DNA of 63,117 nt, counting the filler, from Folioceros fuciformis (taxonomy: Eukaryota): NCBI GenBank assembly GCA_049999805.1. It is 6 parts of 6 records of this genome, joined end to end, with 100 filler letters (N's around TTAATTAATTAA, not from the genome) between each part and the next. Parts side by side here need not be neighbours in the genome. Positions count along the whole stretch, not along the records: positions 17,212 to 40,246 come from JBNGIO010004421.1; 5 more parts are not named here. One strand, 5' to 3'. The notes below the pieces were generated by a model. That model worked only from the letters and a program-made list of their open reading frames with translations. It made no database searches and was not told the DNA's origin. The position numbers and the translations under genes were made by a program. Numbering within the stretch: position 1 is the stretch's first letter; each line of letters opens with the position of its first letter. Below, in pieces: positions 1 through 63,117 of the stretch.

Positions 1-10
1 GGGATTAAGG

Positions 11-590
11 ATGCATGAGAGTCTCCGAGGTTTAGATCTAAGGATGTCTAGTAATGTGGCCTATTTCTCGTGGCATGCCCGACATGCGTGGTGCAGGCTT
101 TACAGTGGGGATACAAAGTCTAAGTGGCGCTAAGAAAGCACGCATCAGTGAATGTATCATTCTTCTTTTTTCATGCCCGGGGAAGAGGAGGGATGTGAGG
201 ACTTGTGTGTAGCGGGTGTGCGCAAGCGCAGTTCCTTGTGTGCATACAAAGGAGGGGGATACAGAGAGAGCCGGCGGCGGTGTGGGATAAGCACTTGGAG
301 AGGTCCAGTCTTCCTTCATCATCAACCTCTCAGGCAACTGAGACACCGTCTTCCAAATCGGTGTCGAATCCTTGAGACAAGGTCGTAACTCTCCCAAGCC
401 TGTACAGTGGAGAGGGTTGCAGCGGTGTCAGGATGTACATTTTTGTATATTAGGCTTCCTAGAGGCATCCAATACTGGATGTTAGTTCAGAGTGGTCTCC
501 GTCTGTCTTTACGCAACTAGACTCCTATCGAAGGAAACTACGGTTTACTTCGCTCTCGTGTGTCATAAATAAGGCGTGGGGATGTTTCCC
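11..590 (+). repeat. Copy 1 of a ~0.6 kb duplicated segment (other copy is the 3' flank of the DRM1 gene at ~5768-6362)
   Basis: Long near-identical blocks shared with 5768-6362, e.g. gtaatgtggcctatttctcgtgg and aagtctaagtggcgctaagaaagcacgcatcagtgaatgtatcattcttc. Confidence 0.9.
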
Positions 591-3379
591 CGCCCCTGAA
601 ATATCTGTGTTTTTTCACACACCGGCGCATTCCGAGTTGTGTAGAATCTCACCAACCATGACGTAGATTATTAATTGGCCTTGCGTATCATGCAAGAGTA
701 CGAATGGATGGCAATGCAATAGATATGTACCTTGTTACTGATGCATGTCGGACACAATCACTGTCAAAGAGTACAGCATACGTATGTGCGTAAATAAATA
801 CTTTTATACAAGGGGGTACTGGACAAAGCCCAAATTGTCATCTCATGTGGTCTGGTACGACTAAAGCATGCGACCGACACGCCTCCATCTGCACGCCACC
901 CCCAGAGTCAGGCTCTCAGGCATCTTCGGAGACCAATCCTTGTCCTGTCTTGCCGAGAACTATGCTCAGTCGCGCGCTACGCTACGCTAAGCGTGACTCT
1001 AGGCACCNNNNNNNNNNNNNNNNNNNNNNNNNNNNNNNNNNNNNNNNNNNNNNNNNNNNNNNNNNNNNNNNNNNNNNNNNNNNNNNNNNNNNNNNNNNNN
1101 NNNNNNNCTCTTAAACCCTAAACCCTTCCTGAGATCATGCTTGCATCAGAACCTGTGTCAGCTTTCAAGTGCAAACCATGAAGGCGGTGCAAACCAGCAC
1201 CTACGAATGGATCGGAGGGTTGACCTGGCATATAAGTTCTGTCGTTGCAGGGCTATTGACATGCTGTGCGTAACAAGGTATACAGCCCAGAAAGGCAATT
1301 CCAATGGGTCCCTTGGCACGACCAGCCAGGCCGATGAAAAGAGCAGACTAGTAGTACCCCCACTCGTACTTGCGTGGAGACTCTGAGAATCCAACATAGC
1401 CCCAGAAGGAGGTTAACAGAGCTCCAGCTATTGTGCAGGTTAGAAGCATGTCTGGAAGAGCTGTGCTCCCCCACGCCAGAACCTGCACGCATATTGTGGG
1501 TACGTGAGAACAAGGATATCCCAGAGTGAGAGCACTTCAGGTCTTGTGCAGAAGCTGACCTCCATATTCAGTGCATCCGCGGGTTGCATCCGAACGACTT
1601 CACTGGACTGCCTGCCTGAAGTGCTTCATCTGGTTGTTACCCCGAGGGACGGCCTGATTGCAAATTCCATTCCGTGCAGAGCTCCCTTTGCCTTTGCAAC
1701 TGACACAGTTCACAAGAGGTGGGGAAGAATTTCAAAACTTCTCTTTGGACCAGGAACTTGTTTTCTTGCTTGGAACAGGTTCTACAAGTTCTTACAAGTT
1801 CTTTTCGAAGCCGTTCAAAATCATGGAGCACTGAAGCTAAGTAGCCCGGTGCTCGTCCATGTCTCGGTCAGATGAACAAGCAAACAACCAAGTCAAGCAC
1901 TTCATCATGCTCATTCTGAGCCATCGTTGTAAGAACGACTACATCAGGATGCTCTCCGGTGATGAGAAGAAAGATGCCATTTGAGGGTGGCTTTCCAGAT
2001 TTTGTTACCAGCAGGTTGCCTTGCAGATTCATAGTAACAGGGAAAGGGACGGGAAATCTGTCCCAAACTGGTGCCTGAGCTTGAGGCGTTCAACAACTAT
2101 TCAGAACTGTCAGACAGCTGAAATTTAAAGCGGCTGTTAATCTGCTGTTGAGCTGATGTGCTTTTTCACTCCATCTCGATGCTGGCCTAGTAAGCCAACA
2201 TCGGGAAGCTGGCTTGCCCGGCCTCAGGCAAGAGTTCGACAGGCCCAGCCGATTGCTTCACGGACCTGAACGAATTGGGACGACTGTTGGAGATTGCTTC
2301 TTCTAAGCCTATCCTGGCCAGTCCCCAATGTTCACAGCGCTACCGTGGAATGTGACCCAAACTACTACTGTAGCCGCGGCGTGATCGCCCTAATCTTGTG
2401 CAATAGGTTCCACCAACGCAACAGATTCACGACTCAGCTAGTAGCAGCTACCTGAAAGCAGAGTAGAGAACCAGTCTCCTCCTCCCACTGGCTGCGGAGC
2501 ACGAATGACGGATGCGTTTAATTCACGATACCGTCTTGACGAGCAGCTTCGTGAGGATCACATCAAAGGGAAAGAATTCGTATCCTGGTCGATACTGCTT
2601 TCCCCTGGTAGCAGCGATCACCCCTGTTTCTAATGAGCGCCATCACCTGACCAAATTCCATCTCCAGAAGCAAACCTGCTGGGACACGCGCGATGTTGGC
2701 GTCATTCTCCGAAGAGTGCAACGAACTGTTGACCCACCAGGCACGTAAGGGCCGCCCAGACAAATGGGTAGAAGGTCGTTGGAGGCGGGAAAGGGATGCG
2801 TGCATGATAGACTGACTTCCGGTTTGGTATTGATTTGCAAGGCACAGCCCCGAAGGAGTGCCTTTCCAGAAATTCTCAGGGGCCCCGGAAGGCCCAAGAG
2901 GGGGGTTGGAAAAAGTTTTCAACCAGCAATTGACGCGTCTCGGTATGACCTCACGAACTGCGTCATTGCCCCAAGCGCAAAGATACTGAACAAATAATCG
3001 GGCTTGTTCATATAGTGCCTGGCCGGTTCACGTCTTTCCTGGTCAAATATGGGTTTATTCCAAGGACCATATCCCATTATCGGTGTTCCTGCCGATGCGA
3101 CGGGGCGGGGTGGAGGGAAGGTACTCAGTCCAGAGGTGTGATGCTGCGTGCTGTTTCCTCGTCCGCCTTGTGGCAGCCGGTTATAGGACTCGCTTGGATT
3201 CGTGGTGGGTCTGGCAGGAAATGGAGGAGTCTGCAGGACAATGCTCCCTTCCTCGCACCACCGTCTTTCTCTTGTCAGGAAGGTTGCTGGTAGTGGAAGG
3301 CGAGCTTGTGCAGATGCTGAGACCCTCCTGGGGCTTGCACGAAGAGAGCAAATGCAAGTTGGAACTTGACAAGTGTGCT

Positions 3380-3965
3380 TGTTCTTGCCATGGGCAGCAT
3401 ACAGGACGAGATTGTGAAACGGTAGTGGAAATGGTGAAGAGCTCAAAGACTGTCCAGCCTGAGGACATAGCGGTTGCTGATTCTGTGACATTTGTGTGCC
3501 TCCTCCAGGCATGTGCAAGTGTGGGTTCCCCAGCTTTGGAGAAGTGAATGCAGATTCATGCACGGATTAGGGAATTAGGGTATGAATCTGATCATTTCCT
3601 AGCCAACTCTCTAATTAGCATATATGCCAAGTGTGGCAGCCTACAGGATGCTCAGAGGGTGTTTGATGCACTCGGTCAAAAAGATGATGTGTCGTGGAAT
3701 GCCAAGACAGCAGCATGTTCTCGACAGGGCATGGGTTGGAAGCACTTCACCTCTACAGCGTTATGCAAGCAGAAGGCAAAGCTGAACCAGATTCTGTAAC
3801 ATTTGTATGTCTGCTGCAGGCAGTGCAAGTGTGGGGTCTCCAGGTTTGGAGATGGGGAAGCAGCATTACGCGCAATTCAGTAGAACTAGATATCAATTGT
3901 AGAAGGCAGTCTGGTAAACATGTATGGAAAATGTGGCAGCCTCCAGGAGGCCCACAGAATTTTCC
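3380..3965 (+). pseudogene. Degenerate PLS-class PPR gene fragment
   Basis: PPR motifs split across frames by stops and frameshifts: ADSVTFVCLLQACASVG, QIHARIRELGYESD, LANSLISIYAKCGSLQDAQRVFD, PDSVTFVCLLQA, SLVNMYGKCGSL. Boundaries approximate. Confidence 0.85.
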
Positions 3966-4599
3966 ATTGGTTTTCGAAGCGCGTGGAAGCTCGAACCAGA
4001 GGATCTACCCTCTTAACGCCGCCCTGGTCCAAAACTACAACGTAATTGCAATAACCTATGTATAAGTGTCCTAGCCCTCTCAAAGAAGATATATGAGTTA
4101 AGGACTCCGGTGGTTGGATCACGGACTGGTCGAGGGTGAGATATTTAGTTTGCAGTTGGCCATTGGGCGGCCGATAAAACCAGCTGTTTGCATAGGAAAG
4201 GCGGATGAAGTGGGGACTGCCTACACAAATCTGGCTTGTATCAGTATCCTTTGCAACACGGTCCCACCCACTGGGAGCAGCGACCCGTGTAAGACGCCAG
4301 TTGAGTCGGGATATATTTTTGCGCGGCCGTCACTATACTGCAAGCTTTCTTTTCCTCCTCGGCCCGTGCATTGCTCGTCGCCTGCGCGCCCTTCAGCTTA
4401 CCCGCTCCTCTCACAATGTTTGTGCCTGTGACGGGAATTGTGATTTGTGTGCCTTGGGGAGGGAGGAATCGCATGTGCGCGGAAACTGCATTTGCAGAGT
4501 TGTGGGAGCTTGGGATTTGGCGGTGTGTGTGAGTCGGTTCGAGTGCTTGTGTCCCGGCTGTGGAGCTGCATTTGGCTAGCTAGCTTCGAGTCTGACGGC

Positions 4600-5629
4600 A
4601 TGGGGCTTCTGGACAAGCTTTGGGATGATACCGTGGCCGGGCCTCAGCCTGAGAAGGGCCTGGGACGGCTGCGGAAGGAGAACTCGATGCGGCTTCCCCC
4701 CGCGGAAGGCGCAGGTGTTGCTTCTGCTCTTTCTTTCACTTTTGTTGCCGTCTTGCTTGCGCGGAAAGGTTCTTGCGGGGTTTTGGCGTGGTGTGGGGGA
4801 CAATTGGCGCTCTTCTGGTCTCGTTTGTTTCGAGAGTTCTTTGGTGTGGAACGGGACGGGAGGTAACGGGAGGCCGTTGTGAGTGCAGAATTGGACGAGA
4901 CCTTCGGGAGAATGATGGATCGGCGGCGTAGTGGAGACTTTCAGTACCAACAGAACGAGGCCCGGCGTGTGACTCAGAGCATTGCGATTGCCAAGCCTCC
5001 GATGCTGCAGACTGCTTTGCTTGAGGAGGGAAGCGGATCTCTTCCTTCCACTCCCCTGTCGCAGAGTCCGGTCTTGTCTTGGTCGTCTCCAAGTAAGCAT
5101 CCGATTCGAAGTGTCTCAACTTGTGTGTCGGGAAGGAGGAAGGTGCACTGGAAGTGAACGGCTTCTTACGTGGTGGCCTACTGCTGCCTTGTGCTGGTGA
5201 GCAGGTCCGAGGGACAGGGAGAACATCTGGCGGAGCGTCTTTCATCCTGGAAGCGACAAGGCTATGGATCGGGTGGGATCTGCCAAGTTCGACAAACACT
5301 CGCCTAACTCTCCTACGGTTTATGACTGGTAAGTGCGCTGATCAAGATCTTGTTGGCGCTCGACTGAGTCTCTTCTTCCCCCTGCTCCACGATGAGGTGC
5401 ATGATTGAGTGAGTTAGTGAGCGAATGAGCCTGGCAAACGTGTTTTGGGACTGGGGAAACAATTGAGTCGGAGCGTGAGCGTGAAGCATTTATCAGTTTT
5501 GGAAGTCTCTTTTCGAAAGCTGCTGCTACTTGAACCCGAAACAATCAAAACCATCATTATGCTAAACCTTTAGGTGCAACCATTGCTGGACTGCATTGCA
5601 GGGTAGTGATCAGTGCCCTGGACAAGTAA
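4600..5629 (+). CDS. DRM1: Dormancy-associated / auxin-repressed protein (DRM1/ARP family); exons 4600-4714, 4889-5092, 5205-5328, 5602-5629
   Basis: Hallmark N-terminus MGLLDKLWDDTVAGPQPEKGLGRLRK; spliced C-terminus ENIWRSVFHPGS...SPNSPTVYDWVVISALDK*; GT-AG junctions keep the frame. Confidence 0.92.
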
Positions 5630-5767
5630 TGGAGCAAGCAGGCCGCTGCGAGCGGCGATCTCATTGTGCCTGTTTGGCGGGCACCGGGTCCTTTTGTCTG
5701 TGTCTCTTTGGTGCCCTCAGTATGGTGCCAGCAGCGGGGGGAGGGAGGGAGGGGGGAAAGGGGTGAA

Positions 5768-6362
5768 GGATGTCATGTGAGTGTACTAGGTTTAGATTTT
5801 AGTATGTCTCGTAATGTGGCCTATTTCTCGTGGGATGCCCGACATGGTGGTGCAGGCTTTACAGTGGATACAAAGTCTAAGTGGCGCTAAGAAAGCACGC
5901 ATCAGTGAATGTATCATTCTTCTTTCTCATGCCCGGGGAAGAGGAGGATTGTTAGGATTTGGTTGTAGAGGGTGTGCGTAAGCGCAGGTCCTTGTGTGCA
6001 TACGATGGAGGGGAAGACAGATTGAAACCGGCGGCAGTGTGGGTTCAGCTCGTGGAAAGGTCCCGTCTTCCTTCATCATCAACAACTCAGGCAACTGAGG
6101 CATTTGTCTTCCAAGTCGGTGTCGGATTCTGGAGGCAAGTTCGTAACTCTCCCAAGCCTCTACAGTGGAGAGGGTTGGAGTGGTGTCTCGATGTACAGTT
6201 TTGTATATTAGGCTTGCTAGAGGTTTCCATCAGTGGATGCCAGTTCAGAGTTTGCTTCGTCTGTCTTTACAAATCTAGACGAACATAGACTCCTTTGGAA
6301 GAAAGCTCCGCGTCACTTAGCTCTGTGTATCATAAATAAATAAGGCGTGGGGGGGTGTTCCG
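5768..6362 (+). repeat. Copy 2 of the ~0.6 kb duplicated segment (DRM1 3' flank)
   Basis: Colinear similarity to 11-590, ending in cataaataa...ggcgtgggg. Confidence 0.9.
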
Positions 6363-7910
6363 CTGTATGGAACTCCGATAGGGACAGTGGCTGGACACAT
6401 GTTTTTTTTCTAAATACTATTTCATATGCGAATATACCTCAAAATCCATTATAGATGCCTGTAATGTACATAGCTACGATACGTATTTTAAATGCGAATA
6501 TACTTTAAAATCTAGTATTGATGCCTGTAATGTACATAGCCACGTCATGGATCTATGCATTAACTATGCATTAAGGTAGTGGAGCGATGGGACCACATAA
6601 GGTTTTTCTTAGGATTCATGCACTACATCAAAATGCTTTTAAGTATACTTTACACATAGGAAACAACCATCGTCGTCCTTGCATCGCCAAGAGTTAAGGT
6701 TTGTTGCGGGCACATCGGATCGAAGGGTAATCAATGAACATCAAGAAGGAGGAGGAGGAGGAGGAGGAGCCCTGCACACTTGACGAGTATGCCTCCTTCC
6801 CTCTAGCCCGAAGGGTTTGAAGGTGGCATGAAATGGGCTGCAAGGTTTGTGCCCATCACCATTGGGACATTATGCACTTTGTATTCGGGATGCTTGCAGA
6901 CTGAATGTAAATCTTAACAGGTGATACTCCCTCACTACAAGGGAATACATGTTTGCTACTATCATACGGCAATTGGCCTCACAAATTTCAAGTTCATGTC
7001 AGCTAGCAGCCTGCGGCAGCTTTTGCCACCACGTAGGGCTTCAACAAAACCCAGCATTTACGACACTTTGAGCCCGTGGACAATCTTCACACCACAAACT
7101 CATTTGCTTGCACACATACAAGATTTCCTTGTCCGGTGCCGTGGTTTGCCGCAACTGCTGTGGTCTTTGGTTCTTGACACATAAGCCGCACATACACAAA
7201 TGTCACTACTTAGAGGTCAGGGATCTCTACCAATACCTAACACTTTCTCAGGAATTAAACAACTGCACTTACCTTCATAATGCTCATCATAGGAGGTGTT
7301 GTTTTCCAAGTTAGCCCATCAAAACCTCCTGCACTAAGCATAGTTACCAATGTTTTGCACTGTTCACTGAAGCTTCCTTGCCTTCTATTCAACTCCAACT
7401 CCTCCTCGGGTTTAGGGTTGATGGATTTACTAGCTTTGCATAGCCTTCATTGTCTTCATGCAAACCATCCATTTGCGTTTATTGGTATAGCAATCTACCG
7501 TTCACACTAAGGCACTTGTAACAAAGGCACGAGAGAAGCGAACATGCTTGAACTGCATAAGCATGCAAAGTGGATGTTCCGAGTAACAAGAAATGTCGAA
7601 GTTGCTTTGCTTTCATATTAGGTGCCTTCATTTTCATCATCCCCGCCTCCTACACACATTCTGCCTATCCACAAACAACCATGTGCAGTCCTCAATGAAC
7701 AACCGCTTCATAGGCTGCGAGCATGAAAGCTTGAACTATTGAAGGCATGAGGCAGACAAGTCACCTCGCACAACTACTGCAGTAATCGAACAAGAAGCAG
7801 AGCCGCACTCACAAGCCACTTAGTCTGGAAATAAGATAGATCATAAGCTTTGACATCAAGGGACAATCCTCGGCTCACTAATCAAACATCAAAAACATTG
7901 CAAAACCCAT

Positions 7911-8087
7911 GAGTAAAAGTAGATAGGTTATCTAAGTAGCCTAGCATTATAGAATTATTACATAAAACAATAATTAAATTAAGGGCGTTATGGATCACAA
8001 GATCCATAACGCTAGATGTAAAGGGACGCGAACCGTGCCTTAACAAACTAACTCACGGGACATGAAAAGGGACACATAGATAGGGTG
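7911..8087 (+). repeat. LTR-like direct repeat, left copy
   Basis: Near-identical to 16935-17111; followed at 8167 by a tRNA-Met primer binding site. Confidence 0.8.
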
Positions 8088-8166
8088 CCCCAACAAACAT
8101 AGATTTCTTTTTTGATTCCCTCGCGGATCCTCTCCTTCCTCCCTCTCGATCCTGTGCAAAGCTTCA

Positions 8167-8180
8167 TGGTATCATAGCCA
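8167..8180 (+). promoter_or_regulatory. Retrotransposon primer binding site (tRNA-iMet type)
   Basis: ...ca|tggtatcatagcca matches the TGGTATCAGAGC consensus with one mismatch, directly after a CA dinucleotide and upstream of gag. Confidence 0.8.
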
Positions 8181-11100
8181 TGACTGATCCAATGACACCG
8201 CCCGCTCCCTCCAGCATGTGCGCAACCTGTTACAACGTGAATTGTATCCGAAATCTTTCCCGAGATCAGTTCCTATAGCATTTTGCACCAGAGGGCGCAC
8301 TTGCAAGATTTGGGAGCATGGCGGAGGATTTCCTTGCTGCTGCTGTTGAGCACTACAACGCCTAACGCCTTTCAGCATGCCGCAACCAAGAGGAAGGGGC
8401 AATCGCCTCCTACCAGACCTTTGTTATGAGCCAAAACAGTCCCATACACGCTGTCGCAGCTGCCTCTGGCCAGATAGCGACCATCACCTTGGAGGAGGTG
8501 ATTGGTGCGCTATTCCAGGAAGAGCAGAGTCGCACCTTCTCATCCCCCTTCAGAAACAAGGGAGCAACCTTCCGCAAGGGAAGAACTAGATCTAGAAGCA
8601 AAGCAATGCAAGGACACAGGGGGAAACCTTCAAGCCCTGTCAAGAGACCTGGCAACTGCAATTGGGGTGGCCTTCCCGGCCACTGGGCCAAAGAATGCCG
8701 GAAAAGAAGGGCCGGTGAGCCCTCCAGGTAGCAAAAGCCAGCTGCAAACGTGGCCGTGAGGCAGAACAAACCAGGGGACTCAAAGGCCCCCATGAAGATA
8801 CTGACAATCTGCCTGTCCAGCACTCTTAGCGACGACAGCTGCTGGTACCTCAACTCCGAGGCAACGACCCATATCTGCAAGAAAAGGGAACTCTTTAATA
8901 CCCTTGACCTAACACAAACAGGTGACCAGGTACTTCTTGTAGATGAGCAGAGCAAGACAAGTCTGCGCATTGAGGGCAAGGGTACCTGTGTCTTGAGCCT
9001 CCATGATGGCACTAAACTAACCTTGACAGACGTCATCTATGTCCCAGGCATGGCCAAGAACCTTATGTCCATGGGCCAGCTCATGAGACAGCGGGTCTTC
9101 TTCATGCACGCAGACTTTAAGCACTGTTGCTTCTACAGGCAATCATCTCCCCACATATGTACATTTGAGGGACTGCCCGAGAGCAACCTGTATAGGCTTA
9201 ACATCACATGTTCCAGCTCAGACTCGCACTTGGAGGCCGTCCACTCAACTACAAGTCCTAACCTAAGTCAGGCACAGCAGGCCTGCTATGGCATGTCCGC
9301 CTTGGACATGTCAATAGGTCGAAGCTGATTAACATGTCAGCCCTAAAGTGCCACCGAGAACTTCTACCCAAATGCTTCAAGCAATTACCTGTGTGCGAAT
9401 CACGCATCCTCGCCAAGCAGAAGGAGCTACCATTTCCTGACTCACCTGCACAGAGGGCCACCCAAGTCCTTGAGCTAGTCCATGCAGACATATGTGGCAA
9501 AGTTCATGAGCCCTCCCTTAGAGGTGCTCATTACTTCCTAACAGTCACTGATGACTACAACCGCTACACATGGACCTACCCCATGCAGCTGAAAAGTGAC
9601 ACCTATGCCTGCTTCAAGGAATGGCTTACCATAGCCCAGAGGCAATCAGGACAGCTCCTGAAGACCCTCAGAACTGATAACAGCACTGAATTTGTCAACT
9701 CATCCTTTAATGACCTCTTGCAGGCTTCAGGAATCCTGCGCCAACTTACAATGCCCCACACACCTCAACAGAACGGTGTGTCTGAACGCAAGAACCAAAC
9801 CCTGCTTTCAATGACAAGAAGCATGCTCTTATCATGCTCCTATGCTCTTTTGGAAAACTTAGCACAGGGCTATTGGGCCGAGGCCATAGTGGCGGCGACC
9901 TACATCCTCAATCGTGTCATTACCAGTATTGTCCCGACCATGACTCCTTTTGAGGTATTCTGGAACAAGAAGCCTAACCTTCTGCACCTCCGAGTCTTTG
10001 GATCCCGCGCCTATGCCCATATCCCTGTAGACAAAAGACACAAGTTGGACAACCACTTAGAGGCACTTATCCTGGTCGGCTGCAGCGAGCACTCCAAGGC
10101 ATACAAGTTATATAACCCTAATGCTGACATCGTTGTGCTTGCAAGGAGTGTTACCTTTATAGAGCCTTGTACTCCCGCCTAAGAGGAACCTCCTCCAATG
10201 GCCCCAATCTAGCCAAGTGACCTACCCTCTGTCTTCCCCGCTGACGACGACGAACCTGCACAGGCAGCACCACTTCCTGATACGACACCACCTAATGACA
10301 TCCCTGCTGATCCCACTGCCTTAGCCCCTGCTGCAGCCCGGAATCAACCTGTCTTGGATGTAGAGGGGAAATTGGGGACAGCTGACCTGGGGATGGTTGT
10401 CGAATCAGCTGACCCTCCTGAGCCTCCAACACAGGTTGCCTCTGAGCTTGCGCCCGAGCCTGACCTCCTGCGCCACCCCATGCGCCATAGACCTCCCCCA
10501 TCTGAATGGAGGGAGCCACCTTATGCTTCCACTGACTTCAGAACACATGCCGTCCCTCGGCTCAACCCAGGCCCTCTCCTACCTGTAGAGCCCACCACAC
10601 TCACTCAGGCACTCAGTAGCCCCGAGTGCAAGCAGTGGCGGTCAGTAGTTGAGGACGAATACAAATCTATGGTCAAGAATAATACCTGGACCCTCGTTGA
10701 CCTCCCACCTGGCAGGAAGGCTATATCCTACAAGTGGACATTCAAACTCAAGCTGAATTCCAAGGGAGAAGTTGCCAGATTCAAAGCACGATTAGTGGCC
10801 AGGGGGTTCACTCAGGTGGAGGGGCTGGACTACCAAGAAACTTTCTCACCTGTAGTTTGAAGCCAGTCCATCTGCCTTATCCTTGCCTATGCCACAAAAT
10901 TTGACCTGGACCTCCAGCAAATGGATGTATGCACAGCCTTCCTCTATGGGGCCCTCGACGAGGAACTATACATGCTCCAGCCCGAAGGTCACCAAGACCC
11001 TACACACCCACACAAAGTGTTAAGCTACTGAAATGTATCTACGGGCTGAAACATAGTGGGAGAGTATGGTACCTCCCTATGCACGAGTACCTGCTGAGCA

Positions 11101-12845
11101 TTAACTTCACTCAGAATGCTGCAGACACCAGCGTGTACAGGCTGGCAGCAGGATCCTTTGTTGTACTCCTCGCCTTGTACCTGGATGACCTGATACTTGC
11201 CACAAACGACCACAACCTGTTAGCAGAAGTGAAGACACAGCTACACAAGAGGTTCGACATGAAGGACATAGGAGAATTGAAATATTACCTGGGCATCCAA
11301 CTCCTACGCGCACGAGATGGTGGAATCATGTACATCCATCAAAGCAAGTACATCAACGAGATCCTTCTGAAGTTCCATCTTGATCAGCCAGACCCACCAC
11401 CACTCCATATGCGGTGGGCAACAAGCTGACCCACCAACAGAGCCCACAGACGCCTAATGAGCTGAAAGACATAGAAGGCGTACCCTACAGGCATGCTGTC
11501 GGCAGTCTGATCTTCATCGCTAATTGGACCAGGCCTAACATACAGTACTCAATTAGTACTGTATCACAGTTCCTAGACTGCCCTGGGAGAGCGCACTGGA
11601 CAGCAGTGAAAAAGATTTTTTGCTACCTCAAGGGCACAGCACACTACGGCCTAATGTACCAAAGAAGCGGAAAACAACAGCTCAACTTATCTAGCTATTC
11701 AGACGCGGACTGGGCGTCCGACTCCGACTCCAGACGCAGCAACTCACCCTACTGCTTCTCGCTTGCATCTGCAGCTGTCACCTGGAGCAGCAAGAAACAG
11801 GTCACCATTGCTCTCAGCTCCACTCAAGCCGAATACAAGTCACTAACGGAAGCAGCTACAGAGGCAGAATGGGAGAGAGGGTTTCTTTCTGATCTTGGCC
11901 ACTCGCAGATCGACCCGACTCCCATCCTATGCGACAACACCTCAACCCTGGAGCTAGTAGCGAGGCCGACTTTCCATGCCAGAACAAAACATATAGAGAT
12001 ACAACACCACTACATACGAGATGTGGTGTCCAGAGGTATCATCAAGGTCAGCTACACTAGCATGGAGGCAAACACGCGAACATATTCACGAAAGGCTTGC
12101 CAAAGCACGACCACTATCTGCACATGAGAGGGCTAGGCCTAGGCGACTTCTCCGCATATCTTGAACCCTAACAATATATGGCTACTGAGAGGGGGAAGCT
12201 CAGGACGCCGCCTGCTGGTCAGCTCCCGCACTGAACACACATGCCTCCCTTTCACCGGCCAAGGCAATGCAACCCTGGCACCTGCCCACTGTGAAACAAC
12301 GACATCATCATGTCACAAGAAGCCAGGGGACAAGCAAAACACCAACACAACCATCCACATACCAGGTGAACGAAGCCGCAGCACCAACACAATCGGCTCA
12401 AGTATACATCAGCAAGGCCCCTCAGGCTACAGCCCACCAGTCTGCGAGGGAAGGAACTACGTCATAGCCCGAGCACACCCACACAGGCACTACAACACTG
12501 CGCGCCTCACATCGACCCTCACGATCGCGACCCATGAGCTTCGAAAGGCACACGTCCACACGACAACTTTGGCCGAGCAATTGCCACGCTACCTTGGCAC
12601 CATCCCGCAGTACCAGCTGCACACCGCAGGCGCCACACGGCCGCAAGTCCCCAGCAACAACCTCGTCCACAATCGCCCACAAGTCAAATCATCCAAGACG
12701 GCACACAAGCGCTCCCATCCGCTGCTGAGCACTCTCAGCCCCGCATTCGAAGAATGAGGCGGCGCCTCCCTTGCACCCAGGTCACTTTGAGTACGGCGGC
12801 GCCTGCCCTAAACCTAGAGCCGTTAGCATCTGGTTTAAGAGGGGG
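8181..12845 (+). mobile_element. Decayed Ty1/copia LTR retrotransposon internal region 1 (gag-PR-INT-RT-RNase H)
   Basis: Degenerate zinc knuckle CNWGGLPGHWAKEC, protease-like WYLNSEATTHIC, integrase LELVHADICG/LRTDN/TPQQNGVSERKN, RT ARFKARLVARGFTQ and LYLDD, RNase H YSDADWA...ARTKHIEIQHHYIRD; several stops and frameshifts; PPT-like ttaagaggggg followed by TG at ~12835-12847. Confidence 0.95.
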
Positions 12846-13074
12846 TGTTAAAGCACATATAGTGCCCCTAATTATATTTAGGCTAATATATGGGGTAAAC
12901 CCAAACGAAACGTCACGACCCTATAGAGTAAGTTAGGTAGACAGGATAATTAATATTTAAGTCTGGACGTTGATGGAGACAACTTTATTATTCAATTACA
13001 AATACACAGGAGAATCGCTCTGAGAATCGCTACGCTCCCTAATCACTTTGTTCTCAGTCAGCAATTAGAGTTCG

Positions 13075-16000
13075 ATGCTGAGGAACGCAGCACAGGCTGC
13101 ATCAGCAGGTCAGCAGCCAGCTGTGACATTGTCTAACATTATTGGAGCTCTTCTCGAGGAAGAGTCCACAAGGAAGGCAAGCAGAGATACTTCCCACAGA
13201 GGAGAGTCATCGAATCGAGCACTTTACATGAACAAAGGCCCAAAGAGACAGCCTCGTCAACCTTGGCAAGCAAATTCCAATGGTGGAATCTTCAACCTGG
13301 TCAGTTTGTTCTTCTTGGTGACGATAGTGGACTTCATATAGAAGGCATTGGGACAGTGCCTATCCAGCTAGCTTACAGGACCACACTGCATTTCTTAGAT
13401 GTCCTTCATGTTCCTTCTATGGTTAAAAACTTAGTATCTATCCCCAAGCTCAGAGTCCAACATGTCTTAGATGTGTCCTTTTCATGCCTGCACTGTGTCA
13501 TCACAGATCCACAGCATAAGAACAAAATTCTAGCTAAAGGCACGCGTCGTCATGACCTCTATCAACTAAATGTCACATCTAAGCTAGGACACCAATTCCT
13601 CAAGGAGCAAGCACATGTCAGTCAAGCCACTAAAGCCAAGGACCAGGTCATGCTCTAGCACTATTGCCTTGCACAAATCAACTTCGACAAACTTCAAAAA
13701 ATGGTGAACAACAATGTGTTATACCGAGAGAAGTTCGTGCTTCATTTTGCCGAGAAACTATTCTGTGAAGCATGTGTCTTTGGCAAGCACCACCGAGCCC
13801 TGTACAAGGATGAGAATCCCACAAGGGCGACTAAACTCTTGGAGCTGGTTCACTCCGACCTCTGTGGCCCTATGTCAGTTCCTTCACTTGGCGGTGCTCT
13901 GTATATGTTATCTTTTATCGATGACTGGAGTCGATATGCTATAATCTATCTTATCAAGCAGAAGAGCTAGACCTTTGGCTGTTTCCAAGAGTATGTTACC
14001 TTTGCTCAGCACCAGACTAGAGAACTCGTCAAGGCTCTGCGTACAGATGGCAGTGGCGAGTACAATTCCAGTGAGTTCAAAGATTATTGCAAGGAGCTAG
14101 TGATAGCACGGTAGCTCGCTGTGCCGTATACATCCTCGAGCTAGCAGGTTTGCCTAAAACTTACTCGGCAGAAGTTGTTGCCACCGCTGTCTATATCAAA
14201 AATAGAGTCCCTACCAAAGTCTTTGATGGTGGTACCCCTTTCTAGAGATGGACTAGTCATAGGCCACACATCAATCACCTTCACATCTTTGGTTCACCCG
14301 CCTATGCACATCTTTCTGAAGCACAAAGGGTTAAGATGGATTATAAAGCACGTAAGTATGTCTTCATAGGTTACACCAAGGGAGTTAAGGGCTATAAAAT
14401 ATATGATCCTACATCTCATACCACTGTCCATGCACATAGTGTCATATTCAATGAACAATTACTTCTAAGCCCATCTTCCCATCGTACCTTAATCGATGAT
14501 GCTTGCGAAGGTCTTCTTACTGATGACACAAGCTACATAGAGGGTTCCACAGAAGTCTCACATCCTGCAACAAGTACCTCTCAATCAGGACATACACAAC
14601 CCACTGTAGACCCTGAAAGTGATGAAGAGCCAAGTGAGTTTCTCGACCTGGACAATGAGGATGATATAGAAGGAGCTCCCTCACAAGAATCTACAATCGA
14701 CCATGGTGCAAGTAAGGGTGAAAATTTGCAGGACACCATGAGTGTGCAGCTAGATTCAGATGTAAGTGAAGTCGAAGTTTCTGTAGTTATTGCACAACCT
14801 GCACCTACTGTCCTGCGTAGAGGGATTGACCTTAGGACACGTCATTGTACAACTTCACCATTAGAGTGGGCACAACCTCCCTTGACATACAAGTCCTTCT
14901 TGGTACAGGATGACAGCGGTCTTCTTGACATGGGAGATCCTCAGTCATACCAAGAGGCCATACATGGGAAGGATGCACAAAAAATGGACTGAGGTAATAA
15001 ATTCTGAATACCAGTCTCTCATAGATAATAAAACATGGCTGCTTAAAGAATTGCCGCCTGGAAGGAAGGCTGTAACATGCAAGTGGGTCTTTAAAACAAA
15101 GCTGGATGCCAACGGAGCTATTGCACGATACAAGGCTCGACTAGTTGCAAGAGGGTACAACCAAGTGGAGGGGCCCGACTATACAGAACCCTATAGTTCG
15201 AGCAACTTCCATTCGTGCTCTTCTTGCCATAGCAGCCCAACATGACTACCACCTACAACATATGGATGTAAAAACGGCATTCCTCAATGGAAACCTTGAA
15301 GAAACCATCTACATNNNNNNNNNNGGCATTCCTCAATGGAAACCTTGAAGAAACCATCTACATGAGGCAACCAGAGGGGTATGTAGATCCGCAGCATCCT
15401 AACAAGGTATGTAGACTTGTAAAAACAATTTACGGGCTTAAACAATCACCACGAGAGTGGTACAAGAGAATACACACATACCTTAGGAGTTGTGGGTTTG
15501 TCCAAAGCAATGTTGATTCTAATGTTTACAAACTACATGACAAAGATGGGCTGGTGTATTTAGCACTCTACGTAGATGATGCAATCCTTATTGCTAGCAG
15601 CCCTGCAGCCATGTCAAAGGTTAAAGCCATCTTGACTTCAGAATTCTCCATGACCGACCTTGGTCAGCTTACCTTCTTCCTTAGTATTCGAATACATCAG
15701 AATCTAGCCAAACATAGTATTTTCATACACCAATCACAATTCGTGCACCAAGTTCTTGCTAGGTTCTGTCTTCAAAATGCCAAACCTGCACCAACACCGA
15801 TGGCAACTGGGGAGAAGTTAACAACTGATCAATCACCAAAAACAGAGGAGGAACGACAGCAAATGGCATCTATACCATACAGACCTGCAGTGGGAGTACT
15901 CATTTACTTCAGAAACTGGACTCCTCCTGAACTGTCACACTCTGTAGGAGTTACATCTCAATTCCTTACAAATTATGGGAGTGCACATTGGCATGCTGTT

Positions 16001-16934
16001 CAAAGGATCCTTCGATACATTGGAGGCACCCCGAATAGAGGACTACTATACACCAAGTGACCAGAGAATTTGCTGCTCACTTGCTTTTGTGATGCAGATT
16101 GGGCTACTGATACAGATAGCAGGAAGTCAATCTCGGCCCATTGCTTGATGCTCGGCAAAGATGAGTTTCATTCCACCATCATTTCCTTGCATAGTAAGAA
16201 GCAGTAGGTAGTGGCCTTATCCTCCACTGAAGCTGAGTACATTGCCACCACCACAGCTGCACAAGAAATTATACATGGCCGAGAGCTGTTAGCATCTTTA
16301 GGAGAGCCTCAAACTGCACCCACACTATTACTTAGTGACAATCAATCCTCCATTGCCCTTGCTCAGAATCCAATCATGCATGCTAGGACAAAACACATAG
16401 AAATTAAACACCATTTCAGGCAAGTAGTCACTAAAGGGCAAGCCAATCTTTAGTATGTCCCAACAGAGGCAAATGTAGCTGATATCCTTATTAAAGCCCT
16501 AGCACGGGATAAGCACGAAAGGTTCTGCAAGGCAATGGGAATGGTTGAAAATCCAGATGCATAAGAATAATTTTCTACTTAGAAGGCACAACTACAAGGT
16601 ACGGCTGAGGTAGGAGGAACGCCATCGAGCTTGGAATCGCCGAAGCGGCATCACGGTGGTGCAGCGCCATCAAGGGTCTGCATCAACACATAACAAATCA
16701 GTTTTTTGTTGCTACAAAGAACTCCACCAGCAGTGGGAGCTAATTCTCGTCAAGTGCATCATTTCTGAGCATTAGCCTGTCTTCATCCGTGAATATGTCG
16801 CAGGCACCATTACAACAACATGCATGGTTGTGAGCTCTAGTTGAAGATTCGTTTTTTGGCTACTGGAGTAATCCAAAGCTTCGAGGATTTTCACCTTACC
16901 CCAACAGTAACAAGTACAAATGCAGGCTAAGTGG
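13075..16934 (+). mobile_element. Decayed Ty1/copia internal region 2 with internal deletions
   Basis: gag remnant TLSNIIGALLEEES, integrase CEACVFGKH/LELVHSDLCGP, RT YKARLVARGY, HMDVKTAFLNG, LYVDD, RNase H ALSSTEAEY/ARTKHIEIKHHF; zinc knuckle and protease core absent; PPT-like ggctaagtgggag before the right repeat. Confidence 0.93.
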
Positions 16935-17111
16935 GAGTAAAAGTAGATAGGTTATCTAAGTAGCCTAGCATTATATAATTATTACATAAAACAATAATTA
17001 AATTAAGGGCGTTATGGATCACAAGATCCATAACGCTAGATGTAAAGGGACGTGAACCGTGCTCTAACAAACTAACTCACGGGACATGAAAAGGGACACA
17101 TAGATAGGGTG
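16935..17111 (+). repeat. LTR-like direct repeat, right copy, truncated by the scaffold end
   Basis: Near-identical to 7911-8087; immediately follows a purine tract. Confidence 0.8.
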
Positions 17112-17211
17112 NNNNNNNNNNNNNNNNNNNNNNNNNNNNNNNNNNNNNNNNNNNNTTAATTAATTAANNNNNNNNNNNNNNNNNNNNNNNNNNNNNNNNN
17201 NNNNNNNNNNN
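17112..17211. other. Artificial scaffold linker N44-TTAATTAATTAA-N44 (also at 40247-40346, 49067-49166, 55298-55397, 59163-59262)
   Basis: Identical 100-bp cassette occurs five times and has stop codons in all six frames. Confidence 0.97.
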
Positions 17212-17589
17212 GCGGTCGAGATCGCTTCCAATTTGTTGTGGAAGAAAGTGCGGGATTTCAAGTGATTGTGCTGTTGGGCGCTGCCGGAGCTTATTGGCGA
17301 TTGCACCTTGAGGAAAGTATGTGAAGGGATAGGTGATGCCTGCTTCTTGCAGGCGGAATTGTCGGGCTCTCAGCGTCTCAATGCTTCTCTGCTCAGCACT
17401 CCAGCTCAGGAGGAGGAGGTTCACCATAGCTCGCGGCTACAGACGTTACTACAGCTGTGTGCCCTAGGGGCCTTGGTTCCCTTGGCTTCATCACGCAGGT
17501 CAGGGAGAGCCAGCAAGAATTCTTCCAGGACAAGCCAACTCCCGATCTCGCGGCTTCCTTCGTAGTTGCACCACCTCAGTTTGCTCAGG

Positions 17590-20044
17590 ATGAGGAAGAT
17601 GCCGATGTTGCAGCTATCATTTATTTCCTGGCGAGGGCCTATGATCCACTCTGTGCCAGCTATTAGCACACTCCTATCCTCTCCCAAAAAGTCCAAAAAT
17701 CATGTAAAAATCTGGGGGGGAAGAGCTTCTAGTGCAACTTGCTGGCTCCTTCTCTTGGCCGTCTTTGCGTTGTTGAGTATGTCCAAGTACATGTTCGCCT
17801 GGCATCCTCAAGGATTTGAAGGCGGCTGCAGTGGCTTAACGGGACCGCAGGCAAGAGAGCAACATCTGCCGTCCCAATTCTTAGGAAGCGCGTACCCCCG
17901 GCCTCTTGAGCCGCATGCTGTAAGCTCCAATCTTACAGGGATGGAGCATACTTTTTGGGAACAGCCTGACAGCATGGGATATCGGCCTTGCGTCGTGTTT
18001 AGCGACGAATACAGAGAGGACTCAGCTCGTATGCTATCGGCGGGGAGGCGCAAATATTTGATTGTGGTCGTGAACGGTGGACTCAACCAACAGCGGAACC
18101 AGATTGTGGATGCTGTCGTAATTGCTCGCATTCTCCAGGCCACTTTGGTATTGCCTGTTATGCAGGTCAACCAGGTTTGGGGAGATGAAAGGTAATTTGC
18201 TACCGCCTTACTTTTGTTCCGGGAAGAGTGCGTCCCTTGTTTCCTGTGCCACTTGATGCCCATCGTCGGGGAGATCTTTGTCAGGCACAGTTTGTGTGGA
18301 ACTTCTTGGGAGTGTGGACTGCCATGTGTTGTCAGTACCTCTTCAATTTGTGGGACAGCATCATATTGCCCTGGATACATGTCTTTCTGAAAGTGGATGT
18401 TTGACCGGCGTGGTCGCCAATCTCGCGTCTGCGAAAAGGTGGACTCATCCCACTTGAGTGACACTCACCGATCTAGCTGGCTTCTCTCTATGCGTGCAGT
18501 GAATTTTCAGAGATTTTCGATGCCGAACACTTTAAGGCGACATTAAGGGAGGACGTCAGAGTAGTATCGTCGCTACCCTCGACGCTGTTGACAAGCAAAT
18601 TCATTATCGGAGACAAGCTCCCACTATATGCCAGCCCTGAATGGTATCGATCTCGATATGCTAAACAGGTGCGAAGCAATTGCAGAGTAGTTAAAGTGCA
18701 TCCTGTCTCACACAAGATTCTGCTCGTTTTTTAATCCCATATCAGCACCTTCCTTACAACGGATTTTTGTTACAGTTTCGCAGAAATGTTCTGCTCCTTC
18801 GAGGTCTGGACTCTAAGCTATCCAAGGATGTACCGTCAGATTTGCAGAAACTACGGTGTAAGGTACACTGAATTTATGTCTGCTCTCCAACCTATCCATT
18901 TGTGAGCGGTTGCCTAGGAGCACAGAAGAAGCAGCATTATCCTGCCTTAAAGATCATGCCTTTTACGTCCATCTTTATCTCAGCTTCGCTTATGGCCTCT
19001 CCCGTCCAGGTTGCGTTCCATGCTCTTCGATTTGCGGCACCGATTCAGGCCGTGGGTGAAATGCTGGCTAAGAGAATGTGGCAAGACGGACCTTATGTAG
19101 CTCTGCACCTCAGAATGGAGAAGGACGTCTGGGTCAGGACCGGCTGCTTGCCAGGATTGGGTCCGAAATTTGATGAAGAGGTGAACAGGACACGGGCTCA
19201 AGCGCCACAGCTGCTGACTACACGGAATACCCTGACTTACGACGAAAGGAAATTGGCCGGTCTCTGCCCCCTGAACGCCGCGGAAGTAGTCAGGTATTAT
19301 CCTCATTGTGCGTGTAGTGCTCCAAATGATAATGGCATGGGGATTACCCGTAGTCTCATGTAGTTCTGAGCGTTTGCAGCGTCCTTCATGTTCTGGTAAT
19401 GACTTTGCCGCAGGCTATTGCGAGCTATGGGAGCTACAAGAACGACGCGAATCTATTGGGCTGGTGGTGAGCCTCTAGGTGGAACAAAGGCATTGGAGCC
19501 TCTTGTCGACGCATTTCCTCATCTGTACAACAAGGAAAAACTTGCACGACCCCAGGAGCTAGAACCGTTTCGCAACAAGGCATCCAGTCTTGCAGCTATT
19601 GACTATTTGGTATCCTTAAACAGTGACGTCTTCATGCCATCTCATGGCGGCAACATGGGGCGTGCGATTCAGGTCCGTTGTCAGCCTCCTAATTCTCATA
19701 TTGTATGAACAGGCTGATTTGTGGAAACTAAAAGGACCAGCTGTCATACTTCCCCTCTAATGCTCGTTACCGCCGTGCAGGGTCACAGAGCATATGCTGG
19801 ACATCGTAAGCACATTACTCCAAACAAGAGACAGATGCTCCCATATTTTCTGGACACATCTCTACCAGAGGAGGAGTTCAATAGCATCATCCGACTCGTT
19901 CACAATGAGTCACTGGGTCAACCGACTTTGCGGACGGACAAAACAGGGAGGGACGTAATCGCTTATCCAGTGCCTGAGTGCATGTGCCAAGGGAAGGAGC
20001 CAGAATCAAGGCCAGGGTCATCCAGATGGAGCTCTGTCTTCTGA
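17590..20044 (+). CDS. O-fucosyltransferase family protein (GT106/DUF246-type, OFUT20-like); 6 exons at approx. 17590-18191, 18500-18668, 18776-18862, 19010-19293, 19414-19672, 19781-20044
   Basis: N-terminal TM segment; NGGLNQQRNQIVDAVVIARIL, YVALHLRMEKDVWVRTGC, GLCPLNA, LAAIDYLVSLNSDVF, GGNMGRAIQGHRAY, YPVPECMC. Start codon is one of several nearby ATGs. Confidence 0.93.
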
Positions 20045-20547
20045 TTGATGGAGAGGTCATTGTCCATTTCTTCTCTGATTATTCTTTCACTTAACCCTAG
20101 CTAGGTAGACCTGTATATCTTTTTAACAAAACTAACCAGAGAGATTCGACACACGAGGGGCCTTTATCGGCTAGTGGATGAGCATATTGCGTTCAATCAT
20201 TAAACTTGAAGGACCGGGCCCTTTTTCCCAGGAAAACATTTGCCCAATGTCACAGGAAAACACATATATAAGTTAATGACGCCGTTAATAACGTTGTTTG
20301 TACAACTTGCAACTTAGATGCTCGGTAAATATGACGTCACAGAAAGAAACGGATGTAGAATATCCCGATTACAACCAATGAGAATGTGGTTGTTATGTTG
20401 TGTGGCCAGCACACGCTCCTTCCGAAGCAGCTTCCTCCTCCATCCGAGTATCTACAAAATCACTTGCTGGGCCATCACTTCCCACGCTGTTCCCGTTGTG
20501 CCCGTGTACTGTGCGTAGCAGCTGGTCCAGCGCATTTCATATCAGCG

Positions 20548-21249
20548 ATGGCAACCATTGCACAGGCCGGAGCGTGTGGGGTAACTGTATCTCCAGCTTG
20601 GGGTGTGGCTTTGCCGTTGCGAAAACAAGGTCGGACGCAGTGGCGCTGCGTGGTGAGGCCCGGTGCGGTACGGGCAGAGACGGAGGTGGAGACGTCTCCC
20701 AGTGCGGCAATCAATCCGTCTATCAAGAAAGACGTGGAGAAGGTGGTGGACACCGTGCTGGTCGGCGAATTGAGCAAGCCCCTCACAGCCTATTGCAGGT
20801 CTGCTCTCGCTCCCTGTTTCTAGTCTTACAGCTGCCTGTGTTCTTTAGCGTCTTTGAATCAACTTCGCCATGAGCCCGTTGGAGAGGCATGTTTTGTGGC
20901 AGCAGCGGCGCACATTGTATTCTCTGAAGGACACCATGGCAGGCCCGTCATTGCAGAGAACTGCTGCACTAGCTTCTGTCTCGAAACATCGTGGCATAAC
21001 ATCAGAAGCCTGATGTACTGGCTTCAGTCTTAACACATCGTGATGTTCCATACTCAACTTGATGCGAGTAATAGAATTGCACCAGGTTGTAGGACCACTG
21101 CAGCTTGTTTTTCGTGTTGTACTCTGACGCGCCTGAATGGCTTCTCCAGATGCTGGCGTTCAGGCACGTTCCCTCTGTGTGACGGTACTCACGCCAAGCA
21201 CAACAAGGCAACCGGAGACAACGTCGGCCCGCTGCTGGTCAAGAAATGA
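20548..21249 (+). CDS. NEET: CDGSH iron-sulfur domain protein NEET; exons 20548-20798 and 21150-21249
   Basis: Transit-peptide-like N-terminus, [15 protein letters not shown], spliced [36 protein letters not shown]. Confidence 0.95.
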
Positions 21250-21460
21250 GGCGGTAAAAAGGGACTGCTTCGAAGTAATGTCTAGAATGTGATGCGAAGC
21301 TTGTAATCCATCACCTTTCTATATGGTACATTCAATAATGTGGACGNNNNNNNNNNNNNNNNNNNNNNNNNNNNNNNNNNNNNNNNNNNNNNNNNNNNNN
21401 NNNNNNNNNNNNNNNNNNNNNNNNNNNNNNNNNNNNNNNNNNNNNNGTTCACGGCAAAAA

Positions 21461-24297
21461 TCATACCCTCCAACATTTGTTCAATGCAATACCTCGTTGC
21501 ACGCCGAAAAACCGTCGGTCGCCCGCTCGTCTCCAATAACACGTCCTTAAAATTACAACCAACCAGACGACTAACATCAAGCAGGCGGAATAATAGTACC
21601 ACTTAGTCACCTGCTGCTGAAGTGTGTCAGCGCGTGACTGCTGATTCTCATCGACAACACTCGCCACAAAGTCCATTGACATCTCTCTCGACTCTGCGTT
21701 TCGGCTACGTTCCGATTGCAATATTCTTTTTTCCTGCAACCAAACCAGATTGAAATTAGTACCGCACTTCAGGAAATGTGATGGGTACCCTCTGGGCAGA
21801 CAATGCAATGAGGGTACCAGGAAGTCAGCTTGATTGACAACGCGCTCCTGCTGTTCAAACATCCTCTGGGCGTGGCTGAAGAGCTTCAAGTCCCAAACAT
21901 TTTGCGAGTGTATTTCTGATATTACCTCCATGGGTATTTTCTCCCGAAGCTGCAGTGAAAGTCCTCGCAGTTATAAGATGCTATCCAAGCACGCCGCCTT
22001 CAGCAATATGTCCTCATGTTGGCTGTGTCTCATGTTCAACTTCAAGCATGCACCTTACCTGTCTAGAGAAGTTCACAGGTTTAATTTGACTTAGTGTAAC
22101 ACTGCGCCGGGACCTGTGTGAATTCTGTAAGTTTGTCACACATGTCTGGTACTTTTCGAGCAGCTGCTTGATGAATGTCTGCAAGAAAGCATGTAGCAAT
22201 CCAGACCATTTAGAATTGATCTGGAACTTAGGCCATCATGACCTGCAGGCTCGTCATTACCTCTTGCTCCGCCACTGCTGAGGCTGTAGACACTCCGGAC
22301 AATCCTGTGTCTGATTGAACCTGTTCAAGAGCTTGATCTGCAGAATAAAATAGCCTGTTTAACCTAATGCATTAAGCTAAAGATGAAATCAATGAGTGCA
22401 AGAAAAATGCAAAGAATAACAATTCTAGTACCTTCCCTTATAATGGCATCATCTACGAGAAAATTGCGATGACCCAAAGCTCTGTGTCCAGCCCAGCTCC
22501 CTCCATTTCTGGCTATCCTACCTTTCAAGCTCCTTCGTGTTTGTTCTACTGACTTGCGACGCAGCTGTCCTCCTACTACTGTTGCAAACATGATAGCCGA
22601 TTCCTCATGCTTCTCTGTTAGACCGACATACAGCATTTCATCCAACCTCCTCTGCATTGTCACAAACAAATAAGGGAAATAAGAAGGTTAATCGTCCTGG
22701 TGAACTGTCACATGCAACACCCATCAGGGACGCTGTCAATTAAACCTTGGAGACTTCGTAAATTGACTCCCCGAGAAAGTCATATTCTTTTACACAATTC
22801 CGTATTTCTTGTGCCTCTCCTAAAACCGAGTAATTCGTAAGTCCAGCTATCTGCAGAAAGACATCCACGAAGTTGGCTCCTGGAGAACGTGGGACTGGAA
22901 GGTAACACTTCGGTGACATCACTGACCTGAAACATGGCACCATTGTGAACTAAATCCTTAACAAGAGGATGGCGAACGAACTCATGGAGGGGCATAACCA
23001 TGGACGGAACATCATAGGTGTTGTCTACATTATATTCAACCGAGACCGACCCATTCGCTCGTCCATCACGCTGCAACACAAAACGCTCAATCATCATGCT
23101 GCATCCCTTCACACATTATGGCTGAACAAACATAACCTATCTGTGCCAAGATGCCATGAAAAAAAACGAGCCCACGGTCAGCAGCTACCGTCACCAACAG
23201 ATTGAATCTACTTCAGGTATCAGTCTTGCCAGGAGCATGGTACATGACTCTGGCAGGAAACAGAGTTGAAGCACATGGATAAGGAGGAGCACAATAGTTA
23301 CCCGCTGATAAGCATCTGCCCGAACCATAGGAACCAAATATCTCCAGGGCCAAATGTCCAACGTACTGACTAGCTTGCTCCGGTCTTTAGCTCCTCCGGC
23401 TCCAGTGTTGATAGATGTTAAAACTCGGCGTTGACGCAGAAACCGAGAGGCAACCTCCACGGAAAACTCATATGCACTCACCACGCGGTCAAAGGGGTGC
23501 CGCATGTTTGTGACAACAGACGTCATATTCTGTGGCAGCTTCGTCATCAGGCTGTAATCATCATGACTGGAAAGCAGTCTGCAATTTGGAGTACTGCAAC
23601 ATCGGACGTATCAGAACTCTGCTCATGCATGGCACAAAAATTGAGCTGTGACAACGTTATCTGACACTCGAGAAGACTCGAAGAAGCGCAGTATGCCAGC
23701 AGAAAGCCGAAGCCCCTAAGACTGTCAGGACGAGAGACACCTGCATAACCTGACATTGGACATCATAACCCATACCTTGTATCCACACGTAATTTATCGT
23801 AGGAACGAGCACACTTGCGTTCAGCAGGGAAAAGATTCCTCAAAAAACTGCAGGCCAAGGCACAGTCAGAGGGGACTAGTTAGACGCGTCCGGACCCAGA
23901 TACAGCTTACGAAGCAGGGTAGCGCGTTCAAACCCACCATTGATAATAGGTCCTTCCCCCAGTACGAGGAATGTGAAGGAAAAAGAGCAAATCCTGTAAC
24001 TGCAGGGCATCCCCATGTCTGGAAGCCTTGGTACTATCCAGATTTTCTAACTCCTGCTTTGACCATGATTCCACAAGCATCTCGCAGCGGGCCAAATTGG
24101 CATCCAAGGATGTGGCCCCACCTGATAATGCAGAGGACAGGCGCTTTCAACGACAGTCGGACACTCGGAGTTCCAGGAAATGGCATCGAAAAACGGATCT
24201 TCGAAGGCAGCTGGACGAGCCACTCACCCAGCAGAAACAGAAACAGAAACAGAAGAGGGAACAAGGGTAGCAATGACGCCGTGCTGGACATGGCCAT
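21461..24297 (-). CDS. TPST: Plant tyrosylprotein sulfotransferase, multi-exon
   Basis: Signal peptide MAMSSTASLLPLFPLLFLFLFLLG; DLLFFLHIPRTGGRTYYQCFL, RSYDKL, HDDYSLM, RVVSAYEFSVEVASRFL, STLDIWPWRYLVP, HNGAMFQIAGLTN, MLYVGLTEKHEESA; C-terminal TM segment. Confidence 0.93.
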
Positions 24298-24735
24298 CCC
24301 GGCGATCACAATGCGAGTAGCATGGATCCTCGCCTCGATTTCAAGGCTGTTCAACCTATCCTTCGTGCCCACCACCTCCCTGCTTTCAGCGCTCTCCGCA
24401 ATGGCTGCCAAAAACACTCAAGGCATCGAACCGTCCACATCCCTGTTCGACGTGTATCTCAAAGTGCAAGGAACTGTGAATATCGTTGACTGTCCCTAAT
24501 TAGCTGTCTCGAATGAGTTTGCTTTTCAGTTTCGAGATACAGTACGTGTGTACATTACGAATTGGGACGTCGCGGCGGAGCGTACGTCCATGTCCACTTT
24601 TCCATGTCCCGGTGGCCATGAAATGTTGGTTAACTCAGTCGGCTCTGGGAATCCGATGTCTCCGGATCGAATCCCGAAGGTACGTGAAGTGACAGAACGC
24701 TCATCATCTGGCGTGCTCAAGAACAGTACACGTGC

Positions 24736-27700
24736 TTGGGCTTCCAGGCATTGTCTGTCGTTAGCTCAACTCACCATCCGACAAGAGTTCAGTCAGCTCC
24801 CTGTGGGCTGTGGCCACAGTGCGGCAATCGAACCCAAGAGATTGGTGTGTGCGCAGGGATGCATGGAGGGGTTCCCGCTCATCACCTCGTCTTGGGGAAT
24901 CAATCCCTGGCAAGTGAATCATCCAGGCGCTCCAGTTTATGGCGGCCAGCACTTCCACTCCCGAGAAAATATGTGGGTGGGCACGGGTTTTCCAGCGATG
25001 GTCGTTGCAAGGAGCAAGAGCACTTGTGGCAACAATTTTTGGTGTATCCTACCGTGTGGTGGGACAACAGACGACACCAGGAGAGGTCCCGAATCTATTC
25101 GCCTCGCTTCCGGCGTAAGGGGTCTGGCGAGGTGTTGTGGTTGGAAAATGTCGTAAAGCCAGCTTGGGGTGATGAGCAGGTCGCTTCCTTGGATACGCAC
25201 ATGGGTTCCTATCCTTCCCCTTCTGAGACCAGCTCTCCGGATGTGCCTGGACCTGGGAGGCGTGCAGAATCTGAAATGGACTCCATGTATATCAGGGTGA
25301 ATAGCAAAGCACTTCCACTTCCCGGAACATGTGTGGGTGGGGACGGGTATTCCGACCATGGCCGTCGCCAGGAGCAGGAGCGTTTGTGGAAGCAATTTTT
25401 TCTGGACCCTTCCATGTGGTGGGACAACAGACGGGACAAGAAGAGCTCCCGTTCGCCTGACTTCCGGCGTAAGGGGTCCGGCGAGGTCCTGTGGTTAAAC
25501 AGCGTGTTTAAGCCAGCCTGGGTTGATGAGCATCTCGTTTCCTTGGATATGCAGATGGGTCAGGGCGCGTCTCCTTTCAATGCGAATTATCCGGATAAGC
25601 CTGGACTTGGCAGGCGTCAGGGATTGGGAATGGGCGTCGTCACGGCTGTAACCGTGACCACGTTGTGTCAGCAAGGGAAGCTCTCCGAGGCCGTTGGAGC
25701 CCTGGAATCTTTGGCGCAGACAGACTCCGCTATTTCTCAGTCTTTGCTTTGCGCTGTTCTGAAACTGTGTACAGCTAAGAAGAATTTGGTTGCGGGGCGA
25801 CGCGTTCATGAGCTGAGTGTTACTCTTGGGTACGAATCGGACGTATATTTGGGGAACCATATTTTGCGCATGTATGCACGTGGAGGTAGGCTAGAGGAGG
25901 CCATGGATGTGCTCACAAGGGTGCCCAAACCAAATGCTTTCATGTGGTCTTCCATAATCTCCGCATATGCTAAGCATGGGAAACCCACTGAGGCCGTACA
26001 ATTGTACAATGAGATGCGACGGTCAGGAGAGAAGGGGGATGAACACGTCTTTATAGCTGCCCTTCAAGCTTGTGCATTGGCTGCTGACTTGAAATCTGGC
26101 AGAAAACTGCACTGCGATGTATTGCACAGTGGCACTCCTCTTAACCTCTTTGTTGGCACCTGCCTAGTAGACATGTATGCTAAATGTGGCGAACTGAAAG
26201 ATGCACGCCAGGTTTTTGACAGCATGGCCGCAAAGGATGTGGTAACATGGAATGCCCTGGTTGCTGGATATGCAAAATGTGGTGAGCTGGAAGATGCACG
26301 CCAAGTGTTTGACAGCATGAATACGAGGGATGTGGTGACTTGGAATGCCCTGATAGCTGGGTATGCTGAGCAAGGCCTCGGACACGAGGCGCTTTTTCTT
26401 TATGAACAAATGGAGCAGGAGGGGTTGGTTCTGGCGGACCATGTGACTTTTGCTTGCCTTCTGAACACCTGTGCAAGCACTGGTGCCTTACAGAAAGGCA
26501 GGCAGCTGCACTCACAGATAGTCGAAAGAGGATTTTTGGAGAATGTCATGGTGTGCAACTGCTTGGTGGATATGTATGCCAAATGTGGTGAAGTGGAATA
26601 TGCACGCCGGGTTTTTGACGGCATGAACACAAAGGATGTGGTGACATGGACCACCCTGATTGCTGGGTATGCCGAGCAATCGCGCGGGCAAGAGGCGCTT
26701 GTTCTGTATGCGGAAATGGAGCAGGAGGGGCTGGTTTTGGCTAACTATGTCACTTTTGCTTGCCTTCTGAAGGCCTGTGCAAGCACTGGTGCCCTACAGA
26801 AGGGCAGGGAGCTGCACTCACAGATTATCAGACGAGGACTGCTGGATAACCTAGTGTTGGGCACAGGACTGGTGGACATGTATGCAAAATGTGGTGAACT
26901 GGAAGATGCACGCGAGGCGTTTGACAGCTTGGCCACAAAGGATGTGGTGACATGGACCGCCCTGATAGCTGGGTACTCACAGCAAGGACTCGGCCAAGAG
27001 GCCCTTGTTCTGTATGGACAAATGGAAGAGGCAGGCCTGATTTTGGCTAACCATGTGACCTTTGCTTGCCTGCTGAAAGCCTGTGCAAGCACCGGTGCCT
27101 TACAGAAGGGCAAACAACTGCACTCACAGATTGTTGAAAGAGGGCTGCTGGATAACGTAGTGGTGGGCACCAGCCTGGTGGACATGTATGTAAAATGTGG
27201 TGAACTGGAAGCAGCACGCCAGGTTTTTGACAGCATGAATGCAAAGAATGTTGTGACATGGACTGCCCTGATATCTGGGTATGGTACTTGTGATGAAGGT
27301 CTCAAGGCACTATCTTGTTTTGAGGAGATGTTAGATGCCGGTATTCAGCCTAATGAGTATACTTTTACTTGCCTTCTAGTAGCGTGCAGTCACGAGGGAT
27401 TGGTCCGTGAGGGTCGCAAGCACTTCGATTCCATGGCTGAACAGCATGGCATTAGACCGAGTATTGAGCATTACACCTGCATGATCGATCTTCTTGGGCG
27501 CGCAGGCCATTTAGATGAGGCTGAGAAAATGTTACTGTCATGCGAGGGCCAAAGTGACGTTGTGGGATTGATAACTTTGTTGAATGCCTGCAAGAGTCAC
27601 GGGGATATTGAAAAGGCGATGTGGTGTTTTGAAAGAATTGTTAGGCTGGACCCCCAGGATGCCCGCCCATATGTGCTCATGGCTAACGCTTATGCGGATG

Positions 27701-28164
27701 CAGGTAGGTGGACGGATGTAGATAGGATTGAAACACAAAGAATGGTAGCAGGGGCTAACAAGAAACTTGCAGTGGCGACCATTGAGGTGAATAAGCAGGT
27801 ACATCAATACGTTGTGGGAGATATGAGAGAGGATATTGTGCTTCAGGTAGAGAGTACGAATGCTCGTGTGAAGCAGGAAGGTGGCCACGTACCTCACACG
27901 AAGTTGGTGTTGAAGCCAGTGTGTGAGAAGGAAAAGGAAGACGTACTATGTGGACATGCTGAGAAGCTAGCCCTGGCATTTGGTCTCCTGAACACTCCGA
28001 GTGGGACACCTCTAGTGGTAACTAAGAATCTACGCATGTGCAGTGACTGCCACAGCTCGACGGCGATCATGTCAAGGCTTGAACAGAGAGACATTGTTGT
28101 CAGGGATGGGTACCGTGTGCATCGATTCGCAGCTGGTACTTGCAGTTGTAAGGGTCGATTGTAA
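24736..28164 (+). CDS. PLS-class PPR protein with E1/E2 and DYW:KP-type deaminase domain (ends GRL); two N-terminal PDF-like motifs; start uncertain (ORF opens at TTG 24736, first in-frame ATG 24859)
   Basis: Intronless ORF; P-L-S triplets, P2-L2-S2, E motifs, KKLAVATIEV, HAEKLA, KNLRMCSDCH, HRF..GTCSC. Confidence 0.93.
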   Translation: MGFQALSVVSSTHHPTRVQSAPCGLWPQCGNRTQEIGVCAGMHGGVPAHHLVLGNQSLASESSRRSSLWRPALPLPRKYVGGHGFSSDGRCKEQEHLWQQFLVYPTVWWDNRRHQERSRIYSPRFRRKGSGEVLWLENVVKPAWGDEQVASLDTHMGSYPSPSETSSPDVPGPGRRAESEMDSMYIRVNSKALPLPGTCVGGDGYSDHGRRQEQERLWKQFFLDPSMWWDNRRDKKSSRSPDFRRKGSGEVLWLNSVFKPAWVDEHLVSLDMQMGQGASPFNANYPDKPGLGRRQGLGMGVVTAVTVTTLCQQGKLSEAVGALESLAQTDSAISQSLLCAVLKLCTAKKNLVAGRRVHELSVTLGYESDVYLGNHILRMYARGGRLEEAMDVLTRVPKPNAFMWSSIISAYAKHGKPTEAVQLYNEMRRSGEKGDEHVFIAALQACALAADLKSGRKLHCDVLHSGTPLNLFVGTCLVDMYAKCGELKDARQVFDSMAAKDVVTWNALVAGYAKCGELEDARQVFDSMNTRDVVTWNALIAGYAEQGLGHEALFLYEQMEQEGLVLADHVTFACLLNTCASTGALQKGRQLHSQIVERGFLENVMVCNCLVDMYAKCGEVEYARRVFDGMNTKDVVTWTTLIAGYAEQSRGQEALVLYAEMEQEGLVLANYVTFACLLKACASTGALQKGRELHSQIIRRGLLDNLVLGTGLVDMYAKCGELEDAREAFDSLATKDVVTWTALIAGYSQQGLGQEALVLYGQMEEAGLILANHVTFACLLKACASTGALQKGKQLHSQIVERGLLDNVVVGTSLVDMYVKCGELEAARQVFDSMNAKNVVTWTALISGYGTCDEGLKALSCFEEMLDAGIQPNEYTFTCLLVACSHEGLVREGRKHFDSMAEQHGIRPSIEHYTCMIDLLGRAGHLDEAEKMLLSCEGQSDVVGLITLLNACKSHGDIEKAMWCFERIVRLDPQDARPYVLMANAYADAGRWTDVDRIETQRMVAGANKKLAVATIEVNKQVHQYVVGDMREDIVLQVESTNARVKQEGGHVPHTKLVLKPVCEKEKEDVLCGHAEKLALAFGLLNTPSGTPLVVTKNLRMCSDCHSSTAIMSRLEQRDIVVRDGYRVHRFAAGTCSCKGRL

Positions 28165-29869
28165 CAATAATGAAGCAGCCAGTGCTCAAGTGTGTGCCCC
28201 CACAAGAATACTGTCTTCGGAGTCAGTGTGCTTGCTTGTAGCAAGACAGCGTGGACTTGCAAGTTCGTGCAATTTGTGGGTGTGGAAGCAAAGCTTCTCA
28301 TCTACAGGATTCTGGGACCAGAGGTCCGATGTTGGTGCCGGTATCAGCATCTTCAACTTGGTTGTTTATGCTGTTCCTGGTTTGCCGAGGGAGTGGATCC
28401 TGAGCGCCCAGGGTGGTCCTGCTTGCCAGTAGCGTGGCGATGGATGCGCATGATGTCTCCAGACTTGGCAGGATCCCTACAACAACTCCTTGCAAATTTA
28501 CTAGTGTCGGGATAATTCTATGACGTATTCTGGTCAGGCAATGATGCGGGACAACATGAAAATTTGGACTGCTTAACAGCACAGGTTGGGTTTGAAACAG
28601 CTGACCCAAATAAGCCTTGACTGGTTCGTAGCTGACTGGTCACGTGAGGTACCTGAGATAGTGGCTCCTCAGTGAATGTCCATGGACCTGTGATCGCAAG
28701 GACTTGACATGAGGCCAAAGACAACCCTCCTTGACATGCTCCCGACAGGTTCTTTTCCCCCTCGTCGTAAAGACTAGCCTTAAAAGAAGGAAGGTTATAA
28801 CCTGAGCTCAGCACCAAAGAGCAGAAGGGGCAAGGAGTCTTCTCAAGGAGTCTCTGTCTGAAGATACTGAAAGACCTTAACTGTTGGGTGTGGATCAAGA
28901 AGTCAAAACAGCGAAACTAGGAGGAGCACTACTCCAAAGGCTCAAGAGCCCCGCCAAGCCCAACCAGAGAGGCCTCAAAATTAATTGAGCCACGTCTCTC
29001 CCCATACGAGGAGAGAACTGAAATTTTCCGTATCCCTGCTCTGTGGGGGAACTATGCTTGGACCGCTCAAAACGAGAGGCCGCTATGTAGTTGATGAACC
29101 ATTTGAAATTGGCCATGTATATTACTGTAAACAATAGGTGGCTACACCTTTCCTCCATCCTCCACCGGAGACTCTTGTATCCTTCCACTGAGACCCTTTT
29201 ATGGCTAGCTAGACCCAACCTGGAAGTCTGAAGAGAGTATGATCAAGGAAATAAGCAAAGCAAGCAAATAAGAAAAGGAATAAAGAGGATGCAGGAACAA
29301 GGATGAACATCAAGGATAAGTATGAGAGGCCATGTGTTATTCATGTTGGACATAAGTAACTACATAATTAAACAGTAATCGGTACTTTTCCTAAAGTAGA
29401 GGGAAATGAGCAGTTCATTTGGAGGCCAGGCGACGTCAGTTTTTCTTGCCTTCCACCATTGGATTGATTTGTACAGGCTCGCCAAGTTTCCTCTTCGTCT
29501 TCCACCATTCCAGATTCGCAATTGGCGTTCCATGACACAACCCAAGACCTGAGCTCAAGTAAATAGTAAACTGAGCAGCGTTAGATTTATCTCCCACTGA
29601 CTATCAAACAAGGTGCCCAACGACAAAGATATTTGCTTGTGCGGTTTGTACCGATGGATGTGTGATCTTTTGCACGGTTGCATTGAATGTCTTTAACAGT
29701 TACCTGCACGTTCCTTCAGCAGAATCATTTTCTTGTTAGGTGTCTTAGGATCCACTGTTATGTGATGGAGCCTAGCCTAACGCCGTTTGCTTTCTGTCAT
29801 GGTTGCGCTGATTTCTTTTGTCCCACTCTATCGCCCTTGAGCACTGGTTACTTCTCCGTTCTTATCTCA

Positions 29870-32776
29870 TCACGGTTGACCCTTACAACTGCAAAACCCA
29901 CCTGCGAATCGATGTACACGGTACCCATCCCTTACAACAATGTCTCTATGTTCAAGCTTTGACATGATCTCCGTGGAACTGTGGCAGTCACTGCACATGC
30001 GTAGGTTCTTCGTGACCACGAGAGGTGTCCCACTTGGAGTGTTCAAGAGACCATACGCCAGAGCTAGCTTCTCAGCATGCCCACAAAGCTCATCTTCCTT
30101 TTCACTCTCACACAGTGGCTTCAATACCAAATTCGTGTGAGGGACGTGGCCTCCTTCCTGCTTCAGAATTGCATTTGTGCTCTCGACCTTGAGTGCGATA
30201 TCCTCTCTTCGTTCTCCCACAAAAAATCTATGCACCTGCTTGTTCACCTCAATGGTTGCCACAGCAGGTTTCTTGTTAGCTCCTGCGACCACTCTCCGTG
30301 TTTCTATCCTCTCTACATCGCTCCATCTCCCTGCATCTGCGTAGGCATTGGCCATGAGCACATATCCCGAAGCGTGCTGAGGCTCCAGTCTAACAGCACT
30401 TTCAAAACAGCGAATCGCCCTCTCTAAATCCCCGTGATTTCTGCATGAATTCAGCAAGGATCTCAATCCCACAACATTACCTTGCTCCTCACACGATAGT
30501 AGCATGTTCTCTGCCTCATCTAAATGGCCTGCACGCCCAAGCAGATCGATCATGCAGTTGTAATGCTCAACGGCAGGTTTCAGGCCATGCTGTTTAGCCA
30601 TGGACCCAAAGAGCGTACGCCCCTCGTCCACCAGTTCCTCATGACTGCAGGCTACTAAAAGGCAGGTAAAAGTAGAGCCATCAGGTTGAATACCCGCTTC
30701 TAGCATCTCCTCAAAACAAGCTAATGCTCTGCGACCATCATCACAAGTACCATACCCAGATATTAGGGTATTCCATGTCACCACATCCCTTGTGTTCATG
30801 CTGTCGAAAATCCGGCGTGCATCTTCCAGCTCACCGCATTTTGCATACATATCTACCAGGCAGGTGCCTAGCAGTATGCTATGCAGTAGTCCTCGTTCCA
30901 CAATCTGTGAGTGAAGCTGACGACCCTTTTGTAAGGCACCAGTGCTTGCACAGGCCTTCAGAAGGCAACCAAAAGTAACATGGTCACCCAGAATCAGGCC
31001 CTCTTCCTCCATTTGGCCATACACAACAAGTGCTTCTTGGCCAAGCCCTTGCTCAGCATACCCAGCTATCAGTGTGGTCCACGTCACCACATTTTTTGTG
31101 TCCAAGCTGTCAAAAACCTGGCGTGCATCTTCCAGTTCCCCGCATTTCACATACATGTCTACCAGGCTGTTGCCCAACACTACGTTTTCCAGCAGTCCTC
31201 TTTCCACAATTTCTGAGTGCAGCTGTTTGCCCTTCTGTAAGGCACCAATACTTCCACAGGCCTTAAGAAGGCACGCAAAAGTAACATGGTTACCTACGAT
31301 CAGGCCCTCCTGCTCCATTTGTTCATATACCACAAGTGCCTCGTGGCCGAGCCCATGCTGGGCATAGCCAGCAATCAATGCCGTCCATGTGACCACGTTC
31401 TTTAAGACCAGACTGTCAAAAGCGTGGCGTGCATCTTTCAGTTCACCACATTTTGCATACATGTCCACAAGGCAAGTGCCCACTAGTACGTCATCCAGCA
31501 GTCCCTTTCTGACAATTTGTGAGTGCAGTTGCTTACCCTTCTGCAAGGCACCAGTATTTCCACAGGCCTTCAGGAGGCAAGCAAAAGTAACATGATCAGG
31601 CGAAACGCGGCCCTCTTGCTCCATTTGTCCATACAGAAGAAGCGCCTCCTGGCCAAGTCCTTGCTCTGTATATCCACATATCAGAGCATTCCATGTCACC
31701 ACATTCTTCGTGGCCATGCTGTCAAATACCTGGCGTGCATCTTTCAGTTCGCGACATTTTGCATACATGTCCACCAGGCAGTTGCCAACAAACACATTGG
31801 TAAGAATGCCACTGTGCAACACATCAAAGTGCACGTGTCTGCCAGAATCCAGGTCGCCTGCAAGTGCACAAGCTTGGAGGGTAGCCACAAAGACGTGACC
31901 ATTTGCCTTCACTCCTGACCTACGCATTTCATGGTACAACTGTATGGCCCGAATTGGTTTCCCATGTTTACCATGTGCAGAGATGATGGAACCCCACGTG
32001 ATAACATCTGGTTGGCCTACTCTGGTGAACACATCCATGGCCTCCTCTAGCCTACCTCCACATGCATACATGCGCAATATATGGTTCCCCACGTAGGCAT
32101 TCGACTCGTGCCCAAGTTTGACACAGAGATCGTGAACGCGTCGCCCCACAACTAAATCCTTCTTAGCGGTACACAGTTTCAGCACAGTGGCAAACAGGGA
32201 CTGAGAGATAACGGAGTCAGTCTGCACCAAAGATTCCAGTGCTCCAACGGCCTCAGAAAGCTTCCCCTCTTGACATAGCCTGCTCACAGTTCCACCTGTC
32301 ACAACGTCCGTTTCTGAGCCAGCACGCCTTCCAGCTTCAGGTTTTTCGAGAAAGCTCGATGAAGGAGAGGCATGACCCATCTGCATATCCAAGGAAACGA
32401 GCTCCTCATCAACCCAGGCAGGTTTGAACTTGTTGTTCAACCACAGGACCTCGCCGGACCCCTTACGCCGGAAGTCAGGTGAACGGGAGCTTTTCTTGTC
32501 TCGCCTGTTGTCCCACCACATGCCAGGGTCCAGGAAAAATTGCTGCCACAGCTTCTCCTGCTCCTGGCGACGACCATTGCTGACTAACCCGCCCCCATCC
32601 AAACATTCTCTCGGAAGTGGAAGTGCTGGACTCCTTACACTGCTGCACATGCAGTGTTGGTTGTTTGCCACAGATTGACTCCCTGAGATGAGGTGAGCGG
32701 GAGCTCTTCGTCCAACCCCGGTGCACCTACCCATTTGTTGGGTCCACAACGGGTCCGGTTGCCATACTGTGGCCAT
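29870..32776 (-). CDS. PLS-class PPR protein with DYW:KP-type domain (ends GQP); one N-terminal PDF-like motif
   Basis: 968-aa intronless ORF; KKPAVATIEV, HAEKLA, CSDCH, CSCKGQP. Confidence 0.95.
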   Translation of the reverse strand: MATVWQPDPLWTQQMGRCTGVGRRAPAHLISGSQSVANNQHCMCSSVRSPALPLPRECLDGGGLVSNGRRQEQEKLWQQFFLDPGMWWDNRRDKKSSRSPDFRRKGSGEVLWLNNKFKPAWVDEELVSLDMQMGHASPSSSFLEKPEAGRRAGSETDVVTGGTVSRLCQEGKLSEAVGALESLVQTDSVISQSLFATVLKLCTAKKDLVVGRRVHDLCVKLGHESNAYVGNHILRMYACGGRLEEAMDVFTRVGQPDVITWGSIISAHGKHGKPIRAIQLYHEMRRSGVKANGHVFVATLQACALAGDLDSGRHVHFDVLHSGILTNVFVGNCLVDMYAKCRELKDARQVFDSMATKNVVTWNALICGYTEQGLGQEALLLYGQMEQEGRVSPDHVTFACLLKACGNTGALQKGKQLHSQIVRKGLLDDVLVGTCLVDMYAKCGELKDARHAFDSLVLKNVVTWTALIAGYAQHGLGHEALVVYEQMEQEGLIVGNHVTFACLLKACGSIGALQKGKQLHSEIVERGLLENVVLGNSLVDMYVKCGELEDARQVFDSLDTKNVVTWTTLIAGYAEQGLGQEALVVYGQMEEEGLILGDHVTFGCLLKACASTGALQKGRQLHSQIVERGLLHSILLGTCLVDMYAKCGELEDARRIFDSMNTRDVVTWNTLISGYGTCDDGRRALACFEEMLEAGIQPDGSTFTCLLVACSHEELVDEGRTLFGSMAKQHGLKPAVEHYNCMIDLLGRAGHLDEAENMLLSCEEQGNVVGLRSLLNSCRNHGDLERAIRCFESAVRLEPQHASGYVLMANAYADAGRWSDVERIETRRVVAGANKKPAVATIEVNKQVHRFFVGERREDIALKVESTNAILKQEGGHVPHTNLVLKPLCESEKEDELCGHAEKLALAYGLLNTPSGTPLVVTKNLRMCSDCHSSTEIMSKLEHRDIVVRDGYRVHRFAGGFCSCKGQP

Positions 32777-34365
32777 CGATCAGGAACAACTGTCGGAAAC
32801 CTCGTTGTCTTAACAACAGACAATGGCAGGACACCCGGCTACAAACCGTGTGTGACCACATCATACGGGCTGACTCCGAAATGTTGGCATTGAATGCAAC
32901 TAGTACTTGAATGGGGCACATACAACGTGCGACATGCAACTTGCAACCGCTGTACACGAAAACATCTATGTGCAATTGAAATGATACCCAGGACACAAGG
33001 GTCTTCCGTGTGAATTTTTATCAAACGTCAGACAAACATCAGCCCAGTGACCAACAGCTTCGACGTATGCGAAGATGTGTGCGGCAAAACTTTTGAGAGC
33101 GTTCATGTCAAGCCTACGCTAGTTGAAATAATAGTGCGCGTTTTGCGGCGTGTACTTCAGTTCATGAGCTCAAAAAAGGACACGGTAAACTGACTCAGGT
33201 GGCCAAGCGCCTCGTTGAAGAAGTCCGGGGTGCAGGAGTATCGACAATTCTGGGAGAGGGGCACCAATTGATCAGATGTTCCTGAGTGTATATGGTGTGT
33301 ACAAGCCAGATGGTTGACAAATCGGAAATATTCACCTGCAATAGTAAGGAGGAGGATAAATCTGATCAAGGCGATTCCAATCATCAGTAATGATTCACAC
33401 ATCCACCTAATTTTTCTATACAGTTCATTGGTCAACAAGCTGCTATACAAAGCACGAACAAGCAGGAAACCCAGGTTACCGCAAAGTCTGCAGGCGAGAA
33501 TGGTCGATAGCAACCAGTCCAACTTGAGACCTAGGCCCTGGCTGTCACCAAGCCAATTTGTCCGACGACAGCAGTGGGGCAATTTGTCTCGCCGAATCAC
33601 AAGCAGTGAAGCCTGTATCTTATATGGAGGCTTGCACTGTCCTACGGAAGCTTTCTCCCGTTTCCGACTTCGGGGCCTGCTGAGAAGCGTATCGGCTTGC
33701 TCATCCAAACCTGGATTTGAAAGCCAATTTGTCGTGACATGGGAACCAGCTTCACTTTCACTTCAACCAAAATTGGCACAGCGCCATGTAGAAAATCATC
33801 TGCATGTACATTTCATTTCAGGATTGCATGACGAATGGCTGCATCAGATTAAACCTGAGATCAGGAGTTTTCAACTTTCAGGAGTCCACAAGTAAGTATC
33901 CACAGCCCTTTTCTTATGTCTACCCTTGGATAATCAACTGCAGCCAACTGCTCGGCATACTGTCAGGCACAAGCACTTGCACACCATCAGAAGGCAAGAA
34001 CAAGTATAGCCAACAGCAGCCATCAGGCCCTCCTGCTCCACTTTTTGAGACACAAATGACTCTTGTCCGAGCCCAAAATCTGCTTACCCATGTATGCATT
34101 CGATGGGCATGTTCCCCAGATATTCCAAGGCGGGAGCGTGTTGCCAGTTGTGGCCACGCAGTCAAATATCCGGCATCTTACCATTCGCTACATTTTGCCA
34201 ATGCCCACGAGTTTATCTTACACAAGACAAGGTCATCGCACTGGAGAATCAACAAAAAGCTGATCCCGCCACCCTGGTCAACACCGTAACACGTGTGCGA
34301 GAACTGGAGTACCTCGATTGTGGAAAGCCTTGCATTTGATCCGAAGGGTGAATACCTCATCCTGA

Positions 34366-37164
34366 TCACGGTCGACCCTTACAACTGCAAGAACCAGCCG
34401 TGAATCGATGCACACGATACCCATCCCTTACAACAATGTCTCTCTGTTCAAGCTTTGACATGATCTCCGTTGAACTGTGGCAGTCACCGCACATGCGTAG
34501 ATTCTTCGTTACCACCAGAGGGGTACCACTTGGAGTGTGTAAGAGACCAAAAGCCAGAGCTAGCTTCTCAGCATGCCCACAAAGCGCATCTTCCTTTTCC
34601 TTTTCACAAACTGGCTTCAATACCAGCTTTGTGTGAGGTGTGTGGCCTCCCTCGTGCTTCAGACGTGCATTCATGCTCTCTACCTTAATCGCAATATCCT
34701 CCCTTCGTTCTCCCACCAAAAACCTATGTACGTGCTTGTTTACCTCGATAGTCGCCACAGCAGGTTTCTTGTTAGCTCCTGCTACCATTCTCTGTGATTC
34801 AATCCTGTCTACATCAGTCCACCTACCAGCATCTGCGTAGGCATTGGCCATGAGCACATATGCAGCTGCCCGTTGAGGTTCCAGTCTAACAAGGCTTTCA
34901 AAACACCAGATTGCTCTCTCTATATCCCCGTGACTTTTGCACGCATTCAGCATAGATGTCAATCCCACAACATTACTTTGGCCCTGGCATGAGGAAAGCA
35001 TCTTCTCTGCCTCATCTAAATGGCCCGCACGCCCAAGAAGATCAATCATGCAATTGTAATGCTCAGTAGAGGGTCTGATGCCGTGCTGTTCAGCAATGGA
35101 CCCGAAGAGCTTACGACCCTCATCCACCAGTCCCTCATGACCGCATGCTACTAGTAGGCTAGTGAAAGTAGCACCATCAGGCTGCATACCAGCAACTAAC
35201 ATCTCCTCAAAACAAGTTAGTGCTCTGTGACCATCGTCACAAGTACCATACCCGGCTATCAGAGCATTCCATGTCACCACATCCTTTGTGGCCATGCTGT
35301 CAAAAACCTGACGTGCATCTTTCAGTTTCCCACATTTTGCATACATGTCTACCAGGCCGTTCCCCACCTGCACATTATCCAACAGTCCTCGTTCGATGAT
35401 TAGTGAGTGCAGCTGTCTGCCCATCTGTAAGGCGCCCGTGCTTGCACACGCCTTTAGAATGCAAGCAAAAGTAGCATGGGTAGCTAAAATGAGGCCCTCT
35501 TCCTCCATTAGTCCATACAGAACAAGTGCCTCGTGGCCAAGCCCTTGCTCAGCATACCCAGCTATCAGGGCATTCCATGTCACCACATTCTTTGTGTTCA
35601 TGCTGTCAAAAACGCGGTGTGCATCTTTCAGTTCACCACATTTTGAGTACATGTCCACCAGGCAGGTGCCCACCAGTACATTGTCCAGCAGTCCTCTTTT
35701 GACAATAAGTGAATGCAGCTGCCTGCCCTTTTGCAAGGCACCAGCGCTTGCACAGGCCTTCAGAAGGCAAGCAAAAGTAACATCATTAGCCACAATGAGG
35801 CCTTCTTGCTCCATTTGTCCATACACAACAAGAGCCTCTTGGCCAAGCCCTTGCTCGGCATACCCAGCTATCAGGGCGGTCCATGTCACCACATTTTTTC
35901 TTTCCAAGCTGTCAAAAACCTGGCGTGCATCCTCTAATTGACCACATTTTGCGTACATGTCCACCAGGCAAGTGCCCACCACAGCGTTATCCAGAAGTCC
36001 TCTTTCAACAATTCGTGAGTGCAGCTGCCGGCCCTGCTGTAAGGCGCCAATGCTTGCACAGGCCTTCAGAAGGCAAGTAAAAGTAACATGGTTCGCCATC
36101 AGGCCTTCCCGCTCCATTAGTCCATACACAAGAAGTGCCTCTTGTCCAAGACCTTGCTGGGAATACCCAGCAATCAGCACGGTCCACGACACTACATCCT
36201 TTTCGGCCATGCTGTCAAAAACCCGGCGTGCATCTTTCATTTCGCCACATTTTGCATACATGTCCACTAGGCAGTTGCCAACAAAAAAATTAGTAGGAAT
36301 ACGACTCTGAACCACATCAGAATGCACTGTTCTGCCGGCTTCCAAGTCGGCGGCTAATGCACAAGCTTGGAGGGCAGCTACGAAGACGTGTGCATCCATC
36401 TTCACCCCTGACCTACGCATCTCATGGTAGAGTTGTATGGCCTCATTAGGTTTCCCATGCTTGGCGTATGCAGAGATTATGGAAGACCACATGAAGGCAT
36501 CCGGCTTGCCCACCCTGGTGAGCACATCAAGGGCCTCCTCCAGCCTGCCTCCACATGCATACATGCGCAAGATATGGTTCCCCAGGTATGCATTTGACTC
36601 GTACCCAAGTTTGACAGCTATATCATGAATTCGTCGTCCAACAACCAAATCCTTCTTAGCTGTACACAGTTTCAGTACAGAGCAAAACAGAGCCTGAGGA
36701 ATACCGGAGTCTGCCTGTGCCAAAGCTTCCAGGGCCCCAACGGCCTCACATAGCTTCCCCTGCTGACATAACATGCTCACAGTTCCAGCAGTTACCACGT
36801 CCATTTCCGATCCTGCACGTCTCCCAGGAGAGCTCCACTTGGAAGTAGAAGCATCCTGACCCGTGTGCACATCCAAGGGGATCAGCTGCTCATCAAACCT
36901 AGCTGGCTTGAACTTCTTTAACGATAGGACCTCGTCGGTTCCTTTCTGATCCCGGCGACGATCAGGGTTGGAAAACCCGTCCCAACGCACGCAGTTTCTC
37001 CCAAGGGAAAGTGCTGAGCTCCTTACACTGCTCCACCTGGAGCCATGGTTGTTTGCCAAAGGTCGACTCTCTGAAGTGAGGAGAGTGGAACCTCCATGTA
37101 CAATTCCTCTACACACAGCAATTTGTTGAGTCCACAACGGGTCAGGTTGCCACACTGTGGCCAT
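34366..37164 (-). CDS. PLS-class PPR protein with DYW:KP-type domain (ends GRP); PDF-like motif deleted
   Basis: 932-aa intronless ORF; KKPAVATIEV, HAEKLA, CGDCH, CSCKGRP. Confidence 0.95.
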   Translation of the reverse strand: MATVWQPDPLWTQQIAVCRGIVHGGSTLLTSESRPLANNHGSRWSSVRSSALSLGRNCVRWDGFSNPDRRRDQKGTDEVLSLKKFKPARFDEQLIPLDVHTGQDASTSKWSSPGRRAGSEMDVVTAGTVSMLCQQGKLCEAVGALEALAQADSGIPQALFCSVLKLCTAKKDLVVGRRIHDIAVKLGYESNAYLGNHILRMYACGGRLEEALDVLTRVGKPDAFMWSSIISAYAKHGKPNEAIQLYHEMRRSGVKMDAHVFVAALQACALAADLEAGRTVHSDVVQSRIPTNFFVGNCLVDMYAKCGEMKDARRVFDSMAEKDVVSWTVLIAGYSQQGLGQEALLVYGLMEREGLMANHVTFTCLLKACASIGALQQGRQLHSRIVERGLLDNAVVGTCLVDMYAKCGQLEDARQVFDSLERKNVVTWTALIAGYAEQGLGQEALVVYGQMEQEGLIVANDVTFACLLKACASAGALQKGRQLHSLIVKRGLLDNVLVGTCLVDMYSKCGELKDAHRVFDSMNTKNVVTWNALIAGYAEQGLGHEALVLYGLMEEEGLILATHATFACILKACASTGALQMGRQLHSLIIERGLLDNVQVGNGLVDMYAKCGKLKDARQVFDSMATKDVVTWNALIAGYGTCDDGHRALTCFEEMLVAGMQPDGATFTSLLVACGHEGLVDEGRKLFGSIAEQHGIRPSTEHYNCMIDLLGRAGHLDEAEKMLSSCQGQSNVVGLTSMLNACKSHGDIERAIWCFESLVRLEPQRAAAYVLMANAYADAGRWTDVDRIESQRMVAGANKKPAVATIEVNKHVHRFLVGERREDIAIKVESMNARLKHEGGHTPHTKLVLKPVCEKEKEDALCGHAEKLALAFGLLHTPSGTPLVVTKNLRMCGDCHSSTEIMSKLEQRDIVVRDGYRVHRFTAGSCSCKGRP

Positions 37165-37715
37165 CCTTCAGGGACCACTACCGGAAGATGAGCATAACAA
37201 CATAGTGTGCCAGGCTGCCGATGTAAATGGAGTACCGTGTCTCACCCAAATCAGACGGAGCCTGACTCAGGCTCCGGTGTACATAAAGTACTGCGTATCA
37301 CCAAATCAGACAGGGGCAGCCTTCGATGAGTCGAACAGAGTCAGCCGCTTTCACATCGATACCGATAGCCATCCCACATGTAGATCCATCACCTACAGTC
37401 ATCCAACGGGCATATGCACATACAGGTTGGAAGGCGAGGGAAGGTAAGCCACGCCATCATCCGGTTGAGGTTGAGACCCCGTTGCGTTCTACTTTTATAT
37501 TGCAAATGCGTTATTGCAAGGTCACGGGACGACAATGCTGGGTAAGAATCATCCCCAGCGTCAAATGTCTACGGGCTGATGTAGTGACAGGCGCTTCCAC
37601 AATGGTGGTAAGGACGCTGTCATCTTAAGTCACACTAGTGTACCTATTTACAGCCACAGGCCACTCGAATCGCAAGGCTTGGTTGGTGCATGCTCCTAGA
37701 ATCTCGAAACAAATG

Positions 37716-40130
37716 TCAGGGCAAAACGCTTGTCAGGTAGTGAGGCAAACCCATCTCCTCCAGAGGAATTCCAAACTCTGCCAGCTTGGCCTCAAAGGCT
37801 TTGACAACATCATTGTGTGCCTGTTGGTGTGAATCAATAGCGAGGATCAATGAAGGAGCTGACGAGCGTGAGAAAGGTTCGAATGCATTCGGTTTTAGGT
37901 CTGTGCTTGCCTTGGTAACCTTGCCGATGTCGTAAAGGAGAGACCTGATTTGCGAGTTCTTGGCTTCCAGCACGTTTTCGATGTCACCAAGCATGCCAGG
38001 TTCAAGTTTTGCCTTCTTCAATGCTTCACCCAGTTGTAATTCCTGCTTGGAGTTATCAACCTTGTAAGTCATATGAGAGGATATTCCAGCTTGACTGTAC
38101 CGAGCACGTGATGCGGTGGTGTTTTTACCTTCGACTCAAGCTTTTCTCCAAGGACCTGCACTTTTCGTTGCAACAGCATACTCTTGAGTCCGCACTTCTG
38201 TTGCACTTCAAAAATGCTGTTCTCGAATCGTGCATGAAGTTCATTCCGCTCTGCTGTCACCTGATTCAAAGGACCAGGGAAGTATCAAGCACTGATGAGT
38301 TCTGGGATGCGATGTGAGGACCCTGTGCTGCAGCCCCTCCTTTTACCTGATCGAACTTTTCTTGAAGAACAGCCATCTCCCATTCAAGGTTCTTCGCCTG
38401 CTTGATGGTGTCTAGTAGCTGCACTCTAGTCTGGTGAAGCTGCTTCTTATCCTGTCCAAAGCAGACTCATGAGCTAAATGCTCACCTGTTCATTGTTAAA
38501 CTAGTACTAGCTCCCTCCAGAAAGCTGCATGTACCTTTTCATGATCGACCAACTGTTTCCTGAGCGTCTCAACTTCCCTCAGAGCTTTAGACAAAGGCTC
38601 CGTCAGCCTCTTGTTCTCTTGAGCAATTTCGTACATAAGCTTCTCATTCGCTGCCTCCTTCTTCTTCATGTCAGTCACATCTTCCTGGCCACGCGTAAGA
38701 CAGTGGGTCAGCTGCAAGGCCTCACTAGACACACTGTTATAAGAAAGCATCCTGAAAGAAGAATAGCACCTTCAGAGTCTTGATAAGATCAAGATTATTA
38801 TGGGTGATATCGTTGTAGTAGCATTTGATCTCTGTAAAAGCCTCTTCATGTTTCCTCATCAAGTCATTGATATGAACGTTCTTCCTTTCCTCTATCTCGA
38901 GGATCTCATTCTTACGTCGTAGATCTGCTTCCTCCCTCAAGATCCTCATCTGCTTCGAGGCACCTTTCTCAGACTCCCTTTCAGGTTACAATAAAATACA
39001 TTAAAAAAAAGTGCAGCATCTTACCTGTTTGTCACACTTCTGCACCAACTCCTTTGACGCCACTTCAAACTCTTGTCTCATTTTAGTTATCTCTTTGGCG
39101 TTATCCTGTCAAATAAAATCACCCTGCACATGATCAAATATCTGTACTCAACTTTAATCTACGCCTACTTATTCTAGAGCATCCGTTGCAAGATTTCGAT
39201 ACCAGCTTGAATTGCCTAATTGTTTCATCGTACGACACCTCCAACTCTTTATTTTTTTCCTTCAGGGCCCGTTTGTCTATCCTGCATTTTGTGCCCCAGA
39301 ACTGCATCAGAGCAGTGCAAGCAGTTAGACCTCCTGTTCTCTGATCCCCACACATGAACTAAGACAAACTCTAGCTACGAAATAGAGGATGCAACATCTG
39401 CAATAAATCACAACAAGAGCTGGACATGAGACATACAAGTGTTCTTGTTCACGCTTTGCAGCCAATTCCCTTTGCACCTTCAGAGCCACTTCGTGCTCTG
39501 TTTTAAGTGCAGCTATTGTATGTTGTTGCTCGAACAATAGATGCTTCATCTTCTGGTTGTAGACCTGCGAATGAATTCCAGGAAGCCTCAAGCTTCCCGA
39601 ATTTTCTTTTTGAAGGGGCCACCCATGGTCTCAACAGTGAAAGGAGAACTTTCGTACCTTCGATTCAACCTGTTGCTGTTCCTCCATACGCTCCAGCTCA
39701 CGCTCTCGATTTCTGACATCTGCTTGTAAATTTTCATTCTCTTTCTTCGTGATCTCCCAGAANNNNNNNNNNNNNNNNNNNNNNNNNNNNNNNNNNNNNN
39801 NNNNNNNNNNNNNNNNNNNNNNNNNNNNNNNNNNNNNNNNNNNNNNNNNNNNNNNNNNNNNNGAACAATCGTACAGATGCCACATTCATCACCTCCGTGA
39901 AAGTGCGACAGTCGGAGCCTGTGAATTGACGAAGATTGAACGATTGCTCATTTCCTCACCCTTTCAAGTTGCATGTAATTCCTGTCCTGTTCCTCTTTGG
40001 TCTTCTCGGTGGTGAGATTCGCAATTTTCAAATTTAGCTCTTTAGGAGTCGGTCCTTTGGGGCCATCATCCTTCTTCTTGCCCTTCCCTTTCTTCCCCTT
40101 TCCCTTCTTCCCATCCCTTTTGGGCCCCAT
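37716..40130 (-). CDS. GAS8: Dynein regulatory complex subunit 4 / growth arrest-specific 8, multi-exon, crosses an N gap
   Basis: MGPK..KKGKGKK N-terminus, [104 protein letters not shown]. Confidence 0.93.
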
Positions 40131-42026
40131 TATTGCAAAAGCCGCTCCTCGCGCACCGCAGGCGGATCAAGAAGAAAGATTTGTCGGCAACCAGAAACAA
40201 ATTGCTGGCAAGCACCAAATTCGTTGAAATCGGACTCCTGGGATGCNNNNNNNNNNNNNNNNNNNNNNNNNNNNNNNNNNNNNNNNNNNNTTAATTAATT
40301 AANNNNNNNNNNNNNNNNNNNNNNNNNNNNNNNNNNNNNNNNNNNNCATAAGACCACCATGTATAAAGGTAAGACCACCATGTATGAAGGTATTAATGGA
40401 ATCTCATATCAACATGAGGGAATCGAATGGATCTACCTAGTTTTGGGGTCTAATATCAAGATCAGGGAGTCGAATGGATTTGCCTAGCATGGGGATTGCT
40501 AATGCTGCTTACCTTGTGCTATGTAATGATAATCCATATACCACTCACCCCTGTTGATGACATAAATAAGAGATAATTTTTTCGTTAAAATATTGATTCC
40601 TTATCCTTGTACTAAGAAGAATACTAACTTAGACGATGTGAACTTAACTTAACTTCACTTAGACTTACGTTGATTGTGATTTCTAGTGGCAATAAAAAAA
40701 TATGTATATGTGGTACCATTCATAGCTCCAATTCCACATTCCTTTGTGTGATTGTAACTTTAACATGAAGAATGAATATTTTTATTAAAATATAAATAAA
40801 AAAATCCCATATAATCCAAAGATGGCCTTTGGCCCCGCCNNNNNNNNNNNNNNNNNNNNNNNNNNNNNNNNNNNNNNNNNNNNNNNNNNNNNNNNNNNNN
40901 NNNNNNNNNNNNNNNNNNNNNNNNNNNNNNNNNNNNNNNGTACTACGCCACTTCCGCACATAGCTCACCGAACACCGATGCTCGTCTCTTCCGACCCGAA
41001 AAGACGCAGGTCAATCCGGCTAAGACAATCATGGTACTCTATGGTACCTTATGCTTTCTAACTAAATAGAGAGGACGAGATGCTTCAAAACAATGGTTTC
41101 AACTCAATTTGGAGACATGGTGGCAACTTTCCACAACAAGAACGGGCCTAATCTTCTGACGACAGCGCTAAGGAGAGGAAGGCTGGTGACATCGACCAGA
41201 ACCTCTCATCTTCTCGGACAGTCATTTCCCTCCGATTTCACGTCTCTCACATCTTCATGTTTCCCTCCGAGTTCGTCGATAATCACATTCCCTCCGGCCG
41301 TCATGAATTTACTCTCCACGCATACTAGAACACAAATAACTCACACATTACTTTCGACAAATACAACTGGTCTAGGAAGACGTAGCATACGCTGTGATGT
41401 AATATGGTCTCTCATCAGAGTGGAAGTTATCACAAGCTATGCATCGTCGAAGGGTGACATACTCAGCACTTCGTACCACCTTCATGGAGACCTACATACA
41501 AAAATCTACTTCTTCTCGCTTCACCACACTACATGTTTCATCCGACAGGTTGCGCTGGATGGGGCAAAAGTTAATTCGAACGCAAACATGGCTACGGTGC
41601 TTTCAGGAATTCAAAGTTCAGCATGGGTCAGTCGGGAAAGACATGGCGAGTAGGCTAAGAACCATCCCAGGAGCAGCACAACGAGGTAAGACAGCTTGGG
41701 TCAATAGGGGTACAGAGCTTTTCACCTTCTGCAGTAGCCTAGGCCGCCAACTTGATTCCAACGTACGAATACCCGGCAAGAGAAGAGAGCTTCTACCCCC
41801 ATGTGGAAAAACATTAAAACACCAGGAAGCACGACACCTGAAGCTGGCAAGTTAATGGGGAAAAATCCAGGCTGTGACCCGCAGAGAAGCCTTATTGTTG
41901 AAGCGGACAACTAGACCGAGAACGCAGAAACACTTGTGACATCCTGCAGGGAGATGCAGCCACGTCTTGACAGCAGATATTCCCTTGCCGGACGTCAACT
42001 GTACTGGACATGCCCTCGGGAAGATG

Positions 42027-45740
<3,714 letters not shown>

Positions 45741-48700
45741 AGCTCTGTTGCCAGGGGCCGGAGCCGACAGCGCAGTAGCAGCGTCGATCGAAGTGCGGCG
45801 GGAAGAGCGGGCTCAAAAGCAGGCTGGTTCAGTCTCTTAAGGAGGCATTGAACCACATCTTTCTCTTCTTTCCCTCCCCACAGGAAACAAGCATTGGAGC
45901 AACGTTTTGCGTGAGGGCCACAGAAGCCTCCCATCCTAGACGATCGCACGATTATGTGGCTCAGCAAGTGTCCACCTGCTTAGGTGATCGGTTCGGGGAA
46001 GCAAGTACGAGTACATACGCAAGTCCCATTAAATATATAATTTTTCCGTTATTATGCACTGTACATGTGGACATATTCAACCACACAAAGTGTAACGTGG
46101 TGGGAAGATTATACACACGCAGACGCCACGTGCTACCGAATGCGCCTGTGATGTCGTCTTGGCACGCCTCGGCCAGCAGCCCACGGCGCACATGCTCCAT
46201 TTCCCACAGACATGTTGGTGAACCTTGTCCGCAACTTAATGTGGTTGGGGAGCGAGTACGGCATCAATTGCTGGGACTGGCCAGCGGCTGAACTTCAATC
46301 TGCGGTGTCTGCTGGGATCCCATTTCGCACACACACTTGAAGGGCGTTACACGTTACCCCCCACCCCGGCGCGGCCCTCCTTTCTGGGACGGAAGGACAC
46401 GCCCGCTCACAACCAGCCCCCCTTGCTGGGTTCCCAACATAACGTGTTGTTTCTTTTCACTGAGCTTTACGACTTTTACGCCTCCAACTCCCCGCAACCA
46501 GTTGGTTGTGCCATGGGAGTGGTTCCCTCAGCACATAAGATATAAATGCATCGTCATTAGTCGATTCTCATATTCAATTGTACTTCTCAACAATGGTGCC
46601 TAAAAAGGAGGATTCCATTACTACTCTAGTAGTATGGACTAGTCGCAGCCATACTACATCTTAATCGTCATAGTAGATGAATCTCCTATGTACGTTTCCA
46701 TGAGTTCTACAACTACTTCCGAGGTTTGATGATTTTATCATATATCACGAGTTGGTGCAACGAATCTGTAATCAAAGCATTGGCTTTGAATTGATCTCGC
46801 TCTAGAGGTATCTTGTACATGAAACATGACCTAGTTTGTCCCTAGTAGGTGGAAGATACAGAAGAGTGCACCATTGTCAGGGATAGGGTATCATTTTGAT
46901 CGCGCACGGAGCTCAATCTCAATCGTTGCAAGTGGAAAAAGGAGCTTGGTGAGAAGCCTAGTCCTTAGTCTTGGTCCCAATTTTTTTCAAGGGTAGATGA
47001 TTCTAAACAAGCCCGTTATATAATTGGTATGGCCATATAGTTATATACTCTATAGAACCATACGTTTATAANNNNNNNNNNNNNNNNNNNNNNNNNNNNN
47101 NNNNNNNNNNNNNNNNNNNNNNNNNNNNNNNNNNNNNNNNNNNNNNNNNNNNNNNNNNNNNNNNNNNNNNNTAGTTATATACTCTATAGAACCATACGTT
47201 TATAATTGGTATAGCTACATAATCACTTACTTCATGGACGCATTGGCCCATAACTTAATTTATCAGGCAATAGTCAAACAAGCCAACTATGTTAACAGAA
47301 ACAAGATGAAAAAGATAAGAATCTGGAATGAAGAATGGAAAAAGATAAGAATCTGGAATAAAGAATGGAAGTTTGGTGGAGTTGTGCTTGTTGAGATGGA
47401 AGACTAGACATGTGCTTGTTGAGATGGAAGATTAGACATGCTTCAATAACTGAAAACAACAGCACGTTGAAATGGAAGATTAAACATGCTTCAATAACTG
47501 AAAACAACAGCACTTAGCAAGTGCTTAGAATTAGGAAATTAAGCACAGCTAAATAAGACTCTAAAATATAAAAGAAAAATAAATAAGATATAATAACACA
47601 ACCACTAAGATGTTCAAATTAAGCCTATTCTAATGAGCTTAAGTTTGCCTTGTATGGGCCTATAGGGGAACTCATGTTCCCTACACAATATGGGGCATAT
47701 ATATCTCCTCGCTTATCTGAGCAACTTAATCATGACTTACCCTCAATCATCAACCACAATAAACTTCTTATTTTAAAATCATCAAACTCAATAAGCTGCA
47801 TCTTCAATAGTGCTCAATCAGTGGAGAGAATCGAATATTTTCTATTGTTTGTAAAAAACATGATTATGATACAAGTAAGAAAAAAAGATACAAGTAAGAA
47901 AAAAAGAAGAAATAATTGCGGCTCATGCATAGGTAAAGTTGGTAGGCATAACTTCCAGAAGAATGCATACGAAGACTATGCAAATAGCACATACCATATA
48001 GCATAATTGAAGATGGACCAACCTTGAGCTAATACTCAACAACCAACCATGCAACAAAGTATAACAATGTATTTTTCTATGAATGATGAGATTTTCAACT
48101 TATTAAAGTTCATATATTTTATTGCTTCAAAAGATTAGAGTTTCCATTTAAGTAAAAAGCTTTCCAAAAGTCAAGACAATATGGTATATACGTTACAGAT
48201 AGTTCCTACAAGGAGTATTTGGTTCTCATAGCTAATTTTTATGTGAACAACAAAAGAAGAAGTTGCGTAGAAGTCTATGGTTTGGTATATTCACAGAGAA
48301 AAAAGAGAGATAGACAATGATGCAACTATGGAGTTCACATGGTAGGAAGGTCCCCTAGAAAAATGGTATTGTTTGTTTTTTTTTTTTGTTAAGTTTCGTG
48401 GAGTGGTATGGGTAGAAGTCGAGGGATAAGGAATTAATTAGGTAAAGTCTTGTCTAGGTTGGTGCGTGCAATAGTCCAGGTGGGTTGCTAGTCTAGGTCA
48501 GAGTCATGGTGGGTGAGCAATGATCCTTGGGGAGAACCAAGAAGCAGGAAGCCAACCCGCAACAACTAAGTCCCAATGGGTGAGAAAGACTTCAGCCACA
48601 GTTGTAGGCATAAGTGGGTTGGCTTGTATAAGGTTTCGTAGCCCAAGGTGGAAGGTGCGGGGGTTCCATCAGGATGAGCACGAGGTTGGATCCGGGCTAG

Positions 48701-49990
48701 GGTTCCAGTTAGTTGCGGCTAGAGGCAAGCCGGCAGGCGGGTGGGTGCTGCAGTTTCCTTTCAGCTGTAGTGTTGGCCGATGCTTGGAGTTAAGAGTGAA
48801 GGCTAAAGTTGGAGCTGAAGCTTCCTTTCAACCGGCGAGAAGGCTGGAACTTAGAGCTGAGAGTTGGAGGCTGGGCCTGGCGCTGAAGTCTCCTTTTACC
48901 CACTGAGGTGACTAGTACTAGGAGCTAGGAGTGGAAGCCATAATAGATGTTGAAGTTTCCTTTCAACTACAAAGGTAGTTAGTATTAAGAGTAGAGTTAT
49001 GGGGTCTGACCTAACCGATGTAGCCCTATTAAGGTTAGGTAAGTGCAGATAGATACTATCAGGATANNNNNNNNNNNNNNNNNNNNNNNNNNNNNNNNNN
49101 NNNNNNNNNNTTAATTAATTAANNNNNNNNNNNNNNNNNNNNNNNNNNNNNNNNNNNNNNNNNNNNTGACAAATGCTCATGTCTTTTGACAACTGCCAAT
49201 GTACTTGACGTCCACGCATGAATGAGTCAAAGCGTGCACACCTTTCATTCCCTTTTGCGGTAGTCTTACGTAATAATGTCCGAACGTACATACCTTTCAT
49301 TCCCTTTTGCGGTGGTCTTACATAACAATGACCAAACGTACATACATCCGTGTGTACTTCAAGTCAAACTTGCACGTGCAAAGCTAAGTAATATGGACTA
49401 CAGTCAGTCACTACGTACAATCTCTCTCTTCTTTGCGTAGCAAGTTGTACGATCTCTCTTCTTTATAACAAGCTGTACGATCTCTCTTCTTTGTGTAGCG
49501 AGTTGGAACATGCCTTGCCTTTCAATATGGTAGAATCATCTTCTCTTCACTTGTTCATGCATAGTTAGTGTAAATGAAATGTCTCGTATTTGGTGACAAT
49601 AGAATCACCTTCTCTTTACATATTCATGCATGATTAACCTAAGTGGAATGTCTTGCATTTGATGATGGAAGAATCACCTTCTCTTTGCAATAAAAATGTT
49701 GGAATTAAGAAGTAATTAAAGTACTTACTATGTTAAATTACACAAACGTACCTAATTGCAACTTCTTTTAAGAGATGTTAATATGAGACTTTTCCTATTG
49801 GCTCGTCATTTAATACATTTGTTACAATGAGTCTTTCGTCAAAGCTATTACACCTTTGGCTACCTTGTAAGACTTTATAGGCCAAAGGGGAACTTGTAAT
49901 ATAGAAGAGAAGTGGTAAGAGAACTTGTAACCAAATAAAGTAATCTCTTGTGGGAGAGGGGCAACAATCCATAGACTGGACTATCAGGGC

Positions 49991-50811
49991 TAAGTCCTTG
50001 AGGCCACTTCACTTAAAACTAGCAATTACTTAGTCCTCTATGGCCAACATGCTTAAAAACTAGCAATTACTTAGTGCNNNNNNNNNNNNNNNNNNNNNNN
50101 NNNNNNNNNNNNNNNNNNNNNNNNNNNNNNNNNNNNNNNNNNNNNNNNNNNNNNNNNNNNNNNNNNNNNNNNNNNNNCCACCATGCTTAAAAACTAGCAA
50201 TTACTTAGTCCTCTATGGCCACCATGCTTAAAAAGTAGCAATTACTTAGTGCTCTAGGACCACCATGCTTAAAAACTAGCAATTACTTAGTCCTCTATGG
50301 CCACCATGCTTAAAAAGTAGCAATTACTTAGTGCTCTAGGACCACCATGCTTAAAAACTAGCAATTACTTGGTCCTTGAGGGCCATCATGCTTAAAACTA
50401 GCAAGTACTTAGTCCACTAGGGCCACCATGCTTAAAAACTAGCAATCACGTAGTACTCTAGGGCCACCATGCTTACAAACTAGCAATCACTTAGTCCTCT
50501 AAGGCCACCATGCTTAGAAACTAGCAATTACTTAGTGCTCTAGGGTCACCATGCTTAAAACTAGCAATTACTTAGCCCTCTAGGGTCACCATGCTTAAAA
50601 CTAGCAATTACTTAGTCCTTTATGGCCACCATGCCTAAAACTAGCAATAACTTAGTGCTCTATGGCCACCATGCTTACAACTAGCTATTAATTAGTCTTC
50701 TAAGACCATCATGCTTAAGAACTAGCAATTCCTTAATGCTCTAGAGTCACCATGCTTAAAACTAGCAATTACTTAGTCCTCTAGGGTCACCATGCTTACA
50801 ACTAGCAATAA
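49991..50811 (+). repeat. Tandem satellite with a 40-41 bp unit (ctagcaattacttagtcctctagggccaccatgcttaaaa), interrupted by an N gap
   Basis: More than 15 head-to-tail copies with scattered substitutions and no unique spacers. Confidence 0.95.
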
Positions 50812-51758
50812 CACCCAAAATCTTGTGACAAGGTAAGTAAATTAATCTACCCTACAATAGTCTGATAACTTTATAGAAAAAAGAAGAGATGGAAGTTCCA
50901 TTACTTCGTGACAAGGGGTTGTATTTACCCTACTAGTGTTGATGATGTTAAGATAGACAAACTTTTATATCTTTAGTCTCTAATTTAATATACGTGACAT
51001 AATACGACTTAGCATAATTGGGCATATCCGTTTTATTTCAAATCCATATTTTTCAAAAATAATATGTGTGTTATCATCAGTCTTTACCTCAATGTATATA
51101 TCAAAGAAAAAATGAATAATTCACCATTATAAGAAGTTGATCAGCTATTACTATTTTTTATACTAATTTATTTTTCTATTTTAAATATAATAATTTAGAA
51201 TCTTATTTATTTATTTTGAAAAAATTTAGGAAAAAAACAAAACCTTAGCTCTAAGGGTTAACAAAATATATAGTAGCATGCGCCACAGTTAGATACAGAA
51301 TACAGTGATACAAAATCAAGTCTATAAGCTAAAATGAAAGATTTCAAAAATCATAATCTATTTCCTTGTTAAGTAGGAGTTATTACTTGAAATGCAAACT
51401 TTTAAATTCTTGTTGAAAATTTGACCCTATTCTTGTAACCTTAGTATATACCTTGTAACCTTAGATAAAGAAATATATATTTAGGTAAAATAACTTAATT
51501 AAAAATATTATTTTAATAAAAAAATTAATGAAACAATGTGACCAAATAAAACACAACTCTCATACCATGTACAATTTATACCATGTAAAATTTATTCTAT
51601 TAATTTATGCTGTATATCTTATATGGTAATAAGAAATAAAATAAAATATATATGAAGTAGGAAACTAACCTATAGCTATCATAATTATATATCAACCTAA
51701 CTAATAATAATGTCAACTAAACTATAATCTCATCTTGTCCCATAACCGCAGAAGGGTT

Positions 51759-51975
51759 GATCCATAGCAAATTACAACTACAAGTGCCCTACTCTTAAAA
51801 TTGACTAGCGCTGGATCCATAGCAAATTAAGACTACAAGTGCTCTATTCTTGAAATTGACTATCATTGGATCCATAGCAATTTAAGACTACAAGTGCTCT
51901 ATTCTTGAAATTGACTATCACTAGATCCATAGCAAATTAAAACTATAAGTGCTGTAATTTTAAAATTGATTGTCA
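51759..51975 (+). repeat. 55-bp tandem repeat, about 4 copies
   Basis: gatccatagcaaatt...actacaagtgc recurs at 51759, 51814, 51869, 51924. Confidence 0.9.
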
Positions 51976-54366
51976 TTGAAAAAACATGGTTCTATGGTAT
52001 CGTTGTTGCACCCACCTTGGAGCCTGCCAGTTTTGAGGGAGAGGGGGAGTAAGAGAGTAGGAGCGGGGCTAAGGTGTTCGTTGTTCTGCTTCGGTGTGTT
52101 GGTGGCCAAGTACTCCCTTCCCATACCTACCCATAATGCTCTCTTACCTCCCAAAGTTCCTGTGCACAGTCCCCTCCTCATAGCACTCTCTTGTGCCCTC
52201 TACATGCCTCCCTACTCCACCCCTANNNNNNNNNNCATAGCACTCTCTTGTGCCCTCTACATGCCTCCCTACTCCACCCCTACAACATTGTTAATACAAG
52301 TGCCTGTTTGTGAACAACACTTACCACACTGTTGTTGTCTATGCCTACAACATTGTTTGGCCTTGCGATGCGGATGCCCTCCTTGGCAGCAACAACTTGC
52401 TCGACACTCTTGTTTCTATTCCCATGTTTCTATACTCACCTCAAGCACCATTTCTTTAATTCACATTGCCTCCTCTTTTACAACCTTCGGAATATCCACA
52501 ATTTTGCGGGGCTCCCATGTATGTAGAGGAATGGCTTTATTCATATGATTGCAAACAACTCCTTACTATGGAGCGAGGAGTAAGGAGCGAGGCGGTGAAG
52601 TGGATGTTGAAAGTTGAACCACATGCTCTCACAATGTGCCACAAACATCCCTTCGCACACTAGCCCACTACCGATAACTCTGAAGAGGTGGTTGAAGAGG
52701 AGGTGGAGGCTATGCTCACTAAAACCACCTTCATGATAAGAAATGTAAGAATTGCAAAACACGAAGGGAAGGAGGTTGAAGGACAATCTATAGTGGCTTC
52801 CACAAAGGAGGTGCATTTAAATATGTATATACTCAAACAATCTAGTGGGAGGTTGAGGAATGGCAGAAAGGCCTCTTCCCTATGAAGAACTTTGCTGTCG
52901 CAGAGCAAACTGCTTCTTTTGGTCTAAAGAAAGTATGAGGTTACCTGCTCCTTTAGAGTCCAAGGTGGGGTTTTGGTTTGGAGTTCTTGCTTGCATGGCC
53001 TGTGGATCTATTGGGCCATAGTTGTTTATGGAGATAAGGATTCAATGACTACTAAGGCCTTGCGGTGGCGTAAATTGGAGCATCTACTATTTGCTTCAAG
53101 CAATTAGTAAATGCTCCAAAATTGCTTTTAGTAATTAAGAGTAGTAGAACCTCATAAATTCAAGAGGAAGGAATAGAGGATTACATGACTTCTTAAACAA
53201 GAAAAGATACTCATTTGAATCATGTTTGTCCTTAGAGAGGGCAACATGGCAAGGGAGGTTAGTCTACCCTCCGACTGTGCATTATATGATACTTGCACCA
53301 TGCATTCCATCAAAATGGCTCACGATAGATAGCTGGTATCTCTCTTAGGGGGATGTTGTCTACCATGTGATATCTCTTCGCAGATTTTAGTCATTTTCTC
53401 TGTGTAATCTCCTCTGCAGCTTGATGCTATCATATTCTGACCTTTTTCCACTAAAAAAACGATGAAGTCCAATTCTTCAAATTGAGCAGTGTACCAAAAG
53501 TTTAAAGCATTGGAGCGTAGGCTAACAAGAGCGCACGCTCTTGTTAGCTCTTGCACGCGGATGACATGCAGCTTAAGAAGGGAAAACCTAAAACATTTAC
53601 CGAGGACCACAAGGGCAATGGCAGTGACGAAAATCACATGTGTATATTGAAGCATGGTGGAGGACTATGCTACATAGGCAAGAATCACGACCATTATGCT
53701 AGAGCAGACAAAACACAATTACGTTATAATGAGGGAAAATATAAATAGATGGAAAGGTGAAGAACCATGAATGCATAGATTTGGATGTTTGAACGGAAGA
53801 TATTGTTAGAAGATGGGTGCACATTGCTTGCCAACCATGAGAACCGAGGCAAGGATTGAACTTCCCTCGTTGCACCAAAACCGTAACAAGGAAACTTGTT
53901 ATAAGTTCATGTTGCATAGTAACACTTTTCAAGGCTTGGGTACTATAACATAATGGAAGGGAATGTTGTTTCTAGGCCTAGATTTGTTATAACCAACCGT
54001 AATATCACCCTCTTGCATGTAGTAGCATGCGGCTTCGTTTTTCTAGGGTTTAACAAGGAAAAAAAAAGAAGCAAAAACAAAAACAAGACCAAAACCAAAC
54101 CAAAACAAGGACTATGCATGTGCATGGACTATAAAGGATTCAACAATAACCAATCATAATATCACCTCTTTGCATGCGACAAGGTGGGCCTTCTTTGTTT
54201 TTCATGGCAAGAAACAAAAAAAAGAAAAAAACAAAATGAGGACTATGCATGTGCATGGACTATAGAGTGGACCCTCTCTAAATGTGAAGAGGGACCAAGA
54301 GAGCAAGAGGGAACGGATGGGGAAGGCAAGAGGAAGAGGACCAAGAGAGTAGGAGGGAGGGAGCGC

Positions 54367-54468
54367 ATGAGAGCGGGTGGAGCGAATGAGAGCGGGTGGA
54401 GCGAATGAGAGCGGGTGGAGCGAATGAGAGCGGGTAGAGTGAATGAGAGCAGGTGGAGTGAATGGAGC
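54367..54468 (+). repeat. 19-bp minisatellite (atgagagcgggtggagcga), about 5 copies
   Basis: Direct inspection. Confidence 0.9.
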
Positions 54469-55119
54469 GAGCGCTATACAATACTAGAAGTACCTATTTA
54501 TGTATATAAGAATGTATGAAGTAAAAAAAATTACTTTTTTGTATTTTTCTTTTAATTTGGTTTAATATTTATTATTTTATATATTATTTTTCATTATTTT
54601 TTCTTCTTTTATGATGGTCTTAAGCCCCAAAAATCTTATAACTACCTATCTTGGCATTTGTTTTTACACTTTCATGTAGCTTGGGAGCATGTTATCCCAT
54701 ACTCAAATTGTAGTAAGTTTTGGTAACTCTTGTATTTATTGTTGAAGGCTTCTGATCTAACTTGTATTCGCCTTCTGGGCACACTCTGCTTGTTAACATT
54801 AAATGTGCTAAGACATCATCACACGATTGAAGGCTTATGATCTAACTTGTGTTCGCCTTCTGTTCGCCTTCTAGGCACACTCTGCCTATTAATATTAAAT
54901 GTGCTAAGACATTATCACACGCAAAAGCCATCTAAAATGACATATTTGGAGATATGTTTTTATATTAGATTTGGGATTCTTTATATTTTATTATTTATAG
55001 TACTCAATTATTAAATTATATCTTTGTTATTTTTTTTAGTACTCAATTATTAAATTGTATCTTTGTAACTTTTACTTTCTTAGGGTGAATTCAATAGGCC
55101 GTGAGAACCAAATAATAAG

Positions 55120-55297
55120 ATGAAATTATCTTTGACGATGGGGCAAAAGAAAGAAATAATATTATACAAAGATGCTTATAGTGGAGCTACTAATCGAAAG
55201 GTTAGTGCTTTGGCTTCTCATCGATTCAGCTTGCCAGTTTCTGCTACGACCATAGGTCGAATTTTCAAGAAGCGAGGTGAGTTTCAAAACATAAAGG
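55120..55297 (+). mobile_element. N-terminal HTH of a pogo/Tc5/CENP-B-like transposase, truncated by the scaffold end
   Basis: MKLSLTMGQKKEII...HRFSLPVSATTIGRIFKKR resembles the LT..QK.EI...F.L.VS..TI.RILK pattern. Confidence 0.6.
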
Positions 55298-55949
55298 NNN
55301 NNNNNNNNNNNNNNNNNNNNNNNNNNNNNNNNNNNNNNNNNTTAATTAATTAANNNNNNNNNNNNNNNNNNNNNNNNNNNNNNNNNNNNNNNNNNNNATA
55401 CCAAGGCGCGCAAAAGTGTGCACCCGCCTACTTACAGGCTTGTACTCTATTTAACAAAATATCTTATCCTTCGAATCGTGGAGATTCTAGCCTTTCAGTC
55501 ATAGGGATAATAATGTAGGGTTGTATTTGGTTGGGTTGCCATCAGATTTGGCCCTTCACGTTCGTTTGCCATGTTATCCAAGTTTTGTCAATTAGCGAAG
55601 CCACGTTGGAGAATGTTTCTAAACAACGTTTGTTGCAAAAAACGTTTAAACATCCAAGGTTGCAAAACATGCTTAAAGTCCTCGCTACTTACTCAAGGCT
55701 TAGATCATCCAAAGAAAGATGAATACAAGTCAAGTCTCACTACAAAATTATGCAAAAAGAGTTAAAAACGATCAAAACCAACTTTTTATACATATTAAAA
55801 TCAAAAAATAGTAAAGATAGGGAAAAAACCTACCCCCTTGAAGCCATGTCACGTACTTGTGCGCACCATTGCCTAAAAAACGGGTTTTTTTGCTATTTTT
55901 TAGGATTTTCTTGATCATTAAGCACTTAAAATGTGTACTAGTTATTTAA

Positions 55950-56365
55950 TCGAGCGCACTTGTATGTCCCAACACGGTCATGGTGTACAAAAGTGTGCGC
56001 CAACACGATCATGGTGCACACAAGTANNNNNNNNNNNNNNNNNNNNNNNNNNNNNNNNNNNNNNNNNNNNNNNNNNNNNNNNNNNNNNNNNNNNNNNNNN
56101 NNNNNNNNNNNNNNNNNNNNNNNNNNAGTGCATGCCAACCGAGTCATTGCGCACACTTGTACGCGCCAATTGGATCATGGCATGCACAAATACATAGCAT
56201 CTGGGTCATGGTGCACAAGCTGGGTCATGGTGCACACTTGTGCAAGCCAACTAAGTCATGGCGCACACTAGTGCATGCCAACCGAGTCATTGCGCACACT
56301 TGTACGCGCCAACTGGATCATGGCACGCACAAATATATAGCAGCTGGGTAATGGTGCACACTTGT
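55950..56365 (+). repeat. Degenerate tandem repeat (~30-bp tcatggtgcacac... units, with a 143-bp higher-order duplication)
   Basis: agtgcatgccaaccgagtcattgcgcacacttgtacgcgcc at 56127 and 56270. Confidence 0.75.
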
Positions 56366-57529
56366 CAGAACGGGCCCGATCAGAGCAAGAGCTTATGCAC
56401 AGAGGTTTGCTCGTAGCACAAACTTTTGTACAACAATTGGTTTCTTAGCGAGGACTTGAAAATGCCACTTGGTTTCCAACCCGTACTTCTAGGTACCAAT
56501 AGATTGATTTAAAGGCTCCTAAATGTGGGGAGAGTAAAACAATAATGAAACCCTAGATTTGAATCCTTACCCCCTTGATCACCCGTTTCTCGAGGCATTT
56601 AAGGCTGCTTCAACATCTCGTCAACACTCAATATTGCAAAAAAAGAGGAAAAAGGGAGTGCTCGGCTAGCAGTGTCTTGGAATTGCATTGAGTTCCATAT
56701 CATGTTGTGATGGTCTCAAGCACATGGTGCGCACTTGGGCGCGCCATGCCTCATGGTGTGTGCATCATGATAGTTTGTAGGTTTTGTATTCTTGAAATCC
56801 ACGTTTTGAAAGTAATCACACACGGGCAGAAAACAAGGGTTTTTTAGAACAAAGATTATGAATGATCATTTAAAATCATGTGGACATAAATCTAATACAT
56901 TCATGTTCCGTCATATCGTTCACGGTGTGATTGCATTATGAAGAATGTTTGTTGTCTTCATTTTGCCACCTACAAAAACCCGTGAAAACCAAGTACAATG
57001 GCAAGAATGGCCATTTACGGTTTGGATTTAGAGCAAAACCCCATTTTTGTGAACAAACCCGAACTATTTCATATAGAGTTTTGCGTTAAAAGCCAACTTA
57101 TGGCCAAGTTTTTAGTTTTTGGACCAAAAGTTGTGTGGAGTGCATTCGGGATGCCCTAAAATATATTCTTTTCTAAATAGAGCACAACAACTGAAACTTA
57201 TTTCATGTTTCTTGTCCTCCACATGTTAGTATCATGCAATGCAAATATAAATGATGAAGAATTATGCCCTAAATTTGAAGAGTAGCCCACCATGGAAATT
57301 GCAAGAAGGGCCTCTTATAATGAAGACATATCTAAAAAAAAAGCTATAACCTCCTAAATAACTAAGGAAGAGGACGATAAGACTCATTGAAGTCACAAGT
57401 TCAACATAGATCAAATAGCTCTAGTAAAATCATAATGAAAAACAATGTCTTCACTTTTGGGTTCTAACGAAGTATTATAAATTGTATAGAAAGAGATTCC
57501 ATCAACCTTGGAAAGCTTATTTGACCAAT

Positions 57530-58990
57530 TAGATTGTTTAGTTGGTGAAATTGTCTCTCGATTGTACATCAATTATTCTCAAGAACACCCCTGCAGGGTG
57601 TATCGGTGACAAATCTTTGGTTTGGTGTGTCGGAAAGGAGTTATCCAACTTGGCCACTAATGGAACAGATCAGAGGCATGTTGGAAAGAGGTAGCGAAGG
57701 TCAAGGAAGAATTTGGTTTAGTGTTTGAACCCTTAGTGGCTAGACATGTTAGGCTCATTTTTTTCATGGCTGCAAGAGGGACTAGAGGATAAGGTTCAAC
57801 AAGTTTTACGACAACAACCTACCCTGGATGCTGAGGGGTGGTATACGTAATCCATTTTTAGTAAGGATACAGATTCTGAGGATGATTAACAGGAGGAGGA
57901 CCTAGAATTGGATAGGGCTATTTGGCTTTTAGGTATGGCCGACAAAGAAAACCTACGAACATTCAAGGTCATGTCGCCTGAAGGACTTTTGGAAAGTCAG
58001 GGTAGGAACGATGGTGATGTCCGAAGAGGGGAACTACAGGCCATCACGGTCCTCTCTAAGTCTGGCCGTGCAGGGCGGTGGTTCACTCAACTCGAAGGCC
58101 CTAGTGGACAACCAACCTCGGACAAACCAGTTGTCCGATGTTGGTTTCAGCTTGCGGAGAACTGGGATTTGGCATTCAGACCAGATCTCTACAAATGGCC
58201 CAGGCGTCCAGAGTGCAAGGCGGACAGCCTTCAGTCGTTCTTCAACTTCCCAATAGCCAACATATTCCTCTGGCTGATGCGAGCGCAGAAAATCAAACAA
58301 AGGCAACCAATGGCTCCTCGGCTACAACTGTCTATGCGACGACAAAAGGAAACTATCAAGCTACTTTGAAAGTTAGAAGGAATGCCCCCAAAGGTTAGGA
58401 TGACGGTTTGGTGTATTCTAGCTTGTTTGCCTAATGCGGATAGATGGGATGGGTTGTTGGTTGCTACGGGAGAAGACGAGTGACGACTGTGCTCTTCGGG
58501 TGCTCCAAAAAAAAGTTAGCACATGTTCTTCCACTTCAGCTTTGCCCAGGAGATATGGAGTGAGGTGGGCAAATGGTTGCACAGAATTCTTCCCAGCACC
58601 AACTTAAGGACCACAAAACAAACTCCCCTCTTTGGGTTGGATACAACCTCGGGCAAAGCTCTACTTCCGTCACAATGGTGGGGTTTACTATAGTCTTCTT
58701 GTCTTTTCCACCTTTGGGTNNNNNNNNNNNNNNNNNNNNNNNNNNNNNNNNNNNNNNNNNNNNNNNNNNNNNNNNNNNNNNNNNNNNNNNNNNNNNNNNN
58801 NNNNNNNNNNNNNNNNNNNCATCTAAGGCTCTGCTATGGTGCATCTGGGAGCACTTATTGATTGCAGCATAAGGTCTGAGGCAATCGCATTGGAAACGAT
58901 TCAAGCGGAGGGAGTGGAAGTCGGCGGGTTTCCTAGTTCCTAATAATGAAGAACATTGAAATCACGTCTACCCTTGGGGTAGGTTAGTTC
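57530..58990 (+). mobile_element. Decayed non-LTR (L1-like LINE) ORF2 3' region
   Basis: Broken frames with WKEVAKVKEEFGL (W..V...K.EGGLG-like), KVRMTVW..LACLP and zf-RVT-like HMFFHFSFAQEIW. Confidence 0.65.
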
Positions 58991-59981
58991 CCATGGTCTT
59001 CGGGTAAAGTTGAGGTTTAAAGCTAAATGGATTTGGTATGGTAGGTGAATGGTCTCAGCAGTCTGCTAGGGTCAGGGTGATGAGGAGTGTTTTCGGCGTC
59101 CTGTCCTATGGTCTGGGCACGAGGTCGGTTTTTCCTCCTGGTCATGGTACTCATGCTTTGTANNNNNNNNNNNNNNNNNNNNNNNNNNNNNNNNNNNNNN
59201 NNNNNNTTAATTAATTAANNNNNNNNNNNNNNNNNNNNNNNNNNNNNNNNNNNNNNNNNNNNAAGATGATGCTGGAGTTCTCATTCAGCTGGAGTTGTGG
59301 TTGGCGTTGAAGACAGGGCTAAGGATTCTAATCTTTTTTGCTGTAGTGAGGCTAGGGCTAGGAGTCGGCTGATAGATAGGGTTAGATTAGGGCAGTGTGG
59401 GAAGATTGTAGAAAACCTTGACACTAGTTCACTCCCTTAGGAGCGAATCATAGTACTGCAACGATAATAAGGGGATGTGTGGCCCTTTGGTGGTTCTTAG
59501 GTGCAAGAAATCACTCCACACACACCACCGTAGCCTCCCTGCTCGAAGCATGACTCGAGCCGGAGCCNNNNNNNNNNNNNNNNNNNNNNNNNNNNNNNNN
59601 NNNNNNNNNNNNNNNNNNNNNNNNNNNNNNNNNNNNNNNNNNNNNNNNNNNNNNNNNNNNNNNNNNNGTGCAAGAAATCACTCCACAGAGGACCTGTAAA
59701 AGATCTTACAGAGATTAGGAGGTCAATAGGGCTTGGAAGAGGAGTAGTCGTCGTCACAAATATGTGTCATCACCTTATGGTACATTATTTCAAGCGCTTG
59801 AAGGGTTTAGGGTTTAGTGGTTGGTTATTCAAAAAACTTTGCAGGTTAGGTTGCTTCTAAATTGATCCAAACCTTGAAATTTCTAAAGAATATTTGTATG
59901 TTTGTTTTATATATAGATCAAGTGACTATGTAACATTAGTTTGGCTTATACTATAAAGTTTAGATTTTATGTTTCTTTCAG

Positions 59982-60221
59982 CAATTTCTTGCAAAGCAAG
60001 GAAAATATCTTGAAGCACAAGATATTAAGAAAATTGGGGATAGAATGGAACATCTAGAGTTACAAGAAACTTTAGCTATATATCAAGTTGAGGTGGCACT
60101 CAAAGAACAATCACTACGAGCCAAACAACAAATTGAAATGGAAGTCTTATTACAACGAGCTGCACAAGGCCGTGATGAGCTTCGCAAAACAAGAGTGTTA
60201 GATATTGAGCGTTGTCATCAG
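59982..60221 (+). CDS. Isolated internal exon (240 bp, phase 0/0) of a coiled-coil protein
   Basis: tttctttcag| ... |gtatgt boundaries; open frame QFLAKQGKYLEAQDIKKIGDRMEHLELQETL...DIERCHQ within AT-rich flanks. Confidence 0.7.
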
Positions 60222-62634
60222 GTATGTACTACCAATCCATCTCTTTCTAATAGTGAATAATATATGATACAAAGTGAATTAATTATGAACTTTGTTTAAG
60301 CCAAATTATGGATATGGCATAATAACTAGACTTTATGCCTCTTATACATTAGATAGCTTTTGGTTAAGTTTATTAAGCTTTGTATTATGTAAGATCCTTA
60401 AAAATGATTTTATACCTCATTTATACTGAACAATGTTATTAAAATTTTGACCTTGTAAGCATATAATTTTTTGGAATGTACAACATCTTTCATCCACACA
60501 TTTTCAAAGGAAACTTTTAAGGAATGCTGAATCTAAAAAGAAATAATTGATAAATAATTAAGAAATAATAAAAGAACTATCCTTCATCTCTCTTAGAAAA
60601 ACAAGATGGAAAAACCCATCTACCCCTAGAGAGGAGATAAAACATGATTGGGTATTTGAATATTCTATGAGTGAACCCTCTATCTTATATTATTTTATCT
60701 TATCACTACTCATTTCATCTCACCCTTAACCCTTATCTCACGTCATCTTAGCCTTAAATCCTTAATCCCATCTAAAATTATCTCCTCTCATCTTGCCTCA
60801 TTTACTAATCCAATCCAATGTACTATAATTTAATTGAAGCTAAACCCTACGTGAACCCAAAATCGAAGTTGTATCTTATCTCATCTAACTCTAAATATAA
60901 TCCAACTCTAGTATAATTTAAGCATTCACTAAAGGTTATGATGACATACTGTAGAATATGTCAAATCTCCATCATGTTTGATTTGGTGGGTGCTGATTAG
61001 TGCTCTCACAATGGAGTTGGTGCCTCGAGTGGCTTGCAATCCTCTTTATGTCTAAGATGAGGCAATGTGCGGCTAGAGCCATTATGTGCTTGCCTCAAGC
61101 AACTCTGAAGTGCTCATGGCACTACATTCTTCTACATGAACAAGGGCCTAGGAAAAATGAGTGCTCAGTTTTGGTGTGTTTGCTCTATGAACCTCAAGTG
61201 GATCAACAACGCCAATTGGGAAGGTTCACATGGTTATATTAGCACACCTTGGACATTGCTCGACGACATGAGTTGCACAAAGTGTGAGTTCAATGTAATT
61301 CCCTTGCCACTTTGTTGAGGGACAATCAATCTTTTATAGCAAGGGACAACCATTTCACATTGATTTTGTCACTCCAAAAGAGGTTGATAGAAAGCTTGCA
61401 CTAGACATTCATTGCGTTGCATGTAGTCTACATATCCTAATGTGAAACTCACCAAACATCTGAGTGAGTTTACAATGAACCAAGGTGGTGCTCACAAATT
61501 ATCTATTGAACAAATGACTTGAACTCTTTACATGCTATTTAGTCAAACCTCAAACACCTAACATTTTCTAGGAAGAAAGGAGTTTTGTCAACATCGTGTT
61601 GACGAAACACCTTCTCCTTCAAGGACCTAAACCCTAAGCCCTAAAATCCTAAGACAACTGTGTGGCCAATTCAGTCATCCTCCGCTGGACACCGTCACTG
61701 CCCAACATGCTGAGCTTCCAGAGGCAAGATGGCGACCAAAGTACAAGACCCTTCCAAGAATGGTAGTTGATGCCATCCAACAACTGGATGACAGACACAC
61801 CTTCTTTCATGGGGAGGTACTCCGGGTTTTGACTGAAACGGCGAAGACAGTATTGGTCGAGCCGACTCCCATGGGTGAACGGACAACACCCAGTAGCCCC
61901 GACCATCCCGTTGCAGGACTTTCCTTACCAGACCTCCAATTGTTAGTCCGGTTGCCTCAGGCTGGCTTTGCCAACCTACCCATTGCAATTAGAGGAGCGG
62001 AATCCTCACCGGGCCCCGCCTCACCTACGCGGATATCTCCTACGATCTCCTCCCCTGGTACCACCCCGCCTACCCCATTGTCAGCTCATTAAGGTTTGAT
62101 GATAATGAGCTAGTTGTCTTCTGGCAAGATTAGCCTGCCCAAGTCTTAGAATAGTTTTTGCATTTATGATTGTCCTCTAGGCTGCTGTGGAGGCAAAACC
62201 CCGGGCACTGATTGCCAACGGGTTCTACCTTTAGTGGCCACACTTATCCCACTGTCGTTGAGATATTGGGTTTCGTTCCCACGAAGGAGCGATGGGGTTC
62301 CTTGCTACTATGGATGGAGGGTCGGACTCAATCGACTCGATGATGGATTCGAGGGCTTCCCTCCAGCTCCGATCAGGCGTAGGACAGGCCTTGCTGTCAA
62401 GCGGTCAGCTGCACCTCTCTTGGTGCCCACAAACTCACTCCAATCACNNNNNNNNNNNNNNNNNNNNNNNNNNNNNNNNNNNNNNNNNNNNNNNNNNNNN
62501 NNNNNNNNNNNNNNNNNNNNNNNNNNNNNNNNNNNNNNNNNNNNNNNACAAGAGTGGACAGGTTGAGAGAAAGACACATCCTTTACAATCAATAGCTAGG
62601 GGGAAGCCCCTTCACCCTGGTCATTACACCTTGT

Positions 62635-62752
62635 GATCCTACCAGACACTATACAACCGGCAACACGCTGCCTGCGATCCTACCAGACACTGTACAGCCG
62701 GCAACACGCTGCTTGCGATCCTACCAGACGTTGCACAGCCGACAACACACTG
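62635..62752 (+). repeat. 41-bp tandem repeat, about 3 copies
   Basis: gatcctaccagac...caacacgctg recurs at 62635, 62676, 62717. Confidence 0.88.
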
Positions 62753-63117
62753 CAGGTCCTAAACCAAGCAGGGACAGACCACAAGAGCTCGTGAAGAGAG
62801 GACCTCCAGGAGCTCATGAAGAGATAGACTGACTCCCAAAGTGAATGACTCCCTCCTCCTACAGGCTCACCTGATCTTATAGGAGCCTCTCTCTCTCTCT
62901 CTGACTTCACCTCTCTCTAACTTGAGAAATATTATTTTAATAGCCTAGTCGGCTGTCACCAGCCACTTATTTAGACTTCTAGCACAACCTGCCACCAATG
63001 AGCTCCTGGCCCTACCACCACAAGGATCTACCACCTCTTAGACTATCCAGAGACTTCGGAGGATGTCTGATCTTCAAAGATTTGCGGACGCCGCCTCTTC
63101 CTTGCTGGATGGTCGCC

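What the first reader, a model, noticed from the sequence alone, without database searches (positions are those of the whole stretch)
24736..37164. OSB-type PDF single-stranded-DNA-binding motif fused to PPR-DYW:KP editing deaminases
Seen: ahead of the PPR array these proteins carry LWQQFFLDPGMWWDNRRDKKSSRSPDFRRKGSGEVLWLNNKFKPAWV (32411-32551, minus strand; also 25384-25524 and a degenerate copy at 25024-25170), in the same uninterrupted ORF as the PLS array and the HAEKLA/CxxC deaminase domain. Established: W..FF..P..WWDNR..K....PDF..K..G..LWL...P.WV is the PDF motif of plant organellar ssDNA-binding proteins (OSB/pTAC9 family), where it mediates ssDNA binding; DYW:KP domains are the candidate U-to-C RNA editing enzymes of hornworts, lycophytes and ferns. 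Inference: the architecture transit peptide-PDF-PLS-E-DYW:KP could tether an editase to nucleoids or transcription bubbles, supply a built-in non-specific single-strand-binding cofactor, or allow action on ssDNA. I do not know of a description of this fusion but could not search for one.
Basis: partly seen in the sequence, partly recalled or inferred. Interest (0 to 1): 0.9.

Follow-up and report, generated by a model that had tools for sequence, protein, structure and literature searches.

The report
OSB-type PDF motif on PPR editing factors

Summary
Three intronless PLS-E-DYW genes sit in tandem: A 24859-28164 (+), B 29870-32776 (-) and C 34366-37164 (-). All three have DYW:KP-type features. 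B carries one N-terminal copy of the motif and A carries two. C keeps only the motif's tail after an in-frame loss of the core.

The motif is a true homologue of the OSB PDF motif. A profile of the three window copies found 626 proteins at E<=1e-3 among 1.84 billion. Of the best 150, 81 have an SSB-like domain, and it lies upstream of the motif copies in 79 of them. Some hits are named OSB2 or OSB3 by their sources. An HMM built only from those OSB-type copies scores B at 72.9 bits, against 3.0 at most for 200 shuffles.

The fusion is not unique and not KP-specific. Ten of the best 150 are PPR proteins with N-terminal PDF, one of them a canonical DYW protein.

The motif core is under purifying selection (dN/dS 0.12). 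It folds as a separate small domain between a disordered presequence and a flexible linker.

Function is inferred, not shown. I found no description in print.

The parts
24859..28164 (+). Gene A: intronless ORF of 1101 aa. Order: short presequence, PDF copy 1 (degenerate), linker, PDF copy 2, linker, PLS PPR array, E motif, DYW domain. HAE active site; KL in place of KP in the PG box; ends GRL.
   Evidence: ORF; Pfam PPR, E_motif and DYW_deaminase (E 4e-33); alignment. The frame is open from 24688, but the ATG homologous to the start of B and C is absent.
25024..25170 (+). PDF motif copy A1 (gene A residues 56-104), degenerate: PRF for PDF, 2-residue insertion, 12 of 15 OSB-conserved columns kept.
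   Evidence: (51.4 bits against the OSB-only PDF HMM)
25384..25524 (+). PDF motif copy A2 (gene A residues 176-222), intact: 15 of 15 OSB-conserved columns kept.
   Evidence: (73.1 bits)
27883..28155 (+). DYW_deaminase domain of gene A (residues 1009-1099).
29870..32776 (-). Gene B: intronless ORF of 968 aa. Order: presequence (about 1-64), PDF motif, linker, PLS PPR array, E motif, DYW:KP domain. KP in the PG box, HAE, ends GQP.
32411..32551 (-). PDF motif of gene B (residues 76-122), intact: 15 of 15 OSB-conserved columns kept. The predicted folded module spans about residues 66-134.
   Evidence: (72.9 bits)
29879..30151 (-). DYW_deaminase domain of gene B (residues 876-966).
   Evidence: E 1.6e-31
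34366..37164 (-). Gene C: intronless ORF of 932 aa with the same architecture, but the PDF core is deleted. KP in the PG box, HAE, ends GRP.
36877..36948 (-). Remnant of the PDF motif in gene C (residues 73-96, C-terminal third of the motif only).
   Evidence: gap of 31 alignment columns; -1.8 bits, no match
34375..34647 (-). DYW_deaminase domain of gene C (residues 840-930).
   Evidence: E 4.7e-33

Best explanation
What it is: a tandem cluster of three paralogous, intronless nuclear genes for PLS-class PPR proteins with E and DYW:KP-type (GRP-variant) domains. These are candidate organellar U-to-C RNA editing factors.

The added module: two of the three carry a genuine homologue of the about 50-residue PDF motif, which is otherwise found C-terminal to the SSB-like domain of plant OSB proteins. 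It sits between a disordered presequence and the PPR array. Gene A has two copies, gene B has one, and gene C lost the core by an in-frame deletion.

Wider family: they belong to a group of PDF-PPR proteins that also includes canonical DYW and DYW-less members.

Likely mechanism (inferred): after import and removal of the presequence, the PDF module hangs on a flexible linker of about 20-25 residues. It is rich in aromatic and basic residues: 5 W, 4 F, and 10 K/R against 5 D/E. It adds non-sequence-specific binding of single-stranded nucleic acid at the N-terminal end of the PPR array. By the established polarity of PPR-RNA binding, that is the 5' side of the target.

It could do this in one of two ways:
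- It could hold the factor on single-stranded DNA of the nucleoid or transcription bubble.
- It could clamp the unstructured RNA upstream of the PPR footprint.

I cannot tell these apart here. The module is helpful rather than indispensable, since one paralogue lost it.

Shown: the architecture, the homology, purifying selection on the core, and the independent fold. Inferred: organelle targeting, nucleic-acid binding by these copies, and any effect on editing.
For: Architecture: uninterrupted ORFs with PPR, E_motif and DYW_deaminase.

Homology to the OSB PDF motif:
- A profile of the 3 window copies finds 626 proteins at E<=1e-3, 183 at <=1e-10 and 17 at <=1e-30 among 1,835,955,588.
- Of the best 150, 81 have an SSB-like domain, and in 79 of those 81 it lies upstream of the motif copies. 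Another 10 are PPR proteins and 59 are motif-only arrays or fragments.
- Pfam SSB (PF00436) was seen in 7 of 10 OSB-sized hits at E<=0.01, 3 of them above Pfam's own cut-off.
- Direct hits P0093 and P0117 are named OSB3 and OSB2-like by their sources. Relatives of hit P0039 are named OSB1, OSB2 and OSB3.
- An HMM from 186 motif copies of the 81 SSB-bearing proteins scores B at 72.9 bits, A2 at 73.1 and A1 at 51.4. 200 shuffles score 3.0 at most.
- B and A2 keep 15 of 15 columns that are at least 80% conserved in OSB-type copies.

Selection: dN/dS of the motif core, A2 against B, is 0.12 (10 synonymous and 6 non-synonymous changes). It is 0.21-0.23 for the PPR-DYW part and 0.57-0.69 for the whole N-terminal region.

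Fold:
- The 76-residue module was predicted with mean pLDDT 86.6 and pTM 0.72, as helix, short strands, helix.
- In a 330-residue model, residues 1-64 and 136-155 are below pLDDT 50. The module (block means 88-95) and the PPR helices (93-97) are confident.

Literature: in OSB proteins the PDF motif is about 50 residues, occurs in one or more copies and binds ssDNA. The OSB1 motif alone suffices (passages of PMC6963530, PMC4166229 and PMC13393729).
Against: - Gene C lost the motif core yet keeps a full ORF under similar constraint (dN/dS 0.21-0.22 in the PPR-DYW part). The motif is therefore not required for whatever C does.
- Copy A1 is degenerate, with 12 of 15 conserved columns.
- The closest KP-type relative, P0087, also keeps only 12 of 15 and scores 44.9 bits. 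This suggests relaxed constraint in some lineages.
- Gene A lacks the start codon shared by B and C, so its N-terminus is uncertain.
- Recombinant OSB1 and OSB2 are reported to prefer ssDNA over dsDNA or RNA (passage of PMC4166229). A role on RNA is therefore not the default expectation.
- There is no expression evidence. The only strong holder of the sequence also covers the intergenic DNA without differences, so it is DNA.
- The selection estimate rests on 47 codons.
- The OSB-type motif copies used for the HMM were themselves found with a profile of the window copies. The independent elements are their SSB domains and their source names.
Confidence: 0.8

Rival explanations
1. Nucleoid or ssDNA tether. 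The PDF module binds single-stranded organellar DNA (transcription bubbles, R-loops, replication intermediates). This concentrates the editing factor where nascent RNA emerges, so that editing becomes co-transcriptional.
For: The family precedent is ssDNA binding, with preference over RNA (passages). B and A2 keep all 15 OSB-conserved columns. The module sits on a flexible linker, as expected for a tether.
Against: No binding or localisation data exist for any PDF-PPR protein. A paralogue does without the motif. The PPR array already gives strong RNA affinity.
Confidence: 0.35
2. Built-in RNA clamp. In the PPR context the PDF module binds the single-stranded RNA 5' of the PPR footprint. It raises affinity or keeps the target unfolded, as a cis-acting substitute for trans cofactors.
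For: The module is N-terminal to the array in all 10 PDF-PPR hits and in genes A and B. That places it on the 5' side of bound RNA (polarity from established knowledge, not tested here). Its composition is aromatic and basic. PDF is found with E-type, DYW:PG and DYW:KP proteins, which fits a general RNA-handling aid.
Against: OSB1 and OSB2 are reported to prefer ssDNA over RNA. No RNA-binding data exist for any PDF motif in the passages I read.
Confidence: 0.3
3. Protein-protein or oligomerisation module. It might, for example, recruit OSB proteins or other PDF-bearing proteins rather than binding nucleic acid in this context.
For: OSB2 is reported to be a tetramer (passage of PMC6963530). Motif-only arrays of up to 13 copies exist, so the motif works in repeated, possibly cooperative settings.
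Against: The cited passage does not assign tetramerisation to the PDF motif. No interaction was tested here.
Confidence: 0.1
4. Decaying relic. The fusion arose once by exon or retrogene shuffling and is now neutral baggage carried along as the PPR family expanded.
For: Loss of the core in C, a degenerate A1, and a weakened copy in P0087.
Against: dN/dS of the core between A2 and B is 0.12 at dS about 0.47, lower than in the PPR-DYW part. 11 of 16 PPR-linked copies keep 15 of 15 conserved columns, and 14 of 16 keep at least 13. The fold is predicted with confidence.
Confidence: 0.1

Closest known systems
PDF motif of plant organellar ssDNA-binding proteins (OSB1-OSB4 of Arabidopsis and their relatives)
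   Same: The same motif of about 50 residues. All 15 strongly conserved columns are kept in B and A2: W, P, W-D-R, K, P-D-F, K, L-W, P-W, L. Profile matches run in both directions. It can occur in tandem copies, as in gene A.
   Different: In OSB-type proteins the motif follows an SSB/OB-like domain (79 of 81). Here there is no SSB domain. The motif is N-terminal and is followed by a PPR array and a deaminase-like domain.
PPR-DYW:KP proteins (GRP variant), the candidate and synthetic U-to-C editing factors of hornworts, lycophytes and ferns
   Same: PLS array, E motif and DYW_deaminase. KP in the PG box (B and C), HAE instead of HSE, CxxC, and a non-DYW C-terminus: GRP, GQP or GRL. The criteria come from passages of PMC11845758 and PMC9478123.
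   Different: An extra folded N-terminal PDF module. The passages I read in those papers do not mention one. The designer proteins start directly with the PLS domain.
Other accessory-domain fusions of RNA-editing factors (RRM-PPR, MORF-PPR, RanBP2 Znf-PPR) catalogued in PMC13386178
   Same: A PPR array joined in one polypeptide to a second module that handles nucleic acid or acts as a cofactor.
   Different: That survey has no occurrence of OSB, PDF or single-stranded in its main text. Pfam has no model that matches the motif, so domain-based surveys would miss it.

Membership tests
PDF motif (domain level) | Motif of about 50 residues with the conserved Pro-Asp-Phe signature | tested here: met
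   B and A2 have SPDFRRK within a 47-residue conserved block. A1 has PRF instead. The definition is from passages of PMC6963530 and PMC4166229.
PDF motif (domain level) | Significant profile match to motif copies from proteins with the OSB architecture (SSB-like domain followed by the motif) | tested here: met
   An HMM of 186 copies from 81 SSB-bearing proteins scores B at 72.9, A2 at 73.1, A1 at 51.4 and C at -1.8 bits. 200 shuffles score 3.0 at most. In the reverse direction, hits named OSB3 and OSB2-like score E 4.8e-14 and 7.8e-13.
PDF motif (domain level) | Binds single-stranded DNA | not testable with these tools
   Known for OSB1 and OSB2 only, from literature passages. It needs EMSA with the isolated module.
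OSB protein family (whole protein) | Central SSB/OB-fold-like domain N-terminal to the PDF motif(s) | tested here: not met
   Pfam finds no SSB domain in A, B or C at E<=1. The rest of each protein is PPR, E and DYW. These are not OSB proteins. They share only the motif.
PPR-DYW:KP | PLS-class PPR array with E motif and DYW deaminase-like domain | tested here: met
   PPR, E_motif and DYW_deaminase are found in all three, with DYW at E 4e-33, 1.6e-31 and 4.7e-33.
PPR-DYW:KP | Lys-Pro instead of Pro-Gly in the N-terminal (PG) box of the DYW domain | tested here: met
   B and C read NKKPAVATIEV. A reads NKKLAVATIEV, so KL and not met in A. The criterion is from PMC11845758 and PMC9478123.
PPR-DYW:KP | HAE (Ala or Cys, not Ser) in the HxE...CxxC zinc site | tested here: met
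   GHAEKLA and C(S/G)DCH are present in all three.
PPR-DYW:KP | C-terminal triplet other than DYW (the hornwort variants are DRH and GRP) | tested here: met
   The ends are GRL (A), GQP (B) and GRP (C). The variants are named in PMC9478123.
PPR-DYW:KP | Conserved active-site lysine (Lys88 of designer KP6) | tested here: inconclusive
   A lysine precedes NLRMC in all three. I did not align to KP6, so the numbering is not verified. The paper says this lysine is also conserved in DYW:PG.
PPR-DYW:KP | U-to-C editing activity | not testable with these tools
   By the passage read, the activity of natural KP proteins remains unknown.

The most novel reading that the evidence does not exclude
A whole subfamily of plant PPR editing factors uses an OSB-derived PDF module to dock on single-stranded organellar DNA, such as transcription bubbles, R-loops or replication intermediates. 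Pyrimidine editing would then be physically coupled to transcription. In the boldest form, the DYW:KP domain would also reach the displaced DNA strand. My estimate for the DNA-acting form alone is at most 0.05.
Probability: 0.2. Interest if true: 0.85.

Novelty: new variant of a known kind. Interest (0 to 1): 0.62.

Why it matters
Plant organellar editing factors are understood as a sequence-specific PPR array plus a DYW enzyme, helped in some lineages by trans-acting cofactors. A conserved, independently folded ssDNA-binding motif built into the N-terminus of some of them gives a concrete, testable handle on three questions:
- where editing happens, at the nucleoid or co-transcriptionally as against on free RNA;
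- how seedless plants that edit heavily manage without some of the angiosperm cofactors;
- whether a small added module could improve the designer C-to-U and U-to-C editors now being engineered.

It also widens the known range of the PDF motif beyond OSB proteins. The same search turned up PDF-PPR proteins and motif-only arrays of up to 13 copies. Recent surveys of either family do not mention these in the text I could search.

Tried and rejected
Sequence and family searches that gave nothing:
- Pfam has no model matching the N-terminal region at E<=1.
- The word-indexed protein search found nothing with the 76-residue module against longer proteins, or with residues 60-140 of B against proteins of PPR length. 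That index needs shared 5-mers, so this is weak evidence.
- ESM Atlas: no usable hit for residues 55-140. The whole protein gives only generic PPR/DYW clusters of Streptophyta.
- PDB by sequence profile: best E 0.28, a 22-residue chance match to chlorophyll a/b-binding proteins.
- PDB by fold: Foldseek best E 3.4. VIA-align over 48,161 chains gave a best Z of 4.7 and none at 5 or above. This is no usable fold match, and it does not show that the fold is new.

Sources that were not available:
- No whole genome is held for the window.
I cannot give the taxonomic range of the fusion.
- Earlier findings of this scan returned nothing.

Expression:
- No RNA holder is listed.
- Run X1 covers the intergenic stretches 28129-29549 and 32976-34398 without differences, so it is DNA of the same or a near-identical genome.
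- Runs X2, X6 and X10 hold only short contigs about 90% alike over the coding parts, including the motif region. They cannot show a transcript of these genes.

Tree of motif copies:
- A tree of 378 motif copies places all 16 PPR-linked and window copies in one 53-tip clade (support 0.79), and 11 of them in a 14-tip clade.
- Support inside that clade is weak (0.19-0.74) on 74 columns. I do not claim a single origin of the fusion.

Literature limits:
- Zaegel et al. 2006, the paper that defined the PDF motif, is not held. I could not check whether it mentions PPR proteins.
- Supplements are closed. Table S1 and Fig. S1 of PMC13393729 and the tables of PMC13386178 might list such proteins.

A complex prediction was not run, because I make no claim that particular proteins bind each other.
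Full report
**What is in the sequence**

Between 24.8 and 37.2 kb the window holds three long uninterrupted ORFs and no others of 300 aa or more:
- gene A, 24859-28164 (+), 1101 aa;
- gene B, 29870-32776 (-), 968 aa;
- gene C, 34366-37164 (-), 932 aa.

Pfam finds PPR repeats, an E motif and a DYW_deaminase domain in each. The DYW E-values are 4e-33, 1.6e-31 and 4.7e-33. Nothing matches the N-terminal 150-250 residues at E<=1.

Both lie in gene A. One copy is intact at residues 176-222. One is degenerate at residues 56-104, with PRF for PDF and a 2-residue insertion.

Gene C aligns with B over its whole length. The exception is a gap of 31 columns that removes the core of the motif and leaves only its last third. 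Six-frame scans of the whole window find the motif at these three places only.

**Are the deaminase domains of the KP type?**

Passages of PMC11845758 and PMC9478123 give the criteria:
- Lys-Pro for Pro-Gly in the N-terminal box of the DYW domain;
- Ala or Cys instead of Ser after the zinc-binding His;
- a variable C-terminal triplet, with hornwort variants named DRH and GRP.

In the alignment, B and C read NKKPAVATIEV and A reads NKKLAVATIEV. All three read GHAEKLA and C(S/G)DCH. The proteins end GRL, GQP and GRP. They are DYW:KP-type proteins of the GRP variant, with A slightly off in the KP box. By the passage, the activity of natural KP proteins has not been shown.

**Is the N-terminal motif the OSB PDF motif?**

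According to the passages read, the PDF motif:
- is about 50 residues long and is named after a conserved Pro-Asp-Phe;
- lies in one or more copies C-terminal to the SSB/OB-like domain of OSB proteins;
- binds ssDNA, the motif of OSB1 being sufficient on its own.

I tested homology in both directions.

First, a profile of the three window copies (alignment A1) was scored against 1,835,955,588 cluster representatives. It found 626 proteins at E<=1e-3, 183 at <=1e-10 and 17 at <=1e-30. Only the best 150 are listed, and all counts below refer to those.

All 150 contain the motif, 396 copies in all, with 1 to 13 per protein. They divide as follows:

| Class among the best 150 | Number |
|---|---|
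| SSB-like domain present (by a local HMM seeded on Pfam-located SSB regions) | 81 |
| PPR proteins | 10 |
| Motif-only arrays or fragments | 59 |

In 79 of the 81 SSB-bearing proteins the SSB-like domain lies upstream of the first motif copy.

Pfam itself found SSB (PF00436) in 7 of 10 OSB-sized hits at E<=0.01, 3 of them above its own cut-off. It also found SSB weakly in 2 of 10 long hits.

Source names confirm what these proteins are. Hit P0093 is "Protein OSB3, chloroplastic/mitochondrial" and hit P0117 is "protein OSB2, chloroplastic-like". Their E-values are 4.8e-14 and 7.8e-13. The relatives of hit P0039 include many proteins named OSB1, OSB2 and OSB3.

Second, an HMM was built only from 186 motif copies of the 81 SSB-bearing proteins and scored against the window proteins:

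| Sequence | Score (bits) |
|---|---|
| Gene B | 72.9 |
| Gene A, copy A2 | 73.1 |
| Gene A, copy A1 | 51.4 |
| Gene C remnant | -1.8 |
| 200 shuffles of B's N-terminus | 3.0 at most |

B and A2 keep 15 of the 15 columns that are at least 80% conserved in OSB-type copies. A1 keeps 12. The consensus of those copies follows the pattern W..L...P..WWDNR..K.NP..PDFKHK.TGEALWL....P.WV.

The motif is therefore a true PDF motif. The proteins are not OSB proteins, because they have no SSB domain.

**How common is the fusion?**

Ten of the best 150 representatives are PPR proteins with the motif at the N-terminus, starting at residue 1 to 81. All ten begin with Met.
- P0087 (753 aa) is a KP-type DYW protein ending GGRP.
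- P0128 (564 aa) is a canonical DYW protein, with a PG box, HSE, and the ending RDYW.
- P0006 (1371 aa) has three N-terminal copies and ends after its E motif.
- The others end in or before the E region, and some are probably truncated records.

So the combination exists in several independent database records and is not specific to DYW:KP. With only 2 DYW-bearing cases, no enrichment test is possible. The other 476 hits were not listed, and the look-up that would have named these proteins was unavailable. The taxonomic range is unknown to me.

In a tree of 378 motif copies, all 16 PPR-linked and window copies fall into one 53-tip clade together with some SSB-bearing proteins. Resolution on 74 columns is weak.

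**Is the motif maintained?**

| Comparison | dN/dS |
|---|---|
| Motif core (47 codons), A2 against B | 0.12 (10 synonymous, 6 non-synonymous changes; dS 0.47) |
| PPR-DYW part, the three gene pairs | 0.21-0.23 |
| Whole region before the PPR array | 0.57-0.69 |

The core is thus the best-conserved part of an otherwise fast-evolving N-terminus. The estimate rests on few sites.

Against an essential role, gene C lost the core and remains an intact, constrained ORF. Copy A1 and the copy in P0087 are weakened.

**Shape**

With a 41-row alignment, AlphaFold2 predicts the 76-residue module with mean pLDDT 86.6 and pTM 0.72. The elements are a helix, three short strand elements around the WWDNR and PDF positions, and a second helix.

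A 330-residue model of B shows four zones:
- residues 1-64 below pLDDT 50;
- the module at block means of 88-95;
- residues 136-155 again below 50;
- PPR helices at 93-97 from residue 161 onward.

This is the picture of a disordered presequence, a small independent domain, a flexible linker and the array. The presequences have few acidic residues and many Ser, Thr and Arg. No targeting predictor was available.

No solved structure resembles the module by sequence. None resembles it by fold either: Foldseek's best E is 3.4, and VIA-align's best Z is 4.7.

**Mechanism**

Nothing here shows function. My inference has four steps.
- The motif binds ssDNA in OSB proteins.
- The diagnostic residues are all kept in A2 and B.
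- The composition is aromatic and basic: 5 W, 4 F, and 10 K/R against 5 D/E in 47 residues.
- The module sits at the N-terminal end of the array, which by the established polarity of PPR-RNA binding is the 5' side of the target.

From these I take it to be an auxiliary binder of single-stranded nucleic acid that is not sequence-specific. There are two readings:
- a tether to single-stranded nucleoid DNA, which fits the reported preference of OSB1 and OSB2 for ssDNA over RNA;
- a clamp on the RNA upstream of the footprint, which fits its occurrence with E-type, PG-type and KP-type proteins alike.

These cannot be separated with the tools at hand, and I rate them about equal. A protein-interaction role and a decaying relic are less likely, for the reasons given under the rival explanations.

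**Is it in print?**

The searches and their results:
- "PDF motif" with PPR, pentatricopeptide or OSB1 found no paper on such a fusion (listings).
- OSB with DYW gave one irrelevant table hit.
- The motif's five-letter core gave one unrelated preprint.
- A 2026 survey of OSB and PDF evolution (PMC13393729) has 22 occurrences of PDF and none of PPR, pentatricopeptide or fusion in its main text.
- A 2026 kingdom-wide survey of domain fusions in editing factors (PMC13386178) has no occurrence of OSB, PDF or single-stranded.

The limits are these:
- Zaegel et al. 2006 is not held.
- Key subscription papers on DYW:KP proteins may not be in the library.
- Supplements are closed.

Within these limits the fusion appears undescribed. 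Because Pfam has no model for the motif, domain-based surveys would not see it.

**Verdict**

The identification of both halves is supported by tests. The functional ideas remain hypotheses.

It is a new variant of known kinds, namely a known editing-factor architecture with a known ssDNA-binding motif added. It is present in more than this locus, is not restricted to KP-type enzymes, and is dispensable in at least one paralogue.

Noticed in passing
search hits P0004, P0005, P0010, P0012, P0015: Some proteins consist largely of tandem PDF motifs, with 9 to 13 copies in 719-1160 residues, and have no SSB domain or only a weak one. The passages I read of the 2026 OSB survey report at most five PDF domains per protein, in Amborella.
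   Followed up: partly
search hit P0056: A 1526-aa protein has three PDF copies near residues 189-246, followed by a kinesin motor domain (Pfam Kinesin E 1.8e-86). My local HMM also finds an SSB-like region in it. It may be a merged gene model of an OSB gene and a kinesin gene.
   Followed up: no
window 25960-26060 (gene A, within the PPR array): Relative to B and C, gene A has an extra block of 31 residues, KDVVTWNALVAGYAKCGELEDARQVFDSMNT. It repeats the neighbouring motif, so the array has one added repeat unit. Together with the duplicated PDF module of about 120 residues, this shows that A has undergone two internal tandem duplications.
   Followed up: partly
window 24688-24858: Gene A's frame is open upstream of its first ATG. 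The region homologous to the MATVWQP start of B and C is present but has no ATG. A's true start and presequence are therefore uncertain.
   Followed up: partly
window 3383-3982 (+): A degenerate PPR fragment, interrupted by stop codons, is 24-46% identical to several PLS repeats of gene B. It is probably a PPR pseudogene.
   Followed up: partly
window 8366-12127 and 13137-16060 (+): Two frameshifted Ty1/copia-type retrotransposon remnants lie here. Pfam finds gag_pre-integrs, rve, SH3_retrovirus and RVT_2 in the first, and Pol_BBD and RVT_2 in the second.
   Followed up: partly
window 17566-20044 (+): A multi-exon gene for a GDP-fucose protein O-fucosyltransferase family protein (Pfam O-FucT in two separate ORF pieces).
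   Followed up: partly
whole window: The window has 22 runs of N totalling 1460 bases. They come in recurring lengths of 10, 44 and 100, often as paired 44-base runs 12 bases apart. None lies within 24300-37600.
   Followed up: no
window 24744-37175, runs X2, X6, X10: Runs labelled as two other coded organisms hold very many short contigs that are 90-99% alike to the coding parts of all three genes, including the PDF region, and none over the intergenic DNA. This suggests large families of closely similar PDF-PPR genes in relatives.
   Followed up: partly
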